Shown here: one piece after another, positions 1-64,000 of the stretch
Layout of the letters: every line of letters begins with the position of its first letter
Position numbering within the stretch: position 1 is the first letter of the stretch
DNA from: an uncultured virus (IMG/VR IMGVR_UViG_3300042691_017862)
Lineage: Duplodnaviria; Heunggongvirae; Uroviricota; Caudoviricetes
Strand: one strand, 5' to 3'
IMG/VR virus record: IMGVR_UViG_3300042691_017862
Length of the DNA: 64,000 nucleotides
Notes under the pieces: model-generated
Seen by the model: the letters and a program-made list of their open reading frames with translations, nothing else
Database searches by the model: none
What the model was told of the DNA's origin: nothing
Program-made: the position numbers and the translations under genes

Positions 1-24
1 GACTACTCAATGGATAGCCAATAG

Positions 25-66
25 TTATCCACCAACTTATCCACCAGATCGTAGAGTTATCCACCA
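25..66 (+). repeat. Three direct repeats TTATCCACCA (DnaA-box-like) near the window start
   Basis: TTATCCACCA at 25-34, 37-46 and 57-66; further TTATCCA at 139 and 156; first 9 nt differ from the DnaA box TTATCCACA at one position. Confidence 0.7.
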
Positions 67-206
67 GATGAGGGAGCATGGGGAATATCAATGAGATTAG
101 TTTAGTGATAGTCTACTTCTATCATCTATGATTATCATTTATCCATTCATTTAGTTTATCCATCTTTTTAGTTGACACCTCATCTGGTCTACTATATATA
201 GATGCA

Positions 207-311
207 ATGAAACACATCATTATTAGTTTACTTATATCGTTTGTCACTCTTTTCGCTGTAATGGCTGCCACGCAGCGTTTTGCTAGTATACTCGTGTCAA
301 TGCCTCACTAA
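207..311 (+). CDS. Small hydrophobic 34-aa protein, possibly leaderless
   Basis: Hand-translated MKHIIISLLISFVTLFAVMAATQRFASILVSMPH*; TTGACA(172)-17 bp-TATATA(195-200) ends 6 nt before the ATG. Confidence 0.4.
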   Translation: MKHIIISLLISFVTLFAVMAATQRFASILVSMPH

Positions 312-371
312 TCAGATCATGGGCTTAAATCGCCTTATAAAGCAAAGCCATTCAACTAATATCGTTGTGGC

Positions 372-477
372 TGTCTATTTTGTATACACTGTCTAAAGTC
401 TATACACTTTTTACCCTCAACTAATATCATTGATATGTAATGATTACGCTATGTTATAGCTTGGCACAGCCTATGCA
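372..477 (+). promoter_or_regulatory. sigma54-type promoter P1 with tandem upstream palindromic boxes
   Basis: TGGCAC-AGCCT-ATGCA at 462-477 (GG and GC 12 bp apart); boxes TGTCTATTTTGTATACA 372-388 and TGTCTAAAGTCTATACA 390-406. Confidence 0.8.
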
Positions 478-519
478 TTATTAATCTGTAACGGGGAGTT
501 AACCCGAGGGAGTTAGAAT

Positions 520-666
520 ATGAGTAAACAAGAAGCTGTTAATGAAATCAATTTATTGAAACAAAAAATGCTAAATGATAACTTGACTCAAATCGAATAT
601 AATCGCTGCCTAGTTGCATTGATTGCATTATATGAGTCTGCATTAAACCCAAAAGTAGAGGAGTAA
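520..666 (+). CDS. Early hypothetical protein (48 aa, below ORF-track cutoff)
   Basis: GGGAG SD then MSKQEAVNEINLLKQKML...; first gene after P1. Confidence 0.65.
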   Translation: MSKQEAVNEINLLKQKMLNDNLTQIEYNRCLVALIALYESALNPKVEE

Positions 667-670
667 TACA

Positions 671-859
671 ATGAAAACAGTTTATCAAGTTGGTTATAGT
701 TCAGACAACAATTGGGTATACTTGGCAGAGTCAACGCTTTCCGTTGAAGAGGCTCGCAACGAATTGCATAGCATTCTACGCGCCGAGTCGTGCTATCAAT
801 CGGAATGGTTGAATAATTTTAGATATGTTGAAACTAAATACATTGAGGAGATCAACTAA
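671..859 (+). CDS. Early hypothetical protein
   Basis: ORF track; GAGGAG SD. Confidence 0.7.
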   Translation: MKTVYQVGYSSDNNWVYLAESTLSVEEARNELHSILRAESCYQSEWLNNFRYVETKYIEEIN

Positions 860-1018
860 ATGAAACAGGTTGAGCTTGAAATGTGGACACTCAAATATCA
901 ATTTGATTCGTTGATGCGTCAACTAATGACATGTAACGACTCTACTAAACGAAAAGAGTTGCAGGAGTCAATGGCTTCGGTTACTCGTAAACTAGATAAG
1001 TTGAATAAGGAGAACTAA
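860..1018 (+). CDS. Early hypothetical protein (52 aa)
   Basis: GAGGAG SD; MKQVELEMWTLKYQFDSLMRQL...; abuts both neighbours. Confidence 0.6.
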   Translation: MKQVELEMWTLKYQFDSLMRQLMTCNDSTKRKELQESMASVTRKLDKLNKEN

Positions 1019-1240
1019 ATGAAATCACTTAAGAAAGAATTCCCAAATCAAGTATATTCGTTGAATGCGCCAGCCAGCTCATATTCAACTGAAATCCTTA
1101 AGTCTGAACTAAAATCGTTGAGACGCTGCTGGATGATCAACTTGAAATTAAATCACACTAAATCAGTTGATTCACTAATGAAGTGTATAAACGAAATTAG
1201 TGGAGAACTTAAACTAAGATCATCACAAGGAGTAAAGTAA
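1019..1240 (+). CDS. Early hypothetical protein
   Basis: ORF track; AAGGAG SD. Confidence 0.7.
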   Translation: MKSLKKEFPNQVYSLNAPASSYSTEILKSELKSLRRCWMINLKLNHTKSVDSLMKCINEISGELKLRSSQGVK

Positions 1241-1552
1241 ATGAATAACGTTGTATATGTAGACTTTAAACAAAAAGCGTTGAAACCATACAATAAACGA
1301 GAATCGTTGAAAACTAAATGGGATAGAGTTGATCAACTAGATAAGTGGATTACTTCAACGTTAACCATTAAACAATTTGATCAGTATACAAAATCAACTA
1401 ATTTCATGGTGCGCGCTCAATCTTTAAAAAAGATAACTAAATCATTTAAGTTGAACAAGCATGCAAGCGAAATGATTGACCTTATCAACGAAATTCGTTT
1501 AGAACAAAATACAATGGAAAAGGTTTACACTTCCAATGATGTGCCTTTTTAA
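1241..1552 (+). CDS. Early hypothetical protein
   Basis: ORF track; AAGGAG SD. Confidence 0.7.
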   Translation: MNNVVYVDFKQKALKPYNKRESLKTKWDRVDQLDKWITSTLTIKQFDQYTKSTNFMVRAQSLKKITKSFKLNKHASEMIDLINEIRLEQNTMEKVYTSNDVPF

Positions 1553-1631
1553 TAGACACTTGACTAAACTTTTGACACCTAAAAGGTCTCTATTCAAATA
1601 TAACGTCGTATAAGCTGGCACAGCACGTGCA
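1542..1631 (+). promoter_or_regulatory. sigma54-type promoter P2 with tandem boxes
   Basis: TGGCAC-AGCAC-GTGCA 1616-1631; boxes TGCCTTTTTAATAGACA 1542-1558 and TGACTAAACTTTTGACA 1561-1577. Confidence 0.8.
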
Positions 1632-1658
1632 ATATAGTAAGTCAGGAGATAACAAAAA

Positions 1659-2279
1659 ATGAAACAACTAATCAAACGCAAAAACAAATTTTCCAAAAAC
1701 ATCCACCACGTATTGAGCCTAGCTAATTCAACGGATTTCGTTGAGGGTGAGAAGTGGTATCGCGACGCTCGATTGTATAGTTTTGAACTATCAAAAAAGT
1801 ATGGCATTTCTTTTCGCAAAGTGTGCGCAATTCTCGCAGCGTTATCGCCAAGAAACAAGTGGCAACGAAACAAGGAAGATGCTGAAACGCTCATTCAAGA
1901 GTGTCTTGGTTTAATCCCTTATGGGAAATTTGCAACTTACGGCGCAATGGTAGACAAGGCGCGTAAAGTGTTTCATTCAAAAGTTGATAGTATCCAAACA
2001 ATGTTAAAAATTCTTAACGGTCAAAAAATTTCAGCTTTTTTCCTTAATATCTATGATTCTAATAGTCAATGTGTGACAGTAGATAGCTGGATTCAACTAA
2101 TTTCATTGGGCGAATACCTTGCGGTAGATAAACGACCGTCGTTGACTAAAACCGATTACAAGTTGATTGAGGAAACCATCAAAGAACTTGCCTCAACTAA
2201 AAAGGTTGCGCCTCCAGTAATGCAAGCTGTTCTATGGATTTCGTTTAAAAGAATGACGGAACAAAAAGATTTCAACTAG
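1659..2279 (+). CDS. Conserved phage protein with HhH-type DNA glycosylase-like features
   Basis: Motifs AALSPRNKWQRN, K-x-x-x-F, VTVDSW and MQAVLW resemble HhH-GPD-like phage proteins. Confidence 0.5.
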   Translation: MKQLIKRKNKFSKNIHHVLSLANSTDFVEGEKWYRDARLYSFELSKKYGISFRKVCAILAALSPRNKWQRNKEDAETLIQECLGLIPYGKFATYGAMVDKARKVFHSKVDSIQTMLKILNGQKISAFFLNIYDSNSQCVTVDSWIQLISLGEYLAVDKRPSLTKTDYKLIEETIKELASTKKVAPPVMQAVLWISFKRMTEQKDFN

Positions 2280-2432
2280 AAAGGTTTAATTTATGGAAAT
2301 GTTATATACTATTTACTTTTTTGATGGCACAAAAATTGATCTGAAAACTTCAGATAATGAAATTCACATTCTACTAGAAAAGTGTAATGATTCAATTGAA
2401 AGCATTGAATTAGCGTAAAGGATTTTAACTAA

Positions 2433-2627
2433 ATGAAATTAACTGAATTAAGGAAAATGGTTGAACTTGCACAAAATGGCACAAGAGAAGATAAACTATT
2501 AGTGTTTAATTACTTAATCGATCAAGTTGAATTAAATGAACAGTTAAATTTTGGTGAACGAAAATTGTTGAGCGCATTGCGCGACGAACTTTTAAATGAA
2601 AATTGTTTACTCCAAAAGTCGGACTAG
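2433..2627 (+). CDS. Early hypothetical protein
   Basis: ORF track; AAGGA SD. Confidence 0.6.
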   Translation: MKLTELRKMVELAQNGTREDKLLVFNYLIDQVELNEQLNFGERKLLSALRDELLNENCLLQKSD

Positions 2628-2652
2628 TTACCCGACTTCCTTTCAACGAATT

Positions 2653-2689
2653 CCGTTGATGCAAGAAATTGTGTCAACGGTTTTTGTTT
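2653..2689 (+). terminator. Rho-independent terminator
   Basis: CCGTTGATGCAA-GAAA-TTGTGTCAACGG followed by TTTTTGTTT. Confidence 0.8.
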
Positions 2690-2902
2690 ATTTAACTACT
2701 CAACTAAATTCGTTTAATGATTCAATGATTTTCGTTGAGCGTTTATTTTTCGATTTAAGGGCATGATCTTTTTTAGTGGTGGAAGTATTACTATTAAAAA
2801 AACTATCGGGAAATCGAAACGTCGCGCAAATTTTTGTATTATATCGTTGTCTAAACATATTTTGAAACTATACTATCAGAACTATACAAAAAACTCGGAA
2901 AG

Positions 2903-2993
2903 TGTAAAAAATATAGTCAATCGGCTAATTTTTACACACCGAAAACTTGTCAGACTCATTTTAAAGGTGTTACAGACTGGCATGGTGCATGCA
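2903..2993 (+). promoter_or_regulatory. sigma54-type promoter P3 with tandem boxes
   Basis: TGGCAT-GGTGC-ATGCA 2978-2993; boxes TGTAAAAAATATAGTCA 2903-2919 and CGGCTAATTTTTACACA 2922-2938. Confidence 0.75.
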
Positions 2994-3025
2994 TTATATA
3001 ATATCAGAAAAGGTAGGAAGTAAAA

Positions 3026-3325
3026 ATGAATAAAACAGAAGTAAATGTATACTATTTGAATATAAACGGACTATTCGGAAGAAACCGAAAAGTTAAACGA
3101 GAAGTGTTTAGTCTTATTGAGAAACCTTTTGATGCGCCGATTTTAGGAGAAGATGCGCTTGACTTACTGGTATCAATGAAATTAAATGATATTAAACTAA
3201 AATACGGTAAAGCTAGTGTTACAATGAATAAAGTTACAATAGAAAACGATAATGGTATAATCATTAGAAGTCAATTACTTCACTTTAATGTTGCGCCGAT
3301 CAAAACTTATGAAATCAAACAATAA
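3026..3325 (+). CDS. Early hypothetical protein
   Basis: ORF track; directly downstream of P3. Confidence 0.7.
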   Translation: MNKTEVNVYYLNINGLFGRNRKVKREVFSLIEKPFDAPILGEDALDLLVSMKLNDIKLKYGKASVTMNKVTIENDNGIIIRSQLLHFNVAPIKTYEIKQ

Positions 3326-3341
3326 AAAGGAGAAAATAAAA

Positions 3342-3536
3342 ATGAATAAAGTAAATACAACGAAAAAGGTTTATCAAGTGTGGCGTAATGTTCCATCATG
3401 GACAAAAAAAGGTGAAACGGAAAGCATTGTATATAAAGAATGCGAAACGCTTACAGATGCTGGATATTTTCAATTTGAACTAATTAAAGCCGGAAATGAA
3501 ACTTGGCTACAAATTGTCGAAAATATTAACAAGTGA
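3342..3536 (+). CDS. Early hypothetical protein (likely start MNKVNT)
   Basis: AAGGAG SD precedes ATG at 3342, within ORF 3288..3536. Confidence 0.65.
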   Translation: MNKVNTTKKVYQVWRNVPSWTKKGETESIVYKECETLTDAGYFQFELIKAGNETWLQIVENINK

Positions 3537-3604
3537 CCAAAACTTAGACACTCTTTTAAGCTCATTTCAATTATAACACTGTTAAACTTGGCATGCAGCA
3601 TGCA
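3515..3604 (+). promoter_or_regulatory. sigma54-type promoter P4 with tandem boxes
   Basis: TGGCAT-GCAGC-ATGCA 3589-3604; boxes TGTCGAAAATATTAACA 3515-3531 and TGACCAAAACTTAGACA 3534-3550. Confidence 0.8.
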
Positions 3605-3649
3605 ATATATACTAATAACAATAGGCGATAAGCCGGAACGGAATGAAAC

Positions 3650-4390
3650 ATGAATACTGAAATCACGACACTAGACACGAAACTCGAAACACTATCAAAT
3701 AAATACAAGGTGGCATCAACTAAAGCCATTGCGCAAAAATTTAAAGATTTAGGGTTTACTGTAGATAAGTATCAAGAGGCAAAAGTTAGACGCGCATCTA
3801 AAAAAGGATACCAAAAGCATCTTGTAACATTGTCAAACGACACGCTATTAGGTGGAACTAAAAACGGAACTAAATTGCAAGTGTTAGTCACTAATAGTCA
3901 TGATGGAACTTCTAGTCTAGTTATCCAATTGGGAGTCTATCGCTTTGCATGCGCTAACGGCTTAATTGTAGGCGAAACTTTTGAAAAAATTAATATTCGA
4001 CACACTGGAGATATTGTCGAAAAAATTGAAGAGAATGTAATGAGAATCGTTGCACAAGCGAATCGATTGAATGATGTACTTGAAAAAATGAAATCGACAC
4101 AACTTGACGCGGAAAAAACACGAGAATTTTTTGATCGTGCGGTAAAATTGCGATACGAGAATAAAACATCAAGTGACGTGGAAATTCCAGTATTGCGCGA
4201 AGCCGATGAAGGAAACAATGTATTCAACCTTTTTAATAGAGTACAAGAATCGTTGATTCGTGGTGGACAAAAGGCAAAAAATAAACGCGGAAATCTGAGA
4301 ACAGTTAAGGAAGTAACGTCAATTGATACTCTTAAGCGTATTAATGAGGGTTTATTTGATCTAGCCGTAGAATATTCAAACGCGGCATAA
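3650..4390 (+). CDS. DUF932/DUF945-family phage/plasmid early protein
   Basis: Signature NSHDGTSS...GVYRFACANGL...IRHTG and FNRVQESLIRGG. Confidence 0.8.
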   Translation: MNTEITTLDTKLETLSNKYKVASTKAIAQKFKDLGFTVDKYQEAKVRRASKKGYQKHLVTLSNDTLLGGTKNGTKLQVLVTNSHDGTSSLVIQLGVYRFACANGLIVGETFEKINIRHTGDIVEKIEENVMRIVAQANRLNDVLEKMKSTQLDAEKTREFFDRAVKLRYENKTSSDVEIPVLREADEGNNVFNLFNRVQESLIRGGQKAKNKRGNLRTVKEVTSIDTLKRINEGLFDLAVEYSNAA

Positions 4391-4415
4391 TTTCCTAATA
4401 GAGAGTATTTAAACG

Positions 4416-4456
4416 AAGTCCGTTGACCTGCTGGGTTGACGGGCTTTTTTGTTTTT
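4416..4456 (+). terminator. Rho-independent terminator
   Basis: AAGTCCGTTGACC-TGCTG-GGTTGACGGGCTT then T tract. Confidence 0.75.
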
Positions 4457-4589
4457 AAACGCTTGAAATTCCCTTGATGCAATTACCCTAGTCTTCCTTT
4501 TCATGGTCAGAAATCGAAACGTCGCTCAAATTTTTGGGCATTATAGAACACTTTAAACGCGCTTTAAAATGTCTTATAAAACACCATAT

Positions 4590-4680
4590 TGTAAAAAGTT
4601 TAGACACCTGTATACTATTTACATACCTATCCTGTATTATCTCGAATATAAGCGGCGCACAGCTTGGCACAGTCAATGCA
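4590..4680 (+). promoter_or_regulatory. sigma54-type promoter P5 with tandem boxes
   Basis: TGGCAC-AGTCA-ATGCA 4665-4680; boxes TGTAAAAAGTTTAGACA 4590-4606 and TGTATACTATTTACATA 4609-4625. Confidence 0.8.
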
Positions 4681-4724
4681 TTATAGTAATACAAGAACGG
4701 TAAGCAAGCCGAACGGAGAATTAA

Positions 4725-4868
4725 ATGCTATACACATTATTATATACATGCAAAGATTGTAACTTACAATGGGAAGACATTTTCGAAGAAAAGTATGGAG
4801 AATGTGATGATGAATGTGAAAATTGCGGAAAAGCAATGACACCTATTAAAAATGAATGGAGAAAATAA
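4725..4868 (+). CDS. Small zinc-ribbon-like protein (47 aa)
   Basis: Hand-translated MLYTLLYTCKDC...ECENCGK with two CxxC pairs; GGAG SD; first gene after P5. Confidence 0.6.
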   Translation: MLYTLLYTCKDCNLQWEDIFEEKYGECDDECENCGKAMTPIKNEWRK

Positions 4869-4869
4869 A

Positions 4870-5166
4870 ATGAAACGTATTATCACAATGAATATGGGAA
4901 AAGGTGAAATGATTCGAATGGTTTTTCACAATGATTCCGGTCACGAATGGTTATCATGTAAAAAGAAACTATTAAATGATCTAGGTTTATCGGAAAAGAT
5001 TAGTGCATTTTCTTATCAAAAGGGAAAAACTGCATACTTAGAAGGAGATCTTGACGCTCAAATTTTAATCGAAAAGTTAATGCAAGAAAATTATTCTTTT
5101 TTAATAGTTGACGGCGCATATCGTAGAAGCTCACCTATTAGAAATTACGAAAGGTTTACAAAATGA
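4870..5166 (+). CDS. Conserved phage early protein
   Basis: Motifs DSGHEWL and SYQ...AYLEGDLDA resemble a recurrent small phage family (DPGHGWL...YLEEDCDA). Confidence 0.55.
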   Translation: MKRIITMNMGKGEMIRMVFHNDSGHEWLSCKKKLLNDLGLSEKISAFSYQKGKTAYLEGDLDAQILIEKLMQENYSFLIVDGAYRRSSPIRNYERFTK

Positions 5167-5429
5167 GTGAAGAAAATTTTACAGTGTTTACAGCCAAAAA
5201 AACTTTTGATACTTCACTCGGTACAATTCGAGTATATTCTAAAAGCGACGGAATGACAATAGGAAGCGCGGAAAATGAAATAGATGCTTTACTTGATGCA
5301 TTAAAGTACAAGGAACAAAGACAACGATATTATCAAAATAAATACAATAATCTTTTAAAAAGACTCGAAACGGCACAACTTGTATTGTTAGAAGAAGTTA
5401 ACGAACATTGTGATTGTAAAGAATATTAA
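5163..5429 (+). CDS. Hypothetical protein
   Basis: ORF track; ATGA overlap with upstream gene. Confidence 0.65.
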   Translation: MSEENFTVFTAKKTFDTSLGTIRVYSKSDGMTIGSAENEIDALLDALKYKEQRQRYYQNKYNNLLKRLETAQLVLLEEVNEHCDCKEY

Positions 5430-5441
5430 GGAGAAAAAGAA

Positions 5442-5669
5442 ATGAATAATACAAAAACAAAAGGTACAGTAAAATGGTTTAACGACGCAAAAGGATACGG
5501 CTTTATTAGTACAGAAACGATCAACGATATTTTTGTACACTATAGCGCAATTATAACCGACGGGTTTAAGACACTATCAGAAGGCGAAACGGTAGAATTC
5601 GAATTGAAGCTTGACAAAAAAGGAAGTCCGCAAGCTTGGGAAGTGACAAAGGAACAATATGAAGGATGA
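5442..5669 (+). CDS. cspA: Cold-shock domain protein
   Basis: [15 protein letters not shown] (RNP1), DIFVHYSAI (RNP2), [13 protein letters not shown]. Confidence 0.95.
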
Positions 5670-5801
5670 AATGAATTTAGTTGAATTAGAAGCTCACCTT
5701 GTAACACTCGAAGGGTACGCGCAAAAAAGCTTACCCGACGATATTAAAGAAAAACTAGAAACTGAAATAGCATTTTGGAAAAAAGAACTGGAGAAAATTA
5801 A

Positions 5802-6020
5802 ATGAAAAAATCACACAGTATTGCATTAGGTGAATATTTAAGCTGGTATGATGAAAGTCTAACATATAACGACATTGTGCATGCATTATACAATAACAAT
5901 GAAACAATGGAAAAAATAACAATATGGGAACCTTTTGAATACAGTCCAACGGAATTCGTTGCAGAACAAATCGAGTCTTTAGTTAGAAGTATTGAATCAA
6001 ATTATGGAAAAGAGGAATAA
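5802..6020 (+). CDS. Hypothetical protein
   Basis: ORF track; GGAG SD. Confidence 0.65.
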   Translation: MKKSHSIALGEYLSWYDESLTYNDIVHALYNNNETMEKITIWEPFEYSPTEFVAEQIESLVRSIESNYGKEE

Positions 6021-6189
6021 AACAATGAAAATTAAAAGCGCAACAATCGGAAATAATACATTGACAATGAAATCACATCAAGGCATTTATTATATATTGC
6101 ACAATGACTTGTGTGTAACGAATTCAGTTGAGTACAAATATATCAGCGATCTTTTCGACAAATTTTTGACTCAACTAAAAGGATAGAAT

Positions 6190-6453
6190 ATGAAACAAAT
6201 TGACTTGAATAGCTTATTACGAGATATTGAAATAAATCATATTAGAACAGCATTGGAACACACAGAAGAGAATGTTGCCAGTGCTGCTAAATTATTAGGA
6301 TTAAAAAGGACAACATTAATCCGTAGAATATCAGTATTAAATATACAAATGAATAGACCGAAAAGGACTTACATTCCTGAAGAAAAGTCTATTAATAATC
6401 CTTTTCTTGTTCGACACAAAAACAATATTGAAGACGATCTGTGGAATGAATAG
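6190..6453 (+). CDS. Stand-alone Fis-type (HTH_8) DNA-binding protein resembling a bEBP C-terminal domain
   Basis: IDLNSLLRDIEINHIRTALEHTEENVASAAKLLGLKRTTLIRRI matches the E..I..AL....GNV..AA..LG..R.TL pattern; no AAA+ domain. Confidence 0.85.
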   Translation: MKQIDLNSLLRDIEINHIRTALEHTEENVASAAKLLGLKRTTLIRRISVLNIQMNRPKRTYIPEEKSINNPFLVRHKNNIEDDLWNE

Positions 6454-6529
6454 ACACTTGACTAAACTTTAGACACTTAAAAAGTGCCAGCTCGAATATG
6501 ACTCACATAGAGGTGGCACAGCTCATGCA
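6440..6529 (+). promoter_or_regulatory. sigma54-type promoter P6 with tandem boxes
   Basis: TGGCAC-AGCTC-ATGCA 6514-6529; boxes TGTGGAATGAATAGACA 6440-6456 and TGACTAAACTTTAGACA 6459-6475. Confidence 0.8.
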
Positions 6530-6555
6530 ATATAGTAATACAGGAGAATGATGAA

Positions 6556-7230
6556 ATGCAAAAACTAGAAACATCAGTAAAATTAAAGCAACTTCTTTTA
6601 GACATCGAACTTGATTATATTAATCGAGCATTACATACAACATCAGGTATGGTTCAAAATGCTGCTAATCTATTGGGAGTAAAAAGAACAGCTCTTTCTA
6701 TGAGACTAGCTTTTTTTGGTGATAAAATCATTATGCCAAAAAAAATTAAAACTATTACTAAAAAAGAAATTATAGCACAAGAAAGAAAAAAAAGAATGCA
6801 AGAAAGGAGAATTGCAAAAGAAGCGAAAATACTAGAAAATGAAAAAATGCGGATTGAAAGGGAAGAAAAAAGAATACTAAAAGATCAACTAAAAAAAGAA
6901 AGTTTGGAATTATTATCAAGTAAAAAGACAAAAAAAGAACTGGAGCAATACATTCCTTTACCGTTTAATCCAGTTGACAAAATTAGGTATAATGATTGGA
7001 CTAATAAAGATACTTATTTGTGTGCCTGTGCAATTGAAAATATGACAGAGCATTTTATTAGAAAAGTTATTTTAATTGCGAGAAGTGATCAAGGGATTAA
7101 CACCAAAAAAAGAATATTGAATGTTTTAGCTGAAAGTGGTAGCACAGATAAGTTTAAAGTAGTCAATGTAAATTTTAATGAAATCGCAAACGAATATAAG
7201 AATGTAAAAATTAAGCTTAGAATAAGATAA
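6556..7230 (+). CDS. Fis-type HTH protein with coiled-coil and C-terminal domain of unknown function
   Basis: LKQLLLDIELDYINRALHTTSGMVQNAANLLGVKRTALSMRL then K/E-rich coiled coil; directly downstream of P6. Confidence 0.8.
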   Translation: MQKLETSVKLKQLLLDIELDYINRALHTTSGMVQNAANLLGVKRTALSMRLAFFGDKIIMPKKIKTITKKEIIAQERKKRMQERRIAKEAKILENEKMRIEREEKRILKDQLKKESLELLSSKKTKKELEQYIPLPFNPVDKIRYNDWTNKDTYLCACAIENMTEHFIRKVILIARSDQGINTKKRILNVLAESGSTDKFKVVNVNFNEIANEYKNVKIKLRIR

Positions 7231-7740
7231 TAAAAGGAGAATGAAAAAATGAAAGTAACTTTAGAACTAACAGAAACACAAGCTTGGACATTGACAGAGA
7301 TCGTATCTCAATTTGTTGATGAGCTTGGAACTGATTCCGATTTAGTAGATGATGGAGCAAAGCTTTACGAGCTTATTATTGACGCAAGAAGTAAAAAGGA
7401 GAATGAATAATGAAATATCCAATTGTATACAAGCAACTAAAATTGTTGATCAAGATTTGGGAAAAGCACGGAGGCGATGATAAAGAAGCCGTGATTAAAA
7501 TGATGAAAGAATCAATGAAAGAAATCGAACAGCAAATGAACTTTGAGGATTAAATGAACTATAAAATTGAAATACACAAAGCATCAAACGGTAAAAAAGG
7601 GTATGTTGTAATGATCGATTTTTTCCAAGATACCAGAAGCAAATATGCGGCAACATACTGCGTCAATGTTTCAACAAAAAAGGAAGCTAAAGAATGGGAA
7701 CAAAAAAACAAAGAGTGGTTAAGAAATACCGCTCGAAACT

Positions 7741-8013
7741 TTGTGGGAGTCTAAAATGAAAAGCGGAACACTAAAATTTAAGAATGAGCCAATTGATCTA
7801 GGTGACGTTACGTATTACGTAAATGGAGAAGCTAGATTCATTGTAGACAAAAACTATGGAGCAGATGCAGACGGCAATAGAGGACACACAGCGACGTGGT
7901 TTGAACTAGATGACGTTGAAATACTAGACGAGAACAAAAAAGAAGTAATGGTATACAAAGAACAGGCTGCGGTATTAGATTATATCGAAAATAACTGGGA
8001 GAATTTCACATGA
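7741..8013 (+). CDS. Hypothetical phage protein
   Basis: ORF track; motif NYGADADGNRG. Confidence 0.6.
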   Translation: MWESKMKSGTLKFKNEPIDLGDVTYYVNGEARFIVDKNYGADADGNRGHTATWFELDDVEILDENKKEVMVYKEQAAVLDYIENNWENFT

Positions 8014-9551
8014 TCATTCTTGTAACTATTGTCGCATTGATGCTATTCTTTTTCGAGGATATGATCAGACTAACAAAGCTATTAACACTAATAGCAATCG
8101 AAGTAACTAGATTCTTAATTGTTTATGGAACTTTACCAGCTATGTTTTATCTAGCTGTAAAAATGAAAGGGTAGAATATGAAAACACGAGTAGAATTCAC
8201 ATATGATCAGATCGACGTCATCGCAACGGCTTACGTACTATCGTCAGGATTAGTCACGAGACTAAACTTGTACTATCCAGAACTAGACGAAACGGATTAC
8301 CCAACAAGCAAAAAGTTGGTAGAGGATATTAAAGAAACTGCAGAGATTCTTTTGCTAGAAGAGAATTCTACACCGGAGGTAACTTTCTATGACTAGCTTT
8401 GACAAAGAATGGTTACTTTTACTATTAATCCCGCTTTTCTTTTTACAAATGAGCCGACCATCTATTTCAAAAGAGAAGCCCAATTGTTTTCCAGATTATA
8501 GGTATCCGTATGGATGCATGAGATTTGAAAAGCTACCTTAAAGGAGTATTATGATTGTAATTACTAAAATGAAAGACAATACATACAGCGTATCCAATGG
8601 TCAAGAACTAGTCAATGACCAGTCTAAGCAACTAGCAACGGCTAAATGCTTTTGGGAGTACGGAATTAGACGAGATATAATCGACAATGCTTTTAGTACA
8701 ATGGAGAAATACAAAAACGATATGATAGTATTCTTCAATGATTCAGAATATACAACAACAAAAGTTGACTATAGTAATGTATACAAATAACTATGTCAAA
8801 TCATTTTTTCGACAAAAGTCCGTATGTAAACTATCCTAGTAGAATCTCTAATAGCTTTGTATTACATCATCACAATAAATTATTACGAAATAGCTTGACT
8901 GAGACTTTGAAGGATGAGTATAATGGAAGAAGGACAAGGATATGTACGAGCAGTGTGCGAGTACATACAGTCTATCAAAGCTATTGGCTTACGACTGCTT
9001 GTAATTATTAGGCGTACTAGATCGGAATCGAGTACTTGATATAGATCGTAGCTATCAAATAGCTATGTAATAGAGGAGAAGACTATGACTACTTATAGAT
9101 GCTCAATGTGTAATAAACTAAAGTCAGCAAAGAACCTTGTGTATAAAAACTGGGAGTATGATAGGAAGCCAGAAGAAACAACGCTTGTTGGTATATGCAG
9201 AGGTTGTAATGCGACAATGAAAAAGCTTGACGTTGATAGTGTTTTGTATTTCCTAGAAATGCGTGGTGAAAGATGAGTCTATTTTATAATCTAATTGAAG
9301 ACGAAAAGAAGTACACAAAAGAGATGCGCGGCAAAACTGTATCCAGTACTGTATTTAATGACGACAATGATTTAGTCATTAGATTTACTGATAAGACAGA
9401 GTATGTTATCTGTGGTATCATGGAAAAAGGAGTAGTAGTCGTAAAAGCTATTACAGAACAGGAGATGTTATTTTAGAACTAATTATAGGACTTGTAATAT
9501 TAGGATTGACTTTAGGTGTATTAATTGAGAAGTTATTAAAAGGAGTTAAAG

Positions 9552-9989
9552 ATGAGTAAGAAGAAAGCTGTAACAAAGAAGCCTGTGACTAAAAAAGCAA
9601 CGACAAAGAAGGCTACTACTAAAAAGGTAACGCCAGTCACTTCTCTAAAGAAGAATCCAGTTGCTGAGATTACGATGACAGCAACACCATTGGACGAAGC
9701 AGCATTGCAAGCTAAGTATCAAGAATGCGGAGAAATTCTAGAGCAAGTTTACAATGCTATTACTTTGGCTTTGACTATTTCAAGCGAGTACGACCACAAA
9801 GAACCAATTGAGATTGTTCAGTATGCTTTAGACCAGTACAAAGAGTTTACGAGTCTCTCACCAGAAGAAGTAGCTACACTTCAAGCAGAGAGTGGCGATC
9901 TATTACGACAATTGGAAGAAGCATTTCCAGAACTTGAAATCACAGAGAAGCCTACTCAAAGTAAACCAAAGAAAGAGTTACTAAACTAA
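9552..9989 (+). CDS. Protein with histone-H1-like lysine-rich N-terminus and acidic C-terminal part
   Basis: KKAVTKKPVTKKATTKKATTKKVT repeats; AAGGAG SD. Confidence 0.65.
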   Translation: MSKKKAVTKKPVTKKATTKKATTKKVTPVTSLKKNPVAEITMTATPLDEAALQAKYQECGEILEQVYNAITLALTISSEYDHKEPIEIVQYALDQYKEFTSLSPEEVATLQAESGDLLRQLEEAFPELEITEKPTQSKPKKELLN

Positions 9990-10267
9990 TGAAAAAGGTT
10001 AAAGAAACTATCGTTAAAAAAACTGATGCAGTTCATCTAATGGGACTTGGTACGTCAGTTACTGGGACTTGTTCGGATAAAGTTGGAATGATTTATATTG
10101 GATCGTTAAAGAAACAACAGAAACTACGCACAAAAGTTCGTAACAAAAACATTGACGAAGATAGTATTGCAAGTTACATTTTATTCTGTAGTATTGAATC
10201 TGTGAATCAAATGATTGATAATTTGAACGAGATTAAAAAAGGAATGAAGAAGAAAAGGAAATAGATT

Positions 10268-10651
10268 ATGCTAGAACTCTTTACCATCATTGCAAATAAA
10301 GTTGGAGTCAATGTATCTATTCTCATTTCTATCTGTACAGTAGAAACAGGACTTAGAAACGTAAACAATTTCAACGACGCAAATGGTAGAGGAAGTCTAG
10401 GTATATGTCAAATGAGCGTAGATGCAGCAAGAGAAGTGCTACCACACGCAGATGGATTGGCATTACAACAAGTTCCGGTTAACGTAAAAGTAGCCGCGCT
10501 CTATTTAAAGAAGCTAGAGAAACGGTATACTTACTTTCCTCATTACATTGCTGCTTATAATATGGGACACGTAAAGCTAAATAGAGAAGGTAATCTAGTT
10601 AATCAGGCTTATGTGAATAAGGTGTTAGCTATTAGTAATACTTATGACTAG
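10268..10651 (+). CDS. Lytic transglycosylase (SLT domain)
   Basis: Catalytic E in VETG; GICQM; AAYNMG; YVNKV motifs. Confidence 0.85.
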   Translation: MLELFTIIANKVGVNVSILISICTVETGLRNVNNFNDANGRGSLGICQMSVDAAREVLPHADGLALQQVPVNVKVAALYLKKLEKRYTYFPHYIAAYNMGHVKLNREGNLVNQAYVNKVLAISNTYD

Positions 10652-11344
10652 AATCAAGTACACAAAGGTACAAGACTACATGGTATCTCAGAAGTTCCTT
10701 TGTAATAATAGGATGGTTCAAATAGTTTTGTATCCTGATAAGTTAAGATACGACATTGATACAGCAGAAGGAACGTTGAAAACTGGGATAGCAAATACAT
10801 TGACTTCTTTAAAGAAGAAAGCTAAATTAGCAGCTAGGGAACTTGGAGCTAGTTTCTTAGACGAAATTCGTAACAGAGGTAAAACGGAGAGGTTTAAAAT
10901 ATGACAACAGGTAAACTTTATAAGCATTCTAAATGTATTGATGTAGCTTTTTGTCCAGAACGTATTGAAGAACTCGGTGGTGGTTTTGTATGCACTGGTT
11001 ATTGGTGGCGTGTTGGTAATAACACAACACCTAAACTATTAGAACTTGATACAATAGCCATTGGAAATATGGACATTGATCAATGGGAATTGTATGAAGA
11101 ATAACAAGCAGCAAGTAGTTGATTGGCTCATTAATAATGATGAACTAGTACGCGACATCATTAGAAAGACTAATGAGCATATCAAGGACGTTGACAGAGA
11201 ATTCATGGACGAAGCTAAGGATCAACAAGTGGATGAGATTACTAGAAACTTGTCAGATGAAATAGGGAGAAATCTAGGGTTGACAGGCGAAGATTTAGTG
11301 GGTAATATAGATAAAGAGACTTTGAAAAAGTTTTTGGAGGTGCT

Positions 11345-11797
11345 ATGAAGTATAAAGTTGGAGATAAAGTACGAGTTAAGAGTGACTTACAAGTTGGAGA
11401 AACTTACGGTTCTAATACTTTTATTGAAAGTATGGCGAATCATTTTGGACAAGGGGCAATAATTACTGAGATTGATGAGGGTAATGGATATATGCTTGAT
11501 ATAGATGAAGCGTGTAGATATACAGAAGAAATGCTTGAAAAACCAATTCTTGCTGTAAATTATGATGGGAGTCTAAATTTAGACGCAAAAGAAGATCTAA
11601 TTAATAATCCAAAACATTACACAACAGGTGGAATCGAAACAATTGACTTCATCGAAGCTAAAAATCTAAACTTCAGACTAGCTAATGCAGTGAAGTATCT
11701 AACACGCGCTGAACATAAAGGCTCTAAGCTTTCTGATTTGAAAAAAGCTATTTGGTATATCCAAAGAGAGATTGATAAGAGCGAGAGTGCTGAATGA
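11345..11797 (+). CDS. DUF3310 (T7 gp1.7-like nucleotide kinase) domain protein
   Basis: INNPKHY..GGIETIDFI...NAVKYLTRA.HK...DLKKAIWYI. Confidence 0.85.
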   Translation: MKYKVGDKVRVKSDLQVGETYGSNTFIESMANHFGQGAIITEIDEGNGYMLDIDEACRYTEEMLEKPILAVNYDGSLNLDAKEDLINNPKHYTTGGIETIDFIEAKNLNFRLANAVKYLTRAEHKGSKLSDLKKAIWYIQREIDKSESAE

Positions 11798-12671
11798 GTA
11801 GTCACGAATCTAGTTGTGGTTATTGGGTGCTATTAATTTGTACTTGTGGTAAAAGAAAATGATTATTTTAAAAATTTTATATGGTATTTTTCTTGTATTA
11901 TTTTTTTGTGCCGTAATATCAGGAATTGATGATTTTGATTCAAATAAAGGTGTTCCAAAAAAGAAATCGAAGTGAAAAATGATTGACCTATTAATTACGT
12001 CATACAAAGCCCAATGTTCATGGGTAAGCCGTCGTATTCTTAATGAAAGAAAACGACTCGATTTTATCTGGACAGTAGACTTTATCCTACGAAAAGTAAA
12101 CGCAGGATTAGTAACACCAAAACAGGTACAAAAAAAGCTAGAAGATGTTCAAGACTTCTTAGGAAAGAATGAAGCGTTTGACATTTACAAAGAAACATAT
12201 GATAATCTAGAGAAGAGATTTGAGAATGGATACAGTAACTCAGATCCAATAGAGAGGATTGCATGAGACCACAAGACGAAGACTTTGAGAACGGCAGAAG
12301 CTACGGTATTGAAGAACTTACAAAGAAGCTAGAACAATATGCGTCTAATAGTAACGATAGTAGAATCATTGAGGTGATTTACAATGCTTTGTATCATGTT
12401 ACAAAGGATAAGAAATGAAGAAGACAAAGAAGATTCGACCACATAATATAGATGGTATTTACGTATTATCCAAAGATAAAAAACTATCACCATATAGTAG
12501 ATCAGATAATACTGTCATCGATGTTACGATGAAAGACATAGAACGAATCTATTTGTATTCTAAACAAAGAGAAAAAGAACTAAATAAAAAATACAAGACA
12601 AATCCATTAGGAATATTTGTTGTAAGACTAAGTGAAGATGTTCACTTTATTGTGGATAATCGGAGAAAGAA

Positions 12672-12848
12672 ATGAAAAAGCTATTACTTTTTTGTATGTT
12701 ATTAAGTGGATGCAATGAATATGAATCTACTTACGATGGCACTCGATGTCATAAAGCAATTGAGAATTATTGTGGAGTTCATATATGGCAATGTGAAAAT
12801 GGTAAAGAATATATTTGCGTCACAAATTTTGCCGGAGTTGAACAATGA
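12672..12848 (+). CDS. Small Cys-rich lipoprotein (58 aa)
   Basis: Hand-translated MKKLLLFCMLLSGC-NEY...; lipobox LSGC; ATGA overlaps at both ends. Confidence 0.7.
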   Translation: MKKLLLFCMLLSGCNEYESTYDGTRCHKAIENYCGVHIWQCENGKEYICVTNFAGVEQ

Positions 12849-13111
12849 TCAAGAAGAATATCCTTATTGCAATTACTACACTAGAAAACAAGTCAGAAGA
12901 AACTGTACTAGAACTCAAGTCTACTAACGATCGCACAGAGATTGTATTAGAGCCTAGACTTACAAAGCTAGTACTGAACATTGATGAGCTAAAAGATGCT
13001 ATTAAAGAGGTTGAGAACTTCTCTATTGCTAATCCTAGTGAAGCGCAAAAAAAGCAAGTTGAGGTAGTAGAAAATTCAATGATTGTTGAAATTGGTGTTG
13101 ACGACGAGTAG
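12845..13111 (+). CDS. Hypothetical protein
   Basis: ORF track; ATGA-coupled to upstream lipoprotein. Confidence 0.65.
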   Translation: MIKKNILIAITTLENKSEETVLELKSTNDRTEIVLEPRLTKLVLNIDELKDAIKEVENFSIANPSEAQKKQVEVVENSMIVEIGVDDE

Positions 13112-13126
13112 ATGATTTGATAGACT
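13098..13126 (+). promoter_or_regulatory. sigma70-type promoter upstream of structured RNA and nrdJ
   Basis: TTGACG-17 bp-TAGACT; predicted start coincides with the RNA closing stem at ~13132. Confidence 0.7.
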
Positions 13127-13131
13127 ATATA

Positions 13132-13274
13132 TGTGAAGAGTTGGCAAGCTGTGGCATTAGGTTCGTAGCGTATATAAGACCACTAGAAGCACACTATCTG
13201 CCCACCTAATAAAAGGTGTTAGAGGTTCCGTGCGGCAGACGTTGGGACACCAGATTCGCAATCTGCTCTTCACA
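13132..13274 (+). ncRNA. Structured tRNA-like RNA / 5' leader of nrdJ
   Basis: Closing stem TGTGAAGAG/CTCTTCACA; T-arm-like CAGA-TTCGCAA-TCTG stacked on it; internal stems CTGTGG/CCACTAG and TCTGCCCAC/GTGCGGCAGA. Confidence 0.65.
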
Positions 13275-13300
13275 AAATTTTACAACAAAGGAGAAACAAC

Positions 13301-15073
13301 ATGACATTTAAGCCAACAGGATTTTCTGAAACAATCTTCAAAGATAGATATGCTCTTACATCTTCAGAATCGTGGACAGAAGCTTGTCTTCGTATTGCTA
13401 GTCAAATGGCATTAGCGGAACCAGTGGAAAAACGCGCTCATTACGAATCTACATTCAATGAAATTCTAGTCAATAACCTATTCGTTCCGGGTGGTAGAAT
13501 CTGGTACAATTCCGGTCGTAACAATCCACAACTATTAAATTGTTTTGTATTAACTAATCAACTTGACTCTAAAGAAGGCTGGGGAGAAGTAGCAAAGCAA
13601 ATGATCGTTACTTCAATGACTGGTGGTGGATGCGGTATTGACTTCAGTGATGTAAGACCTCGCGGTGCTCTCATTGGTGATCAAAAGGGAGAATGCCCCG
13701 GCCCTGTAGAATTGATGCGCCTTGTTGATAATTGCGCAAAACCTGTACGAGCTGGTGGACAAAGACGAGTGGCTCTTATGTTTTCACTTGACGCTGATCA
13801 TCCAGACATTGAAGAATTCCTAGACGCAAAACTTACTAAAGGTGAACTTACTCATGCAAACGTATCTATCAGATTGAAGAATGCTAATAAGTTTCAGAAA
13901 GCAGTACAAGAAGACGGAGAATGGGAACTGAGCTGGAAAGGCAAATACAAAAAGACAATCAAAGCCAAAGATCTTTGGAACAAGATTGTTAAGAATGCCT
14001 ATAACAGTGCAGAACCCGGACTTCTTAATTGGGAGATGATTGAAAATGAAAGTAATATCGGATATATTGAAGAATTGGTCACAACTAACCCTTGCGGGGA
14101 AATTGCTCTTAGTTCTTATGACTGCTGTTGTCTTGGTCATGTTGTTCTCCCTCGATTCGTATCAAATTCAACGATCGACTATGCGAAACTTGCTGATACT
14201 GTACGGACTGGCGTTAGGTTTCTTGATAACGTACTTTCAGTTAATAGCTATCCTCTTCCGGAAATGAAAGAGAAGTCACACAAATTGCGCCGTATTGGAA
14301 TGGGCACAACTGGACTTGCTGATACACTAGCTATGCTTGGGCTAAAGTATGGTTCAGAAGAAGGTAACAAGTTTATCGACAAACTATACAAATTCATTGC
14401 TAAAGTTGCGTATGAATCTTCTGTAATGCTTGCTGTAGAAAAGGGAGCATTCCCAGCTTGTAAACCAGAGAAGCACATTGAATCAGGATTCATGAAAAGA
14501 ATGCCACATAAGATCCGCTCATTAGTTAAAGAACACGGTATTAGAAATTGCGCTATTCTTACACAAGCTCCTACTGGTACTGTATCTATTCTTAGTGGTA
14601 ATTGTTCTAGTGGTATTGAGCCAATGTTTAGCCCAGCATATGAACGCCGTTACTGGGACAAAGACGTTCGTAAAACAGAACTTGTATTTCATCCTTTGTT
14701 TGAAGAATTTATGAAGGATGGAAAAGATGTAACTCACTTTGTCGGAAGTCATAATATCTCAGTACAACAACATATGGAAGTACAAGCAATTGTGCAGAAG
14801 TGGGTAGACAACGCTGTATCTAAGACTATTAACATGGCTAATGATTACTCAATGGATGACATGGAAAAGCTTTGGTTAGAATATTTACCTAGACTTAAGG
14901 GTACTACGTTCTATAGAGATGGAACTAGAGGGTATGTAAGAGAAGACGGTACAGTGGAAGAACCACCATTAAAGTCCTTGACAATCGAAGATGCTATGGT
15001 AAAATTCAAAGAGAAGCATTCTACTGGGCTTGAGTTCGTGGACGATTGCCCCGGCGGTGTGTGCAGCCTGTAA
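13301..15073 (+). CDS. nrdJ: Class II (adenosylcobalamin-dependent) ribonucleotide reductase
   Basis: PGGR, LLNCFV, GGGCGIDFS, TNPCGEI, RRIGMG, APTGTVS, C-terminal CPGGVC; no adjacent beta subunit gene. Confidence 0.9.
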   Translation: MTFKPTGFSETIFKDRYALTSSESWTEACLRIASQMALAEPVEKRAHYESTFNEILVNNLFVPGGRIWYNSGRNNPQLLNCFVLTNQLDSKEGWGEVAKQMIVTSMTGGGCGIDFSDVRPRGALIGDQKGECPGPVELMRLVDNCAKPVRAGGQRRVALMFSLDADHPDIEEFLDAKLTKGELTHANVSIRLKNANKFQKAVQEDGEWELSWKGKYKKTIKAKDLWNKIVKNAYNSAEPGLLNWEMIENESNIGYIEELVTTNPCGEIALSSYDCCCLGHVVLPRFVSNSTIDYAKLADTVRTGVRFLDNVLSVNSYPLPEMKEKSHKLRRIGMGTTGLADTLAMLGLKYGSEEGNKFIDKLYKFIAKVAYESSVMLAVEKGAFPACKPEKHIESGFMKRMPHKIRSLVKEHGIRNCAILTQAPTGTVSILSGNCSSGIEPMFSPAYERRYWDKDVRKTELVFHPLFEEFMKDGKDVTHFVGSHNISVQQHMEVQAIVQKWVDNAVSKTINMANDYSMDDMEKLWLEYLPRLKGTTFYRDGTRGYVREDGTVEEPPLKSLTIEDAMVKFKEKHSTGLEFVDDCPGGVCSL

Positions 15074-15087
15074 CAAAGGAGAATTTT

Positions 15088-15462
15088 ATTACAAGAATCA
15101 ACGTAGTCCCTACCGCAGAACTTACGACCAAACATTTAGTAGCTGAGTACAGAGAAATCACAAGACTTCCAAACAATTTACGTCAATCCCTATCTCGTGC
15201 AAAACCTTTTAGTATGTCAGAAATTCCTACTACCTATGTATTAGGAACCGGACACGTAAAGTTCTTCTACGATAAAATGCTATTTCTACAACGTCGCTTT
15301 GAAGATCTAGTTAACGAAATGTTATCTAGAGGATACAACCCTACATACAGAGATAGTAGTATCTTCATTCCAGAAAACAAGGTATTCTACAATGACTATG
15401 TTCCAACAGAAGAAGCAATGAGACTTAATAGAGCGCGTATTAGTGAAAGGTTGGGATTATGA
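15088..15462 (+). CDS. denV: Pyrimidine-dimer DNA glycosylase (T4 endonuclease V family), probable ATT start
   Basis: TRINV...ELTTKHLVAEYREITR, YVLGTGHVKFFYDK, EMLSRGY; AAGGAG SD 6 nt before ATT at 15088. Confidence 0.9.
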   Translation: MTRINVVPTAELTTKHLVAEYREITRLPNNLRQSLSRAKPFSMSEIPTTYVLGTGHVKFFYDKMLFLQRRFEDLVNEMLSRGYNPTYRDSSIFIPENKVFYNDYVPTEEAMRLNRARISERLGL

Positions 15463-15875
15463 AAGTAAAGATTAAAAAGCTACATCAAGACGCTGTTATT
15501 CCTAGCTATGCAAAGAAAGGCGATGCTGGACTTGACCTAGTAGCTGTAAGTGTGCTATACAAGCACGATCAAGTTGTATATGATACAGGATTAGCATTTG
15601 AAATACCAGAAGGTCATGTTGGTCTATTATTCCCACGTAGTTCTATTTGTAAAAAGTCCTTAACACTTAGTAACTCAGTAGGAGTATTGGACTCTGGTTA
15701 CCGAGGTTCTGTTAAGTTTGTATTCAATGTTTATTCAAAAGGTGATATATATGGAATAGGAGAACGAGTTGGGCAGCTTTTGATTGTACCATATCCAACG
15801 ATTGAACTAGAGCAAGTTGATGAACTAGACGAAACAGAGCGCGGCTCCGGCGGTTTTGGAAGTAGTGGGAAATGA
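15459..15875 (+). CDS. dut: Trimeric dUTPase
   Basis: AGLDL, PRSS, GVLDSGYRG, GQL, RGSGGFGSSG motifs. Confidence 0.95.
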   Translation: MKVKIKKLHQDAVIPSYAKKGDAGLDLVAVSVLYKHDQVVYDTGLAFEIPEGHVGLLFPRSSICKKSLTLSNSVGVLDSGYRGSVKFVFNVYSKGDIYGIGERVGQLLIVPYPTIELEQVDELDETERGSGGFGSSGK

Positions 15876-16150
15876 AGCACGTATCTTGTAACAAGTGCAA
15901 GTGGGTTCACTTTGAAGTAAGTCTAGACTACTGTAAAAAATGGGAAGACGAATGGAAAACCTATTACAAGAACCTAAATGCAGAAGGTAAAAAAGCATAC
16001 GGATTAAAATCAGCACCTAAAATAGAAGACGAATACTTAAACTGTAGTCGTTGTAATAATACGTATACAGACTTCCACGATAGTACAGATGACGAAGTAC
16101 CTAATGGAAGTACTATTGGACCAATTCTAAATAGACAAGAAAGTCTTTGA
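15872..16150 (+). CDS. Hypothetical zinc-binding protein
   Basis: CNKC and CSRC pairs. Confidence 0.6.
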   Translation: MKHVSCNKCKWVHFEVSLDYCKKWEDEWKTYYKNLNAEGKKAYGLKSAPKIEDEYLNCSRCNNTYTDFHDSTDDEVPNGSTIGPILNRQESL

Positions 16151-16175
16151 CATCCTATTTCTTTTGTATTATCCT
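16147..16175 (+). promoter_or_regulatory. sigma70-type promoter
   Basis: TTGACA-17 bp-TATCCT. Confidence 0.6.
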
Positions 16176-16192
16176 ATTAACGAGGTGATGAT

Positions 16193-16825
16193 ATGAAACT
16201 TTTTGTTGGTGATGAAGTAGAGATTATTGGTGATCATTATTTTGCCTATCCAAAAGGAACCCGTGGTAAAGTTACTGGCGTAAATAACGGACATTATGGC
16301 ATTGCTTTTAATAATTCAAATATATCCCAATCATTAAATAAAATTGATGCAAAAAATGAAGTATATCTTATTAATAGAACATTTCATCTTAATGATCGGA
16401 TTTTGTATACTGGTAACGACCCAAGATTTAACGGTCTTGTTGGTACTATAATGTCATGTGGAATGCGTGATTGCGTTGTATGTTTTGATGTGCTTACTTC
16501 TGTTTCTGTTGTTCAAAACATTGAGTTGGAAAAAGTGATGGCTCCATCTCAACAAAGCCAAACTCCTCTACACACGTATAATGGAGCCAGCGGTATAATT
16601 GGTACAGCTCAACAAGCAATACAAACAGCACAACAATACTATACTAATAATGGAGTTGTTACTCTTACTCCTGATTATTCAGGAGAAGTTACTTTTAGTA
16701 CTGGTAGTGTCCTTAAAGAAGTTGGATGTCAACATGAATGGCGAGACTACATCGGTCTAAGTAAACGCATGGATATATGTACAAAATGTCCAGCTTCTAA
16801 AAACGAGCGCGGTATTTATGATTAA
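16193..16825 (+). CDS. Hypothetical protein with two KOW/SH3-like repeats
   Basis: VGDEVEI...G.RGKV and LNDRI...GLVGTI repeats; GAGGTG SD. Confidence 0.55.
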   Translation: MKLFVGDEVEIIGDHYFAYPKGTRGKVTGVNNGHYGIAFNNSNISQSLNKIDAKNEVYLINRTFHLNDRILYTGNDPRFNGLVGTIMSCGMRDCVVCFDVLTSVSVVQNIELEKVMAPSQQSQTPLHTYNGASGIIGTAQQAIQTAQQYYTNNGVVTLTPDYSGEVTFSTGSVLKEVGCQHEWRDYIGLSKRMDICTKCPASKNERGIYD

Positions 16826-17477
16826 TGTAGAAAAATTGGATCAAGAAGAATTCGATAAGGTTATAAAACAAATTGAAAATATGACCTGTTCTATTTGTCG
16901 TGTTCCAGAACATTCACAACACAAGTTTGATCTAGTATATTTTAAAGATGGAGAAATTATAGCAGTAACAAATAAAGAATGTGAAGGAATGTTTGATAGA
17001 GCGTTTCGTGGGACATTTTGTAAGGAAGATTAACATGGAAAAAGAATACACAATCAACGGACGAGTCTACCGCTTAGTCGAGGAAGAAAAGAAACCTGAT
17101 AGACTGATTGGGTGGATATGCAGAGCAGAGTTTATCGAGGATGCAAATGCGTATATTACAAAGCCAAAGGCAATGAACGACGACACTCGCATGATTGAGA
17201 TTAGAGAAGGCGAAGTGATCGTTAGTAAAGAAAGTATTAGAAAAGCGTGGCTTGGCTGTATCGATGTTCACGGAACACCATATACACAGTATCAAATGTT
17301 TTTAAAATTGTTAGAAATTTGACATGAAAAAAGAAACCGGATATTGTACAAAATGCGAAAAGGAAGTCCCTCTCATTAAAAAGTTTGGTGGAATGATTTG
17401 TTCAATATGTCGGAGAATTTGTAGAAAATGAACGAAGTAATTATTGTAATACTATATTGGCTTGGAGAGACTTTTGG

Positions 17478-17918
17478 ATGAGATATCTAATAGCTTTTTG
17501 TATACTATTATCAGGCTGTGCTGATGACCGCAAGCATATCTTAGAAATTGAACCACAGTACAAAAAATACGTAACGCTATTCGAAGACGAGTCTATAAAC
17601 TTTGGTAACCCTATTAAAATTAATCATTTAATTATTAGAACTGTATCAAAACTAGATGACCATGTATTAGCTAATTGTGTACAACTTTATGCTCAACCAC
17701 CAACTATTAACGTAAGCTTACAATACTGGAGATATCTCAGCGAAACAGAAAAGGAAATGCTTCTTTTCCATGAAATGGGACATTGCGTTTTACACAAGAG
17801 ACATAACGACGACATGGAAAACGGTGTTTATAAGAGCATTATGACGACCTATATATTTGGTCCAGACGTTTATCTATTATACCGACCCCAATATCTTTCC
17901 GAACTTTTTCAAAAATAG
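17478..17918 (+). CDS. Lipoprotein zinc metallopeptidase (HEXXH)
   Basis: Signal MRYLIAFCILLSGC; FHEMGHCVLHKRH; SIM Met-turn-like motif. Confidence 0.75.
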   Translation: MRYLIAFCILLSGCADDRKHILEIEPQYKKYVTLFEDESINFGNPIKINHLIIRTVSKLDDHVLANCVQLYAQPPTINVSLQYWRYLSETEKEMLLFHEMGHCVLHKRHNDDMENGVYKSIMTTYIFGPDVYLLYRPQYLSELFQK

Positions 17919-17921
17919 TTC

Positions 17922-17950
17922 TTGACAAGATACAAACAATCATTCATACT
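17922..17950 (+). promoter_or_regulatory. sigma70-type promoter
   Basis: TTGACA-17 bp-CATACT, intergenic. Confidence 0.7.
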
Positions 17951-17970
17951 TTTAATAGAAGGAATCCTAC

Positions 17971-18846
17971 ATGAATCTTAATAAAATTTTAGCTGCTACT
18001 CTCGTCCTATCAATTGGTGCATTAACTGTCACAAATCTACGAAAAACACGAACTACAGATCAAGAACTTGCTGAAACTACAGCAAAAATCACAAACTTTG
18101 CTGGTAACAGCGGAGGAACAGGTGTTGTATTAGAAAGTGGCCCAACTGCTTCGTATGTTCTAACAAACGCACACGTGTGTGGCGTTGTAAAATACGGCGG
18201 TCTTGTTACTACAGATGCTAAACAAGCTTCTGTAACATCTTATAAACTATCAGAAATTCACGATCTTTGTTTGATTACTACAAACGTTGATCTAGGTATT
18301 AACACCGAAGTGGCAACTGATGCACCTAGTGTGTATAGTGCAGCAATTGTATCTGGACATCCAGCTTTATTACCAACTATTATTACTCGCGGAATGTTTT
18401 CTGGTAAAGAAATCATTGATATTTTTACGGGTATGAGAGAATGTACTGAACAAGATCACGAAAATGGTCTAGGAATGATCTGTGCCTTTTTAGGTGGCTT
18501 TCCAGTAATTCGAACGTACCAATCTCAAGTAATTTCAGCTACTATTCAGCCGGGATCAAGTGGATCTGCTGTCTTTAACGAAAAGGGACAAATCTCAGGT
18601 CTTGTATTTGCAGGTTCTGGAGCACTTTCTTATGGACACATTGTACCATTAGAATACGTAAATAATTTCCTAGATAATGAATTAACTACATTGAAAGATC
18701 AAAGACCACTTGATGATAGTGTAAGAAAAGTCATGCAAACTCCAGAAACAAAACTTAAAACAACTTGTAAAGAAACATCGAGTTTAGAATACGAAATTGT
18801 AAAAGATTTCTGTAAGTACGTTAATAAAGACGCTATCTACGAATAA
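17971..18846 (+). CDS. Trypsin-like serine protease with N-terminal signal/anchor
   Basis: TNAHV (His), HDLC (Asp), PGSSGS (Ser). Confidence 0.85.
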   Translation: MNLNKILAATLVLSIGALTVTNLRKTRTTDQELAETTAKITNFAGNSGGTGVVLESGPTASYVLTNAHVCGVVKYGGLVTTDAKQASVTSYKLSEIHDLCLITTNVDLGINTEVATDAPSVYSAAIVSGHPALLPTIITRGMFSGKEIIDIFTGMRECTEQDHENGLGMICAFLGGFPVIRTYQSQVISATIQPGSSGSAVFNEKGQISGLVFAGSGALSYGHIVPLEYVNNFLDNELTTLKDQRPLDDSVRKVMQTPETKLKTTCKETSSLEYEIVKDFCKYVNKDAIYE

Positions 18847-18849
18847 CAC

Positions 18850-19479
18850 ATGAAATTCCCAGAAGAATGGTTAGACATTCACGGCCTAGTATTACCACAA
18901 CCAAATGATAAAAGACCATGTGATAATGGTGTAATGTTTCTCTCAGTTGCTGTTTTACTAGGCTATGACTTTCCTGACTACAAAGAAACTATTAGATCTT
19001 GCTATTTACAACCGGGACTCATAGCTAGATGGCCCGGAAATGATTACGATCAAGCAGCTTGGGATGACTACATGACACTTGCTGTAGCTTGTATCTACCT
19101 AAAAGATAAGTCTATTCCAAGGGAAGTAGTAGCATACGCAATTGGAAACTTTTTTGTATTTAACACTGATAAAAAATTAGAAACGCGGGACTTTCTACTA
19201 CGTAACTTTCCGATTTGGCCTTTGATGTTCGTTGCCGCTTTCCCTATCCTAAGACTTCCAATATATCCACTACTTTGGTTAGTACAGAAGTTCTTCAAAG
19301 ATCCGTTTCATTTAATACAAGTCGATGATACTAGTGGATTTCAATTACAATGGTTGTTTTTACTTGGATGTAAATTATTAGGCTTTACTTTTCCTACATA
19401 TCAACTACATCATCTCTATAAACCAGTAGCTTTTCAAAGATACTATCATAAAGATCATCCTTTTAATGTAAATAAGTAG
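18850..19479 (+). CDS. Hypothetical protein
   Basis: 209-aa ORF in operon. Confidence 0.7.
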   Translation: MKFPEEWLDIHGLVLPQPNDKRPCDNGVMFLSVAVLLGYDFPDYKETIRSCYLQPGLIARWPGNDYDQAAWDDYMTLAVACIYLKDKSIPREVVAYAIGNFFVFNTDKKLETRDFLLRNFPIWPLMFVAAFPILRLPIYPLLWLVQKFFKDPFHLIQVDDTSGFQLQWLFLLGCKLLGFTFPTYQLHHLYKPVAFQRYYHKDHPFNVNK

Positions 19480-19508
19480 TTGACTTTTTTTCATCTCGCT
19501 GTTAAAAT
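19480..19508 (+). promoter_or_regulatory. sigma70-type promoter, probably leaderless transcript
   Basis: TTGACT-17 bp-TAAAAT with TG extension; ATG at 19516. Confidence 0.7.
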
Positions 19509-19515
19509 ATAAGAG

Positions 19516-19839
19516 ATGAAGATTGTAAAACTAAGTAAAAGTGACCTAAAAGACACTGTAAGAATCCTCAAAAAATGTGGAGCAGTTAATCTTGAACGTA
19601 ACAGAGCATTTCCAAGCCATGTTTACGTATCTCCTTATTCCTATAAAACCCTTGAAAAAAATCTAAGAATCCTTGCTAAAAAGCAACGAAGATATGCAAC
19701 GAAAAGACTGTTGGATAACCTCGTTGGCATGGAGCTTCTAAACCTCGGTCCTGTAGTCCTAAAAGGATTGCCGGATAACGTCGCATTAGTTGACAATGAA
19801 GCTATTAAATTAGACATGGAGATCGAAGATGGCAAATAG
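19516..19839 (+). CDS. Hypothetical basic protein
   Basis: ORF track. Confidence 0.7.
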   Translation: MKIVKLSKSDLKDTVRILKKCGAVNLERNRAFPSHVYVSPYSYKTLEKNLRILAKKQRRYATKRLLDNLVGMELLNLGPVVLKGLPDNVALVDNEAIKLDMEIEDGK

Positions 19840-20941
19840 ATTAAGTCATAGTTCGATAAGCAAATGGCAACAATGTCCAACGAGCTGGAAATTGCATTAT
19901 GTCAATCGCATCCGCACTACTAAAAGTAAAGCGGCACTTCTCTTTGGAACAGCTCTTGATAAAAGCATCTCTGCTATTCTAGAAAAAGTAGATGATCAAA
20001 CCGGAGAACAGATTTTCGACCAGTATTGGAGATTTCAATACGTTAATGGTAAACAAGAGTACATCCCGACTCTATCAAATCTTGTATATGCTAAAGCTGA
20101 TTTTGATGAAGAACTTGTAACAGAAGAAGGTTGGTCTAAGATCGAGACAACCAAAGAAGAAGTGCTGAACCTTATCCAACGTAGAAATTCTGAAGGATTC
20201 GACGCGCTTTCTGACGAACAGAAGTCTATTGTGAACCATGCTTATTGGTGGAGCATGCATACAAAAGGACATCTAATGATCAAGGCTTTCCGAAAGAAGG
20301 TTATTCCAAAGATCAAGAAGGTCTATAGCACTCAAGAAGAGATCAATCTAGAAAATGATGAAGGTGATGCTGTAATTGGATTTATTGACTTAATTGCTGA
20401 TATTGAAGGATACGATCGACCGGTCATTTTAGACTTAAAGACTTCGGCTAGAAATTACGACGAAGAAACTAGTGTAATTTATAGCCCACAGTTAAGCTTG
20501 TATACCCATGCAATGAGTGAGAAGTACAACACCAGACTCGCAGGATACATTGTATTAAACAAAGCTGTAATCAAGAATAGGACAAAGATTTGTTCTGTAT
20601 GTAATCATGATGGTTCTGGTAGCAGAGCAAAGACTTGCGATCAAGAAACTCTACAAACAGTTGAATCTAAGAAAGGTCCATCAGAAAAGCTTGTACGTTG
20701 TAACGGAGCTTGGAACGAAACACTTGATCCAGACATCTATGTACAGTTTCTAGTAGAAGAGATTCCAGAAGCTACAGAAAATCTCATTATTGAAAATATT
20801 ATTGACATCAATCAATCCATAAAGCATAATGTATATAGTAAGAACTTGAGTAGCTGTCTAAATAGTTTTGGAAATCCCTGTGATTACATAGACTTATGCT
20901 ACAAGGGTAAAATGGACGGACTAAAGGAGTTTGAGAAGTGA
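19829..20941 (+). CDS. PD-(D/E)XK nuclease (RecB/Cas4-like exonuclease)
   Basis: LSHSSISKWQQCP, GFIDL, ILDLKTS, QLSLY, C-terminal C..C.Y..LC. Confidence 0.85.
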   Translation: MANRLSHSSISKWQQCPTSWKLHYVNRIRTTKSKAALLFGTALDKSISAILEKVDDQTGEQIFDQYWRFQYVNGKQEYIPTLSNLVYAKADFDEELVTEEGWSKIETTKEEVLNLIQRRNSEGFDALSDEQKSIVNHAYWWSMHTKGHLMIKAFRKKVIPKIKKVYSTQEEINLENDEGDAVIGFIDLIADIEGYDRPVILDLKTSARNYDEETSVIYSPQLSLYTHAMSEKYNTRLAGYIVLNKAVIKNRTKICSVCNHDGSGSRAKTCDQETLQTVESKKGPSEKLVRCNGAWNETLDPDIYVQFLVEEIPEATENLIIENIIDINQSIKHNVYSKNLSSCLNSFGNPCDYIDLCYKGKMDGLKEFEK

Positions 20942-21125
20942 AAATAGAATATACAAATGCTGTTGAATTCATCATTAGAGATGACGGCAAAGTTTTAGCA
21001 TATTTACAAAGCGAAAATCCGGAAATTTGGAATTGGGACGAAAATTATTATACATTGCCAGAATTTTTAGAAAAATTTAAGTATTATCAAAAAATAGACA
21101 TGACATATACAATCAAGGGGGAATT

Positions 21126-21329
21126 ATGAAATTTATTAGACTATCAGAAGGCATCTACGGATTTGGATCGGGCGGCGTTAATAGGATTGAGCCTATCGAC
21201 AATCGTTACGGAGCTACTGTTTACAACACAGTTTTGTATAATAACCTAACTAAAATCGGCGCAGTAAAAGAAACTGTCGAAGACGTACAAAAACTACTTG
21301 ACAATGTGTCGGAAAAGAAGGAGAATTAG
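21126..21329 (+). CDS. Small protein, weakly FlbD/SwrD-like
   Basis: MKFIRL...NRIEP...VKETVEDVQKLL pattern. Confidence 0.35.
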   Translation: MKFIRLSEGIYGFGSGGVNRIEPIDNRYGATVYNTVLYNNLTKIGAVKETVEDVQKLLDNVSEKKEN

Positions 21330-21763
21330 TATATGGAAAAAGTAAGACTAACATTAACAAATGGACAAGATGTAATTTTAGAAAACGAGTCAACTGATAA
21401 ACCTTTTGATGATATTATGCAATTTAATGATCAAAGTCACGTTGTAAAAGCTAAGGATGGTCTTCGCATCCCTTTGCGTAGTATCGTAACGTATCAGATT
21501 ATGGAGACAACAAATGGCTAAGAAATCACAAGTAGAAATTCCCGATGTAGAAGAAGTTACAGAACTTACCTTACCAAAAGTCTTTAATAAGAGAGCTTAT
21601 TCTGTCATTCAAAAAGATGGGCAGTATCACCTAATTTGTGTATCTTTTAACGATAGCTTAGAAGTTGGTACTGCTACTATCATGGAGTCGAACAAGGACT
21701 CGTTTGAGATTGAGTACTCATTAGAACAAGCTGTGGAACAAATGATGTATGACTAAATAGTTC

Positions 21764-21792
21764 TTGACGTAATATTTACAATATAGTAAACT
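21764..21792 (+). promoter_or_regulatory. sigma70-type promoter
   Basis: TTGACG-17 bp-TAAACT upstream of the ERF gene. Confidence 0.7.
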
Positions 21793-21808
21793 ACATATAG
21801 GAGATAAC

Positions 21809-22474
21809 ATGAAAACTAGTGAATCAATTAAAAATCTAACAAAAGCTCTTTTACAAGCTCAAACTCAAATGGGAGCAGCTAAAAAAGACTCTAAAAATCC
21901 TTTCTTTAAATCTTCCTATGCTGATTTACCCACAGTAATGGAAGTAGTAAAAGCACCTCTTAACGAAGCTGGTATCATTGTATTGCAACCAGCATCAAAT
22001 AGAGATGGTAAGAACTTTATCACAACGACCTTGATCCACGGTGAAACTGGCGAATGGATGACTTCAGAAACAGAAGTAGTATCAGCTAAACAGAATGACC
22101 CACAAGCTTTTGGTGCCGCTCAAACTTATGCACGACGTTTTGGTCTACAAGCTATGCTCTTTATCCCAGCGGAAGATGATGACGGCAATGCCGCAGCAGG
22201 ACGCACTACAACACAAGCTCGCCCGACTCCAACCGCTACTCCAGTGGCAAAAGCTGCTAATCCATTGACAGCAGGACTTCCAGCTAATACCGCACTTTTA
22301 GGCAACAATACAAATGTAAATGTTGAGTTCGATGCTATTCCAGCTCCAGCAAAAACAGAAGCTGCACCAGCTACTACAATACTAGAACCTCTTAAGAAAT
22401 CTAGCTTTCGAAACAAAGCTGCACCAAAACCTGTAGTAACAGCTACAACAACCGATGAGAATGGTTGGAACTAA
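21809..22474 (+). CDS. erf: ERF-family ssDNA annealing protein
   Basis: KDSKNPFFKSSYADL, LIHGETGEW, PQAFGAAQTYARRFGL...EDDDGN. Confidence 0.9.
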   Translation: MKTSESIKNLTKALLQAQTQMGAAKKDSKNPFFKSSYADLPTVMEVVKAPLNEAGIIVLQPASNRDGKNFITTTLIHGETGEWMTSETEVVSAKQNDPQAFGAAQTYARRFGLQAMLFIPAEDDDGNAAAGRTTTQARPTPTATPVAKAANPLTAGLPANTALLGNNTNVNVEFDAIPAPAKTEAAPATTILEPLKKSSFRNKAAPKPVVTATTTDENGWN

Positions 22475-23112
22475 TGCTAAGTCAGTACGTCACTAGAAAC
22501 GGACTTCTAGCTTCGATAAATGGAATTTCGGAGTATCGTATTTATAACGAAGATCATATCATGTTATCAGGTACGGTTGACGGACAAGATTGTGAATGGG
22601 ATAAGCAAGGACGCTACCGCTTAAATAGGGTTCTAGGGATTAAGGAACCCCACAGTCTTGATTTAGTAGGTTGGATTGAAGATGAAGTAAATGATGGTAA
22701 ATATTATTTTGAAGCGAAGGGAAAAGTATGACAAATACAGAATATACACTGTTATTAACACGAGTTGTTAATAAAATGGATCAAATTGATACTAGTGGAT
22801 TCGAAAATCCAGAAAATGGTAATAAATTAGTAGAAGCTCTTCAACAAATTACAAACGATGTTAAAGAAGTAGTTGATTTATATAATAAGGAAAAAGTATG
22901 AGAGAATTGAGATTAAATCCAATCAAACACGAAATTGTTTTGGAAGCAACTGTTGTGGAAAAATTAGTAGGCATCGTTGAATTAAATACAAATATTAAAA
23001 ATGGTACATACATTTCTGGAAAAGATGCAGAAGAAATTGGGAAATGGTTTTCAGATCTTAGTAAAAATCTTAAAAAAGAATCTAAAAAACTACAAGAAAC
23101 TAGGAGTAAATA

Positions 23113-23610
23113 ATGACAACAGAAGCAGCATTAGATAATGAAGAACTTGTACAAATTGAGAACGCCTCTACACCAGAGGAAGTAATTGATACACGTAGTC
23201 CCGCTGAAATTGAAGCAGAGCTAATGAAAAAAGCAGAGCAGGAAGCTATCGAAGCTATCTCAGCTCAACCACCAGAAGTAGTTGCTGGTCAATTCTTTCA
23301 GCTAGTTTATCCTATGTACCAAGCTCGTGTACAAGGTCTAATGGCTAAAGATGCCAAAGACGTTTTAGACGCTCTTATTTCATGGCCTTTAGAACGTGAA
23401 ACCGTAAACTTTAGATCAGAAGCTGTTGAATCTGTATTCTCTCTTGGTAGTAGATTACTAGATGCTAAATTCATCATTCTACAAGCAGCACAAATGGACG
23501 AAAAAATTGCTCTTGACAAAGCATCACAAACAGGAGATACTAGTACTACAGAAGCAGTATTAGCATCTGTACAAACAAGTTTCGAACAAGGAGAAACCGT
23601 AAATGGCTAG
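23113..23610 (+). CDS. Acidic hypothetical protein
   Basis: ORF track; AGGAG SD. Confidence 0.7.
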   Translation: MTTEAALDNEELVQIENASTPEEVIDTRSPAEIEAELMKKAEQEAIEAISAQPPEVVAGQFFQLVYPMYQARVQGLMAKDAKDVLDALISWPLERETVNFRSEAVESVFSLGSRLLDAKFIILQAAQMDEKIALDKASQTGDTSTTEAVLASVQTSFEQGETVNG

Positions 23611-23869
23611 ACAAAAAATTGGTAGTGTATATAAATCACAAGACCCAAGTAAATCAAATTATATCAAAGTTGACTTGCAAAACAAGGACAGCATCACTCT
23701 TAAGCATGGTGAATATGTTCAAGTTGAGTCAAAAGCTTACCAACTGAAATCACTAGAAGCCGCAGTAGCTGCTGGTAGAATGTCAGAAGAAAATGGTGAA
23801 AAAGCTAGAGCACGTATTGAAAAGATGCCCGATTTTGTACTAGGTGAGTTGATCCTCGTTACTAAATAA
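23603..23869 (+). CDS. Hypothetical protein
   Basis: ORF track; AAGGAG SD; followed by terminator. Confidence 0.7.
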   Translation: MARQKIGSVYKSQDPSKSNYIKVDLQNKDSITLKHGEYVQVESKAYQLKSLEAAVAAGRMSEENGEKARARIEKMPDFVLGELILVTK

Positions 23870-23895
23870 TCCCTCCACAACTCATCTAACCCCTA

Positions 23896-23946
23896 AGCCC
23901 ACAGTTAAATAGTTCCTCCGCTATTTGATTGTGGGTTTTTTATTTT
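23896..23946 (+). terminator. Long-stem Rho-independent terminator
   Basis: AGCCCACAGTTAAATAG-TTCCTCCG-CTATTTGATTGTGGGTT then T tract. Confidence 0.8.
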
Positions 23947-24331
23947 AAGGACTTCAAATGAAATATCAGATTTACCACGGAACACAAGATAAAGGTCACT
24001 CAAAACAATTTACAGCAGCGGTTGAAATCCCCACTAAGGAAAATCTACGTATCGATGTATACAAACTTCTCGGAGAAAATCCCAAGGCAATCGTTTCATA
24101 CAATATTGGATTTGCTAACCTAAATCCAAAAGATCGTTATGTTAGAAAAATGGGCAAACAGTTAGCTTGCGAAAGAATGGAACAACAGCAATTAAAGCTT
24201 GTAGAAATTATTGTATGTGAAGATAGGAAATCTATTGTATTATCTAACGAACGTGTTATGATAGTACTGGAGATGAAGGAAAATAGGGACAAAGTTCATC
24301 TCATAGAAGTACAAATTGCATAAGGAACAAC

Positions 24332-26281
24332 ATGGAAAAAGTAACGATGGAAAATAAAAACAAATACTTCAACTTCAAAGAAACTCTAACTGGTAAACCA
24401 AAGCTAATGACTTTGAAACAGATCCAAGAGTTTAAGACAGATCCAAATAAAGACTACTACACCTCTATCTATAGTTACAATGATGCTCATAAAAAGCGGG
24501 TTGAAGAAACTGGCTCTATTGCTGGCATTAAAGACGTAACTACAAACACTCTTGTATTTGACTTTGATAGTTCAGATCTAGAGTTGGCTAGACAAGACGT
24601 TGTAACTCTTGGTCAGCGTCTTATGACTGACTGTAACGTCAATCCCGATGACATTGCTTGTTATATGTCTGGTAATAAAGGCTTTCACGTAGTAGTACCC
24701 CTAGACCGTGATATTACTCCAGAACAGTTTAAGCAAGCTACTTCAATCCTCGCTAAAGATCTAGCAACATTTGATCCAGTTGTTTCAGATCCTCAACGTG
24801 TTATTAGACTTGAGTATACAAAACATCCAAAGAGTGGTCTATACAAAATCCCGCTCCACCTTGCAGAAATTGCAGAAGAAATGACCATTGATCAGATCAA
24901 AGAACTTGCAAAGACTCCGCGAGAAGACTATGAACACAATGCTAGTCCAGTAAATCTACCAGAGTCTCTATTTAAGATGAAAGAGAAGAAAAAGGAAACA
25001 ACAATGACTTCAACTTCTTCTTTGGACTTAACCAAGAAGCCAAAAGGTTGGCAGGACTACGTTTACGCAATCCTAGAAGGACATTACGACGCTAAAGAAA
25101 GACATCAAGCTTTGCTTGTATTGGCAGCTAAATGTCGTGGTATGGGATATGATAAAGAGCAAACATACTACCTATGTAAAAGCAGTCTAAAGAAACAGGC
25201 AGCTATTAAAGGTCAAGACGAGTTTAATAAAGAAGAGCTATTCAAAAACATCATTGAAGATAGTGTATACTCAGATCGATGGGAAGGTGGAAGCTTTTCT
25301 CCAAAAAATAACCCTTGGCTCGCTCAGTATTGTGAGAGACATGGAATCCGTTGGGACAATCGTTCAGAAGCTAATGTAACATCTGTAACAGAAGCATTTG
25401 ACTCGTTTGAAAACTTCGCAACTAATATCGATAAGAATACAATCAAAACAGGTATTCCCGGATTAGATGAAGTATTACGACTCACAATTGGAATGAGCGT
25501 TGGTCTTGTTGCTAGTCCCGGTGTTGGTAAGACTTCTGTATCTCTTCAAATGCTTAATAATATGTCAAAACAAGGACACCGTTGTATTTTCTTCTCATAT
25601 GATATGTACGCACCTATCGTATACCAGAAACTAGTACAAAAGCATTTCAATATTAGCTCAAAAGATATGTTTGAGAAGTTTAAGACAGATCCTAGCTTTA
25701 GAGAGAAAGTTAAGGTAAAGATCTCAGAAGAATATTCAAATGTTAGCTTCTGTTTTAAGACCGGACAAAACGTACCAGATATTGAAGCTACTATTGACGA
25801 AGTGGAGTCAACTACAGGACAGCGAGTTAAGTTCATGGTAGTAGACTATAATGAACTAGTACAAACTGACTATTCTGACTCTACCGCAGCATCTTCATTC
25901 GTTGCTCAAAAGATGAGAGAGATTGCCCAACGTCGTGAGATCTGTGTGTTCAGTTTATTCCAACCATCTAAGATTTCTGGAACTCCAGCGGATGAAATCA
26001 AGTCATATAACAGTGCTAAAGGTTCTGGGGCTATTTCACAGTCTGTATCAGTGATGCTTGGTATGTCTCGTCCGGGATATAATCCACAAAAGCCTGAAAG
26101 TGATCGTTTCATTAACTTAGCGTGTCTAAAAAATCGAATGGGGCCGCTCTTTAGTTTGGACTGGACATGGCATGGACTTACTGGTACTATTAGTAGAATG
26201 AATGATGATGACTTTGAAGAATTAAGAGAAATTCGTGAGAGAAAAGCAGCAGAATCTTCTGGTAGCGGAGGATGGGACTAA
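24332..26281 (+). CDS. Primase-polymerase (AEP) fused to DnaB-like SF4 helicase
   Basis: AEP motifs VFDFD and SGNKGFHV; Walker A ASPGVGKTS; VVDY; GSGAISQ; KNRMG. Confidence 0.9.
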   Translation: MEKVTMENKNKYFNFKETLTGKPKLMTLKQIQEFKTDPNKDYYTSIYSYNDAHKKRVEETGSIAGIKDVTTNTLVFDFDSSDLELARQDVVTLGQRLMTDCNVNPDDIACYMSGNKGFHVVVPLDRDITPEQFKQATSILAKDLATFDPVVSDPQRVIRLEYTKHPKSGLYKIPLHLAEIAEEMTIDQIKELAKTPREDYEHNASPVNLPESLFKMKEKKKETTMTSTSSLDLTKKPKGWQDYVYAILEGHYDAKERHQALLVLAAKCRGMGYDKEQTYYLCKSSLKKQAAIKGQDEFNKEELFKNIIEDSVYSDRWEGGSFSPKNNPWLAQYCERHGIRWDNRSEANVTSVTEAFDSFENFATNIDKNTIKTGIPGLDEVLRLTIGMSVGLVASPGVGKTSVSLQMLNNMSKQGHRCIFFSYDMYAPIVYQKLVQKHFNISSKDMFEKFKTDPSFREKVKVKISEEYSNVSFCFKTGQNVPDIEATIDEVESTTGQRVKFMVVDYNELVQTDYSDSTAASSFVAQKMREIAQRREICVFSLFQPSKISGTPADEIKSYNSAKGSGAISQSVSVMLGMSRPGYNPQKPESDRFINLACLKNRMGPLFSLDWTWHGLTGTISRMNDDDFEELREIRERKAAESSGSGGWD

Positions 26282-26461
26282 TGAAACGAAAACTAGACGT
26301 AGATACAACAGTTGAAACGTATGATGCTTTAGGTGGAAAATATATCGCGATTAAAGAAAAATCTATATTTATTGACATTTCAAATCAAACAATTCGTTTA
26401 GATAAAACAGCTGCAAAAAAATTAAACAAATTTCTAGAAAAATATTTATCAAAGGATTCAA

Positions 26462-26701
26462 ATGAAAAGAAGTGACGTATTACTTTTAATTCATGATGTA
26501 ATTATAGATTATTCTTCCGAAGGTGAAATTATTCTTACATCAAAAATTGAAAGAGAAATGACCGAAAAAATTCTTCGTGCTATTGAAGAAGTGGGAATGC
26601 TTCCGCCTTCTTGCAAAAAGTTAGTAGGACCGTTAAATGGATATCCGGGACATGAAGAAGTCTATGTAAAACGTTCCGTACACGAATGGGAGAATGAATG
26701 A
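26462..26701 (+). CDS. Hypothetical protein, tandem paralog A
   Basis: MKRSDVL...EKILRAIEEVGMLPP...EWENE. Confidence 0.75.
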   Translation: MKRSDVLLLIHDVIIDYSSEGEIILTSKIEREMTEKILRAIEEVGMLPPSCKKLVGPLNGYPGHEEVYVKRSVHEWENE

Positions 26702-26910
26702 AAAGAAGTGAAGTACTTAATTTAATACGAGATACAATGAGAGCGGAAGAAGGTAAGGCAATTCATTTTAGAGAAATGATTGATAATATCCTTCCAGAAA
26801 AGATTCTTCGTACTATTGAAGAAGCAGGAATGATTCCCCCAGCTTTTACAGAGCGAATGAGTTGTGGATGCTGTTCTAGTTATCAAGAAGGAGAATGGGA
26901 GAAAGAATGA
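26698..26910 (+). CDS. Hypothetical protein, tandem paralog B
   Basis: MKRSEVL...EKILRTIEEAGMIPP...EWEKE. Confidence 0.75.
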   Translation: MKRSEVLNLIRDTMRAEEGKAIHFREMIDNILPEKILRTIEEAGMIPPAFTERMSCGCCSSYQEGEWEKE

Positions 26911-27417
26911 AACAAGTATCAGCAAACGGATTAAAAGGTACTCTAATCAGAAGTGGATCTAGTTTGTATTTCCGTGTATACTCTCACTCTAAATTTACAG
27001 ACTACGAAATTCAAATGCATGATATAGAAGTACAGATAAAAGATAGCGACGCCTTTTTAAAAGAGATTGAATCAACTGGTGAAATGGTTCTAGACTATAG
27101 TAACGAAACATTGGGGTATGATGAATGAGTGCTGAGAAGTGTAACATCTGTGGAGTATCTGGAACTAGCACATATAGATGCTGCGGTAATAACAAGGATT
27201 TTCGTATTAAACAAATACAGAAACAAATTATGATAATCGATGTTCAAATTCATGATCTAGAATATAAAAAACTAGAACTATATTCAGAGTTGGATAATCT
27301 ACAACTTGAAGAATGAGCTACTAGGTAAACTCTGGACTCTTTTGTATATAGAAACTGATTACGACGAAGACAGTCTAAAAGAATTGTGTGAGAAAATAGT
27401 TGAGGTAATGGAAAAAC

Positions 27418-27735
27418 ATGACAACGAAGAAAAGAACAAAAAAAACTGATCGACTATTTGACATTTTCTGCGGAGAAGCCGTTGCTGTAATGGTGAACCG
27501 GGATTCCGAGTCTACAACACAAACCGAGATCAAGATTGAGACCTTGAAAGCTCCTATTGTATTAGCGGGGTATCTTGTTGATACAGACGACGAGTTTCTA
27601 TATCTAGGACTTGATCCAGATGCTATTAATCAGGCAGTGAGAAGAGATACAGTAGTTCATATTGAGATAATGGAAAATCCGCTCGATGAAATTATGAACG
27701 GAATGGACTTTGGAAAAGAAGGAGGACTAAACTAA
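27418..27735 (+). CDS. Hypothetical protein, possible Sm-like fold
   Basis: GYLVDTDDEFLYL...AVRRDTVVHIE. Confidence 0.4.
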   Translation: MTTKKRTKKTDRLFDIFCGEAVAVMVNRDSESTTQTEIKIETLKAPIVLAGYLVDTDDEFLYLGLDPDAINQAVRRDTVVHIEIMENPLDEIMNGMDFGKEGGLN

Positions 27736-28265
27736 TGTTTGGATTATTTAAAAAGAAACCTGTAATAGAAAAAGTAACAAAAAAGATTAAAACGAATAAT
27801 GCAACTGTACATGTATTTTATGGCGATAATGAATATGGTACAATTACAAAAACTGGACATATATATTACCGTGGCGACATTCCTTACATGACTTCTGGAA
27901 AATATCTACTAGATTCTTATTTAGAAAACGTAAATAATTTTATAGAATTAGATAATGGATTAAGAATTCCAATTAGTAGTATTAAAAGATTTGATCCCGT
28001 TACAACAATTGAAATCGAGGTGGAAGTGTGAGATTTCTATTCGGAATTCTAAAAGGATTGAACAACGACATTCCAACGAGATGGGAAGTTCGTTATTGCC
28101 TAAATCTAATAGCTAAATACGATGATCATATTCCTCTCACTAATAGAATCCTACGAATGATGGAAGAGTATGCTTCTGGATACGAAATAGAAAACCTCAG
28201 AGATATCCATCTAGTACCTTACGAACGTGTTAGACAATGTTTAGTAAAGGGTTGTAGAGTTTCGT

Positions 28266-28559
28266 ATGAGCTACGATAAAGAATTAATCATTGATCTTGA
28301 ATTTGCTTTGTGTGCCAAACTACAACCAACTTTTCTTGCAATAAGCGAGCCAGATGAAGACACCGGTGAGATAGAGATCATCATATCATGCAATCAATTT
28401 AATAGAAAAAACATACAAGAAAGAGTTTCTATCATTTTTAAGTTGATCGAAAACTATGTCCCTGCTATACTTGAAGACAGGTTGATATTAGTTACAGCTT
28501 TGAACAACAACGAGATGGACGAGGTACTGGATGATTTATTTAGTAGGGAGTTATTTTGA
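28266..28559 (+). CDS. Possible BolA-like protein
   Basis: IEIIISCNQFNRKNIQERVSIIF resembles the BolA V.S..F......RHR.V motif, but the His is absent. Confidence 0.35.
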   Translation: MSYDKELIIDLEFALCAKLQPTFLAISEPDEDTGEIEIIISCNQFNRKNIQERVSIIFKLIENYVPAILEDRLILVTALNNNEMDEVLDDLFSRELF

Positions 28560-28734
28560 TTAAAGTGGGAGATGTGGTATTAGTAATGGGTAATCTAGAT
28601 AAGAGAATTAGAGAAAAGCAAACAGATGGCCCAGTTTATGGTACGGTAGACCAAATTCTAGCAGATGGTCAAGTCAGTGTAATTCTAGAAGACAATGACA
28701 TCTGGATCGGTTTAGTACGCGAGGTTTCTAAACA

Positions 28735-28941
28735 ATGAAATGGTTGCTACTATTAGCAGTACTTGCTAGTCTTTTAGGTTGCGGTATTCATGTAACATCA
28801 GATCCAATTATCGTAACCCATACTTTAGATTTATCATTAGTACGTCCTTATTGCGAACAGAAGTGTAACTATGATGCTACTTGTGTAACGACTTGTATCA
28901 ATGATTTCTTGTTGACTTTGAGCGGAGTTACTGTAAAATAG
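28735..28941 (+). CDS. Small Cys-rich lipoprotein
   Basis: MKWLLLLAVLASLLGC lipobox; CxxxC...CxxxC. Confidence 0.7.
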   Translation: MKWLLLLAVLASLLGCGIHVTSDPIIVTHTLDLSLVRPYCEQKCNYDATCVTTCINDFLLTLSGVTVK

Positions 28942-28948
28942 GAGAGGT

Positions 28949-30487
28949 ATGGATAATACAGAAAAGCTTGTATTTGGTAAAGCGAATATCAAAGGTGTTG
29001 TAGGTCTTGAAGTAGCTGACGATATAGCAGAAGTCTTTGTACAAGATAAAGATGGTGGTATAACTTCTGTATTTGTGCCTAATAGATTCTGGATTCTTTC
29101 TAATAAAAATATCAACGGGAAGTTCGCGAAGCTTAAAGGTGATCTCCATTATAAATGGGGAACACAATTTAAGGATAGAGCAACTTGGTCAAAGTGTCGT
29201 GGTGCTTGGAAAAAGAGCGACGACATTTTCAGCGTGTGGAATGCAGAAGAGTCGCTAATGATGAAGGACGGTATTACCTTCTATCAAGACTTGAAACTCA
29301 AAGACGTATCACTTCTCAGTTGGGACATCGAGACTACAGGACTTGATGGTACAGCTTCCGACGCTAAAGTACTCCTCATCTCAACTACGTATAGAGATCA
29401 ACACAAACAAGTTAATAAACTGTTTTCATATGACGAATATGAAACAGAAGCTGATCTTCTAGACGCATTCTCAGAGTACATTCAAGAAACCAATCCTTCA
29501 TTAATTCTTGGACATAATATCTTCGCATTTGACTTTCCGTATATGCAAGCTAGAGCAGACGCTTCCGGTACGCAACTAGCGTGGGGCCGTGATGGTAGTG
29601 CGGTCGAGTTTGAAGACTATGAATCCAAGTTTCGCTTAGACGGAACTCGCGACTTACTATACAAGAAGGTACGAGTCTATGGACGAGAAATCTGTGACAC
29701 ATTCTTTCTAGCTAATTCTTACGATGTATCTAAGAGCATTGAGTCATACGCTTTGAAGCCTATGATCAAGCAATTAGGACTTGAGAAAGCTGGTCGTCAG
29801 TATTATGATGCTGGTGACATCAGAAAGAACTACAAGAATCCAGTTGAGTTTACCAAGATCAAACAGTACGCAGAAGATGACGCAGAAGATCCAGTGAAGT
29901 TATGGGATTTAATGGGACCATTGTATTTCAACATGGCGACGATGTTTCCAAAGCCTTTTACAGAGATCCTACTAAGTGCTAGTGGTGGTAAGATCAATGG
30001 AATGATGTGTCGAGCTTACCTACAAGATGGACATAGCCTACCAAAAGCAGATGAGAGACAAGATTACATGGGAGCACTCTCTTTTGCAGTGCCGGGAATC
30101 TATAGCAATTGTTTTAAGATTGACTTGGCAGCTCTGTATCCTTCCATCATGATTGAGTATGAAGTATTTGACGATACAAAAGATCCAAACGGATATTTGT
30201 TACAGTTTGTTAAGATTTTTAGAGCAAAGAGACTTGAGTACAAGAAGCTTGCTGCTGATACAGGAGAGGACTACTGGAGAGAGATGGATACAACAGCGAA
30301 GTCTATCCTAAACTCCTTCTACGGCTTCTGTGGAACCGGTGGACTTAACTTCAACTCTTTTAGTTGTGCAGATTTTATTACAGCTAAAGGTAGGGAGATT
30401 TTGGAGTATACCATTAAGTGGGCCTCAGGTAGACCATTGACAGACTTTGTGAAAGATGAGACAATGGATGAGGAGGAAAGCGCATGA
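28949..30487 (+). CDS. Family B DNA polymerase, N-terminal subunit (3'-5' exonuclease, motifs A and B)
   Basis: WDIETTG, GHNIFAFDFPY, YAEDDA, KIDLAALYPSIM, KSILNSFYG, ITAKGR; ends in acidic tail before motif C. Confidence 0.92.
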   Translation: MDNTEKLVFGKANIKGVVGLEVADDIAEVFVQDKDGGITSVFVPNRFWILSNKNINGKFAKLKGDLHYKWGTQFKDRATWSKCRGAWKKSDDIFSVWNAEESLMMKDGITFYQDLKLKDVSLLSWDIETTGLDGTASDAKVLLISTTYRDQHKQVNKLFSYDEYETEADLLDAFSEYIQETNPSLILGHNIFAFDFPYMQARADASGTQLAWGRDGSAVEFEDYESKFRLDGTRDLLYKKVRVYGREICDTFFLANSYDVSKSIESYALKPMIKQLGLEKAGRQYYDAGDIRKNYKNPVEFTKIKQYAEDDAEDPVKLWDLMGPLYFNMATMFPKPFTEILLSASGGKINGMMCRAYLQDGHSLPKADERQDYMGALSFAVPGIYSNCFKIDLAALYPSIMIEYEVFDDTKDPNGYLLQFVKIFRAKRLEYKKLAADTGEDYWREMDTTAKSILNSFYGFCGTGGLNFNSFSCADFITAKGREILEYTIKWASGRPLTDFVKDETMDEEESA

Positions 30488-30687
30488 AATTTCCAATTAT
30501 TATATATAAAATTGCAGAACCAAAAACTTGTTGGTGGTCTAATATAAGAAGAAAAAAGAGCAAAGAACATATCAGACAAAGGCAAGATATGTTATTTGGA
30601 ATTACAAGAAGTTACCATAGAAATGAACGAAAATATATCTATAGGTTAACTATTGGTAGATTTACAATAGGAATTATGTTTCAATGA
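30484..30687 (+). CDS. Small basic hypothetical protein inserted between the polymerase halves
   Basis: ATGA overlaps with both polymerase ORFs; AT-richer than flanks. Confidence 0.6.
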   Translation: MKFPIIIYKIAEPKTCWWSNIRRKKSKEHIRQRQDMLFGITRSYHRNERKYIYRLTIGRFTIGIMFQ

Positions 30688-31403
30688 ACAATCATAACTT
30701 CCGCATCGTTGGTGGAGATACAGACTCCATCATGTTCTGTAAACCAGATATGGCCCCGTTCTCAAAAGAAGAACAGGACAATCTTCTTCTTGAGATCAAT
30801 TCGCTTTTACCAAAAGAGATCAAGTTTGCCAACGATGGGATTTTTTCTAAAGTAGTTTACTTGAAACCCAAGAACTACATCATGATCGATGAAAAAGGTA
30901 AGAGAAAGATGAAGGGGTCATCCCTTAAGTCTTCTACTCTAGAACCTGCTCTTAAAGAAATGCTAGGAGAATTCATCGAGACACTTCTTAATGATCAACA
31001 AGAACTTCTACCAGCAATCTACGACAAGTATATCCAACGTGCTTTGAACATCACTGATATCAAACCTTGGACAACGAAGAAGACCTTATCCCCAACGACA
31101 TACAAGAGCGAGCGTAAGAATGAGACTGACATTGTAGACGCAGTGAGAGGCACCGAGTACAAGTCAGGAGATCGTGTATACTTGTATGCTAAGTCGGAAG
31201 TGATTGAATTAGACGCGTTCTATAAGTCAGGAGCCAAGAAGGGACAGAGGAAGACTAAGAAGGTCAAGGTATACGGACTACAGGAAAACTTCGATGGAGT
31301 TTACTGTAAACAAACATACGTAGACAAAGTTCTTGCAACTACAAAAAGATTTTCTACTGTAATAGATACATCAATATTTAAAAAATACGAAGTTAAAGAA
31401 TGA
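30684..31403 (+). CDS. Family B DNA polymerase, C-terminal subunit (motif C, thumb)
   Basis: [21 protein letters not shown]. Confidence 0.9.
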
Positions 31404-31909
31404 TAACACAAGAAGAACTTAAACAATTATTACATTATGATCCTAAAACTGGTATATTTAAGTGGATTAAAACTAGATGCCATTTAGCAAAAAAAGGAAA
31501 TATTGCTGGATATAAATCAAAAGCTGGTTATGTTCAAATAAGAATAAAAAAGAAATTATACTATTCACATAGGCTGGCATTTCTATACATGACAGGAACA
31601 ATCCCAGAATTTGTTGATCATATAGATAGAGATCCAACTAATAATAAATGGTCAAATTTAAGAAGATGTACATCAAATCAAAATAATAGAAATAGTAAAA
31701 TTTTTATAACAAATACTAGTAATTATCGAGGTGTATCTAGAATAAAAAATAGTAAGAAAAATCCTTGGTCCGCTCAAATACATGTAAATAATAAATCAAA
31801 ATATTTAGGATGTTTTTCAAATCAAGAAGATGCAGCGAGAGCATACGATAAAGCCGCTATTAAATATCATGGTGAATTTGCCACTCTTAATTTTCCCAAA
31901 GAATCTTGA
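31400..31909 (+). CDS. HNH-AP2 homing endonuclease
   Basis: [35 protein letters not shown]2 motif [29 protein letters not shown]. Confidence 0.9.
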
Positions 31910-31934
31910 CACCAGCATTTTTAAGAAGTATACT
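31906..31934 (+). promoter_or_regulatory. sigma70-type promoter
   Basis: TTGACA-17 bp-TATACT. Confidence 0.75.
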
Positions 31935-33397
31935 GTAAAAGAGGAATAGGAAATGTTAGCATTAAAATTTATCTTAATGGGTTTGTGTGGTTTATATTTT
32001 GGATATACAATTGCACAAGAAAAATACATAAAAGGACATACAGCGTGGAAAATGTATAATCAATGTTTAAATGCTGTCGGTAAAAAACAAGGAAAAACTG
32101 TTGAAAATTTTGTATTTTGTAATAACATAGTAAACGAGGAGTAGACTATGAAATACTTTTCTTTATTACCACCAATAGTTCTAATGTTAGTAAGTGGATA
32201 CAAATTAATTGAAATAAATAGATGTGATGAGATTAAAAAACCATTTAGAGAATACCAAGAAACCCAATTAAAAGCGAATGATAAATGTCTAGTATTTTTT
32301 GATAGACACGACGGATCTTATTCAAACTGTGTGCTACCACACATTACAAATTATACAAAATCAGTTGAACTAGAACAAAAAACACTTAAAGAATCTGGAT
32401 GTTCTTTAATATAGAGGAGTAGAATATGAGACAAAATGAAATCGATGAAAATATTAGAAGTTTTCTTAAACAATTAGATAAAGTTATTGAAGAAAAACAT
32501 CCAACAGATACAATACCCTATTTTCAAATTAAAGCACAGATATTACTTTCTTTGAAAGATGTTGTTCCATATGTAGATTACACAGACAAAAATGGAACAT
32601 GGGAATAATATGGCAACTTGGTTTTCACGATACGAATTAGTATACCTTAATCCAGACGGATCTTGGAGTCGTTGTTTAGCTGCTCATTGGGATGCGGAAC
32701 CTTTCCTATTAGATTTACAAACAGGAATTCTTGTGGAGATGGAAAGACGATGAACACATATAACAGCTATGCACACGAAATCATTTCAAAACTTGCACAA
32801 AAACAGGAGATGGTTCTTAATGATCAACTAAATGAGCTTATTTCGCGAGGTCTTATTGTAGTTGAGACTCTTCAACCTGTTATGACACAAAGATTTGATG
32901 AAATATCTAATTCGTATAAGGTTGAAGTTTCTGCCGCAGTTAGACTTGTACCAAAAGAGTTTGAGTATATCAAAAAACTAGAAGAAGAAAATAGGGAATT
33001 GAGAGAGACCATTAAGAAGATCAAGGAGTTTGTATGAGTAAAATCAAATACCCAAAAAAAGACGCTGTGAAAAAGATTCGTAAAAGCTTTAATAAATTAC
33101 GATCTAAAAAAAATACAAAACAACCTCTAACTAAACTAGACTACATCGATGTTATCAAACAAGATTTAGAACAACGATACTTTGATTCAATTGATGATAA
33201 CTTTGGTCCAGATTTAGAACTAGGAAAAGTTCTAATAGATATTACAAAGATTTCTATGAAATATCGCAAAGAGTTAATCAAGGAATTGACAAAGAAATGA
33301 AACAGTTTATAGTAGGTATTGTAGAATTTATACTTATTTATATTTTTGCTGGTACTTTTCTTTACGTTACTTTTAGTATTATAGATTGGATTAGTAA

Positions 33398-33658
33398 ATG
33401 ACCTATCGTCGTTGCCGTAACCCCCATCGTACCGACGGCCCCACTATGGAAGAAGTTATTACACACGCTATACAAAAGCTTGGATGGCCTCGTAAGAAAG
33501 TGATGAGTTGGTACATGAAGGAGAACCCAGCACTGAACCACTCCAGACCCCAAGAAAAAGTTGATAGAGGTCTTGGACAAGAGGTTATAGACTTGCTAAA
33601 TAAAAGGGAACGTGATAGAGTTAAAGAGGATAAGCGTAGAGAGGACAAGAAGAAATGA
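33398..33658 (+). CDS. Orphan Xre/MbcA/ParS (DUF2384)-like antitoxin toxin-binding domain protein
   Basis: KVMSWYMKENPALNHSRPQEKVDRGLGQEVIDLL fits the W...N..L....P.......G...V...L pattern. Confidence 0.55.
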   Translation: MTYRRCRNPHRTDGPTMEEVITHAIQKLGWPRKKVMSWYMKENPALNHSRPQEKVDRGLGQEVIDLLNKRERDRVKEDKRREDKKK

Positions 33659-35119
33659 GTATACAGGGATATCAATGCAAAAAAGATATCATAACAGATT
33701 GTCGATGCGATGAATGTCGTCCTTCTATTTTAACACAACTGTCTTCCGAACAATATGAACGTGTTACAAATCCAGAAGAGTACCTAAGAAAAAAGTTAGA
33801 ACATCTATATAATATAATAGAACTTTCAAAGAGTTGTATTAGTTTATACGATAAAGCATTTGAAGATACTGGAAATGACTACTCACATCTTCTAAGATTT
33901 CAAATGGCAACATCTTTGAAAGAAGAGATTGAAAGACTCGAGAAAAATAATGAAGATTAAGATAGGAAAAACAAACGAAGAACTTATGGAGCTATTTAAA
34001 TGGCACCCTTGGTTTGCTTGGTATCCTCTCATTGTAGACGGACATTTTGTATTGTTTAGTAAGGTTAATCGAAGACTTGTGAATATTGGATTTAGTCATC
34101 AACTATCATGGAAATACGAGATTATTTAATATGAAAAAACGTGAGCTAATAGTACTAGGAGTTGCTAGTAAGATTATCATTTCTTGTTGTGACTCCGGTG
34201 TATCCCCTGTTCCGTTTGATGCGGCCCAGACAATAGCGGAGGATGTTCTAAAATATCTAGAAGAAATTGGTACATTGAAATTGGAGCTTGAAGATGAAGA
34301 ATAAACTAAAACCATTGGATATTAAAATAGTAGACGCAACAAAATCGGATTCATTAGAAGTCACTCTCAATCCTTACCAGTTCTGGGTTTTAATTGGTAC
34401 TATTTTATTTGTTGGGGTATTAATATGGACATAAAATTTGAACAACGTACTGTAACTTCATATCCCGGATTACATTACGAAACAATTCAAGTACCTTTTT
34501 GGGCTAAGTCGATTCAAATTTCCACATCAGGTAAGTACAAGTTTATAATGGAAAATTCAGAGGGAAAGCATTTTAACACAGCAATCATTCCACCAAATGG
34601 TAGTGCAAGTTTGTACAAGAGCTATCTTCCAAGTGATGCCAAATTCATTTCATTTTTGAGTATGGAACCAAATCATTCTTTTGATATATATGTTGTATTT
34701 AATAATATAGGAGTTGAAAATGCGTAAACAAGAACGTGACCTTTGTGATAGTTTAGATGTCTTTGAAAAATGGGCTTCTCGTGGTCTTATCTCGGGACAA
34801 ATCAAAGAGAAGTACAATACTACAAGATGGTATGCTTATCTTAGTGGAGAATTTTCCTTACACAATATTTTTTATCCGGGACATTATTATAACAGATTTC
34901 CAAAGTGGCTTCGTAATCTAGATCGATATGTATTTATGCCAATTTTTAAATACACTGGTATTAACATTATAGTTAGAAAGTGGAAGTACTATTGCTATAC
35001 ACAAGCTTATAAAGAAGTCTTAACAAAGTACCCAGATGTCCAACATTGTATTAACTATACAGAGATCCTTGATCAGAATGTATTATCAGCGTATAGGAAA
35101 TATAGGGAAGAAAATAAAC

Positions 35120-35148
35120 TTGACATAGAAGATGAAGAGTAATAGACT
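35120..35148 (+). promoter_or_regulatory. sigma70-type promoter for the tRNA locus
   Basis: TTGACA-17 bp-TAGACT. Confidence 0.7.
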
Positions 35149-35176
35149 ATAAGAGTGTAATTGACACAAAGTTTTT

Positions 35177-35253
35177 TGGGAAGTAGCTCAGTTGGTAGTA
35201 GCAAATCGCTGTTAACGATTAGGTCGCGTGTTCGAGTCACGCCTTCCCAGCCA
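35177..35253 (+). tRNA. tRNA-Asn (GTT) with encoded CCA
   Basis: Acceptor TGGGAAG/CTTCCCA; anticodon arm AATCG-CTGTTAA-CGATT; T arm GCGTG-TTCGAGT-CACGC; 3' GCCA. Confidence 0.92.
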
Positions 35254-35257
35254 AAGT

Positions 35258-35401
35258 TTGAGAGCGGCGTTGGAAGCTGTTGGTATGTAAAACGCAGGCA
35301 AATAGCCGAAGCCAACTGGAGAAACGCACAACATTTAGTTGGAGGTTAGCACGTTTGATGTACACGAGTGCGCTATGTAGAAGTCGCGATCTACCTCTCA
35401 A
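35258..35401 (+). ncRNA. Enlarged tRNA-like structured RNA immediately 3' of tRNA-Asn
   Basis: 7-bp closing stem TTGAGAG/CTCTCAA stacked on GTAGA-AGTCGCGA-TCTAC; internal GTTGG/CCAAC, GCTGTT/AATAGC and TAGC/GCTA stems. Confidence 0.6.
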
Positions 35402-35410
35402 TATTATTTT

Positions 35411-36352
35411 ATGAAAGTATATCGCAAAGGAACAGAACTAATATACAGACACTTCAACTTTGTATTACATCAAGGCGGTCTCGGAGACCTCATCGCTGGA
35501 CTTCCCGCTATTAAATTTGTTCTAGATTTTCACAAAAACATTATCATCAATTTATATTGTCATGATTATGCTGTAGACCTTTGTACAGTAGTATTTCAAG
35601 AGTATAAGAACATTACCATAAGAGGTATGTCTTCGTATGACAAGACAGTAAACGAAAGTTTACCGGCTAGATCTCCATACGTACATAAGATTTCCAATCT
35701 ATCAATGAATATGGTTGATCAAGCTTTTTTATCAATGGTTGGAACTATCCCAGAAGATAAATACAAAAGCTACCTTAAACTAGATCCAATTGACGTAAGC
35801 CATTTCAACCTACCAGAAAAGTATGCTGTTGTAACGACTGGCTTCACTAGCGAGACACGCGAGTGGCTTCCTCAATCTGTTAACGAAGTCAGTGACTATC
35901 TTGTCGCACAAGGAATCACACCGGTCTACATCGGAAAAAGCTACACAAAAGCATACAAAGATACTGGCATCACTGGAAACTTCAAAGCGGATTATACAAA
36001 AGGAATCAATCTAATAGATAAGACGAATCTATTTGAAGCCCATTCTATTATGAACGATGCTGTGGTGACTCTGGGACTTGACAACGGGCTTATGCATCTA
36101 CATAGCATGGGAACAGGAGAAGCTATCTGGGGATTCACAACGGTAAGACCAGAACATAGACTACCACCTAATACAAATCATCTAGTTGTAGCTCCGACAT
36201 CGGAAGAATTATCTTGTATCTTCTGTCAAAGTAACATGACATTTGCTACGGGTGAAGTTTGTTTTACTAAATGTTTCTATAAAGACTACAAGTGCTTAGA
36301 ACTTATGACAAGCGATAAATGGATTGCAAAGTTGAAGGAGTTGGGAATATGA
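35411..36352 (+). CDS. Glycosyltransferase family 9 (heptosyltransferase-like)
   Basis: GGLGDLIAGLP, REW, NLIDKTNL, LGLDNGLMHL; Cys-rich C-terminal CIFC...CFTKC...CL. Confidence 0.8.
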   Translation: MKVYRKGTELIYRHFNFVLHQGGLGDLIAGLPAIKFVLDFHKNIIINLYCHDYAVDLCTVVFQEYKNITIRGMSSYDKTVNESLPARSPYVHKISNLSMNMVDQAFLSMVGTIPEDKYKSYLKLDPIDVSHFNLPEKYAVVTTGFTSETREWLPQSVNEVSDYLVAQGITPVYIGKSYTKAYKDTGITGNFKADYTKGINLIDKTNLFEAHSIMNDAVVTLGLDNGLMHLHSMGTGEAIWGFTTVRPEHRLPPNTNHLVVAPTSEELSCIFCQSNMTFATGEVCFTKCFYKDYKCLELMTSDKWIAKLKELGI

Positions 36353-37002
36353 AAATATATGGACCAGATTCAGATTTTGATAAAGTAATGGAAAGCGTAA
36401 CGAAAATGGTTAAAGAACGAGAAATTTATATGAATTACGATCAAACTTGGGGACAAAACACCGGAGAAGAAACTCGCAAGTCTTGGAAAGATAAATACTG
36501 GTCGGGATTCTTTGAAAAGTATATGAGTGGAAATGGACTTGACATTGGATACGCTGGATATATAAAAGATGTTCATCCTGTTTTACCAGCAGCAACTGGT
36601 ATTGATCTCAGTTATCCCGGATACGACGGACGTATCCTTCCATTTCCAGATGAGTCACAGGACTATGTATACTCTTCCCACTTCTTAGAGCACGTAACTG
36701 ACTATAAGAACGCAATACAAGAACAGTTTCGCGTTACTAATAAAGGTGGACACATCATTATCGTTGTGCCACATAGAGATTTGTACGAGAAGAAGACAGC
36801 ACTTCCTTCTAGATGGAACGCAGATCACAAACGCTTCTATACCTCAAGTTCTTTGCTCAAAGAAATAGAAGATAGTCTTCCTATTAACTCATATAGAATT
36901 CGACACCTATTAGAAAATGATACTGGACATGATTATAATGATGGACCAGATGTTCACGGACGTTGGAACTATGAGATTGAAGTAGTACTGGAGAAACTAT
37001 GA
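36349..37002 (+). CDS. Class I SAM-dependent methyltransferase
   Basis: GLDIGYAG, LPFPDESQDYVYSSHFLEHV, RVTNKGGHIIIVVP; start could be 36349 or 36430. Confidence 0.85.
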   Translation: MKIYGPDSDFDKVMESVTKMVKEREIYMNYDQTWGQNTGEETRKSWKDKYWSGFFEKYMSGNGLDIGYAGYIKDVHPVLPAATGIDLSYPGYDGRILPFPDESQDYVYSSHFLEHVTDYKNAIQEQFRVTNKGGHIIIVVPHRDLYEKKTALPSRWNADHKRFYTSSSLLKEIEDSLPINSYRIRHLLENDTGHDYNDGPDVHGRWNYEIEVVLEKL

Positions 37003-37047
37003 TGGATGTTCTAATTGTATATATTACGATAGCTATATATTTTTACA

Positions 37048-37076
37048 TTGACTTATCTATGATGATGTCTTAAACT
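37048..37076 (+). promoter_or_regulatory. sigma70-type promoter
   Basis: TTGACT-17 bp-TAAACT. Confidence 0.65.
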
Positions 37077-37501
37077 AATTAGGAGGTAATCTATGTGCCA
37101 AATCTGCACCCTATTAGAAAATACATGGCCCGGTCCTAAAAATCTTGTACGAGCTATCTACGAACTATCTCCATCTGGAGAACACATTGAAGAGATCATC
37201 GACAATGTTTCTAGAGGACTTGACGAAGAAGAACGTGCGAATCTTGCGACCGAATTATTAAAAGAAGCTTTAAGGATGAGTCCATGAGAACAGTATTTCC
37301 AAATAGAATAACTTCACCTACTCGCGAGGTTAAAAAGGGAGAATCGGTATATCTTAGGAAAAATGAAATAACTCTTGCTACAGGTACATCAAGATTGGAA
37401 ATTCTTATAAATCGCTGGGAAGAGCAATCTGCTTTTGATATAGATGCGAGAAACAGAAGAATAAAAAATGGAACATTTCAAGAATTTAGAGGTAAAAAAT
37501 A

Positions 37502-38461
37502 ATGGGACAATTTACACATTTACAATCAACCGATCTTTCTAAACTTGGTCCTGATTCTATTATCCCAGAATCCGACTACTCGGTAATGGGACCAGACGGA
37601 ATGTTCCATCAGTTCAAATACAAAAATGATGAGAAACAAAGACATACGTACAAAGTCAATCCCGGAACTTGGAAGATCACCAAGTCAATGCAAGGATATA
37701 ACCTAGAACCAACTTCATTTGTAAAAGACTCTATCCTAGAAGAGTTTGTAAATACAAAAAAGATTGAAGATGTTGTATCGTGTTTCTTTAATAACCTACA
37801 TCTATACAAAGAGTTTGGTATTGAGATTCCTAAACGTGGTGTCCTACTATATGGCCCTGCTGGTACAGGTAAGTCTACCGCAATCTCTAAATGTATCGAA
37901 GAATACTCCAAGGACGAAAAGACTGCCATCATTGTTTGGCACTCTGCTAAAATGGAAGCGTATGAAGTTAAAGACTTTATTTCAACGTTTGAATATATTG
38001 GTGTTGAAAAAATCATCTTAGTCATTGAAGACCTTGGTGGTATTGAGAATGAGAACACTCGTATTGCTTCTGATCAATCTCTACTATCCCTTTTAGATAA
38101 TCAGGAAAAGACTTTCACTCTTCCTATCATGATCATTGCAACAACAAACTTCCCAGAAAACTTTGCATCCAATCTTACAAACAGAGCGGGACGTTTCGAT
38201 GACAAGATCGAAGTGGGCTATCCAGATGCTGACGCAAGGAAGGCTCTACTTACTTTCTTTGCTAAAGAATACGCAACACAAGAAGCACTAGACTTTGTAG
38301 CTAGTACAAAATGTCAAAGACTTCCTCCTTCTCAACTTCGAGAATCCTATATTCGTTGTAGACTTCAATCTAAAACTCTAATCCAATCATTGAAAGAAAT
38401 GGTAGGAGAAGCTGAGTTATATGATAAGGCATTCTCAAAAAGATCGGGCGTGGGTTTCTAA
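37502..38461 (+). CDS. AAA+ ATPase (classical clade)
   Basis: GVLLYGPAGTGKST, LVIEDL, IATTNFPE, RAGRFDDKIEVGYPD. Confidence 0.9.
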   Translation: MGQFTHLQSTDLSKLGPDSIIPESDYSVMGPDGMFHQFKYKNDEKQRHTYKVNPGTWKITKSMQGYNLEPTSFVKDSILEEFVNTKKIEDVVSCFFNNLHLYKEFGIEIPKRGVLLYGPAGTGKSTAISKCIEEYSKDEKTAIIVWHSAKMEAYEVKDFISTFEYIGVEKIILVIEDLGGIENENTRIASDQSLLSLLDNQEKTFTLPIMIIATTNFPENFASNLTNRAGRFDDKIEVGYPDADARKALLTFFAKEYATQEALDFVASTKCQRLPPSQLRESYIRCRLQSKTLIQSLKEMVGEAELYDKAFSKRSGVGF

Positions 38462-39048
38462 TGAAAGATCGTTGGAAGGATTTATGCTGTCCGCTCTTAA
38501 ATCTTAAGAGTGGCAAAATTGAATCATTAGCAACTGATTTTTATTTTATGTATGCTGATAGATTACAAATAGATGGTAAAGAACATTTAGTAAATCTTTA
38601 TAGCCATAAATTAATAGACGACGGGACAGAAGAAGATGAAGGTCTTTAGATTAAGCGGACTCGATTACAAGCTAGAACCCGGAAAAGTTCTTACTAATCA
38701 AAGCGAGTATGTATTAGTAAATGATAAAGATCTATTGGAGAAAAAAATTGGTAAGCTATATGGTAGGTCTACTAGCAAAAGTCAACTGGAAGAAATGTTA
38801 AGGGAATTACATGGTATCGACGACTTCTTTGCAGGATCATAAGAATAAGAAGATCTACGAAAAAGTCATTCGTGATCTAAAAGCTGTGTTACAAATCTTG
38901 ACATTGGCTCAAAAAGGACTTACACTATTTAAGAACTATGTAGCAGTTCAGGAAATCATCTCAGTGATTAATACCAATGTTACTTTGATGGATTTAAAAA
39001 TTACAGACTATGAGAAAAAGTTAAAAGCGATTGTAGATAAAAAATAAT

Positions 39049-39573
39049 ATGCCAGTACGGGACGATGAAATATTACGACTTACGAAGTATGCACAAGGAC
39101 TTGGCCTCAAGGTTAAGTTCCTTACTCGTTCCCGTAAATCTCCCGCCGCTGAATGGACACTAGATGGTACAGAGATTACTGTATATACAAATAGTAGTAC
39201 TACAAAGATTGATATCATTCTATCATTAATACACGAACTTGGTCATCATGTCTGGTTCATCCACGAAAAGAATAGACAGCCCGATCTTAAATTCGAAGAG
39301 GCTATCGAGCGACAAAACTTACATGAGAGTGAGCTATCAGATACACCAGCACCTAAAGCATTACGTAAAAAGATACTAAACACCGAAATAGCAGGAACCC
39401 AATGGTGGGATGTTATTTATCGAGATACTAATTGTAAATTTCCAAAATGGCGACTTGAGGCAAATAAAGAGTTTGACATCTGGGTTTACAACGTATATTA
39501 TTTAACTGGACACTTTCCTTCTAAAAAAGAGGGAAGAGCAAAGTTTAAGGAAATTAAAAGGAAATATAAATGA
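39049..39573 (+). CDS. HEXXH metallopeptidase-like (ImmA/IrrE-type) protein
   Basis: SLIHELGHH. Confidence 0.6.
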   Translation: MPVRDDEILRLTKYAQGLGLKVKFLTRSRKSPAAEWTLDGTEITVYTNSSTTKIDIILSLIHELGHHVWFIHEKNRQPDLKFEEAIERQNLHESELSDTPAPKALRKKILNTEIAGTQWWDVIYRDTNCKFPKWRLEANKEFDIWVYNVYYLTGHFPSKKEGRAKFKEIKRKYK

Positions 39574-40391
39574 GTAAACCAAAACGTAAAAAAAGTCCTC
39601 GTAACATTGTACAAAAACCAAAAGCAAAGGTTCTTGTATATGATATCGAGACTGCACCGCTTCTTTCCTATACTTGGGGAATCTGGGAGCAAAATGTACC
39701 ATTGAACATGATACAAAGCGATTGGTATATTCTAAGCTGGTCTGCTAAATGGCTCGGAGACCCTGACTCCAAGATCATGTATATGGATCAACGTAATGCT
39801 AAAGACATTGAAGATGACAGTAAGCTACTAGAAGGTATCTGGAAACTCCTAGACCAAGCTGACGTTGTAATTACACAGAACGGAAAGTCGTTTGATGAAA
39901 AGAAACTGAATGCTCGTTTCATTCTAAACGGAATGGGACCGCCATCTTCTTACGAACACATTGATACAAAACGTATTGCTAGTCGTAAGTTTGCATTCAC
40001 TTCTAATAAGCTAGAATACTTAACTGAAAAGCTTTGTACTAAAAAGAAGATGAAGCATAAGAAGTTTCCCGGTTTTGAACTTTGGAAAGAATGTCTAAAG
40101 GGTAATAAAGAAGCCTTCAAAGAAATGGAAGCTTATAATAAGATGGACGTACTAAGTTTGGAAGAGCTATACAATAAACTCCAACCTTGGGCTAAAGAAG
40201 CAGACTTCCAACATATTACCGGAGAAGTGCAATGTGCTTGTGGTAGCAGACATTTCCACAAGAAAGATAAGAAAGCTACTAAGAGTGGACTATACCAAAG
40301 ATATACATGTCAATCTTGTGGATCTACATTTAGAGATAAAACAAATCTAAGAGAAAAAGGATTCTCTAAAAAACTTCTTGTAAAAGAATAA
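39570..40391 (+). CDS. RNase H-like/DnaQ-fold exonuclease with C-terminal zinc ribbon
   Basis: YDIETAP, TQNGKSFD, HIDT, YNKMDV; CACG...CQSCG. Confidence 0.85.
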   Translation: MSKPKRKKSPRNIVQKPKAKVLVYDIETAPLLSYTWGIWEQNVPLNMIQSDWYILSWSAKWLGDPDSKIMYMDQRNAKDIEDDSKLLEGIWKLLDQADVVITQNGKSFDEKKLNARFILNGMGPPSSYEHIDTKRIASRKFAFTSNKLEYLTEKLCTKKKMKHKKFPGFELWKECLKGNKEAFKEMEAYNKMDVLSLEELYNKLQPWAKEADFQHITGEVQCACGSRHFHKKDKKATKSGLYQRYTCQSCGSTFRDKTNLREKGFSKKLLVKE

Positions 40392-40422
40392 TAGCCGATA
40401 TACAATGATTTAAGGAGAGTTT

Positions 40423-40893
40423 ATGAAATACTTATTGATGACGAGTTTAATGATGTTGGTAGCATGTGGACCTGACCGAGAGGTAGTTCGTATTGTAAAT
40501 GGTAACGACGGTGCTGCTGGTACTAACGGAACCAATGGACTAGACGGTGCCGACGGACAGGACGGAGCTGACGGAGTAGATGGTATCGATGGCGAGGATG
40601 GAGAAGATGGTCAGTCTTGCTCTATTGCTAGACCAGAAGAAGCCACTTATGTTATTATTACATGTGCTGATACTACAGCAATTGTTTACGACGGACAAAA
40701 CGGAATGAATGGTGCTGACGGTCAAGACGGTCAGGATGGCTCTGATGGCGAAGATGGACAAGACGGAACCAATGGTACAAATGCTTCTGGTTGTACATTG
40801 ACTCTCAAAAGTCAAGACAAGTACTACCTAACTTGTGGATCTACAACTATCCTTATTAATAACCTAACATCAAACGGAAATGGGAATAACTAA
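40423..40893 (+). CDS. Collagen-like lipoprotein
   Basis: Lipobox LVAC; two runs of G-x-D/N triplets; TTGTAA-17 bp-TACAAT promoter at 40378-40406. Confidence 0.8.
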   Translation: MKYLLMTSLMMLVACGPDREVVRIVNGNDGAAGTNGTNGLDGADGQDGADGVDGIDGEDGEDGQSCSIARPEEATYVIITCADTTAIVYDGQNGMNGADGQDGQDGSDGEDGQDGTNGTNASGCTLTLKSQDKYYLTCGSTTILINNLTSNGNGNN

Positions 40894-41372
40894 TGAAAAC
40901 ACTATTACTACTTTTACTTGCTACAAATGCTATGGCTGATTGCCAAACAACAATAGATACTGAAATGGTGACTGCAACGACTGTCATTACAACAGATGTC
41001 CCAGCTCATCTAAAAGGGGCTACCATTACTATTAGATTAGCTAATGGTAAGGAGTCTAGTGTGCCAGCAGAACTCTTCAAAGTCGTCCCTCGTAAGCGAC
41101 AAGAGGTCGTACTAGAAAAGACACAGAATGTAAATACTGTATGCACAAATACAGAAATTGCAACGAATAAGAATCGTGTATCAGCATTGGGTGGTTACGG
41201 ATCTAGGAATAAACTAGCAACTTCAACTACTAGTACTACTGTAGAAGTTGAGAATAGTCGAGGTCTTGTTGGGGGTCTTCAGTATCAACGTTTGATCACT
41301 GACGAACTATCAATTGGTGCTCAAGCTCAAACTAATAAGACCGGACTTCTTCTAATTGGATTGGATTTCTAA
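40893..41372 (+). CDS. Secreted protein with C-terminal beta-strands ending in Phe
   Basis: Signal peptide MKTLLLLLLATNAMA; ends LLLIGLDF. Confidence 0.7.
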   Translation: MKTLLLLLLATNAMADCQTTIDTEMVTATTVITTDVPAHLKGATITIRLANGKESSVPAELFKVVPRKRQEVVLEKTQNVNTVCTNTEIATNKNRVSALGGYGSRNKLATSTTSTTVEVENSRGLVGGLQYQRLITDELSIGAQAQTNKTGLLLIGLDF

Positions 41373-41663
41373 TATGATTACAGCACAAATGGCAAAAGAG
41401 ATTGTTGAGAATGTCCCAAATGTTAGATTTCAAGCTGAATTAGAAACTGTATCTAGTTTAATTAAATGCCAAGCAGAACTTGGAAGAAGATCTGCCGCAA
41501 TAGATTTATCAGAAATGAAAAATAAAGATAAGATTGTTAAGGTTTTATCAGATTCTGGATTCAAGGTCACTCTATTTGATCATTCTTCTATTAAAGAATC
41601 AGCATTTCCTTTTAATAAAAAAGAACCAGCATTTGATATTATTTCATGGGAATGATTTTTAGC

Positions 41664-41691
41664 TTGACAAAGTTTTTGTATAAGTTATAAT
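41664..41691 (+). promoter_or_regulatory. sigma70-type promoter
   Basis: TTGACA-16 bp-TATAAT. Confidence 0.7.
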
Positions 41692-41704
41692 CTAATAAAC
41701 ATTG

Positions 41705-41768
41705 ACTAGTAATTCTACTAGTACCGGTTGCTCCGTACCGGTAAACCGAAGTACAAGGTTAAACGGAG
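41705..41768 (+). promoter_or_regulatory. Structured 5' leader with potential SD-sequestering pseudoknot
   Basis: Hairpins ACTAGTA/TACTAGT, TACCGGT/ACCGGTA and AACC/GGTT; loop CTCCGT complementary to ACGGAG (SD). Confidence 0.6.
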
Positions 41769-41777
41769 AATTTTTAT

Positions 41778-42071
41778 ATGTCACGAAGTAAAAAACGCAG
41801 CATCGATGAAATACAAGAACTTAAACGAATCATCAAAGACCGCGATCAAACAATCAAGTCGCTCGAACGACAATTAAAGAAGCTTAACAACGAATTAGAT
41901 CCTCCTACTAAAAAGAAAGCTCCTAAAAAAGAGCAACCAAAAGAAGAAGTCTCATCTAATAAATGTCAGCAATGTAAAACAGGGAAGACAAAGACTTCTG
42001 AACTAGGAAGCATTCGTACCATTACATCCTGTGATACTTGTGACTATCGTCAAATTCTCAAACGTGGCTAA
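41778..42071 (+). CDS. Coiled-coil and zinc-ribbon protein
   Basis: N-terminal heptads; CQQC...CDTC. Confidence 0.7.
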   Translation: MSRSKKRSIDEIQELKRIIKDRDQTIKSLERQLKKLNNELDPPTKKKAPKKEQPKEEVSSNKCQQCKTGKTKTSELGSIRTITSCDTCDYRQILKRG

Positions 42072-42396
42072 GAAAAAAACAAAGAAATACAATCTAAAAT
42101 CTCGCATTACTAGCGCACTTCGTCGTATATGGTTCTATGGTCCTCAACGTAAAGAAGCAATGAAGATTGCTAAAGAACGTGGATACACTTGTGCTATTTG
42201 TAATAAGCCAAATCCCAAACTCCAAATCGATCATATAGTTCCTGTAGTCCCACTAACAGGATTTGATAACTGGCAAGCATATATTGACAGACTCTTCGTT
42301 GGTCCAGAAGGACTGAGAGCACTTGATGCTGAGTGTCACAAAACTCATACAGCAATCCATTCTGGAATTCGTAAGAAAAATAAGAAATCCAAATAA
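42064..42396 (+). CDS. HNH endonuclease
   Basis: CAIC, LQIDHIVPV, LRALDAECHKTHT; probable GTG start at 42064. Confidence 0.75.
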   Translation: MAKKKTKKYNLKSRITSALRRIWFYGPQRKEAMKIAKERGYTCAICNKPNPKLQIDHIVPVVPLTGFDNWQAYIDRLFVGPEGLRALDAECHKTHTAIHSGIRKKNKKSK

Positions 42397-42402
42397 TTTC
42401 CC

Positions 42403-42431
42403 TTGACAAGAAGTATGCCAGCTTGTATCAT
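42403..42431 (+). promoter_or_regulatory. sigma70-type promoter, probably leaderless
   Basis: TTGACA-17 bp-TATCAT; ATG at 42438. Confidence 0.65.
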
Positions 42432-42437
42432 ATTAGT

Positions 42438-42869
42438 ATGACTACACGGACTAAAATCATTACATCAGTTGTGCTACTAGCTATTAGCTTTGCTTCTGGT
42501 AGATTTCTATCTCCCACTAAAACAAAGACTGAGATCAAAACTGTAGAAGTTGAAAAGATCGTTGTCAAAGTTGAACGAGTAGTAACTACCATCAGAGAGA
42601 AGCCAGACGGAACTAAAGAGACTGTAATCGTTGCTGACACAAAAACTGACAGCAAGACTAACAGTGTAACTACAGACGATCTAAAAGAAGTTACAAATTC
42701 TAGAAGCAATTTAAATGTCTCTGTATTAGCTGGATCTGGATTCCCTATTAGTGGAACATCTCTAGTATACGGAGCAAGTGTTACCAAACAAATCATCGGA
42801 CCGTTTACAGCTACAGCATGGGGATTATCTAATCTCAGTGGTGGAATTGGTATTGGTTTAAACTTTTAA
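42438..42869 (+). CDS. Membrane-anchored protein with C-terminal beta-strands ending in Phe
   Basis: N-terminal hydrophobic helix; ends GIGIGLNF. Confidence 0.7.
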   Translation: MTTRTKIITSVVLLAISFASGRFLSPTKTKTEIKTVEVEKIVVKVERVVTTIREKPDGTKETVIVADTKTDSKTNSVTTDDLKEVTNSRSNLNVSVLAGSGFPISGTSLVYGASVTKQIIGPFTATAWGLSNLSGGIGIGLNF

Positions 42870-43104
42870 CAAATAGAAGGAAAATAAATATGGAATTAAC
42901 AGGAAAAAAATACCCAATTAAAAGTGCAGAAACTGATCAAATTGTTGGATATAAAACAATTAAATCGTGGACTGATTTAAGCAATGTTGCTGGAGTAGTT
43001 GTTTCATTAACCGAAAACGATTCTCCTAATATTTTTGTAAGCTATGTTGAAGCTAGTAGAATAGACAATAATACCCTAGATATCCCAGACGTTTGTTTTG
43101 ACAA

Positions 43105-43833
43105 ATGAAAAAAAAGCTACATGAGATCACCGACGAGGAGCTATTAGCAAGCCTCTCCGGAGAAGATCTAAGCAAGCCTGTAGAATTTCAGTTTGATAAT
43201 CCTGTAGCAAGTTTTGTTCAAGCATTTGATATTAGAACCGGAAAGCAATTAGTAGCTGATAAACTTCTCCTAACACTTTTCAAAGAGTGGAAAAGAGATA
43301 GTCCTATTAATCAACGTTCGTTTAATATGCAACTAGAAAACTATGTTGTTAGTGTTCCAAAAAAACGTCGCTACTTTTTGATTAATAAAGATGCTTTAGA
43401 AATTGCTAAAGAAGTACAAAAACTAGTTCAAAAAAGATCAAAGCCTCGATATAAAAGTAAAGCTTATATTACTCATTTCGAATCCTTTTTATCTGAGAAT
43501 GAACTGGCTCCGGGTAGTACCTATGTTGAAATTGATGTGTTGTATTATATATACAATAGATGGTGTGACAACAATAGGAAGAAGTCTCAGTTTGGTCTAG
43601 GAAGTTTCAATGATATGTGTTCTTTATATTTTGATATAAAGCAGATCACTGGAAATGATTTAAACTGGGTTTGTGTAAACAGTAAAGTAAAAGAACTGAT
43701 AACAAAAGAGGAAGTACAAAGATGGAGATTAGGAAGAAGCAGACATGCAAAAAACAAAGAAACGACAATCCCAAGAATTAGATACAGAAAAAACACGCTC
43801 CATTTCCAAAAGAAAACGTACACAAAGAAGTAA
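43105..43833 (+). CDS. Hypothetical protein with two possible winged-helix-like repeats
   Basis: Repeated ...LY/LL..Y/F..W.. F... pattern. Confidence 0.55.
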   Translation: MKKKLHEITDEELLASLSGEDLSKPVEFQFDNPVASFVQAFDIRTGKQLVADKLLLTLFKEWKRDSPINQRSFNMQLENYVVSVPKKRRYFLINKDALEIAKEVQKLVQKRSKPRYKSKAYITHFESFLSENELAPGSTYVEIDVLYYIYNRWCDNNRKKSQFGLGSFNDMCSLYFDIKQITGNDLNWVCVNSKVKELITKEEVQRWRLGRSRHAKNKETTIPRIRYRKNTLHFQKKTYTKK

Positions 43834-44254
43834 GACAAAGTATCCAGCATTAAATCCGGGCCTCAATCTTAAAACTAGAACAGATCTAATCGACTATGAT
43901 TACGTCGATAAGCTTTCTAAAAGAGAAAGAGAATGGCTCAATAAGTTTACAGAAGAGTATGTAAATGCTTCAGTTGATTCTAAGAACTTGAAAAAGAACT
44001 TACATAATACAGAAGAATTGAAGAAGGATTGTTACGATAGAAACAACGCTAGAAATCGTTGTATATTGACTCTACAAAGAGCACAAGGTAAGATTGAGTA
44101 TACAGAAGAGAATACTAAGATATTAGGGGAAAATCCGGAAGAGATGCTCAATAAAGAGATGGATAGTCAAACTCGTCATTATTACGATGAGTATAATGTA
44201 CTATCAGAACCTTCTACTGAAAAAATTTTGAGAAGGCGTAAAGAGCAGAAGTAA
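43745..44254 (+). CDS. Hypothetical basic protein, last gene of the + strand block
   Basis: ORF track; DYDYVDKLS..E.EWLNKF..EY. Confidence 0.7.
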   Translation: MQKTKKRQSQELDTEKTRSISKRKRTQRSKTKYPALNPGLNLKTRTDLIDYDYVDKLSKREREWLNKFTEEYVNASVDSKNLKKNLHNTEELKKDCYDRNNARNRCILTLQRAQGKIEYTEENTKILGENPEEMLNKEMDSQTRHYYDEYNVLSEPSTEKILRRRKEQK

Positions 44255-44489
44255 GAGCTGCTCCTATTTTACCAACGACCTTTAAAAAAGATAGACCTTG
44301 AAGGATTGGCTTCACTTCTACTTCAATCATTTCAACACGTTGTTCGGCTAATTCTGTACGTTTCATGTGTTCTAAAAGATTGGCTTCGTGTTTAACTTGT
44401 ACGATTTCGATGTCAGAGATTTTATCTTTGATGGAATCAACTTTATCATGAAGTTTTAAGAGCAATTCTTTTTCAGTTGAATTTTCCAT
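44214..44489 (-). CDS. Coiled-coil protein with C-terminal hydrophobic helix (holin/XhlA-like candidate)
   Basis: Heptad N-terminus; VVGKIGAALTSALYAF C-terminus; last gene of late operon. Confidence 0.45.
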   Translation of the reverse strand: MENSTEKELLLKLHDKVDSIKDKISDIEIVQVKHEANLLEHMKRTELAEQRVEMIEVEVKPILQGLSFLKVVGKIGAALTSALYAFSKFFQ

Positions 44490-44497
44490 ATTACATC

Positions 44498-46309
44498 TTA
44501 TTCCTCTTCTTCGCCTTCAAACATTTCTTGAACTGCTTTTCTACTGTTAGGATTTTGTAGAATTGTAAATAATACTGCATTCTTACTAGAAGCACCCGGA
44601 GCTTGTTGCACAGCTCGAACTAGACCTTCACCCATGTGTCTAGTAGACGGATTTGAAGATAGTTTTTGAGCAAGAGCATTCAGACTTTCTGCTGGCATTG
44701 ACGTCAACTTAGAACCAAGATTTCCAATTTTATTAGCAGCAGATCCAGCAAGTAGTGCTGTTGTTTGAAACCCTGCGCGACTCATTCCACCTAGTACACC
44801 AAATCCGGTTTGACCAAATTGACCAGTACTACGAATGGTTTTTGATACAGACTGAACATCAGAAGCTTCTTGAATATTTTTTAAGAAACTAGGAACATCG
44901 GAAATTCCCATTTTAGCAAGAATCTCCGGATCTTTTTCAGCAAGAGCAGATAAATTAGCACCAAGATCTCTTAGTTGTGTTTCTTGTTTTTTACCAACGT
45001 CATATGGAAGAGTTGACTTAGCAACAACATCTTCCGCTGTTTTGTATAGTTTTTCTCCACCAACTTTTTTACCTGTAATATCTAAATCTTCTACTGGTAT
45101 TTTTTTAGTAAAAGAAGTTAATACATCTTCAACATCTCCATATTGATCATTGATTTGTTTATAACCATCGATAGTCTGTAAAGCATTTTTAGAACTATTG
45201 TTCAATGATTCTAGTACGTCAGCGGCTTCCCCGCCGTAAAGACTATACATTTCATCTCTTGAAAACTTTTGAATGTCCTTAAGATCTTGTGCTGAGATTT
45301 CACCAGATTGTAATGCTTTATCAATTCTTTGTTGAATTCCCATTTGTTCACTGGTAGAAATTTTACCAGCAGTGCTAGGAATATCACTAGGATCAAGCCC
45401 AATATTGATTTTTTTAGCGTGTAATACTTTTCTAGTTAAATCTAAATCGTTTTTTAATTCGTCGTTTAATTTTAAAGTCTTACCTTTTAGAACTTGTGTA
45501 TACTTTTGTTCAACGGCTTGTCTAGCTTTTTGTAGAGGAGATACAAGAGACTCAGTAGCTTCTTTTAGGTTCTTGTCTCTAAATTCTGCACCTTTTTGAC
45601 CAAGAATAGGACGACCAGCAAGACCTTCTTGTGCTGTAACTTTTAACTGTCTAAGAGTTGGGTAGTTTTCAATAGCATCAGTAACGCCTAATTTTTGAGA
45701 TAAAGTAGATAATCCCTTGCCAGCAAGTTGAGTACCTTTTTCCAAAGCTGGACCAACTATACCACCGATAGCACCACCTGTTAAAATATCTTTACCAATT
45801 TGTTTAGGTGTTTCTTCTATTGTTCCGGTTGAGCTTAATCCACCGGCAGCAGCACCAAGACCAGCACCTAGTCCTGCTTTACCAAGAAGACTCATTCCTT
45901 TACCAGCAGCACCTAGTGCTCCCATTGGCATAGCAAGTCCACCAGCAACTTCACCAACAGTAGTTAATACAGGAGATCTTTCTTTTGCTGCTTCGAATTC
46001 TTGTTGACGAGCTTGTTGGAATCTTCTGTATTTATCACCTAGAGATTCTTCTGTTGGTTCAATTGCACCAATAGCTTCAGCACCACTAGAACCGGCAGCT
46101 TGTAGTGCTCCCATGATCTCGTCAGCACCACCAAGAGTAAGACCTTGCATTGCACCAATACCAACATCTTTAGCAGAACGCAATAGACCGTCCTCTTCTG
46201 GTAGTTGCTCTACTTCGTTTAAATCAGTAGGAGGAGCAAATTTAGGTGCCTTATATTCTGTTTCAAAATCCTTTAGATCTTTTTCAGTAGGCGGTGCAAA
46301 CTTTGCCAT
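44498..46309 (-). CDS. Putative internal virion/ejection protein
   Basis: QGLTLGGADEI motif and Gly/Ala-rich hydrophobic segments typical of podovirus DNA-transfer proteins. Confidence 0.65.
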   Translation of the reverse strand: MAKFAPPTEKDLKDFETEYKAPKFAPPTDLNEVEQLPEEDGLLRSAKDVGIGAMQGLTLGGADEIMGALQAAGSSGAEAIGAIEPTEESLGDKYRRFQQARQQEFEAAKERSPVLTTVGEVAGGLAMPMGALGAAGKGMSLLGKAGLGAGLGAAAGGLSSTGTIEETPKQIGKDILTGGAIGGIVGPALEKGTQLAGKGLSTLSQKLGVTDAIENYPTLRQLKVTAQEGLAGRPILGQKGAEFRDKNLKEATESLVSPLQKARQAVEQKYTQVLKGKTLKLNDELKNDLDLTRKVLHAKKINIGLDPSDIPSTAGKISTSEQMGIQQRIDKALQSGEISAQDLKDIQKFSRDEMYSLYGGEAADVLESLNNSSKNALQTIDGYKQINDQYGDVEDVLTSFTKKIPVEDLDITGKKVGGEKLYKTAEDVVAKSTLPYDVGKKQETQLRDLGANLSALAEKDPEILAKMGISDVPSFLKNIQEASDVQSVSKTIRSTGQFGQTGFGVLGGMSRAGFQTTALLAGSAANKIGNLGSKLTSMPAESLNALAQKLSSNPSTRHMGEGLVRAVQQAPGASSKNAVLFTILQNPNSRKAVQEMFEGEEEE

Positions 46310-47802
46310 TACTTAATATCTCCACGTTTTCTTAGATATGCTTCTGCTTTTGAATAGTCACCTTTAAAGTGAGCATTTGCATATTCCATGATATCAGGAT
46401 CTTGTCCAGTTTGTCCAGAAGATTCTTTTTGATCTTTACCTTTTAAATACTCACCAGTATCAATTAAGTTATTAGCTTGGAGGAATTGCTGATACTCTTC
46501 TGGGTAATGTTTTTTAGCAAGAGCCATACTAGCAACCGCACCTTGGCTGAGTTTAGTATTCTCAGCTTTTGCGTAATCTCTTGCTCTAGCTGTTACTTTT
46601 AAGATATCTTTAATAAACTGACCTTGTTCTCTCGGATTCAATTTACTAGTCATGTAGTCCATGACATTCGTTGCATCCATTTTAACGTTTTTAGGAACGA
46701 GTTTTTCAAGAGTTGCTTGAGCAGGAACACCAGCACCTGATAATAATTTATTTAACTCGATTGCGCCCTCTACAATTTGTAGTTTGTTCTTACTATCTAA
46801 TGTTTTTGGATCAATAGCATCGACATCTTTTGCTGTAAAGTTTGCATCAACACCCATTGTTGCGAATATATTATTAGCTTGATCTAATCTACTGCGTAAC
46901 TGATTACCACGAACTCCACCTGCAGTTTGTACTTGTCTAGCACCTTGTGTTAATGCTCTTGCTGCTTGCGTTTTCTCATTACGATCAAACATCATTTCTT
47001 TTGTTAATTTTCTATCTTCAGCTCTTTGAGCAGCTTCAATAGATCTAGCATCTCTATTTTCTTTAGATATTGCCATTTGTTGAAGTTGTGGAAATCTCTT
47101 CTCGAGGTCAGCAGCAGAAACATTGTCTGGGATATTGATACCAAGACCAGCTTGTTTCATCATAGCACGAGCTAATGTTCTAGCATGGTTTGAAGCAGCA
47201 CTATCTGGATCGTTCTTCTCTTTTTCACCACGAGCTTGGAAATCTTCAATTAGACTTTCTGAATCTTTCTTTTGTTGTTCGTTCATTTTAACAACATCAG
47301 AAATATCTGCCGGCTTTGAACCATGTGCTGCGCTCATTGATCTAGCACCTAGTGCTGCAATATTTCTAAGATCGGCAGCATCTTTTAGACGTTGTGATTC
47401 AGCCTGAGCTTTACGAAGATTTTCAACAGTATTCTCCGTAAATCCTTCGCTTGCTGGTTCTCTAACCATTTCAGGAGATACAGAAGTCGGCTGAGAAGAT
47501 CTAACCGTAGACATAGAAGAAGACATTTCCGATGTAGGAATTTCTACTGGGACTTCTTTTATTGGTTCTGGTTGTTGTTCTGTTTGTTCTAATACAGAAG
47601 GTTTATAATCTTGTATATTAGCCATCGGTCCCATACCAATTGGAGAAGGAGCTTGTGGTGCTGGTGGTACCGGATGCGGAGAAGGAATAGCTTCTGGTAG
47701 TATTTCTTCTTGTTGATCGTCAACAGAACTACTATTTCTTCCTAGAAGTTTTCTTAGAGTTTCTGGATCATTTTGAGAAAGAATATCCTGAAGTGTCGGC
47801 AT
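46309..47802 (-). CDS. Putative internal virion protein
   Basis: Pro-rich N-terminus, helical body; position in operon. Confidence 0.55.
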   Translation of the reverse strand: MPTLQDILSQNDPETLRKLLGRNSSSVDDQQEEILPEAIPSPHPVPPAPQAPSPIGMGPMANIQDYKPSVLEQTEQQPEPIKEVPVEIPTSEMSSSMSTVRSSQPTSVSPEMVREPASEGFTENTVENLRKAQAESQRLKDAADLRNIAALGARSMSAAHGSKPADISDVVKMNEQQKKDSESLIEDFQARGEKEKNDPDSAASNHARTLARAMMKQAGLGINIPDNVSAADLEKRFPQLQQMAISKENRDARSIEAAQRAEDRKLTKEMMFDRNEKTQAARALTQGARQVQTAGGVRGNQLRSRLDQANNIFATMGVDANFTAKDVDAIDPKTLDSKNKLQIVEGAIELNKLLSGAGVPAQATLEKLVPKNVKMDATNVMDYMTSKLNPREQGQFIKDILKVTARARDYAKAENTKLSQGAVASMALAKKHYPEEYQQFLQANNLIDTGEYLKGKDQKESSGQTGQDPDIMEYANAHFKGDYSKAEAYLRKRGDIK

Positions 47803-47804
47803 TT

Positions 47805-49139
47805 TTATTCCTTAGATTTCTTACTATGAAGATCTGCAATTAGATCAAGTAGACGTTCATGTTTACTAGGTTCTTTTTTTACTTTGAAGTGTTGATCAAT
47901 AAATGCTTTTGCAGAATCAGCATCCTTCATCTTAGTTTTTGGAATGACAAATTCACCAGCAGAAGCTAATACCGGAATGATATCATTTTCTTCTGAATCA
48001 TGTGGCACCACTTCTGGTCCTTCAATTTCACCACCGTGAGCTTTTGATTGTGGGCCAATAAATCCGGGGGCTTTTTCATAGTTAGATCCACCCAATACTC
48101 CAAACGCACCATACTGAGAATCAGCACCTTGTTTTCCAAATACACCAGATTTTCCCAAACTACCAGCTAATCCCGTTGCTGTTGAAATAGCATCTGCATC
48201 GGATTGACGAGCAGCATTTGCTCTACCTTGTTCAAAACCGGCTTGTCCACCGTATGCACCAGCTAATGCTGACGCTTTTTGTAAAGATAATTGAGCACGT
48301 TGTGACGCAGCACGTTGTGCTTCTTGGTTAGCAGAGCCAACATTTAGATCGCCAACACCCTGTTGACGCTGTAAATTATACAAATTAGCTTGGTTTTTAG
48401 CAGCAACATTTGCTTGTTGTCTAGCTAAAGAATTCTCATCTAAAAATCTTTGACGAGCTAACTCATTTTGCATATTAGCTTGTTGAGTTTCGTAGTCTTG
48501 TCCACGAACTTGTCCAGCCATACTACCGTACTGGTTAAGAGCTTGTTGACGAGCTTGTGCTGCAGCCGCTGCTGTTTGTACCGCATCTCTACTTGCACGT
48601 TGTCCACCTTGTTGAGCAGCCATTAATTGAGAAGCAAGGGTATCCCCTGCACCTAATTGACCGCGCATTTGAGATTGTTGTAAAAGTTGAGCAGTTTTAG
48701 CTCCTGTATCTTCTGCTACATCACTACGCATTTGTTGCATTTGTGCTAAGTCTTGCGCAGACATCCCAGTTTGAGACATTTGCTTAAGAGCATTTAAAGC
48801 ATACTGTTGACGAGCAAGAGTTTCAGGTTTCTCTGTTAGTACTTGTTTTTGATCAGCGTTTAAATTTAAGTTTTGTACTAGTTCTGGATCTAATGTACCA
48901 TTTTGTTGATACTGATTTAGCATCACTCTTTTTGTAAGTTCATCAACATCAAGTGCTTCAATTGTAGCAATTGCTTTTCGTTGAGCTTCTTGTGCTGCTA
49001 ATTCTTCGTCTGATGGACCTCCGCCAAATAGACCAGCAATACCACCAACAATAGCACCTAATCCGGTTCCAATAACAGGAACTGCGCTTCCTATTGATGC
49101 TCCTGTTGCCGCTCCGCTTAATCCACTTTTAATAGACAT
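47805..49139 (-). CDS. Putative ejection/pilot protein
   Basis: N-terminal GAATGASIGS...GGIAGLFGG, Q/A-rich coil, C-terminal HGGEIEGP...DIIPVLASAGEFVIP motif. Confidence 0.65.
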   Translation of the reverse strand: MSIKSGLSGAATGASIGSAVPVIGTGLGAIVGGIAGLFGGGPSDEELAAQEAQRKAIATIEALDVDELTKRVMLNQYQQNGTLDPELVQNLNLNADQKQVLTEKPETLARQQYALNALKQMSQTGMSAQDLAQMQQMRSDVAEDTGAKTAQLLQQSQMRGQLGAGDTLASQLMAAQQGGQRASRDAVQTAAAAAQARQQALNQYGSMAGQVRGQDYETQQANMQNELARQRFLDENSLARQQANVAAKNQANLYNLQRQQGVGDLNVGSANQEAQRAASQRAQLSLQKASALAGAYGGQAGFEQGRANAARQSDADAISTATGLAGSLGKSGVFGKQGADSQYGAFGVLGGSNYEKAPGFIGPQSKAHGGEIEGPEVVPHDSEENDIIPVLASAGEFVIPKTKMKDADSAKAFIDQHFKVKKEPSKHERLLDLIADLHSKKSKE

Positions 49140-49150
49140 TGACTATACTC

Positions 49151-50725
49151 CTATTGACTTTTCTTTTTCGGTTGAACTGGTTTTTCTTCTGCTGGTTCCT
49201 TTTTTGGAACTACCATTCCCGGAATTTCTTTTGATTTTGGTAAAGATGCTTGAAGAGGAAGACCTAAACGTTTTCTTGCTAATTCAGCGACCGATTGATC
49301 TTGTCCAACGGCTTGTCTTGCTCTTCCTGCTATTGCGGATTGCGCATAATCCAAACCTTGCGCTAATGTTGGCATAGATCTAACAACCGCTTGTTCTTGT
49401 GGTGTTAATTGTGCAACTATTTGATCTCTAGCTTGTGCTAAATTCATTCCGCCGTATTTTCCACCACCAGATAATTTAATGTCTGTGTCACTAAATCCAG
49501 ATTGAGTTCCTTGGCGAACACCTAATAATCCTTGTGCTTCTCTTGATAGCTCAGATAATTTACTTTGTTGAGCTAAATCTTGAGTTCTCATCTCTTGATT
49601 TCTTCTCATTGCTTCTTGTTGTTGAACCGGATTAAATAGTTTTTCATTAAATTGATTTTCAGCAACTTGTTTTGCAGCAGCTTCATCTCCCAATAAAGTA
49701 GCTAGATTTTGAGCAGCCCCAGATTGGCTTCCCATAAAACGACCACCCGTTTGACTTATATCAATATTAGAGCTTAGGTCAGATAGAATATTTCCATATT
49801 CATCCATGTTCTTGCCGTAGATACCTTGTTCTGGATTGATTCCATATTGCTCTAGTTGATCTAGTAACGCAACATCTTGCTCCCCCCATTTAGAAGGATT
49901 ATTTGCATCAATAGTAGTTCCGTCTGGATTTTTTCCAGCAAGCATTTGTTGAATCTTAGATCCAGCTTTGTTATATTCGGAAGCTTGTTGTTTAGCTACA
50001 GATAACAATCCGGTATCACCAGATAGTTTACTACGAAGGTCTTGAATCGTCTTTGCTCTTTGAGCTTCAATCCCAGCAGCTTTAGCGGCAGCTTGACTTT
50101 GAGCACCTTGTAATGCGCCTTGTGTCTGAGCTTCAATACCAGACAAAGCACTACGACCTTGTTGAATTTGTTGTTGACCACTTCTACCAATAAGTGCTCT
50201 ATCTAACGCACTTTGTCCTGTACCGTATCCACCACGTTGAGCTACTTGAGAAGCTAGAAGTTGTTGCTGACCTCCTGCTGTTGCTCCAAGACGACCCAAC
50301 GCACTTGCAGTAGCAGCTTGAGATCCAAGTTTACCAGCAGCTTCAATCCCTTGTGGACCTTTATATGCTGCAGATCTTAATGCTTGACCTTGTTCTTTTA
50401 ATTGATTCGGATCAAGTTGTGCAAACTGATCTTGCTGACCGGAAACTTGTTGTCCGTATTGTTGTCCTTGTTGAATTGCGCTTTGTGCTCCTGCGGCACC
50501 TTGTTGCATACCAGCTTGGAACTTGCTCTTACCAGCTTCAATACCAGCTCTGATATCACCAGCTTGACTTGATAGACCTTCACCAATCTTTTGTCCCATT
50601 TTTTCACCGGCACCAACGTTCGCACCTAGTACGCGGTTGATATTAGTGAACCCAGTACCGCGCTGTTTGTTGCGGTCTTTTTTATCTTGTTCTGATTGAG
50701 TTGGTTGTTGGATTGGTTGTATCAT
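49151..50725 (-). CDS. Putative internal virion protein (Q/G/A-rich)
   Basis: Composition and operon position. Confidence 0.55.
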   Translation of the reverse strand: MIQPIQQPTQSEQDKKDRNKQRGTGFTNINRVLGANVGAGEKMGQKIGEGLSSQAGDIRAGIEAGKSKFQAGMQQGAAGAQSAIQQGQQYGQQVSGQQDQFAQLDPNQLKEQGQALRSAAYKGPQGIEAAGKLGSQAATASALGRLGATAGGQQQLLASQVAQRGGYGTGQSALDRALIGRSGQQQIQQGRSALSGIEAQTQGALQGAQSQAAAKAAGIEAQRAKTIQDLRSKLSGDTGLLSVAKQQASEYNKAGSKIQQMLAGKNPDGTTIDANNPSKWGEQDVALLDQLEQYGINPEQGIYGKNMDEYGNILSDLSSNIDISQTGGRFMGSQSGAAQNLATLLGDEAAAKQVAENQFNEKLFNPVQQQEAMRRNQEMRTQDLAQQSKLSELSREAQGLLGVRQGTQSGFSDTDIKLSGGGKYGGMNLAQARDQIVAQLTPQEQAVVRSMPTLAQGLDYAQSAIAGRARQAVGQDQSVAELARKRLGLPLQASLPKSKEIPGMVVPKKEPAEEKPVQPKKKSQ

Positions 50726-50738
50726 ATTGATTTATATA

Positions 50739-50747
50739 TAGTTGTTA
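50739..50747 (-). promoter_or_regulatory. Late-gene motif TAACAACTA (copy 1)
   Basis: Same 9-mer in three short intergenic gaps of the virion block. Confidence 0.55.
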
Positions 50748-50750
50748 AAA

Positions 50751-51164
50751 TTAGCCTAAAACAATGACCTTTATCTTAAAAGAAACGTCTTTTGGTAACC
50801 CCTTGATATTTTGGATGATTATATTTCCTTCACTTTTAACAAAAGATACAAAAACACCAGCATTGGGAAGACTCGTAGGATCAGACGCTCCAGATACATT
50901 GATTACTATTAACCCTTCTGCTGATTGTTGTCCGTTAGCAAGCTTAAACGTCGTCCTATTTCTAGGCGTTCCATTAACATCTACAGTCACCGTGAATTCT
51001 TGTATTGTCGCATTAAAGTTCTCTTTAAAGGTCAATCTATTGTTAAGAGCATTATACAATTCTTCAAACGATGAATTGATGGTTATGCCAAGATCTTTTA
51101 CCAGATCGGCGTTCTCCGGAAAGTCCTGCTCTAGAATGCGGCGATATGTACTGAGTCTTGCCAT
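50751..51164 (-). CDS. Virion-associated hypothetical protein
   Basis: ORF track; operon position. Confidence 0.65.
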   Translation of the reverse strand: MARLSTYRRILEQDFPENADLVKDLGITINSSFEELYNALNNRLTFKENFNATIQEFTVTVDVNGTPRNRTTFKLANGQQSAEGLIVINVSGASDPTSLPNAGVFVSFVKSEGNIIIQNIKGLPKDVSFKIKVIVLG

Positions 51165-54100
51165 TATCTATATGCTCTTTGTGATATTCCCAAGTTTCCA
51201 GTAAGAGTAGTTCCGTATAGTGCGTATTCTTCTCTGGCAACTTTGTGTGTAATTTTCATATTCAAATATCTACAACGTTGATTTTGAGCAGGAACTAAAG
51301 TTCTAAACGGAGCAGCATTACTTCCACCACCAAAAAATCCATATCCAAATCCCGGATCAGAATAGTGACCAAAAATACCATTACCTTGACCAAACATGTC
51401 AATAGTAGTAAACTCAGGTTTAAGATCACTACTAAATCCTACAGTGATTTTAGTCATTGCTTTATCTCTGAACATGATAGTAGTTTCTGAGATCTGCTTA
51501 TTCATAAGCGGGTCGCCAAAAGTAATGGGTGCATATGTGAATTCACAATTGATTGAGTTATATACAGTCAAAGGTCCAACAACCCATTGTAATGGAAGAT
51601 TGAGAATAACACGATTTAGTGTTTTATTCACAGATAATACAACAGATTCAATAAGAGTTATATTACTAATTTGCTGATAACTATTGTAAGTAACTCCAAG
51701 GTCGGAATTGAGGTTAGATATAATTGCGTTGTAACATGCTTTAATGTCTTCAAATGTATTTAGATTTCCCGATGTTGAATAAGTTGAACCAGTTCCACCA
51801 GATGTTGTCACATTGATAGGAATACTAAACTCTGTACTAACTGCTTGTGTATCGCTTACTACGTGAGTACCAACAATGCTAGGAATAGATCCATTTGCTG
51901 TTGTAATAGTAACAACACGACCATCAACTAATCCGTGTGCAGTTGATGTCACAACAACCGTAGGAGTATCTTCTGAGTTAGAAACTATAGATCCGGATTT
52001 ATTAGCAACTTTGCTACTATAGTTGGTTGACAATACACCCGGATCGGAGTCGAGATAAGCAGCTAAAGCTACGACCTTATCTCGCATGTTATCCCCACTC
52101 GATGCTTCTAGTGTATTTTCATAGCTGCGTTTCACAGTACCTGAAGTTGTCTGCACTAAAAGCGAGGTCGGGATAGTAATCTGGAATGATGTCGATGCAA
52201 CATTACTAACTGAATACAAACCATCCAAAGAAGGATATGAAGTTGTATCTGAAAGTGTTACGTAGTCATTGTTTGTTAAATAGTGAGGAGAAGAAGTGTT
52301 AATTGTAATGGTAGTACTAGCACCAGAACTAGATGTAATGGTACTAACACCAACAGTTGGATCTAAGTCAAGTTGACGAAGAGTACTATTGAATGCGTAT
52401 ATTGTGAGAGTTTGTTCTTGAGTAATAACATCACCAACATTTATACCAGCAACAGAAGGGAATGTCATTGTTTTTGTTGAAACGTTGAGTGCATCGTCAG
52501 CTAAATCAAGTGAGAAGTCTTTATCTGCATAGTCTGTTCTATTGAAATTCTTACGTTCTTTATGAATTAGGTTATCTTCACCAGAACCCATGAACAATAC
52601 ATCTTCAAATCCCGGATTTAATCCACAAGTTTGAGTTCTTGAAAAGGTGGTCCAAGTATTTGTAAGAGTACAATGTCTAAAAGCAATTGTAGCAACTGTA
52701 TCTGTTGTTTGAGTATTTGTATATACAGTGTAACTACTATCACTATCGTATCCAATACCCCAAGTTACTTTGCTAAAATTAGTAAAAGGAACAGAACTTA
52801 ATCTGAGAATCTCAGTGTCGATTGGTCTACTAATAGTTTCACCAGCACCCGATTCTGTTATAGGCGTAATACCTTCTGAAGTCCAAGCGTATACAGTATT
52901 CTTAGTTACAGAAACGCTATCAGGAGCAGTAACAGTGTATGAAGAATCTAATAATGATGTAGTGAACGGAGCAACTTCTCCTGAAATACGATACGCACCA
53001 TCTTGTTTGAATGCGAATAATGTATCTCTAAGTGGAAAAATACGCAAGATCTCTTTATCTTCGGCAGAAATATCGAAGTAATTAAGAAGAGGCACAGCTT
53101 CTGGTTGACCCAATTTGCTGTAGTAAATTCGGTTTGGCTTAATATCGTTAGTTGATACAATAGTTTCACTTGCTAAACTATAAGCAAAGCTTGTTCCAGC
53201 ACCAACGAAAGAAGAACCAAATACAATATCAAATGTATCTGTCGTACAATTTGTTACAGCATATAGTCCAGCAACTACTGGGTTACAGTTTGAGAAAGAA
53301 ATAACGATTTCATCACCATTGTTTAGACCGTGAGCTGTATGTTCAAACGTAAATGTAGTACCAGATCCAGTAATAGGACCAGTCACCACTTCAATTGGTC
53401 CAATATCAGGATTGAAAGACAATCCAACATCTACAGTACTAGAAGCAACGTAGAATGGTTCAGGAGTAAGATCTTTTTCTTCTAAATTAATCTGACCGGG
53501 AGATGTGCTATCACCGCTGATGTAGTAAGCGTTAACAATACTAGTAGATTGTTTATTAATCACTCGTACTAAAGACTGTGCAGTTTGGTCAATAGCTTGT
53601 GCCGCAGAAGTTAAAGAGGATAAAAGCACTTGTTTATTAGCAGCATCTTCTCCATCACCAGCTTGGAATTGAGTAATAGTGAACCCTGTATCACCATCTA
53701 CAGCAGGATCACAGATACCTTCATTCGTAGCGGTGATAGTAACAACATTTGATTTAAAATATGCATTAGAAAATGTTACACCAGTTGGAAGTGATGCAGT
53801 AGCAATTGTAAAACTTGTTGAAGTTGGGGCGGAAACAACCGTTGCAACACCATTAATAGTAGTTCCACCAGTTTGTGTAACACCAAAAATCTCTACCGTA
53901 TCACCAATAGAAAGATGATTATCAACCAATGTTTCTATTGTTGTGTTTGGAGTAGCAGAAGTAATACTTGAAATATTGTATGTATTATTACACGAAAAAT
54001 CGTATATGAATTCGTTTAGAGTATTTAAAACTCTTTCTGCGATTTTTAATTCATCGTCTGCTGTTAAAATATTGATTGGAATAGAAATGGCACCAGAAAT

Positions 54101-55999
54101 TAGTGGATCTGCTCCAACTCCATTAACAATAAAGTATGGTGTATAGTGAATACCAGACTGTGAATATAGATTAAAATACTCACCACCAGAAAGAGTATCT
54201 AAACAAGCGACGTCTGTGATCTCTTTTGCTCCACTAATAAACTCATATGTATCATATCCAGCAGAACTGGCAATAGTGATAGTATCACCGGAGTTAATTA
54301 GAGTAACACCGAGTAGTTGGAAGGTACTTAGTCTTTGTTTTGTTCTTGTATTTGCATAGAATACAACGTTCTTGAAACGATTGATGTCTTTAGCAAATGG
54401 AGGAGGCTCGTTTGCTGCTACTAAACCTTCACCGGATTCAGGATTTGTATAAAGGTTTGTATTAAACTGTACAAGTTCTTCTGGAGAAGCGTCATTGAAT
54501 ACTAAGTAACCTTGAGAAATCTCGGCAGAAGTTGGGAATGCTTCATAAACTAGACGCATTTCATCGTCTGGTATTACGGAAATACCACCAGCACCTAGAG
54601 ATTGACCTTCTGTTGCTGTAAAAATACGTGTTCTATAGATTTGTACGAAGTAATCTGAGTCAATATTTGTTGGAATTGTAACTGTTACATCAACATTCGC
54701 AGAAGAAGTCATTGTAAATGGTGTAATGTATGATGACATTAATCCGGTTGGAATAATAGCTGGTAATTCTACCTTAAGACGTTCAGAAATTCTAAAAAGA
54801 GTGTTATTGATGATACCAATTTGTTCAGAAGTGGCTGGTGCAGATAGTTCTGTGTCATCTAATGATTGAGCATATGTTGCATCACCAGTAGCTGTAATCT
54901 TTCTGTAGTTAGCAGAATACAAATCACCAGTAGTTAATACATGACTATCATCAGCATGTTCAAAGGTAAAAGAAAGAGTAGTAGAAGTTGGTGCGTAATC
55001 TAATGTATAGTAAGGAGTTGTTGTAGTATTGTTCAAATAATCAATAGCAGTTGAAAGATTTTTTAATTCAATACTATCATTAATAGAGAAATATAAGCTC
55101 GGATCACTTCCCACTTCAAATTCAATGGTACAAACATTATTAACAATGTCAATTTTCTTCATATCAAGAGGAGGAGTTCCACCACCTGATGTATTTGCTA
55201 GAAATAGATCTTGATCTAATTGAATTGCTAGATTTTTTACATTGTTATAAAGTAATGATGCATCTGAATTGATCGGAGTATAATAAGATGTTGCGTAGTT
55301 TCCATCTCTGATTTCTGATCCGGTTTGATCAAGAAGATCTAAATTAACAATGAGAGTGTTTAAATCCATTGCTGTAGTATCTAATGCGTAGTTATACACT
55401 TCTACTCTGTTAGAAGGAACTCCAAGAAGCAAATTATCGTTTGCATCTTTGTACCCCCAAACGGCACGATAAGCAACCGCACTATCCAAAGGAAGGAAGC
55501 CAGATAAAAGTCCTTGTTCAATAACAAGCTTTGCTGTAATATCTAGAGCCTTAATAGCTCCCGCACTTTTAATAAGAGTAGTTGATAAATCAGCAGCAGT
55601 CTTAGCTGAGATCTTCTTAACACCTTCACTAGTTGTAAAGTAGAGATTTTTATTAGCTTCGATTGATTTGATACGAAGACCAGATTGAGTTTCGCTATAA
55701 GATCCAGAAAATGCTTGGAAGATTGCTTTACCGTTAGCATCTAGTTCGCTAGTATCAAAAGCTAGAGTAGTTCCGTAGTGAGCAAGTATTCTATCCTTGT
55801 ATTCAATTAGTTGCTTGATTCTATCAGTACTAATTCCTAGATCTTGACTGTACTCTTTCAATCCTCTTCTAGATTCAATAACATTATCACGACGAATGAT
55901 AACATTATCAGCTTGCACAAGAGATCCTTGTGGAAGGCTAAGACTATTTGGGCTATAATTAAGTCCTAATGCTTGAAGTGTTACTTGTTGAGAAGCCAT
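51164..55999 (-). CDS. Large tail protein (tail tubular B/nozzle-like) with inserted beta-rich repeats
   Basis: ADNVIIRRD..IESRRG N-terminus; NRIYYSKLGQPE beta-propeller-like motif; repeated H.L..GD.V.I modules. Confidence 0.7.
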   Translation of the reverse strand: MASQQVTLQALGLNYSPNSLSLPQGSLVQADNVIIRRDNVIESRRGLKEYSQDLGISTDRIKQLIEYKDRILAHYGTTLAFDTSELDANGKAIFQAFSGSYSETQSGLRIKSIEANKNLYFTTSEGVKKISAKTAADLSTTLIKSAGAIKALDITAKLVIEQGLLSGFLPLDSAVAYRAVWGYKDANDNLLLGVPSNRVEVYNYALDTTAMDLNTLIVNLDLLDQTGSEIRDGNYATSYYTPINSDASLLYNNVKNLAIQLDQDLFLANTSGGGTPPLDMKKIDIVNNVCTIEFEVGSDPSLYFSINDSIELKNLSTAIDYLNNTTTTPYYTLDYAPTSTTLSFTFEHADDSHVLTTGDLYSANYRKITATGDATYAQSLDDTELSAPATSEQIGIINNTLFRISERLKVELPAIIPTGLMSSYITPFTMTSSANVDVTVTIPTNIDSDYFVQIYRTRIFTATEGQSLGAGGISVIPDDEMRLVYEAFPTSAEISQGYLVFNDASPEELVQFNTNLYTNPESGEGLVAANEPPPFAKDINRFKNVVFYANTRTKQRLSTFQLLGVTLINSGDTITIASSAGYDTYEFISGAKEITDVACLDTLSGGEYFNLYSQSGIHYTPYFIVNGVGADPLISGAISIPINILTADDELKIAERVLNTLNEFIYDFSCNNTYNISSITSATPNTTIETLVDNHLSIGDTVEIFGVTQTGGTTINGVATVVSAPTSTSFTIATASLPTGVTFSNAYFKSNVVTITATNEGICDPAVDGDTGFTITQFQAGDGEDAANKQVLLSSLTSAAQAIDQTAQSLVRVINKQSTSIVNAYYISGDSTSPGQINLEEKDLTPEPFYVASSTVDVGLSFNPDIGPIEVVTGPITGSGTTFTFEHTAHGLNNGDEIVISFSNCNPVVAGLYAVTNCTTDTFDIVFGSSFVGAGTSFAYSLASETIVSTNDIKPNRIYYSKLGQPEAVPLLNYFDISAEDKEILRIFPLRDTLFAFKQDGAYRISGEVAPFTTSLLDSSYTVTAPDSVSVTKNTVYAWTSEGITPITESGAGETISRPIDTEILRLSSVPFTNFSKVTWGIGYDSDSSYTVYTNTQTTDTVATIAFRHCTLTNTWTTFSRTQTCGLNPGFEDVLFMGSGEDNLIHKERKNFNRTDYADKDFSLDLADDALNVSTKTMTFPSVAGINVGDVITQEQTLTIYAFNSTLRQLDLDPTVGVSTITSSSGASTTITINTSSPHYLTNNDYVTLSDTTSYPSLDGLYSVSNVASTSFQITIPTSLLVQTTSGTVKRSYENTLEASSGDNMRDKVVALAAYLDSDPGVLSTNYSSKVANKSGSIVSNSEDTPTVVVTSTAHGLVDGRVVTITTANGSIPSIVGTHVVSDTQAVSTEFSIPINVTTSGGTGSTYSTSGNLNTFEDIKACYNAIISNLNSDLGVTYNSYQQISNITLIESVVLSVNKTLNRVILNLPLQWVVGPLTVYNSINCEFTYAPITFGDPLMNKQISETTIMFRDKAMTKITVGFSSDLKPEFTTIDMFGQGNGIFGHYSDPGFGYGFFGGGSNAAPFRTLVPAQNQRCRYLNMKITHKVAREEYALYGTTLTGNLGISQRAYR

Positions 56000-56009
56000 C
56001 TAAGTCCTC

Positions 56010-57341
56010 TTATAGCCTACGACGACCGCGTTTACCGAGGCGTAATAGGGAGAATTGATTAAATACTTTTGGTACGCTTGATTCTACACGTTGTCCGATT
56101 AGGGCAGCTTGTTGCTTATCCATTTCGGCAAGCTTACCCATAGAAACAGCAAGACCTTCTTTGTCGCCAATAGCCATTAGGATACGAGCAGCAACCATTT
56201 CAGCAAGTTTGCTATGAAGTTCTGGTGGAATTTGTGGGATAATACATTCATTGGCAAGACAAATATAGTCACCTACTTGAATTGATACATACTTTTGTGG
56301 ACCACCTGAGCTATTGTTAACCCAAGTTTGAAGATCGGTCATCTTGAACTTACCAACATTTCCCGGAAGAATTTGGCGTAATTTTACATCATATGTATAT
56401 GTACGATGGCCCGGATTCATTTGTAGAAAATCTACTAGGCTATTTGTTTGATATAGATCTTCTGTAATATCCGTTTCTGGGTCTGTATAACTTGTTGCTA
56501 AATTATCGAACTTAATATAGACGTAATTATTATCAACAGAAATACCACTAGAAGCAACAGAGAAAGAAGTAGAAATATCGGAATAGTCCACAGTAGAAAT
56601 TGAAGAAGAAACAGTACAAGAAACATCTTCTAATCCTAGATTGTTAATTGCTGAGTTAATATTAGCAGCAGTAATAGCAGCAGTTGCTCCAATTTCAAAC
56701 TGGTTTGCACTAGGAGAAGATGCAACCGCAGTTAAAGTTGTAACAACCGGACTATTAGACTGATTTCCCGTAGTAATAATGATAGTATCATCAACTTGTA
56801 TTTGAGAATTATCAGAAACTACAAGAGCTTTTTGAAACCCTTCGATAATAGCAGCGCGATCATCTCTTACTAGAAAGTTAGGACGAAGATAGATGAAGAA
56901 GTTTAAGGAACCTGTTGCACCAGCAACAACTTGAGGAGTGATAACGATTTCGTTACCTTCCAAATAGTATTTACCAATGGCTTGATTACTACCAGAACTT
57001 TGTTGATAGAAGGACTTTTCTTCAGGAGCAATTCTGCTCATCTTGAAAAAGTTACCAGAACTATCGCTCCAGTTAATATCTCTTACAGAACCACCTTGTG
57101 CTCTACTAGGAATTGGATATCTACTGATACCATCCACCAGAGCAGTAGGAGGACACTTGTATACAAAATATTCCTCATGCAGCTCACGAATTGCTGGAAC
57201 AGCACTGATTTGTAGCTCCTCATTTATCATCGTAAGAATGTCATTGTACGTCAACGTTGATTGTGACGTAGGAAACATAATACGAAGCTTGATAGAGCTT
57301 ACTAGAGAATTTGTTGTATAGTAAGGTTTGATTCCTGCCAT
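56010..57341 (-). CDS. Putative head-tail adaptor / tail tubular A-like protein
   Basis: IL.MINEE, Y.IPS, PQIPPELHS.L....AAR motifs; position upstream of nozzle-like gene. Confidence 0.55.
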   Translation of the reverse strand: MAGIKPYYTTNSLVSSIKLRIMFPTSQSTLTYNDILTMINEELQISAVPAIRELHEEYFVYKCPPTALVDGISRYPIPSRAQGGSVRDINWSDSSGNFFKMSRIAPEEKSFYQQSSGSNQAIGKYYLEGNEIVITPQVVAGATGSLNFFIYLRPNFLVRDDRAAIIEGFQKALVVSDNSQIQVDDTIIITTGNQSNSPVVTTLTAVASSPSANQFEIGATAAITAANINSAINNLGLEDVSCTVSSSISTVDYSDISTSFSVASSGISVDNNYVYIKFDNLATSYTDPETDITEDLYQTNSLVDFLQMNPGHRTYTYDVKLRQILPGNVGKFKMTDLQTWVNNSSGGPQKYVSIQVGDYICLANECIIPQIPPELHSKLAEMVAARILMAIGDKEGLAVSMGKLAEMDKQQAALIGQRVESSVPKVFNQFSLLRLGKRGRRRL

Positions 57342-57345
57342 TTAA

Positions 57346-57699
57346 TTAGGCTTTCATTGCTTCAATTTGTGCTTTAAGGGCTTCGATTTCTGCTTTTAAT
57401 TCTTCTTCTGATTTCTCTTCAGACTCTTCCATATCGTCTTCAGATTCCATTTCGCCAAGTTCCATTTCTGGACTTTCTTCTTCACCTTCAACGATGCTCT
57501 CAGCTTTTTCAAGACCTTCTTTTAAGCCTTCTTTAGAATCAGAAGCAACAGAAACTTTTTTCATTCCTTTTACTTTTTCTAATCCCATGCTTCCAAGGTG
57601 TTCCATTAGGTCTGAAAGTACAGAACCTTTTGCTTTTTTGTGAGAAGGAGACATTGGTTTACCTTCTGCCTTCTTCTTTGCGATAATTTTTTCAAACAT
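57346..57699 (-). CDS. Acidic hypothetical protein (likely start MFEKII)
   Basis: Within ORF 57346..57783; E-rich C-terminus. Confidence 0.6.
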   Translation of the reverse strand: MFEKIIAKKKAEGKPMSPSHKKAKGSVLSDLMEHLGSMGLEKVKGMKKVSVASDSKEGLKEGLEKAESIVEGEEESPEMELGEMESEDDMEESEEKSEEELKAEIEALKAQIEAMKA

Positions 57700-57719
57700 T
57701 TTATTCACTGATTTTTCTC

Positions 57720-58166
57720 CTATTTCAAAATCAATTTTAGCAGTAGTAAAGTTATGGTAAGTGCGTGTACTGCAATCGCGCATTTTACCAAAGTTGACAT
57801 TTCTTTAATTTGAACTTCCTTAACAATCACTGGTATTTCTACCATTTTAATCTCGTGTTGTATTACAGGAACTTCTTTTATAACTTCTTCAATCTCTTTT
57901 ACTACAATTGGAATCTCAACTCTTTCGATTTGTAATTCTTTTTGTATAATGATTTTCTCTACTTCAACAATTTGCACTTCTTTTTGTACAATAATTGTTG
58001 GCACTTCAATTCTTTCGATGCGAACTTCTTGTGCTGGGGCACTACCAGCTTGTACATTGAAATTGGGTAAAGCTCCACCAACTACAACCACACGTTTAGC
58101 ATCAAGAAGTTCATCGAACTCTCTCTGTATGATCTGCGAAGGATCTGCGTGTGAAATTTGTCTCAT
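57720..58166 (-). CDS. Protein with V/I-E-V/I-P repeats and C-terminal transmembrane helix
   Basis: IEVP, VEIP, KEVP, VEIP repeats; hydrophobic tail. Confidence 0.7.
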   Translation of the reverse strand: MRQISHADPSQIIQREFDELLDAKRVVVVGGALPNFNVQAGSAPAQEVRIERIEVPTIIVQKEVQIVEVEKIIIQKELQIERVEIPIVVKEIEEVIKEVPVIQHEIKMVEIPVIVKEVQIKEMSTLVKCAIAVHALTITLLLLKLILK

Positions 58167-58171
58167 ATATC

Positions 58172-58180
58172 TAGTTGTTA
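58172..58180 (-). promoter_or_regulatory. Late-gene motif TAACAACTA (copy 2)
   Basis: 5 nt upstream of the ATG at 58166; no SD. Confidence 0.55.
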
Positions 58181-58189
58181 ATATTGTAA

Positions 58190-58798
58190 TTAAAGAACTT
58201 GTGCTCTGAATCTAATGAACCCAGAAGTAAATCCAGAAATAACCCCAGTAGTTACGCGTACTTGTCCACTAGAATCAATTGAAAAGGTTAATAGGTTACC
58301 AGCTCCAGTATATTCGACTTGAAGATCTGCACCAGTCCAATCAGTTGGATCGTTTCTTGTTCCTAGTAATTTATAGGTAGCGTATGTATCGGTAGTAGCA
58401 TTTACGTATACGTGTAATAATGCTTCAAAAGACATGATAGATGTACTGAAGTCTAAACCAACAATAGAATCATTTGAGGAATTGTCAGCTAATCCTGACC
58501 ATGTAGTAGGTGCTATGTCACCAGAAACTCCACCCGGAGCGTCTGCGAAAGTTCCATCACCTCGTAGGAATTTTGTTGCGTCACCAGCAACAGGAGCAGG
58601 AACTAGACCTTTAGTTCCACCGCTACCAGAATCCCCAACCATTACGTCAAGGATTGATGTAGCGTCACTAGCAGAAAGATCTTCAACGTTACCAGTACCA
58701 GATGTTTTACGACCTTTGAGAGTAGAAGTAGCAACTTGCGCGAGTTTTGGATTCGTAACCGCATTTGCTTCTATGAATTTAGTCTTTATCCTAGACAT
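58190..58798 (-). CDS. Tail-fibre-associated protein
   Basis: AVTNPKLA; GTKGLVPAP.AGD..KFLRGDGTF motif common in phage fibres. Confidence 0.65.
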   Translation of the reverse strand: MSRIKTKFIEANAVTNPKLAQVATSTLKGRKTSGTGNVEDLSASDATSILDVMVGDSGSGGTKGLVPAPVAGDATKFLRGDGTFADAPGGVSGDIAPTTWSGLADNSSNDSIVGLDFSTSIMSFEALLHVYVNATTDTYATYKLLGTRNDPTDWTGADLQVEYTGAGNLLTFSIDSSGQVRVTTGVISGFTSGFIRFRAQVL

Positions 58799-58799
58799 T

Positions 58800-58880
58800 T
58801 GAAGTTTCCTTCAGCTCATCCGAGCCAGCTTCGATATTTCAATCGGTAATTAGACGGGTAGAGATTTCTCCCTACCCATC
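58800..58880 (-). promoter_or_regulatory. Multi-hairpin 5' leader
   Basis: On - strand: GATGGGTAGGGA-GAAA-TCTCTACCCGTC, CGAT/ATCG, GCTC-GGAT-GAGC, TGAAG-GAAA-CTTCA just before the ATG. Confidence 0.55.
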
Positions 58881-58887
58881 ACTATAC

Positions 58888-58896
58888 TAGTTGTTA
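58888..58896 (-). promoter_or_regulatory. Late-gene motif TAACAACTA (copy 3)
   Basis: Immediately after the stop of the 737-aa fibre gene and before the hairpin leader. Confidence 0.55.
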
Positions 58897-61110
58897 TTAT
58901 GTTAAGTAAGAGTAAGAAATTACTAGTTTATCGGTAGCTACTAGTTCAGAAGCACCACCTGTAGCTAGGTCACCAGCGAAGGTGATACGAGTAACTCCAC
59001 CAGATCCACCGGTAAGAGATACAGTGTAATCAACGCCTTTTTCTTGTAGTAATCCACCAATAACAGTGAGGCTAATAGAGTTGTCAGAAGCACTTGCACC
59101 ATGTACAGCGTGAGCCAAATCTACGTATTGGTTTGTGATATCACCAGCAATCAAAGTGATCTTTTGTTCTGTTTGCTTTAAAGACTCAATCTCATTAGAA
59201 CCATTGATCTTGATAGTTTCAGCATCAACTTTAACTCTTAATTGACCAGCAGCATTTCCCGGATTGGTAGATTCCAAACCAGAACTAGAAGCTAAGTCAA
59301 CAGAAATGATCTGACTAGAAACAGAGATCATGTCTCCACCAGATAAAGAAGCAGCACTAATTGCAGAACTAATAGCAGAATTTAGTTGATCGTATTCAAC
59401 AGAATCACCTGTTGCACTACCAGCAGCAAGACCAGTAATCTTATTACCAGCCATTGCAATGTTGCCAGACATAGAACCACCAGCAAGTGGTAAGTAATCA
59501 GCAAGTGCGGTGTTTAATTGGTCGTATTCAACCGCATCGCCTGATAGAGTACCAGCAGCCATGCTAGAGATTTTTCTACCTGACATATCAACAGTACCAT
59601 CAAGTTTGATAATACCATTACCAGCGTCAGCTACTAAGTCAATGCCAACAGCAGAAGACATCAAAATCTTACCACTACCATCGTCCATGTCGAGAGATGT
59701 AGTGTTGGCAGAATTTTTAATTGCGTATGTGCTTACGTCTAAGTCACCACCAAGTGTAGGACTAGTATCTTCAACAATAGATTGAATACCAGCAGCAGCA
59801 ACCGCAGCAGCATCTGCGTATGCGGTAGTTGCAATAGCGGTACTGTTATCTCCCGGAGATTGTGTAGGAGCGGTAGGAGTTCCAGTGAGAGCAGGAGAAG
59901 CTAAATCAGCTTTAAGATCAAGTTGTCCTTTATTTACAGCATCACCAGAAGCTGTACCGTCTGCCATGTTGGTAACCTTGTTGGTTGCACCCATATCAAT
60001 CTTACTATTGAGAACAACACCCGCAGCACCCGCATTTAAGTCAATGGTATCACCATTAATGATAACGCTATATGTAGGATCGTTAGCTTGTAGAGTTAAG
60101 TTTGAACTTACTGCATCAATCAAAATACCATTTGAATCTGTTAATACAGTACTACCAGACATTGCGAATGAACCACTACCAGTAATACTAAAACTGTTTA
60201 GATCTAGTGAGCCACCAAGTTGTGGAGAAGTATCTTCAACTACAGCAGAAATACCGCCACCAGCAGTTACAGCCGCATCAACATAAGCAGTAGTAGCAAT
60301 TTGTGTTGAGTTAGTAGAAGGAGCTGCAGTAGGAGCTGTAGGAGTTCCAGTCAACGCAGGAGAAGCAAGGTCAGCTTTCAATGCAAGAGCATCAAACACC
60401 GCATTCTGAGAAGGAGCTACGTCTGTAATTCCGTCTGTAATACTGTCAGCAACAGCCGCAGTTTTTGCTCTAGTATCTGTAAAATATAGATTTGTAGCAC
60501 CTTCTGATAAATCATCTGTATCTTTACCACTTAGAGAAGAATCAAATCTTGCTTCTGTGTAATAAAAGTTAGATGCGCCTTCAGAAACGTCATCGCTATC
60601 AAGAGATACAACACCAGTTTGTCCGTTTACTGACACAACTTCATTTGAGTTGATTGATTTTTCCCAGATAGATCCACTGTAAACCGCGAAGTCACCTACG
60701 TTAAAAGAGATAGCACCAGCACCGAAATCGGTACTACCAGCAACACTCGCTCTGTATACATCACCCGCATTACCAGTTCCGTTAGCTAATGTTGGAGAGT
60801 TTGTAGAAGCATTCCAGTTTCCTTTGTATTCCATGATGGAATTAGGGAGCTGGGAAGATGGGATTTTTCCACCGGCATCAAGAGTTGCGATACCGTCGTT
60901 GGCACCTAGCAAAGAAGCATCTAGTAAATCATTTGCTCCAACTTTTGGAACAGATACAAAGACCAACTCGTCTGAGCTGTTAATTTTGAGGATGTCAATG
61001 TCAGCATTGTTTGCTGCATTTCTACCACGAATTGCTTGATCGTTATCTAAAAGGATTTTTGATCCGTCTACCTGATTACTTCCAATGAACTTCTTTTTGA
61101 TTTGTGCCAT
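58897..61110 (-). CDS. Tail fibre / fibre-like virion protein with internal repeats
   Basis: YKGNWNASTNSP, VVSVNGQTGVV, TDDLSEGATNLYFT, two LKADLASPALTGTPTAPT and two EDTSP.LGG.LD units. Confidence 0.8.
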   Translation of the reverse strand: MAQIKKKFIGSNQVDGSKILLDNDQAIRGRNAANNADIDILKINSSDELVFVSVPKVGANDLLDASLLGANDGIATLDAGGKIPSSQLPNSIMEYKGNWNASTNSPTLANGTGNAGDVYRASVAGSTDFGAGAISFNVGDFAVYSGSIWEKSINSNEVVSVNGQTGVVSLDSDDVSEGASNFYYTEARFDSSLSGKDTDDLSEGATNLYFTDTRAKTAAVADSITDGITDVAPSQNAVFDALALKADLASPALTGTPTAPTAAPSTNSTQIATTAYVDAAVTAGGGISAVVEDTSPQLGGSLDLNSFSITGSGSFAMSGSTVLTDSNGILIDAVSSNLTLQANDPTYSVIINGDTIDLNAGAAGVVLNSKIDMGATNKVTNMADGTASGDAVNKGQLDLKADLASPALTGTPTAPTQSPGDNSTAIATTAYADAAAVAAAGIQSIVEDTSPTLGGDLDVSTYAIKNSANTTSLDMDDGSGKILMSSAVGIDLVADAGNGIIKLDGTVDMSGRKISSMAAGTLSGDAVEYDQLNTALADYLPLAGGSMSGNIAMAGNKITGLAAGSATGDSVEYDQLNSAISSAISAASLSGGDMISVSSQIISVDLASSSGLESTNPGNAAGQLRVKVDAETIKINGSNEIESLKQTEQKITLIAGDITNQYVDLAHAVHGASASDNSISLTVIGGLLQEKGVDYTVSLTGGSGGVTRITFAGDLATGGASELVATDKLVISYSYLT

Positions 61111-61127
61111 GATTTATATATCTCCTT

Positions 61128-61436
61128 TTAAGATACGTAGTTTATTATTAATGTCATTCCTGATTCAAGTAGAGGCTCTAGTCCTAGACCATTCCAAGAA
61201 AGTGTTGTTCCGGAAACAGTGTAATCTGTTCCGTAAATTTGCATAGTGCCTTCTGCTACATCAAGCATTACATCACTAGATTCTAGTGGTGTATTTAGAA
61301 GCGTAACCGATTTGTTTGCAATATCTGTGCTATCTAATGTGAAGTATTCTACATTGTTTGTTGTAGAACTTCCACCACCGCCACTAGTTGACGGTATAAG
61401 ACCAGCATACTGCAACGGATTATAGCGGAATCCCAT
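61128..61436 (-). CDS. Virion-associated protein
   Basis: Resembles the C-terminal domain of the 737-aa fibre (DI.NK.V.L, G.DYTVS). Confidence 0.6.
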   Translation of the reverse strand: MGFRYNPLQYAGLIPSTSGGGGSSTTNNVEYFTLDSTDIANKSVTLLNTPLESSDVMLDVAEGTMQIYGTDYTVSGTTLSWNGLGLEPLLESGMTLIINYVS

Positions 61437-61705
61437 TACGATATTCTTTCTGCTGATAGTAGAACTTGTCTAGTACCATCGCTGTAAATGTTTTTAATGA
61501 CCATCAACGTATTCCCGTTATCAGAATACGTAATAGTTTCAGAATCGTTTGCAACGTTTGTAGTAGTAGTTGCGATAGAAATCTTATGTCCTACTTTACC
61601 AGCTAGAAAACCGTCTACCGACGTAGTAGCAGTTTCCTGATTGTACGTAGATTGTTGAGTCTGGTTTGCGTCCCGTTCTGACAGTCTTTTTGATGTTGTA
61701 CTCAT
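61436..61705 (-). CDS. Hypothetical protein
   Basis: ORF track. Confidence 0.65.
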   Translation of the reverse strand: MSTTSKRLSERDANQTQQSTYNQETATTSVDGFLAGKVGHKISIATTTTNVANDSETITYSDNGNTLMVIKNIYSDGTRQVLLSAERIS

Positions 61706-61708
61706 ACC

Positions 61709-61948
61709 TTACCATTTTCCTAGTGGACATTTCATAGAATTCAATCCCGCTTTAGCCTTGAGGAAACATCCACATTCCCCACACTGCATTTGACCTGCTA
61801 AACTTTTTAAAGAAGGACAGTCTTTACACGTATCTAACCTTCTTTGCTTTTCTTCGTCGCTAACTGTTACGTCGTTTCCTTCTGCAACATTTTTAGCAAC
61901 ACTTTTAGCAGATTCTAAAGCAAGCTTAACTTTGTTAATTAGACTCAT
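61709..61948 (-). CDS. Cys-rich DUF6171-like protein
   Basis: RLDTCKDCP...CGECGCFL.AKA...CPLGKW. Confidence 0.7.
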   Translation of the reverse strand: MSLINKVKLALESAKSVAKNVAEGNDVTVSDEEKQRRLDTCKDCPSLKSLAGQMQCGECGCFLKAKAGLNSMKCPLGKW

Positions 61949-62285
61949 TAACTTCGCTCAACGCTGTTAGAAGTTGACTAAAAGAGTTTTTATCAAACGA
62001 ATCTCCACCAACAAATTCACCATTAGCAAATACAAAAGTGTACGGAAGAGTTTCGCATTGATATTTCTCAAAAAATTCTTTATTAGAATCTTCTGCTTTG
62101 ATATTAATGACTTGAACACCCTTTGCTTTTGCGTCGTTAATAAGATCTGGAAGATCGCTTTTAAACGCTTGACAAGCAGGACAAGTATCTGCTAATGTAT
62201 TAACAAGAACATGACCGAATTGTTTACTCTTATCAAGAGCATCTAATCCGGTAGAAAATCCGATAGTTTCGATAATATTATTCAT
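61935..62285 (-). CDS. Thioredoxin-like protein
   Basis: CPAC active site; cis-Pro motif TLPYT; F.NGE. Confidence 0.8.
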   Translation of the reverse strand: MNNIIETIGFSTGLDALDKSKQFGHVLVNTLADTCPACQAFKSDLPDLINDAKAKGVQVINIKAEDSNKEFFEKYQCETLPYTFVFANGEFVGGDSFDKNSFSQLLTALSEVNESN

Positions 62286-62291
62286 AAATAT

Positions 62292-62320
62292 AGGATATCC
62301 TTTCTGTTTTTATTTGTCAA
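62292..62320 (-). promoter_or_regulatory. sigma70-type promoter, leaderless thioredoxin transcript
   Basis: TTGACA-17 bp-TATCCT on - strand; ATG 6 nt downstream. Confidence 0.65.
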
Positions 62321-62326
62321 GTGTTA

Positions 62327-64000
62327 TTATCGAGCACCCATACAAATTACGTTACATGTATCCTGAAGAGCTGCACCTGAAGTTGTGTTAATTACTGCAA
62401 CAGAAAATGTGCTTGCCGTTAAACCAGAAGCATAACAACTACGTCCAGTAATTGAGTTTGTATTTAAGTTAGCAACGCAAGTAGGTGTAGATGCGAAAGG
62501 TGTCGTCATTGTAATTGTACATACACTTCCAGAGCAAGTACTTGAAGATACGAAAGAACCAGATTGACTGGCTACGGTAAATGAACCACTTGCGCTAGTA
62601 GAACCTGTTACTCTCTCAATCCTCTCAGCCCCACTAGAGTTAGAAGTGACTGAGCCAATTAAAATTGGGGCTGTTTGAGAATAGTATTCTTCTACGATGA
62701 TAACACCTGAACCACCCGCTCCACCTCCAGTAGCTCCGCCTGCTCCTACTGTATAAGAATAAGATAATGCAGGATTACTTATTAACGCTTCAATGTATCC
62801 ACCTGCTCCTCCACCAGTACCAGAATATCCAGTAGCTTGTGGAATACCTAAACCTGCTCCACCTGAACCAGTGTTAGCTTTACCTGCTGCAGAGTTAGAT
62901 CCGCCTGCGCCTCCAAATGGAGAAGCTGCTCCCGCACCTCCGGGAGAATAACCGCCTGCAGGAGGAGATGTTTGACCAGACCCTACTCCACCACTAACTG
63001 CAACGATGGAAATAGCCGGAGAAGCTACTGTAGCAGTACCGCCTGCGCCCCCAGACTGGTTTGTACCCGATCCTGCGGGACCACCTGAACCTCCAGTAGC
63101 AGTTAAAAAAGTACCAAAAGTAGTGTTACCGCCTGCAGATCCTGCAGTACCAGTGTTAGATCCTGCTCCGCCTGATCCACCTCCACCTACCATTTTTACT
63201 TTAATAAAAGTAGCTCCAGTAGAAGGGGTGTAAGTACTTGATCCAACAGTAGTGAATGTCTGAATAGTAGGAGCTTTCTGTTGATTAGCAGCAATAACTT
63301 GTTGAGCAGATGCTACATCTGTGCCCGTTTTTTGACATGTTACAGTAACTCCCCTAGCTCCGTTAGTACCTACTGAATCGAATGTTCTATAAGTAAACGT
63401 AGTGGTAGATGTAGATGTGATCTGAGCAGTAGAAGTTACGGTAGCTCCATCTAAGGAGATCACGCATATTGGAGTAGATGCAAAAAATCCTGTAACAAAT
63501 GTACAAGTATAAGAACCAGATCCAGAACATGAAGAGATAAAATTACTAGGAGTCTGATCTGATACAGATGCTCCACTTGAAATCCTAGCATTAAATACTG
63601 TAGGCTTATAATAATTACCAATGTTTGTTGCTCTACCATAATTGACATTTGCAATATTTAAACTAGATGCTCCACTATTTCCCGTTACGTTACTAATACG
63701 AACAGTAGTAGAGTTGGTAAGATCACCACAAGGAACATTCAATGATAATGATGACTGAGTTGGAGTAGCAGATAGTACTTGAGATCCATTTACAACACTG
63801 TTGATAAGTACCTGAGCTTGTACAGCAGATCCAAGGGAAGTAATCTTATAGTCAAAGGTTAGTTGACAGTTTTGGTTTTTTAATGAATTATCTAAAGTAT
63901 CTAGAGCAAATTCTACGTAGTCAGTTGTATTATTTGGTAATGTAATTGCGAAGTCTGATATACCAGTAAGAGGAGTTGTTGTGTTTTTAGCAACCGTTGC
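62327..64000 (-). CDS. Glycine-rich tail fibre/spike protein (5' end lies outside the window)
   Basis: Frame stays open from 63742 to 64000; VKMVGGGGSGG...GGSGVIIVEEY glycine-rich domain flanked by two repeated H-type-lectin-like modules. Confidence 0.75.
   Translation of the reverse strand, partial: ATVAKNTTTPLTGISDFAITLPNNTTDYVEFALDTLDNSLKNQNCQLTFDYKITSLGSAVQAQVLINSVVNGSQVLSATPTQSSLSLNVPCGDLTNSTTVRISNVTGNSGASSLNIANVNYGRATNIGNYYKPTVFNARISSGASVSDQTPSNFISSCSGSGSYTCTFVTGFFASTPICVISLDGATVTSTAQITSTSTTTFTYRTFDSVGTNGARGVTVTCQKTGTDVASAQQVIAANQQKAPTIQTFTTVGSSTYTPSTGATFIKVKMVGGGGSGGAGSNTGTAGSAGGNTTFGTFLTATGGSGGPAGSGTNQSGGAGGTATVASPAISIVAVSGGVGSGQTSPPAGGYSPGGAGAASPFGGAGGSNSAAGKANTGSGGAGLGIPQATGYSGTGGGAGGYIEALISNPALSYSYTVGAGGATGGGAGGSGVIIVEEYYSQTAPILIGSVTSNSSGAERIERVTGSTSASGSFTVASQSGSFVSSSTCSGSVCTITMTTPFASTPTCVANLNTNSITGRSCYASGLTASTFSVAVINTTSGAALQDTCNVICMGAR

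Follow-up and report, generated by a model that had tools for sequence, protein, structure and literature searches.

Candidate sigma-54-type promoters with paired upstream boxes in the left part of a phage sequence

Which RNA polymerase reads the left part of this phage sequence, and what has to be bound upstream of it? The question was raised by an initial annotation of the 64-kb stretch of DNA analysed here (the window), in which six sigma-54-type promoters, each preceded by two palindromic boxes, were proposed to head the early genes and to precede a switch to sigma70. The window was treated as part of a genome because capsid, portal and terminase were missing from it.

Promoter sites and their paired boxes

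The proposed motif TGGCAY-N5-RTGCA (TGGCAYNNNNNRTGCA) was matched six times in the 64-kb window, with starts at 462, 1616, 2978, 3589, 4665 and 6514, always on the + strand and all within 6.6 kb. Dinucleotide shuffling of the window gave a mean of 0.12 exact matches, and none of 100 shuffles reached six. With the looser pattern TGGC-N8-TGCW eight matches were found in the window (1.86 expected), the only extras being at 28337 and 60244, both on the - strand, and a search allowing one mismatch stayed at chance level (14 against 9.0 expected). Because these searches add little beyond chance, no window site beyond the six was taken as credible.

All six sites had the orientation of the genes downstream. 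P1 (462..477, TGGCAC-N5-ATGCA; first gene ATG at 520), P2 (1616..1631; upstream of a DUF7178 gene, 1659-2279), P4 (3589..3604; upstream of a DUF932 gene, 3650-4390) and P6 (6514..6529) were located in ORF-free gaps at 397-519, 1553-1658, 3537-3649 and 6454-6555, respectively. P3 (2978..2993; ATG at 3026) and P5 (4665..4680; heading an operon at 4725-6453) were found inside stretches of about 350-400 bp, 3' of + strand terminator-like hairpins with T runs that close the P2 unit (2653-2680) and the P4 unit (4415-4447). These two stretches were overlapped only by short ORFs from the mechanical listing. At each site the C of the GC lay 28-47 nt 5' of an ATG with a GGAG-type Shine-Dalgarno sequence ahead of it. 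P6 heads a 224-aa HTH_8 gene and a long + strand gene train, with no more strong intergenic signals for many kb. Both the positions and the placement between genes, pointing into genes with Shine-Dalgarno sequences, were reproduced as first described. An A/T-TATA-G/T-T hexamer followed the GC at every window site at a near-constant offset, that of P1 reading TATTAA. TTGGCA is only 12 nt 5' of TATAGT, so no sigma70 -35 element is found there.

Twelve boxes of 17 bp, two per promoter, were located at 372-388 and 390-406 (P1), 1542-1558 and 1561-1577 (P2), 2903-2919 and 2922-2938 (P3), 3515-3531 and 3534-3550 (P4), 4590-4606 and 4609-4625 (P5), and 6440-6456 and 6459-6475 (P6), all read on the + strand. 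The gap within pairs was 1 bp at P1 and 2 bp at the other five, and the proximal box ended 55, 38, 39, 38, 39 and 38 bp before TGGCA at P1 to P6, in full agreement with the initial annotation. Relative to the predicted start, the box centres would lie at about -73 and -92.

The TGT-N11-ACA palindrome given as box consensus held only in part. On the + strand, the tandem pattern TG-N12-ACA-N1-2-TG-N12-ACA occurred exclusively at 372, 1542, 3515 and 6440 (P1, P2, P4 and P6), whereas 300 Markov-1 simulations, counted over both strands, gave a mean of 0.35 per 64 kb and a largest count of 4. A palindromic echo of this pattern was seen on the - strand at 406. Single TGT-N11-ACA matches were not enriched in the window (58 against 48 expected), and only the right half of the box (T-A/T-G/T-ACA) was well kept. 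Departures from TGT...ACA were found in the proximal (starting CGG) and distal (ending TCA) boxes of P3 and in the proximal box of P5 (ending ATA); the P3 pair, a member of repeat family D5, fitted the consensus most poorly. A 54-nt module (family D2; 61-81% identity) is common to P2, P4 and P6 and includes the P2 box pair. The core promoter sites also form repeat families, which shows duplication.

Conservation, recurrence and sigma70-like signals

Orthologous sites were sought in relatives with the same pattern, by which a decayed orthologue would escape; in a close relative (L139) all six were nevertheless recovered (2131, 3319, 4360, 4972, 6061 and 7325 for P1 to P6). Compared with the window, TGGCA and TGCA had changed at 0 of 54 positions of these six sites and the intervening positions at 16 of 42 (Fisher p = 2.5e-7), with flanks diverged by about 19% (23/120, 14/72 and 21/108). 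A distant relative (L024), whose proteins are 40-71% identical to those of the window, retained the sites of P1 (4197) and P4 (6011) in surroundings that could not be aligned. Two further sigma-54-type sites were found just before window position 1, in contigs identical to the window; they point leftward toward - strand genes, and their downstream hexamers end in G or C. Because of these two sites, sigma-54 use would extend beyond the rightward early genes.

Sigma70-like signals were also present. Upstream of P1, a promoter assigned by eye (TTGACA at 172-177, 17-nt spacer, TATATA at 195-200; agreeing with the consensus in 10 of 12 letters, with no T at the end of the -10 element) precedes a + strand gene (207-311) that encodes a hydrophobic peptide of 34 aa, and the same order of promoter and small gene was found in L024 at about 3934-4073. 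Between 8.9 and 42.4 kb, the + strand has nine near-consensus sigma70-like sites. These nine are consistent with the middle part of the suggested sigma54-to-sigma70-to-late cascade; a sigma70-like promoter ahead of P1 and the leftward sigma-54-type sites do not fit it, and as a whole the cascade is only weakly supported.

The motif also recurred in viral contigs without protein similarity to the window. In one of them (G001), five sites were found on one strand within 4.3 kb (reversed-pattern control, 0), preceded at 30 or 42 bp by T-T/A-GACA-C/T repeats and followed by a motif ending in G, not in the T needed for a -10 hexamer. Taken with the 38, 39 and 55 bp of the window, these box-to-promoter distances are not helically phased. 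A 217-kb phage (G004) had 37 + 9 = 46 sites (control, 0 + 1). Background amounted to 12 sites in 79 other viral loci (877,008 bp), three of the 12 in a relative (L025), and to 12 sites in 77 metagenome loci (498,462 bp). Enhancer-binding proteins (bEBPs) lacking a DNA-binding domain were common in viral contigs: all seven Pfam-checked ORFs of 241-291 aa matched Sigma54_activat (E 1e-47 to 1e-59), and in 11 of 21 examined viral loci a sigma-54-type site followed such an ORF within 45 nt.

HTH_8 proteins and missing machinery

Two HTH_8 proteins are encoded on the + strand of the window, with one found in L139 and one in L024. P0001 (6190..6453), whose gene closes the P5 operon, is an 87-aa DNA-binding protein of the Fis/bEBP type (Pfam HTH_8, E 1.1e-9) with a conserved acidic-aromatic C-terminal tail; its homologues are small and full-length (38-51% identity). 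The best solved structure for the family profile was the FleQ DNA-binding domain (8p53, E 5.5e-7). One database relative of the HTH, 58% identical over 50 residues, is named 'sigma-54 specific flagellar transcriptional regulator A', and 10 of the 17 longer database matches scanned combined Sigma54_activat with HTH_8. P0002 (6556..7230), the first gene after P6, encodes 224 aa with an N-terminal HTH_8 (E 1.2e-4), a Lys/Glu-rich middle and a C-terminal part without assigned family. A homologue was found in L024 (HTH_8, E 3.3e-11), and only two database relatives were found. Neither P0001 nor P0002 has an AAA+ ATPase or a receiver-like domain.

Pfam searches of 70 window ORFs returned no RNA polymerase, sigma factor or Sigma54_activat domain. 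The latter, taken as the mark of a bEBP gene, was also absent from the relative's 22.6-kb contig and from G001; with no bEBP gene in the window or the relative's flank, an activator has to be assumed. No MotA/AsiA-like protein was found in the window by Pfam or PHROGs. Several large - strand proteins of the window had no family match, and the DxDxD motif was absent from 10 of 10 large - strand proteins. By features alone, a 1611-aa protein resembled crAss-like muzzle protein clusters; no relative was found among solved structures.

Candidate readers of the promoters

The window sites share the TGGCA of the -24 element, the TGC of the -12 element and their spacing with bacterial enhancer-dependent sigma-54 promoters (glnAp2/NtrC, nifH/NifA, pspA/PspF), as well as tandem palindrome-like sites of about 17 bp upstream and the lack of a -35 element. 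They differ in forming an array of six in 6.6 kb ahead of early-looking genes in a lytic-type genome, in a TATA-like run after the GC and in having no activator gene nearby. Classic enhancer sites of sigma-54 promoters lie at -100 to -150; the phage boxes, with centres near -73 and -92, are closer. In the E. coli RpoN holoenzyme motif, (-24 side) TGGCACnnTTnTTGC (-12 side) in an excerpt of PMC8743547, the base before TGC is T, whereas it is A or G in the phage; the same excerpt gives NtrC boxes a span of 17 bp, equal to that of the phage boxes.

Neither FleQ nor Fis sites matched the boxes. The FleQ box of the Pseudomonas master flagellar bEBP (GTCaNTAAAtTGAC; excerpt of PMC6120874) likewise has an A/T-rich core between GTC and GAC, but as GTC-N8-GAC against GTC-N9-GAC in the phage, where the left half is often TGAC; the half-site spacing thus differs. 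The excerpt itself deems the FleQ consensus unreliable. Fis belongs to the same HTH_8 family as P0001 and P0002, and the phage box core also reads G-N13-C around an A/T-rich centre. P0001, however, aligns with Fis residues 53-97 only and has no counterpart of the N-terminal half. Fis sites are found upstream of rRNA promoters, and the tandem phage sites near -70 recall them. Against the Fis motif (GNTYAAAWTTTRANC; excerpt of PMC6907758, Table 2), only 6-10 of 13 specified positions matched, which is background level; matches of at least 10/13 numbered 88 in the A/T-rich window, against 123 expected.

Among phages, the published precedent found for a sigma54-like promoter is Pseudomonas phage YuA, for which dependence on sigma70 and sigma54 is reported (excerpt of PMC10914365, citing Ceyssens et al. 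2008). The virulent YuA has no RNA polymerase of its own, and none was found in the window either. The excerpt names one sigma54-like region (P015), the promoters around it being mostly sigma70-like and phage-specific, whereas the window phage has a whole array, paired upstream boxes and HTH_8 proteins; YuA and window DNA shared no similarity by megablast. Another phage use of host sigma-54 is suggested by the bEBPs without DNA-binding domain (phrog_7998, 'unknown function'), at whose loci a TGGCAY-N6-TGCT site comes after the Sigma54_activat gene. These phages have the ATPase without the DNA-binding domain; the window phage has DNA-binding domains without the ATPase, plus upstream boxes.

We regard it as probable that the six sites are promoters for host RNA polymerase with sigma-54 (RpoN) and that an activator binds at the boxes. 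Host sigma-54 is the best reading since the motif is RpoN-like and no phage polymerase, sigma factor or AAA+ activator was found; at the level of in silico evidence, the letters and spacing, the relatives and the recurrence bear out the claim of -24/-12 promoters with enhancer-like tandem boxes. The boxes could still be used differently at sigma-54 promoters, as architectural or repressing sites for phage HTH_8 or host Fis-like proteins, with activation from solution by a bEBP lacking a DNA-binding domain, either of the host or of the phage and encoded outside the window. The two HTH_8 genes adjoining P6, at least one such gene in each relative, and the frequency of such bEBPs in viral contigs, often near sigma-54-type sites, speak for this use. 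We consider it rather unlikely, as the constant offset of 38-39 bp is typical of activator sites, the same box type occurs in G001, where no HTH_8 was found in 21.7 kb, and the searches for Sigma54_activat in 70 window ORFs, the relative's 22.6-kb contig and G001 were negative.

T4 middle promoters follow a logic of sigma appropriation, with a MotA box-to-hexamer spacing range that includes 11 nt. A phage activator on TGGCA near -30 could similarly replace the -35 element and let sigma70 read the TATAGT-like -10; the hexamer after each window site and its spacing of 11 nt would fit, and the sigma70-like promoter upstream of P1 could make the activator first. This is improbable: the invariant TGCA block just before the hexamer would be left unexplained, P1 has TATTAA, the leftward and G001 hexamers end in G or C, and no MotA/AsiA-like protein was found by Pfam or PHROGs. 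The bipartite motif, moreover, recurs in contigs without protein similarity to the window and adjoins true Sigma54_activat genes in others. Still less probable is an RNA polymerase specific to the phage, carried in the virion or encoded beyond the window, that reads one contiguous element of about 28 bp with a chance likeness to sigma-54 sites. The conserved stretch does span TTGGCA to TATAGTAAT, crAss-like phages have virion polymerases, and family-less large - strand proteins are at hand, as is the 1611-aa protein with its muzzle-like features. Two invariant blocks around 5-7 variable central positions are, however, unlike single-block phage-polymerase promoters; neither a polymerase family match, nor DxDxD in the 10 - strand proteins, nor a structural relative of the 1611-aa protein was found, and all the unrelated phages would need the same polymerase. 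If the sites were not promoters but operator or recombination cassettes multiplied by duplication, the P2/P4/P6 module and the core-site repeat families would be accounted for. We give this very little credence, since the element is asymmetric, co-oriented with genes, placed before start codons and after terminators, and its two blocks were selectively kept in relatives while the rest drifted.

Several points count against the favoured reading: the activator has to be assumed, the box consensus is loose and fits neither Fis nor FleQ motifs, the distance from box to promoter varies out of helical phase, a signal-gated activator for early genes would be risky for a lytic phage, and the A/T-TATA-G/T-T after the GC looks like a -10 hexamer, outside the usual sigma-54 consensus. 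From the sequence comparisons above we infer sigma-54 dependence, the box occupant, the HTH_8 role and the timing. Six early transcription units, one per promoter, would then make up the left 7 kb of this uncultured podovirus-like phage from freshwater. At each of them sigma-54 holoenzyme would rest closed on TGGCA (-24) and TGC (-12) and open only through an AAA+ enhancer-binding activator. A dimeric DNA-binding domain of the HTH_8 type probably docks at the paired 17-bp boxes, and the simplest activator would be a host bEBP carrying a domain of the FleQ/NtrC type; infection might in that case be gated by a physiological state, as the initial annotation proposed. The phage HTH_8 proteins may be occupants of the boxes as well. 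P0001, whose gene closes the P5 unit, and P0002, whose gene opens the P6 unit, most likely recognise these boxes too and would then modulate or shut off the promoters. If this is true, the early genes would fire only while the matching activator works in the cell.

Six sites of the -24/-12 type and their paired boxes

Six matches to TGGCAYNNNNNRTGCA occur in the window, at 462, 1616, 2978, 3589, 4665 and 6514 (P1 to P6), and every one is on the + strand. A count of 0.12 was expected, and six matches were reached in none of 100 shuffles; the six sites claimed in the initial annotation were all recovered at their coordinates. Each has the form TGGCAY-N5-RTGCA, with GG (-24) and GC (-12) at RpoN spacing. 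Relaxed versions of the pattern gave no further credible sites in the whole window. P1, P2, P4 and P6 lie in gaps free of ORFs, and P3 and P5 lie downstream of terminator-like hairpins (2653-2680 and 4415-4447, respectively). At all six, an ATG with a GGAG-type Shine-Dalgarno sequence begins 28-47 nt past the C of GC. The E. coli RpoN holoenzyme motif, as quoted in PMC8743547, is TGGCACnnTTnTTGC, whose -24 and -12 elements are TGGCA and TGC; the sites of this phage have the same letters at the same spacing. Between the terminators and P3 and P5, about 150 bp 5' of each promoter, lies a 27-nt repeat (2810-2836 and 4510-4536, 96% identity between copies), with a related copy at about 5838 in L024, a contig of a distant syntenic relative. 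The repeat may act as a weak sigma70 promoter or bind a protein.

The two 17-bp boxes upstream of each site were measured from P1 to P6. Gaps inside the pairs are 1, 2, 2, 2, 2 and 2 bp, and the pairs end 55, 38, 39, 38, 39 and 38 bp before TGGCA, exactly the geometry that had been described (gaps of 1-2 bp, ends at 38-39 or 55 bp). On the + strand, TG-N12-ACA-N1-2-TG-N12-ACA was found at P1, P2, P4 and P6 only (simulated mean 0.35 per window), and five of the seven TAGACAC copies fall inside boxes. The proposed box consensus TGT-N11-ACA held in part: pairing and placement were borne out, but the lone dyad is not enriched (58 found vs 48 expected). What distinguishes the boxes is their pairing, their position and the right half-site rather than the loose dyad. 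Enhancers were defined as repeated, promoter-specific sites of dyad-like form, about 60 bp or more 5' of the -24 element. The box pairs were counted as such on their promoter-specific tandem pattern, with all six pairs at 38-39 or 55 bp and the boxes at about -73 and -92.

Known motifs were compared with the boxes. The NtrC box span is quoted as 17 bp in PMC8743547, equal to the span of the phage boxes and to the length of an HTH_8-dimer site. Fis sites (GNTYAAAWTTTRANC) were rejected, as the 12 boxes reach just 6-10 of 13 positions, not above background; 88 Fis-motif sites scoring at least 10 were found in the window vs 123 expected. The 14-bp FleQ box GTCaNTAAAtTGAC (GTCA-N6-TGAC), compared by eye against a quoted motif, was also rejected: the phage boxes read GTC-N9-GAC or GAC-N9-GAC and are one bp longer. 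For TGT-N11-ACA as a published motif of bEBPs (the AAA+ enhancer-binding activators of sigma-54), the sole literature match was a paper on a LysR regulator. A literature search on PilR sites as a further candidate for the boxes gave nothing usable.

Conservation was examined in two relatives, where all six sites were found in L139, the contig of a close relative (65-99% identity for many proteins), and P1 and P4 in L024. Between the window and L139, the TGGCA and TGCA blocks differ at 0 of 54 positions and the seven intervening positions at 16 of 42 (p = 2.5e-7); flanks of the sites are about 19% diverged. This is the pattern expected of two blocks and a spacing under selection around a free spacer. 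L024 and L025 are syntenic and distant (identity 71% for DUF7178, 61% for DUF932 and 64% for the cold-shock protein). L024 retains P1 and P4 with their box pairs and one leftward site, in non-coding DNA that is not alignable. Counterparts of P2, P3, P5 and P6 are absent from L024, as are the corresponding gaps, so the number of units varies.

Sigma factor, activator and phage HTH_8 proteins

Invariant blocks with a free spacer, co-orientation with genes, placement relative to terminators and start codons, and recurrence in unrelated contigs are consistent with a bipartite promoter that a host factor recognises, and dependence of P1-P6 on sigma-54 is judged likely from these sequence features. 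Pfam detected neither an RNA polymerase nor a sigma factor or sigma-54 domain among the 70 window ORFs, PHROGs gave no polymerase family for 35 window ORFs, and 10 large - strand proteins have no DxDxD motif; a phage-borne Sigma54_DBD was not found in any of 5 related or similar viral records. A 1611-aa protein resembles crAss-type muzzle proteins, by features only. The relevant passage of a Pectobacterium phage paper reports a weak HHpred likeness to sigma-54 and nothing more. Use of the six sites by sigma70, through a -10-like hexamer alone, is conceivable, such a hexamer being present at the sites. That reading is weakened because there is no -35 element: no -35-like hexamer occurs 16-18 nt before the TATAGT-like run at any of the six, TTGGCA lies 12 nt from that run, and none of the six was listed in a sigma70 consensus scan of the window. 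The corresponding run in G001, a viral contig without protein similarity to the window, ends in G, which also speaks against it.

A Sigma54_activat domain was detected neither among the 70 window ORFs nor in the relative's contig or G001, and no cognate bEBP, defined as an AAA+ protein with GAFTGA and a DNA-binding domain (DBD) that binds the sites, was found within the window or the relative's contig. Two window proteins matched HTH_8 (PF02954, cut-off 22 bits). P0001 (87 aa, 38.3 bits, E 1e-9) is the last product of the P5 operon, and P0002 (224 aa, 22.2 bits, E 1e-4) is encoded by the first gene past P6; the L024 homologue scored 43.2 bits. P0001 is kept in L139 and P0002 is not, and L024 has a P0002-like protein only, so that neither relative lacks an HTH_8 protein.

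Relatives of P0001 were obtained by full HMMER search; a word-index search of longer proteins gave none. Small full-length metagenome homologues share its C-terminal NNIEDxLWNE tail. Of the longer relatives scanned, 10 of 17 are bEBPs; the longer relatives include a bEBP lacking a regulatory domain, on contigs of about 157 kb, as well as one named 'sigma-54 specific flagellar transcriptional regulator A'. The best solved-structure match of P0001 is the DNA-binding domain of FleQ. The nearest long relative, P0011 (439 aa), is a bEBP lacking the N-terminal regulatory domain and carrying two HTH_8 domains. It was found on several similar-sized contigs (about 130-158 kb), and its source could be a large phage or plasmid.

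In the preferred reading, the boxes would be occupied by a bEBP of the host whose DNA-binding domain is of FleQ/NtrC type, and the phage HTH_8 proteins, which carry no ATPase, would later compete for the same boxes. The first rival to it holds that only the phage HTH_8 proteins bind the boxes and that activation comes from solution. The Htm preprint (10.64898/2026.10.06.757011) was set aside as not relevant, its AAA+ protein having no GAFTGA or HTH.

Leftward sites and the genome around the array

The window has a G+C content of 36.5%. From 1 to about 44.3 kb, genes lie on the + strand: small unknown ORFs are followed by genes for DUF7178, DUF932, cold-shock and the two HTH_8 proteins, and further on by ribonucleotide reductase, dUTPase, ERF recombinase, primase-helicase and a split family B polymerase (PolB). 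Genes at 44.5-64 kb lie on the - strand and encode internal-virion-like and tail-fibre proteins. PolB is split over 28949-30487 and 30684-31403, followed by an HNH-AP2 endonuclease gene (31400-31909), and a tRNA-Asn (GTT) gene (35177-35253) lies amid the + strand genes. A 189-bp gap 5' of the ribonucleotide reductase gene (13112-13300) has no Rfam match, and Rfam scanning of the window gave no family.

Megablast of window positions 1-7000 against cultured phages gave no match, and DUF932, scanned alone against viral contigs, gave none either. PolB is 26-30% identical to its best matches, and tblastn with PolB and the tail fibre returned only distant or domain-level matches. Matches of the cold-shock protein in bacterial genomes (54-69%) are spread over many phyla. 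Window DNA occurs in runs labelled freshwater, fungus and sediment metagenomes (13 listed for 300-7300, all DNA).

L137 and L138, two contigs that match the window identically, carry 741 and 811 bp of extra DNA left of window position 1. There (L137 651-710, L138 721-780), two tandem leftward sites of the TGGCAC-N6-TTGCT type and one rightward site were found. Leftward and rightward sites form a TGGCA...TGCTATAGCA...TGCCA palindrome, with a similar one at 3678-3711 in L024. A - strand ORF lies about 270 bp left of the leftward sites, which may drive - strand genes, including the virion block. Within the window, no recognisable promoter for that block was found.

The DNA upstream of the leftward sites is the TTATCCACC and TGGATAG repeat cluster at the window start. 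TTATCCACC occurs three times, at 25, 37 and 57 (cluster 25-65, on to about 165; L138 about 780-811), and has further TGGATAG and TTATCCAT copies on either side. Together they make up a DnaA-box-like cluster that separates the leftward promoters from the rightward ones. In L024, TGGATAGTCA repeats occupy the same position. The cluster may serve as a replication origin or as another type of upstream site.

A sigma70-like promoter (TTGACA, 17-nt spacer, TATATA) lies at 172-200 on the + strand, 5' of P1. The first rightward gene, within 172-311, encodes a 34-aa hydrophobic peptide ending LVS[MI]PH, an arrangement kept in L024 (about 3934-4073). Sites matching the sigma70 consensus at 11 or more of 12 positions number nine on the + strand (8,895-42,403) and two on the - strand. 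The initial annotation had proposed a cascade from sigma54 through sigma70 to late transcription. Its internal middle-gene sigma70 promoters are plausible given the nine + strand sites, but the order is not established, since a sigma70-like promoter precedes P1 and leftward sigma-54-type sites may feed the - strand block.

Arrays in unrelated viral contigs and their meaning

Similar arrays were found in viral contigs without protein similarity to the window. G001 (IMGVR_UViG_3300028557_000216), with a P22-like portal, has 5 sites on one strand over 4.3 kb at the contig end, and a reversed control pattern gave 0 matches. Its upstream repeats, T-T/A-GACA-C/T, stop 30 or 42 bp before the sites. 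At 3 of the 5 (L012, - strand: 452, 1979, 3367), the ATG lies 14-15 nt past GC, inside a conserved YATAGKAWTGTATGAA run; these three sites are predicted to give leaderless or near-leaderless mRNAs. G006 has 4+2 sites, one box resembling that of P2. In the 217-kb G004 (IMGVR_UViG_3300021399_000099; L120, L128), TGGCAY-N6-TGCW occurs 37 times forward, at 30.0-57.6 kb, and 9 times in reverse (control 0+1). Across the region noted (28-57.6 kb and scattered positions), most have the form TGGCACG-N4-TTGCW and lead into a conserved TATAGTATAGTGTAACC-like run; boxes of the GGGGTATATTAAAA type lie upstream. Background elsewhere amounted to 12 sites over 877,008 bp, three of which belong to the relative L025, and to 12 over 498,462 bp. 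The TATA-like tail is biased in G004 and G006 because the scan that found them demanded it; later site counts in both did not.

No bEBP, HTH_8 or sigma-54 gene was found in the 61%-complete G004 record, where a single PF00158 match was rejected as a bEBP on its ClpA/B-like chaperone sequence; the other array-bearing records had no phage-encoded sigma-54 or bEBP. Viral contigs elsewhere have ORFs (241-291 aa) whose product is a Sigma54_activat AAA+ core lacking a DBD (phrog_7998, 'unknown function'). At 11 of 21 loci examined (62 found), such an ORF is followed by a same-strand sigma-54-type site within 45 nt (L313-L316, L319, L321, L334, L343, L352, L355, L360).

In standard accounts, sigma-54 promoters stay shut without an ATP-driven activator and are usually viewed as tightly gated cellular switches. 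For phage early promoters, the expectation is either a strong, unconditional sigma70 promoter or one for a polymerase that the phage supplies. Literature searches on sigma-54 and phage promoters or phage-encoded activators gave nothing closer than Pseudomonas phage YuA, the published precedent found (PMC10914365). What appears new here is that a phage combines a putative sigma-54 promoter array, equipped with enhancers, with HTH_8 proteins of its own.

The most far-reaching interpretation is improbable as a whole and is put forward tentatively. Most of the phage programme would run on host sigma-54, with one host activator of the FleQ/motility type, necessarily active in any receptor-bearing cell, serving the rightward early units. 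The phage's own ATPase-less copies of the activator DBD would shut these off, and a leftward set by the DnaA-box-like cluster would drive the - strand virion genes. The phage would belong to a broad, undescribed class of sigma-54-dependent phages that includes a 217-kb phage with 46 promoters and many phages with DBD-less mini-activators.

In a lytic-type phage with every early unit behind sigma-54 promoters and enhancer boxes, the onset of infection would be tied to one host regulator. This would offer a concrete way to test how host physiology bears on phage success, and it would suggest a new type of early-to-middle switch, with activator DBDs acting as decoys. At about 110 bp, the promoter-plus-enhancer cassettes are compact and may find use as orthogonal parts. 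The arrays in unrelated contigs, the 46 sites in a jumbo phage and the DBD-less activators beside sites suggest that sigma-54 use by phages is far wider than YuA alone.

Follow-up and report, generated by a model that had tools for sequence, protein, structure and literature searches.

Promoters of the sigma-54 type need an ATP-driven activator in order to fire, and proteins that turn off such an enhancer-binding protein without being one themselves are known in several forms: FleN acts on FleQ, PspA on PspF and NifL on NifA. These anti-activators bind the activator protein, whereas the two phage proteins discussed here, ORF1 and ORF2, would, as we propose below, compete for the DNA site by means of a lone DNA-binding domain. 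Another comparison is with Fis of Escherichia coli and the Fis-like protein PA4853, which appear among the Foldseek and profile matches and have the HTH_8 fold, small size and lack of an ATPase in common with ORF1 and ORF2. Fis binds a 15-bp site of the form G...C with an AT-rich centre; in its roughly 98 aa the HTH lies at the C-terminus and is preceded by an N-terminal arm and by helices A and B, which serve dimerisation, whereas in ORF1 the HTH begins at residue 10 and is followed by a tail. Among activators proper, FleQ of Pseudomonas aeruginosa has a consensus site, given as GTCaNTAAAtTGAC, that is an AT-centred dyad of the form GTC-N8-GAC (PMC6120874), and two further reports describe it as working at sigma-70 promoters as well (PMC3424551, PMC10723142). 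FleQ and FlrA are built of an N-terminal domain, an AAA+ domain and an HTH, of which ORF1 and ORF2 have the HTH only. On the phage side, Pseudomonas phage YuA likewise has a promoter of the sigma-54 type, a single one among sigma-70-like and phage-specific promoters, and the accessible part of that report mentions neither enhancer mimicry nor HTH-only proteins (PMC10914365). Htm (Gp204) of Mosigvirus AV110 is described as a relative of enhancer-binding proteins that the phage makes early and that alters host transcription; it is the converse case, since it keeps the AAA+ domain and has lost the GAFTGA loop and the HTH, whereas ORF1 and ORF2 keep the HTH alone (bioRxiv 10.64898/2026.10.06.757011). 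A limited keyword search of open-access text found no description of phage-encoded mimics of enhancer-binding proteins that consist of the DNA-binding domain only.

The window, by which we mean the whole 64-kb stretch of phage DNA analysed, carries six sigma-54-type promoters (Table 1). With at most one mismatch, the pattern TGGCAYRNNNNNTGCAWTAT has six matches, all on the + strand and spanning 462 to 6533, against 0.01 in shuffled sequence, although the pattern was built from these very sites; in a test that is less circular, in which up to two mismatches are allowed, TGGCACNNNNNTTGCA has 18 matches where 12.0 are expected, a number reached by 4 of 100 shuffles. A PWM scan of the 64 kb gave no site beyond the six, and P6 is thus the last sigma-54 promoter, as the preliminary description of this DNA had stated.

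Table 1. Promoters, upstream elements and the two HTH-only genes (positions in the window).
Feature	Position	Strand	Remarks
P1	462..481	+	sigma-54-type; box at 390-406
P2	1616..1635	+	sigma-54-type; proximal box at 1561-1577; distal-box TAGACAC at 1553-1559
P3	2978..2997	+	sigma-54-type; two degenerate boxes
P4	3589..3608	+	sigma-54-type; proximal box at 3534-3550
P5	4665..4684	+	sigma-54-type; distal box at 4590-4606
ORF1	6190..6453	+	87 aa; HTH_8 domain, then disordered tail; ends the P5 unit
ORF1 C-terminal tail motif NNIEDDLWNE	6421..6450	+	from the family alignment; probably a short protein-binding motif
P6 distal box TGTGGAATGAATAGACA	6440..6456	+	overlaps ORF1 codons L-W-N-E-stop; stop TAG at 6451-6453
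P6 proximal box TGACTAAACTTTAGACA	6459..6475	+	one mismatch to the idealised dyad
Conserved AT-rich element CTCGAATATGA	6491..6501	+	consensus TC.AATATAA; between boxes and -24; from the P2-P6 alignment in two phages
P6	6514..6533	+	sigma-54-type; -24/-12 element TGGCACAGCTCATGCA at 6514-6529; TGGCACAGCTCATGCAATAT when the conserved extension is included
ORF2	6556..7230	+	224 aa; first gene after P6; N-terminal HTH_8, K/E-rich helix, C-terminal region

Upstream of each of P2 to P6 stand two imperfect 17-bp dyads in tandem, whose idealised sequence is TGTCTAAAnTTTAGACA and whose perfect form is TGTCTAAAGTTTAGACA, so that the phage module consists of two dyads 19 bp apart that end about 38 bp before TGGCAY-N6-TGCAWTAT. 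When up to three mismatches are allowed, the box pattern has five matches against 1.2 expected, all five upstream of sigma-54 promoters, and none of 100 shuffles reaches that number. Of 20 phage boxes, 19 keep the G at position 2 and 19 the C at position 16, a ±7 spacing that is also the spacing of Fis and NtrC sites, and the right half is far better conserved than the left. The idealised core, GTCTAAAnTTTAGAC, reads GTC-N9-GAC. The boxes had been taken for GTC...GAC palindromes like those of FleQ; as far as the type of dyad goes this stands, but they are imperfect, weaker in the left half and, with N9 in place of the N8 of the published consensus, one base longer. All six promoters and their boxes are kept in a relative, L006, where the conserved box halves of P5 and P6 are separated by spacers that vary. 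The position of the last module is also as first described, with the stop codon of ORF1 inside its distal box and ORF2 directly downstream, and the neighbourhood of the two genes showed no further repeat that could be a candidate operator.

ORF1 and ORF2 are HTH-only proteins of the activator type. Residues 10-47 of ORF1 match Pfam HTH_8 (PF02954) with E=1.1e-9 and 38.3 bits, where the cut-off is 22, and residues 16-51 of ORF2 do so with E=1.2e-4 and 22.2 bits, barely above that cut-off; a homolog 48% identical to ORF2 (P0006) has a precomputed PF02954 match. Neither protein matches Sigma54_activat (PF00158) in the Pfam scan, and beyond the HTH both are too short or of differing composition to hold the AAA+ domain (PF00158) with GAFTGA that marks an enhancer-binding protein, which confirms the earlier statement that both carry a Fis-type HTH and lack AAA+/GAFTGA. 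PF00158 is likewise absent from all 76 other window ORFs scanned, the sole AAA protein of the window (37502-38458) is of the classic PF00004 type with no GAFTGA in its translation, and no phage-encoded sigma-54 activator was found in the ~68 kb examined of the ~78-kb genome. In the AF2 model of ORF1, helices at residues 6-24, 29-36 and 40-50 have pLDDT >90 and the tail has 53-58. This model matches the DNA-binding domains of Fis, NtrC4, NtrC1 and ZraR in Foldseek, with probability 1.00 to Fis, NtrC4, NtrC1 and 2m8g (rmsd 1.8-2.3 Å over 52-57 columns), the E-values being just 0.02-0.2 because the domain is tiny. The N-terminus of ORF2 has the same three-helix form in its AF2 model; a long K/E-rich helix (residues 69-121) follows, and the C-terminal region, at pLDDT <50, has no usable fold match in the Atlas (TM ≤0.42). 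Searches of PHROGs gave just weak matches to unannotated families.

How close is this HTH to that of the flagellar regulators FleQ and FlrA, as the preliminary description proposed? The HMM and structure searches against activator DNA-binding domains that it suggested bore out HTH_8 and a Fis/NtrC-type fold and placed FleQ first for the family profile: 8p53_C is the best of 25 solved-structure matches to the ORF1-family profile A5 (E=4e-7, 33.3 bits), though it leads a Fis-like protein (31.4 bits), a further match (28.3) and ZraR (27.6) by little, and with ORF1 as single query FleQ is not listed at E≤1. The recognition helix is IRRTTLVEKM in FleQ and KRTTLIRRI in ORF1, and the ORF2 homolog of the relative L091 has NRTTLVEKM. 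The likeness to the FleQ/FlrA C-terminus holds to this extent, but it is confined to the HTH, and LGLKRTTL is common to many non-flagellar activators. Activators of other phyla match the phage HTH at 45-55% identity. Among NCBIfam models PrdR, DhaR, NtrC and Fis rank highest, all far under their cut-offs; the Fis model itself reaches 22.2 bits where 99 are required, and this score and the N-terminal HTH of ORF1 speak against Fis proper.

The dyads point to a host. The candidate order comprises predatory bacteria including Bacteriovoracaceae, Halobacteriovorax and Bacteriovorax, with 41 genomes counted. The idealised dyad with at most one mismatch occurs 283 times there and 6 times in controls; 40 of the 41 genomes have it, with up to 22 near-perfect copies in each; TTAGACA-N35-65-TGGCAY-N6-TGC has 70 matches, in 32 of the 41, against none in controls. 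Given this enrichment of the dyad and of dyad plus promoter, a predatory bacterium of the Bacteriovoracaceae/Halobacteriovorax order is probably the host of the phage. The promoter pattern TGGCAYN6TGCAWTAT occurs 1-4 times per candidate-host genome and not in controls, the dyad is absent from three unrelated control genomes, and the full dyad is present at all 20 host box and promoter sites sampled. An initial genome-wide scan had given 81 matches, about chance level; its best box scores fell on loci L107, L167, L113 and L106, two of them from Halobacteriovorax or Bacteriovoracaceae, and L167 nearly equals L107 in sequence. A Lysobacteraceae MAG also carries 5 dyads. No spacer-like DNA match was found for positions 1-20000 of the window against 151 genomes of the candidate order.

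In four of four host-order genomes the protein most like the phage HTH is one orthologous response-regulator activator of REC-AAA-HTH architecture (38.2-39.2 bits; in locus L206 at 6769-8280), to which ORF1 is 42-52% identical over 44-50 aa and whose recognition helix, unlike that of other HTH_8 proteins encoded there, matches the phage (K/N)RTTL. All but one of those other proteins score ≤25.7 bits; the exception is a second activator (L189) in a single genome (G003), which at 37.4 bits BLASTP cannot separate from the favoured group. The candidate activator has an ordinary receiver domain (PF00072), with no FleQ-domain match listed, and there is no box at ≤2 mismatches near its gene. It adjoins flgB-flgC-fliE-fliF(-fliG) in two of two annotated genomes, and to this extent the flagellar link that had been suggested has some footing; but none of 16 genes scanned downstream of a host box and sigma-54 promoter is flagellar, and all 20 sampled behind such a pair have a signal-peptide-like N-terminus. 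FleQ, then, is a flagellar regulator, whereas the sampled candidate-host targets are exported proteins. Moreover, since a sigma-54-like promoter lies within 160 bp of just 2 of 16 perfect host dyads (and near 5 of 16 other best dyads), the dyad-binding factor may be not only, or not at all, an enhancer-binding protein. Action at sigma-70 promoters of the kind described for FleQ would agree with the large number of host dyads that are not close to a sigma-54 promoter.

The boxes also fit the consensus TGT-N11-ACA given for PilR (PMC8035640) and contain the GTCT elements named in another report (PMC6058289). A reading as PilR-dependent promoters was rejected: none of 30 pilin-motif loci in five host-order genomes has an upstream box and promoter.

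How might these elements act together? The window would be the early arm of a virulent phage, uncultured and with a genome of about 78 kb, whose probable host is a predatory bacterium, with six early transcription units headed by copies of a host promoter module. Since the phage dyad and promoter module copies that of the host, the host enhancer-binding protein would bind the phage dyads and fire P1 to P6. ORF1 would be made from P5 and ORF2 from P6, each of them a FleQ-like DNA-binding domain with the (K/N)RTTL helix only. As ATPase-less dimers they would most likely bind the same dyads, those of the phage as well as those of the host chromosome; there they would displace or block the activator, switching the early promoters off as infection proceeds, and the same binding would silence the host regulon of exported proteins. 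This combination of host-promoter mimicry and subsequent competition for the same dyads is the account to which we lean, at somewhat less than an even chance, and on the sequence evidence competitive binding is the likeliest mechanism for ORF1 and ORF2.

The two genes do not form the self-contained circuit that the preliminary description had envisaged: L006 has ORF1 and P6 and lacks ORF2, and L091 has ORF2, together with leftward sigma-54-like sites, and lacks both ORF1 and P6. That description thus holds in part, for what it observed and for the type of HTH; the self-contained circuit is not borne out, and the flagellar target is weakened. The co-occurrence of genes and boxes that it had proposed as a check is equally mixed. 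Each of the three related phages that have such promoters carries the gene for one or both HTH-only proteins, but genes of the ORF1 family are also present in two phages without sigma-54 promoter arrays or boxes, L007 and L084, the latter a 49-kb record rated 87% complete with one weak promoter-like match and no boxes; the function of the family therefore cannot depend on phage boxes. Genes without boxes are among the findings that the preliminary description had itself named as counting against its reading.

An unlikely but not negligible alternative is that ORF1 and ORF2 are ordinary phage regulators, generic HTH repressors or nucleoid-type proteins that act on other sequences, and that their likeness to activators reflects shared HTH_8 ancestry. 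HTH_8 is indeed broad, the scores of FleQ, the Fis-like protein and ZraR lie within a few bits of one another, ORF2 scarcely passes the Pfam threshold, and unrelated small HTH_8 proteins occur in other viral contigs that have no sigma-54 promoters. Against this, the recognition helix agrees with a single host activator group and differs from the remaining HTH_8 proteins there, the boxes have the geometry expected of HTH_8 dimers, and the surroundings of ORF1 and ORF2 offer no other repeated candidate operator.

The tail of ORF1 suggests a further partner. An exhaustive search gave the motif NNIEDxLW, or NN(I/V/L)E..L(W/Y), in 16 of 19 aligned top matches, after linkers that vary in length, and the motif is invariant in the ORF1-family alignment A3. 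The family is rare, with about 16 clusters, and its disordered tail ends in this motif; among 185,579 species genomes no prophage copy was found, 31 pattern matches yielding none that was confirmed. Because a conserved motif in a disordered tail points to an additional partner, ORF1 is probably not just a passive competitor, and the motif is probably a short protein-binding one. Could ORF1, and perhaps ORF2, then be an adaptor or co-activator, which when bound to DNA holds the host activator, sigma-54 or RNA polymerase by its tail and redirects it, for instance from the early units to the leftward late operon? Conservation across variable linkers in a segment predicted to be disordered is typical of a partner-binding peptide, and the leftward sigma-54-like sites, which lie upstream of the window, carry other upstream repeats than P1 to P6, found with a promoter in none of 41 host-order genomes. 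Yet those repeats, present in three copies (TTATCCACC), resemble DnaA boxes and not enhancer sites, ORF2 has no such tail motif, and L091 has the leftward sites without ORF1, so that we consider an adaptor improbable. The same absence from host genomes and the same likeness to DnaA boxes led us to reject the repeats as a host enhancer.

Just as improbable is a purely host-directed role, in which the proteins would reprogram or silence the exported-protein regulon at chromosomal dyads while the position at P6 is incidental, for although ORF1-family genes in phages devoid of boxes and sigma-54 promoters and the number of near-perfect dyads in host genomes speak for it, binders of host dyads would be expected to bind the phage boxes too, which are nearly identical to them and one of which overlaps ORF1's own stop.

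Returning to mimicry followed by competition, we also entertain a more far-reaching form of it, which appears doubtful: a lytic phage would run its whole early programme on the predator's sigma-54 enhancer system, and a new family of ATPase-less, tail-bearing proteins derived from the activator would then capture the activator or switch it off, taking over an exported, possibly prey-attack, regulon. If true, this would be an undescribed hijack-then-block transcription circuit, and the tail peptide would be a new phage-host protein contact. With its early units all behind sigma-54 promoters, infection would be tied to the physiological state of the host, and HTH-only copies of an activator would be a simple, portable off switch that could also silence a host regulon. 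For experiments the locus offers a 17-bp site, two candidate binders and six promoter cassettes, besides a candidate host order and activator, and it suggests that predators of the Bacteriovoracaceae type have a conserved sigma-54 regulon of exported proteins.

What is new here is the host lead, the closest host protein, FleQ as the closest solved protein, and the ORF1 family with its tail motif. The locus points, too, to a large phage for a group of predators with very few known phages, for which a keyword search gave only mentions of the word 'bdellophage'. Cultured relatives were found neither by megablast of positions 5000-9000 nor by tblastn of ORF1, and another search gave distant helicase matches only. 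The cold-shock protein of the phage is nearer to those of Kluyvera and Peribacillus (55-57%) than to those of the candidate hosts (46-52%).

Our analysis confirms that two genes for HTH-only proteins, ORF1 (87 aa) and ORF2 (224 aa), do flank P6, as the preliminary description had it: Pfam HTH_8 is found in both (E=1.1e-9 in ORF1; E=1.2e-4, barely above the cut-off, in ORF2), an AAA+ domain in neither, and the ORF1 stop lies inside the distal P6 box, which forms the gene's final codons, L-W-N-E-stop. The AlphaFold model of ORF1 has confident helices at residues 6-24, 29-36 and 40-50 followed by a disordered tail, and Foldseek matches it to the DNA-binding domains of Fis, NtrC4, NtrC1, ZraR and NtrX. 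ORF2, 37% identical to ORF1 across the HTH domain, continues into a long K/E-rich helix, and the C-terminal region beyond could be placed by neither AlphaFold nor the Atlas; the single homolog found, P0006, is 48% identical. ORF1 is rare, with 4 proteins, itself included, in a 5.8-billion-protein index.

Features of the window and of other phage loci
Feature	Position	Strand	Remark
ORF1	6190-6453		
ORF2	6556-7230		
P1	462	+	TGGCAY-N6-TGCAWTAT; intergenic
P2	1616	+	same form; intergenic
P3	2978	+	same form; intergenic
P4	3589	+	same form; intergenic
P5	4665	+	same form; intergenic
P6	6514	+	same form; intergenic
Third conserved element, TC(A/G)AATATAA	6491-6501; equivalent place in P2-P5		about 13 nt before TGGCA in each promoter
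TTATCCACC x3	25, 37, 57 (within 25-65)		inverted TGGATAG at 11-17
Continuation of this repeat cluster, which includes further TATCCA copies	L005 3799-3975		upstream of the window
Overlapping face-to-face sigma-54-like sites	L005 3721-3780, L004 651-710; L006 about 4660; L091 5678-5711		L005/L004 sites just upstream of window base 1
DksA/TraR-like C4 zinc-finger protein	L007 9255-9605; L084 8601-9014		assigned by eye
GNAWVYGDAQVSGD-repeat proteins	L006 10309-11013; L084 8935-9585		216-234 aa
Family-B DNA polymerase region	28949-31909		ORFs 28949-30487 and 30684-31403
HNH-AP2 endonuclease gene	31400-31909		
Glycosyltransferase-9 and methyltransferase genes	35411-37002		overlapping
Sole AAA protein	37502-38458		

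The textbook sigma-54 consensus, a fairer test than the extended pattern of the six promoters, which was built from those very sites, matches 18 times in the window against 12 expected; within the 64 kb no further site like the extended pattern scores near the six. When P2-P6 of the window and of the related phage L006 are aligned, each shows two tandem 17-bp elements, consensus TG(T/A)nnAAWnTWTAGACA, which lie at a spacing of 19 bp and stop about 38 bp short of TGGCA. These boxes are imperfect dyads: the terminal TG and CA are retained in 17-20 of the 20, and the right half, TAGACA, is conserved much better than the left. A comparison of the two phages shows spacers that differ at P5 and P6, with the conserved box halves retained. 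With at most three mismatches the idealised dyad TGTCTAAAnTTTAGACA occurs five times in the window (1.2 expected), each time upstream of one of the six promoters.

Where might such boxes come from? Across 185,579 species genomes, AGACA-N37-40-TGGCAY-N6-TGCAWTAT has 81 matches, roughly 69 being expected by chance if base use is equal. The top four when scored for boxes bear the record titles uncultured Halobacteriovorax (L107), Sulfitobacter MAG (L167, a locus nearly identical to L107), Lysobacteraceae MAG (L113) and Bacteriovoracaceae MAG (L106), and others of the 81 are Bacteriovorax, Halobacteriovorax marinus and Bdellovibrio records. Each of these genomes has 1-4 copies of the extended promoter and 0 of its reversed control. 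In 41 genomes of the order holding Bacteriovoracaceae (that of candidate host G004), the idealised dyad, one mismatch being allowed, is found 283 times and its control 6 times; 40 of the 41 genomes have it, with up to 22 copies each. For TTAGACA-N35-65-TGGCAY-N6-TGC the count is 70, spread over 32 of the 41, and that of its control 0, a few promoters being entered twice in the 70 owing to tandem boxes. One Bdellovibrio genome has 2 dyads and the Lysobacteraceae-titled MAG 5; Kluyvera, Peribacillus and one Leptospirales genome have none.

All 20 sampled host sites carry the full dyad, often with a second box about 20 bp further, as in the phage, and all 20 precede an ORF with a signal-peptide-like start. 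Thirteen of the 16 such ORFs scanned have no Pfam family, the others encoding a PLD-like phospholipase, an Lnb_N/DUF7844 protein and an ankyrin protein; not one of the 16 is flagellar, which weakens the case for the flagellar targets suggested earlier. The phage cassettes are thus copies of a box-and-promoter arrangement that belongs to this order, and on sequence grounds the order is the best lead to a probable host. Two independent checks did not confirm it: the cold-shock protein of the phage resembles two control genomes more than the candidate hosts, and no spacer-like match to the first 20 kb of the window was found. At 14 of 16 perfect host TGTCTAAAnTTTAGACA dyads a sigma-54-like site is missing within 160 bp, so the binding factor may serve other kinds of promoter too. 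These perfect dyads (L254-L269, from G014 and G030) are mostly single and intergenic, several just past terminator-like hairpins. Many host promoters have CTAAG a few bases past the box instead of the phage's TC(A/G)AATATAA. A recurrent gene behind host box and sigma-54 promoter encodes, in several genomes of the order, an exported peptide of 56-65 aa (L176, L175, L177, L174, L184, L281, L290) that begins with a signal peptide and goes on with a stretch like GE..K.EC...Q..RA; the one scanned (L281) has no Pfam family.

The whole window is phage DNA, with dense small + strand ORFs at 33-40% G+C, then replication genes, then - strand tail genes; the exact ORF1 protein is present on contigs as long as 77,691 bases, and nucleotide and protein similarity searches found no close cultured relative. 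None of the 76 other window ORFs scanned has a sigma-54 activator domain, and the sole AAA protein is of classic type, with no GAFTGA in its translation. Nor is there an activator-sized ORF in the ORF lists of the 3.8 kb upstream (L005) or the 5-kb left arm of L006; for the phage itself this negative covers roughly 68 kb of a genome of about 78 kb.

A candidate activator does emerge from the four host-order genomes searched with the ORF1-family profile. Each of the four has one orthologous response-regulator activator (REC, Sigma54_activat, HTH_8; 504-551 aa) at 38-39 bits; an extra activator, in G003 only, reaches 37.4 bits, and the remaining proteins at most 25.7. The helix NRTTLIEKMKKK of the orthologous activator matches KRTTLIRRI of ORF1 and NRTTLVEKM of the ORF2 homolog in L091, and reads differently in other HTH_8 proteins of those genomes. 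By BLASTP, identity to ORF1 is a modest 42-52% over 44-50 residues, which does not separate the G003 extra. The gene order in the two genomes annotated is metK, the activator, a large TPR protein, a 314-aa AAA-HTH protein, flgB, flgC, fliE and fliF, with fliG next in G003. Among all solved-structure sequences the family profile matches FleQ best, bearing out the FleQ likeness claimed earlier, and the published consensus of FleQ, GTCaNTAAAtTGAC (PMC6120874), is similar to the dyad core, with one base fewer. ORF1 and ORF2 are nonetheless neither members of FleQ/FlrA nor Fis proper; by their sequences they would act like the DNA-binding domain of enhancer-binding proteins, yet they fall outside that class because its defining AAA+ domain is absent.

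We propose that a host activator would fire P1-P6, that ORF1 and ORF2 would bind the boxes, presumably as dimers, and that, once bound, they would block activation. We favour this decoy or anti-activation reading tentatively; it accounts for activator-type HTH-only genes being paired with activator-type sites and for their early position. That they are ordinary regulators, unrelated to such a scheme, seems unlikely to us. An exhaustive ORF1 profile search gave 2,642 HTH_8 matches, and sixteen of the 19 aligned top matches share the full layout of N-terminal HTH, basic linker of variable length and C-terminal NN(I/V/L)E..L(W/Y). Conserved peptides at the tip of such disordered tails are usually the sign of a binding partner, and the decoy reading leaves this motif unexplained. 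An adaptor or redirector role seems improbable. Phage YuA is described with a single sigma-54-like promoter (PMC10914365), and Htm retains AAA+ without HTH (bioRxiv 10.64898/2026.10.06.757011), the converse of ORF1 and ORF2. Keyword searches of open-access text turned up no publication on HTH-only phage proteins that mimic enhancer-binding proteins.

How far does the arrangement hold in other phages? L006 keeps all six promoters with their boxes and an ORF1 67% identical; a repeat protein stands at the position of ORF2, and an additional XRE-like gene precedes ORF1. In the more distant L091, similar boxes accompany the sigma-54 promoters and an ORF2 homolog sits within an operon, with ORF1 and P6 both missing. 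The promoter type thus accompanies at least one HTH-only protein in three of three related phages, which are kin rather than independent cases, and neither ORF1 nor ORF2 is fixed among them. In another lineage, ORF1-family genes with the tail motif are present in L084 (87% complete, in a 49-kb record) and in L007, two phages that have neither sigma-54 promoter array nor boxes, so that what the family does cannot hinge on boxes in the phage. Action directed at the host alone seems rather doubtful. Of the preliminary interpretation, then, FleQ-like HTH-only proteins beside enhancer-type boxes stand, and the expected co-occurrence holds among the kin and fails in L084 and L007; the closed, flagella-directed feedback circuit is partly contradicted, and its self-contained character is lost with the missing genes of L006 and L091.

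In both box-less phages the zinc-finger gene lies just upstream of the ORF1-family gene. The GNAWVYGDAQVSGD-repeat proteins of L006 and L084 are homologous, with degenerate repeats and a conserved C-terminal KRSxLKTITRKKAIELGLP; in L006 the gene follows P6 where ORF2 would be expected, and in L084 it precedes the ORF1-like gene by two genes.

The TTATCCACC and TATCCA repeats sit in the divergent stretch that separates leftward from rightward units. We take TTATCCACC to be DnaA-box-like, and the cluster with TGGATAG is possibly the phage replication origin. The face-to-face sites, TGGCATAGATCCTGCTATAGCA...TGCCA and TGGCACGAATCTTGCT on the - strand, are conserved in three phages, lack TAGACA-type boxes, and aim at a 188-aa gene and, in L006, onward to two further genes, one HNH and one terminase-like; the late operon may be under their control. 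Further into the window, the family-B DNA polymerase is apparently split, with a small ORF between its two parts and the HNH-AP2 gene directly after them. The heptosyltransferase-like glycosyltransferase-9 gene of the middle region hints at a host envelope containing heptose.

What the first reader, a model, noticed from the sequence alone, without database searches (positions are those of the whole stretch)
35258..35401. Second ~144-nt tRNA-like RNA next to tRNA-Asn, apparently related to the nrdJ-leader RNA
Seen: a 7-bp acceptor-like stem plus a 5-bp T-like arm (12 bp coaxial, as in tRNA) with greatly enlarged internal arms, starting 5 nt after the tRNA CCA. It matches the 13132 RNA in length. 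It also shares the 5' segment (GTTGGAAGCTGTTGG at 35269 vs GTTGGCAAGCTGTGG at 13140) and the 3' arm (AGAAGTCGCGATCT vs AGATTCGCAATCT). Inference: the two may belong to one uncharacterised phage ncRNA class, for example decoys for tRNA-targeting defence nucleases or processing signals for downstream mRNAs.
Basis: partly seen in the sequence, partly recalled or inferred. Interest (0 to 1): 0.72.

Follow-up and report, generated by a model that had tools for sequence, protein, structure and literature searches.

The report
Folded RNA module behind phage tRNA-Asn
A 144-base non-coding, probably folded RNA piece sits right behind a phage tRNA gene; it resembles the long-known but unexplained small stable RNAs of phages T4 and T5, and its claimed kinship to the reductase-gene leader does not hold up.

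Summary
The stems are real. A 7-bp closing helix (35258-35264/35395-35401) abuts a 5-bp hairpin (35377-35381/35390-35394), 4 nt after the CCA of tRNA-Asn. The shape alone is near chance level: 13 such shapes in the window against a mean of 8 in shuffles. The fold energy is unremarkable (z -0.10).

What makes the element real is its one reachable relative, an IMG/VR contig. It holds a homologous 111-nt copy with the closing helix unchanged and two compensatory pair changes in the hairpin. Indels of 29, 7 and 2 nt rule out a shared ORF.

That relative carries further closed modules head to tail around the same tRNA. The layout matches T4 tRNA-Arg/rnaD/rnaC and T5 RNA1/RNAI/RNAIII/tRNA-His.

The link to the nrdJ leader at 13132 is not supported: local alignment is reached by 31 of 500 shuffles, and the covariance model gives 1.2 bits. 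The two loci do share a sigma-70-like promoter (TTGAC-17-TAGACT).

The element matches no tRNA, tmRNA or Rfam family. My best reading is a co-transcribed tRNA-handle module that serves as a processing or stabilising signal, or a small stable RNA. I found no expression data. The family has two members.

The parts
35120..35148 (+). Sigma-70-like promoter TTGACA-17-TAGACT. The predicted start is near 35155, where a small hairpin GTGT-AATTG-ACAC (35155-35167) begins.
   Evidence: 10 of 12 consensus matches. The 10-mer ATAGACTATA occurs exactly only here and at 13120 in the window. The same promoter stands in the relative at L001 1896-1924.
35177..35253 (+). tRNA-Asn (GTT) with encoded CCA.
   Evidence: ARAGORN. 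RF00005 at 61.7 bits. Identical in the relative at L001 2048-2124.
35254..35257 (+). 4-nt spacer AAGT between the CCA and the element. It marks the end of the block that is near-identical between the two phages.
35258..35401 (+). The element (W), 144 nt, GC 0.48: closing helix, variable multi-branched interior, and a hairpin abutting the 3' strand.
35258..35264 (+). 5' strand of the closing helix P1 (TTGAGAG).
   Evidence: Pairs with 35395-35401. Identical in the relative. Pair probabilities are 0.42-0.99 in the excised RNA.
35269..35297 (+).
   Evidence: Alignment A3. W against E: score 20, reached by 13 of 500 shuffles.
35301..35309 (+). AAATAGCCG, a 9-nt motif identical in W and D. A shorter version (AAATAGCCG without the first A's context) recurs in module C of the relative.
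   Evidence: Its complement is not enriched in the window: 12 hits against 11.1 expected.
35377..35394 (+). T-arm-like hairpin: stems GTAGA/TCTAC with an 8-nt loop AGTCGCGA, which is not a canonical T-loop.
   Evidence: The relative has GTGGT-AGTGGCGA-ACCAC, so two pairs changed on both sides. Only 0.03% of simulations with 5 random substitutions give this pattern.
35395..35401 (+). 3' strand of the closing helix P1 (CTCTCAA).
35402..35410 (+). A/U-only spacer TATTATTTT before the start codon. It holds no Shine-Dalgarno sequence.
   Evidence: TATT.TTT also follows copy D in the relative.
35411..36352 (+). Downstream gene, a glycosyltransferase family 9-like protein of 313 aa, followed by a methyltransferase gene at 36319-37002.
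   Evidence: Pfam. No terminator-like site in 34600-35700.
13132..13275 (+). The comparison element (N), the leader of the class II-type RNR gene. It starts at the predicted transcription start of the promoter at 13098-13126. It is not shown to be related to W.

Best explanation
W is a real, non-coding, structured RNA module. It is transcribed from the sigma-70-like promoter at 35120-35148 together with tRNA-Asn and the glycosyltransferase/methyltransferase genes. It belongs to the same kind of thing as the small stable RNAs that phages T4 (rnaD, rnaC) and T5 (RNA1, RNAI, RNAIII) encode head to tail with their tRNAs, but it shows no detectable homology to them.

Proposed mechanism (inferred, not shown). 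The 7+5-bp coaxial handle mimics the acceptor/T-arm minihelix of a tRNA. Host tRNA-processing enzymes would therefore cut at its 5' edge (35257/35258), by RNase P, and in the A/U spacer behind it. This would free the tRNA's 3' side. It would leave W either as a separate stable RNA or as a base-paired 5' cap that protects the downstream mRNA. Only the handle is constrained; the interior is free to change by insertions.
For: 1. Homologue. Alignment to L001 2286-2396 covers the whole length at 75% column identity.
2. Pairing is kept. The closing helix is unchanged and the hairpin has two compensatory double changes; 24 of 24 cells pair. Four of the five differences in the 29-nt 3' block are these compensations. 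That pattern arose in 0.03% of simulations with 5 random substitutions.
3. Non-coding. Indels of 29, 7 and 2 nt separate the two copies.
4. Composition. GC is 0.48 against 0.35 in the flanks, as for the tRNA.
5. Array context. The relative has, behind the same promoter: module B (closing stem GTGTGACG/CGTCACAC), tRNA-Asn, a tRNA 3' fragment, module C, copy D and module E. Spacers between C, D and E are 1-7 nt. Module C is a cloverleaf-like five-way junction with z = -3.57; 0 of 200 shuffles fold as well. Modules are present or absent as whole cassettes between the two phages.
6. Same layout in annotated phages. T4: tRNA-Arg, then 1 nt, rnaD (119 nt), 6 nt, rnaC (139 nt). T5: RNA1 (144 nt), RNAI, RNAIII and tRNA-His, contiguous. 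The T5 RNAs all fold with a closing 5'/3' helix.
7. No terminator-like site and no promoter-like site lie between the tRNA, W and the gene.
8. From established knowledge (recalled, not from a call): the acceptor/T-arm minihelix is a sufficient RNase P substrate, and a base-paired 5' end protects mRNA from RNase E.
Against: - There are only two distinct sequences. The tool's own shuffle control for covariation is therefore uninformative: 127 of 500 shuffles reach the observed value.
- Fold energies of W and D are no better than shuffles (z -0.10 and -0.29).
- The interior helices are not conserved between W and D. The consensus fold is only -13 kcal/mol.
- In longer transcript context the handle's pair probability falls to 0.02-0.16. 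In D an alternative 4-bp hairpin outcompetes the 5-bp one, which has probability 0.06.
- The hairpin loop (8 nt, AGTCGCGA) is not a T-loop. There is no CCA. No tRNA, tmRNA or Rfam model matches.
- There is no sequence likeness to T4 or T5 stable RNAs.
- The shape alone is common: 13 in the window against about 8 expected.
- The overall W-D identity (75%) is about the background divergence of the two phages, so conservation level by itself proves little.
Confidence: 0.45

Rival explanations
1. W is simply the structured 5' untranslated region of the glycosyltransferase operon. It would be a stabiliser or translational regulator whose closing helix ends 9 nt before the AUG. It would not be recognised by tRNA-processing enzymes and would not be released as an RNA of its own.
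For: - The closing helix ends 9 nt before a start codon that has no Shine-Dalgarno sequence.
- In the relative, module E also closes about 14 nt before the same start codon, and W contains an E-like 29-nt stretch. Both phages therefore keep this sequence upstream of the gene.
- This phage's other promoters (N; the relative's B and its RNR leader) are also followed at once by closed structures at the predicted transcript 5' end.
Against: - In the relative, copy D is separated from the gene by module E, so adjacency to the start codon is not conserved.
- Head-to-tail packing with 1-7-nt spacers looks like a tRNA-type array, not like a leader.
- The interior, where a ligand or protein site would lie, is the least conserved part.
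Confidence: 0.25
2. W is a decaying, functionless remnant of a former tRNA or stable-RNA array that is carried along in the transcript.
For: - Fold energy is no better than shuffles.
- The interior is rearranged by large indels.
- A bare tRNA 3' fragment lies next door in the relative.
- LUZ24-type phages, whose tRNA-Asn region is similar, have ordinary tRNA-Tyr and tRNA-Pro in this position.
- The family is tiny.
Against: - Two compensatory double changes and an untouched 14-nt closing helix, at about 25% background divergence, argue for selection on pairing.
- There is no residual likeness to any tRNA tested.
Confidence: 0.15
3. One reading: W and the nrdJ-leader element N are two members of one phage RNA class, for example decoys for tRNA-cleaving defence nucleases.
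For: - Both are about 144 nt, with GC 0.48.
- Both are closed by a 7-9-bp helix with an abutting 5-bp hairpin.
- Both lie behind the same promoter type.
- They share the short strings GTTGG.AAGCTGT.GG and TCGC.ATCT.
Against: - Local alignment is not significant: 31 of 500 shuffles reach it.
- The covariance model of W+D gives N 1.2 bits. N did not appear at E<=10 in the 165-kb search.
- The shared 5' string lies in a stretch that W's own homologue lacks.
- The relative has a different leader behind the same promoter.
- Neither element resembles tRNA-Asn in sense or antisense.
Confidence: 0.05
4. There is no RNA element at all: chance inverted repeats in an intergenic spacer.
For: The shape occurs 13 times in the window against about 8 expected. 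Fold z is -0.10.
Against: - The compensatory pattern.
- The GC island.
- The homologous copy at the same position in a diverged phage.
- The array context.
Confidence: 0.08

Closest known systems
Phage T4 small stable RNAs rnaD (species 2, 119 nt) and rnaC (species 1, 139 nt), NC_000866 71053-71171 and 70908-71046
   Same: - They are encoded directly behind a tRNA (tRNA-Arg, gaps of 1 and 6 nt), on the same strand, and are 119-139 nt long.
- rnaC has an acceptor-like end, an abutting T arm and enlarged inner hairpins.
- Their function is still unknown (passages read in PMC3014915 and PMC9697503).
   Different: - There is no sequence similarity: W against rnaC is reached by 232 of 300 shuffles, and against rnaD by 210 of 300.
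- rnaC has a canonical T-loop (TTCGAAT) and a very stable fold (z -4.57). W has an 8-nt non-T-loop and z -0.10.
- Expression of W is untested.
Phage T5 stable RNAs RNA1 and RNA2 ('tRNA-like stable RNA with unknown functions') and RNAI, RNAIII, RNAIV, RNA2H (NC_005859)
   Same: - RNA1 (144 nt), RNAI (107 nt), RNAIII (106 nt) and tRNA-His form a contiguous array.
- All fold with a closing 5'/3' helix and a multi-branched interior.
- RNAIII and RNAIV lack a canonical T-loop, like W.
   Different: - There is no sequence similarity: 86 to 274 of 300 shuffles reach W's scores.
- The T5 RNAs are experimentally known stable species according to their annotation. W is a prediction.
tRNA (RF00005) and the tRNA-like domain of tmRNA
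   Same: A 7-bp closing helix stacked on a 5-bp hairpin with no nucleotide between them, lying next to a genuine tRNA.
   Different: - No CM or ARAGORN match.
- No T-loop, no CCA, no anticodon arm, no tag ORF call.
- The third pair of the closing helix is G-C, not G-U.
GOLLD and ROOL large ornate RNAs
   Same: They are structured RNAs of unknown function, often near tRNAs and in phages, and possibly co-transcribed with them (passage read in PMC5737381). The relative's whole non-coding array is about 560 nt.
   Different: There is no Rfam match at E<=10. W is far smaller, and the array is modular rather than one conserved fold.
RNase P-processed phage RNAs such as P1/P7 C4 and P4 CI (recalled from memory, not checked in a call)
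   Same: They are small phage RNAs whose maturation uses a tRNA-like handle.
   Different: Those are about 77-nt antisense repressors with known targets. No Rfam hit to W appeared.

Membership tests
tRNA (RF00005) | Covariance-model score at or above 29 bits, or an ARAGORN call | tested here: not met
   Only 35177-35253 is called. No tRNA-clan hit on 35258-35401 even at E<=10 in an 801-nt search.
tRNA (RF00005) | 7-bp acceptor stem coaxial with a 5-bp T stem | tested here: met
   35258-35264/35395-35401 and 35377-35381/35390-35394, directly abutting.
tRNA (RF00005) | 7-nt T-loop (TTCRANY) and a 3' discriminator plus CCA | tested here: not met
   The loop is 8 nt, AGTCGCGA. The helix is followed by TATT.
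tmRNA | tRNA-like domain plus tag reading frame, as detected by ARAGORN or Rfam | tested here: not met
   No tmRNA in the window. No Rfam tmRNA hit.
T4 rnaC/rnaD and T5 stable RNAs, as sequence families | Detectable sequence homology | tested here: not met
   Smith-Waterman against shuffles: all comparisons of W are unremarkable. Neither T4 RNA is in Rfam; only a 17.5-bit tRNA-Sec hit falls on rnaC.
Phage tRNA-cluster stable RNAs, as a kind | Encoded head to tail with a tRNA on the same strand in one transcription unit, about 100-170 nt, with a closed 5'/3' helix | tested here: met
   4-nt spacer after the CCA, 144 nt, and no promoter-like or terminator-like site between. Compare T4 and T5.
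Phage tRNA-cluster stable RNAs, as a kind | Accumulates as a discrete stable RNA after processing | not testable with these tools
   No RNA run holds the stretch. The laid runs are DNA contigs.
   31 of 500 shuffles reach the alignment score. CM score is 1.2 bits. No further members in 165 kb of related DNA or in three related phage records.
GOLLD / ROOL | Match to RF01998 or RF03087 | tested here: not met
   No hit.
tRNA-programmed hairpin cassettes (lead from earlier scan notes) | One arm antisense to the neighbouring tRNA, the other arm copying its 3' end | tested here: not met
   W against tRNA-Asn: 102 of 500 shuffles reach the sense score and 241 of 500 the antisense score.

The most novel reading that the evidence does not exclude
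W and the modules B, C, D and E of its relative are members of an uncatalogued set of cassette-like structured RNA modules. They ride in phage tRNA transcription units and are swapped in and out as whole units. They would use a minimal tRNA handle (closing helix plus abutting hairpin, here with a non-T-loop) to borrow the host's tRNA-processing enzymes. This would punctuate the transcript and cap the downstream mRNA, a phage version of the 'tRNA punctuation' known from mitochondria. It would also give a function to the unexplained T4 and T5 stable RNAs.
Probability: 0.25. Interest if true: 0.6.

Novelty: new variant of a known kind. Interest (0 to 1): 0.35.

Why it matters
Small stable RNAs encoded with phage tRNAs have been known in T4 and T5 since the 1970s, and they still have no function (PMC3014915 and PMC9697503, passages read).

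This locus adds a case in a freshwater phage where only the tRNA-like handle is held constant. The interior is rebuilt, and whole modules come and go between two close relatives. That pattern points to the handle, meaning processing or end protection, as the selected feature. This is directly testable with RNase P assays.

On its own the case is thin: two sequences and no expression data. It is a data point rather than a discovery. It also corrects the suggested link to the RNR leader.

Tried and rejected
**Rfam**
- The whole-window gathering scan gave nothing. It even missed the tRNA that the regional scan finds at 61.7 bits.
- Regional scans at E<=10 gave only noise for W, N and the relative's array.
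- The relative's RNR leader has a weak freshwater-2 hit (14.3 bits against a cut-off of 49.9). The paper's supplement that describes this motif could not be read.

**Searches for more homologues**
- INPHARED blastn: only the tRNA part matches, in 164 records. Nothing for the nrdJ leader or for the relative's array.
- tRNA 3'-end pattern: IMG/VR gave 1 locus, which is the relative. JGI metagenomes gave 2 loci, the relative and a copy identical to the window.
- Hairpin plus helix pattern in IMG/VR: 60 loci, of which only 1 (the relative) is genuine.
None was convincing, and the scan did not even reach the known relative, so it is incomplete.
- GTDB genomes: 2 chance hits inside coding sequence.
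- Glycosyltransferase protein and a 2-sequence profile in IMG/VR: only the relative.
- CM R1 on three related phage records: only the relative.

**Other attempts**
- No whole genome is held for the window.
- Sequencing runs: no RNA holder is listed. Four DNA runs were laid and showed only identical fragments and other organisms' tRNAs, with no variants.
- The complement of the conserved AAATAGCCG motif is not enriched in the window.
- MITE-like reading: rejected, because the closing stems of the modules differ from one another and no target duplication is visible.
- Terminator reading: no terminator-like site.
- Small-ORF reading: the indels are not multiples of three.

Full report
**What is there**

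The window is an AT-rich (about 36% GC) phage genome piece. It carries replication and nucleotide-metabolism genes on the + strand and virion genes on the - strand. It holds one tRNA gene, tRNA-Asn(GTT), at 35177-35253 (RF00005 61.7 bits).

Four bases (AAGT) after its CCA, TTGAGAG (35258-35264) begins. It pairs with CTCTCAA (35395-35401). The hairpin GTAGA-AGTCGCGA-TCTAC (35377-35394) directly abuts the 3' strand. Nine A/T bases later the ATG of a glycosyltransferase family 9-like gene follows (35411-36352), and then a methyltransferase gene.

A sigma-70-like promoter, TTGACA-17-TAGACT, stands at 35120-35148. No terminator-like site lies in 34600-35700. So the tRNA, the element (W) and the genes are most simply one transcription unit.

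**Is the shape more than chance?**

Not by itself.
- A descriptor scan (7-bp closing stem, directly abutting 5-bp hairpin, total 85-170 nt) finds 13 hits in the window on both strands. Twenty block shuffles gave a mean of 8.05, range 4-12.
- W's minimum free energy (-37.6 kcal/mol) equals that of shuffles (z -0.10; 85 of 200 fold as well).
- The handle is favoured in the excised RNA: helix probabilities 0.42-0.99 and hairpin about 0.48. It loses to other pairings when 79 nt of coding sequence are added (0.02).

**Evidence that it is real**

W has GC 0.48 against 0.35 in its flanks.

The one reachable relative is IMG/VR contig 3300032053_000118 (G001/L001). Its glycosyltransferase is 81% identical in protein. 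It carries the same tRNA-Asn and, further downstream, a 111-nt copy (D, L001 2286-2396).
- D aligns with W over its whole length at 75% column identity. Indels of 29, 7 and 2 nt exclude a shared reading frame.
- The closing helix is identical.
- The hairpin is GTGGT-AGTGGCGA-ACCAC, so two of its five pairs changed on both sides and still pair. All 24 of 24 cells pair. Slid controls pair at 37-50%.
- With two sequences the tool's shuffle control cannot be significant (127 of 500).
- In the 29-nt 3' block, four of the five differences are these compensations. That pattern arose in 0.03% of 2 million simulations of five random substitutions.

The interior is not structurally conserved. The consensus energy is -13 kcal/mol, and D on its own has z -0.29.

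**Context in the relative**

The last ~150 nt of the upstream gene, the promoter and the tRNA are almost identical in the two phages: 3 differences in about 150 columns, and 59 of 59 positions identical just before the indel. The rest of the upstream gene is about 80% identical in protein. This looks like a recently exchanged block that ends exactly at AAGT.

Within and after this block the relative has extra closed modules:
- B: a 95-column insertion right at the predicted transcription start, closed by GTGTGACG/CGTCACAC with an abutting 7-bp hairpin; z -1.14.
- A bare tRNA 3' fragment with T arm GGTGG-TTCGACT-CCACC.
- C: 128 nt, a cloverleaf-like five-way junction. It has a 7-bp closing helix, two unpaired bases, three inner arms and an abutting hairpin with a 7-nt loop; z -3.57, 0 of 200 shuffles fold as well.
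- D, the copy of W.
- E: 96 nt, z +0.5.

Spacers between C, D and E are 1-7 nt.

W's extra 29 nt (35269-35297) resemble the core of E: score 20, reached by 13 of 500 shuffles.

None of the modules resembles tRNA-Asn in sense or antisense. None resembles LUZ24's tRNA-Tyr or tRNA-Pro, which follow a similar tRNA-Asn in that phage group.

**The claimed link to the nrdJ leader (N, 13132-13275)**

N is a closed structure: helix probability about 1.0, hairpin about 0.9, z -1.75. It starts at the predicted start site of the promoter TTGACG-17-TAGACT at 13098-13126.

What N and W's locus truly share is this promoter type. The 10-mer ATAGACTATA occurs exactly only at 13120 and 35142 in the window.

Homology is not supported.
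- Local alignment of N and W is reached by 31 of 500 shuffles.
- A covariance model of W+D (R1) finds W (187.5 bits) and D (142.7 bits). Otherwise it finds only two noise rows (10.3 and 10.2 bits, E 3.5 and 3.7) in 165,351 bases of the window, the relative, parts of two other related phages, and the T4 and LUZ24 loci.
- R1 gives N 1.2 bits with filters off.
- In the relative, the same promoter and ribosome-binding site precede an unrelated ~95-nt leader and a different, divergent class II-type RNR gene.
- Two 170-kb phages whose RNR is 67-71% identical show no N-like or W-like sequence.

**What it is like**

No tRNA, tmRNA or other Rfam family matches.

The layout matches two annotated precedents.
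- T4 encodes rnaD (119 nt) 1 nt after tRNA-Arg, and rnaC (139 nt) 6 nt further on. rnaC has an acceptor-like end, a canonical T arm and enlarged inner hairpins.
- T5 encodes RNA1 (144 nt, annotated as tRNA-like), RNAI, RNAIII and tRNA-His contiguously. All its stable RNAs fold with a closing 5'/3' helix, and some lack a T-loop.

Reviews and a 2022 transcriptome paper still call the T4 RNAs' roles unknown (passages read in PMC3014915 and PMC9697503). GOLLD and ROOL are also noted as tRNA-adjacent and possibly co-transcribed (passage in PMC5737381).

W shows no sequence similarity to any of these RNAs. It is the same kind of thing, not a family member.

Earlier notes of this scan list many similar tRNA-handle RNAs in other phages. 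I used them only as leads, and I checked the T4 and T5 annotations myself.

**Mechanism**

Shown: the position, co-orientation, conserved handle, variable interior and cassette-like gain and loss.

Inferred: the handle mimics the acceptor/T-arm minihelix. From recalled knowledge, that minihelix is a sufficient RNase P substrate, and U at -1, as here, is favoured. A cut at 35257/35258 would release the tRNA's 3' side. It would give the downstream RNA a base-paired 5' end, which is known to protect against RNase E. A cut in the A/U spacer would instead release W as a stable RNA.

The data cannot tell these two outcomes apart. They also cannot exclude a plain leader function or neutral decay.

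**Verdict**

This is a real but thinly supported structured RNA module of the T4/T5 stable-RNA kind, with a non-canonical handle. It is not related to the nrdJ leader. The family has two members, and I found no expression data: no RNA run is listed, and the laid DNA runs gave no variants. The interest is moderate to low.

Noticed in passing
window 13098-13300; L143 1400-1520 (- strand) = G001 about 46950-47090: The RNR gene leader N starts at the predicted start site of a promoter that is nearly the same as the tRNA-Asn promoter. In the relative, the same promoter and ribosome-binding site precede an unrelated ~95-nt leader and a different, divergent class II-type RNR (RNR-II insertion domain at 26.8 bits). 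That leader has a weak freshwater-2 (RF02980) hit of 14.3 bits, mostly over the ribosome-binding-site part.
   Followed up: partly
L001 1932-2040, 2125-2160, 2158-2285, 2397-2492: The relative's tRNA-Asn unit holds four more non-coding modules: B, a bare tRNA 3' fragment, C and E. C is a very stable cloverleaf-like 128-nt RNA (z -3.57) that matches no tRNA or Rfam model.
   Followed up: partly
window about 35000-35257 against L001 about 1770-2128: A block running from the 3' end of the upstream gene through the promoter and tRNA-Asn is almost identical between two phages that are otherwise about 80% identical. It ends exactly 4 nt after the CCA. This looks like a recent recombination block with the tRNA at its edge.
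   Followed up: partly
L167 14545-14693 (-) and about 14310-14365 (-) = G002 about 42300-42690: A 172-kb phage whose RNR is 71% identical carries two odd tRNA-like genes. One is about 118 nt with a canonical acceptor and T arm and an enlarged interior; ARAGORN calls it a tiny tmRNA, and RF00005 gives 23.9 bits. The other is about 52 nt and lacks an anticodon arm (28.6 bits).
   Followed up: no
window 28949-30484, 31400-31906, 39570-40388, 42031-42393: DNA polymerase functions are spread over separate genes, with HNH endonuclease genes nearby. This may be a split or invaded polymerase.
   Followed up: no
window, whole: The whole-window Rfam scan at gathering threshold returned no match at all. 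Yet the tRNA-Asn scores 61.7 bits (cut-off 29) in a regional scan. A blank from the whole-window scan should therefore not be trusted.
   Followed up: yes
window 35107-35254 against LUZ24-type Pseudomonas phages (L170 696-851): The tRNA-Asn and about 70 nt upstream of it match the LUZ24 group at about 73% identity. There the tRNA is followed by ordinary tRNA-Tyr and tRNA-Pro, each after a 4-5-nt spacer, in the position that W occupies here.
   Followed up: partly
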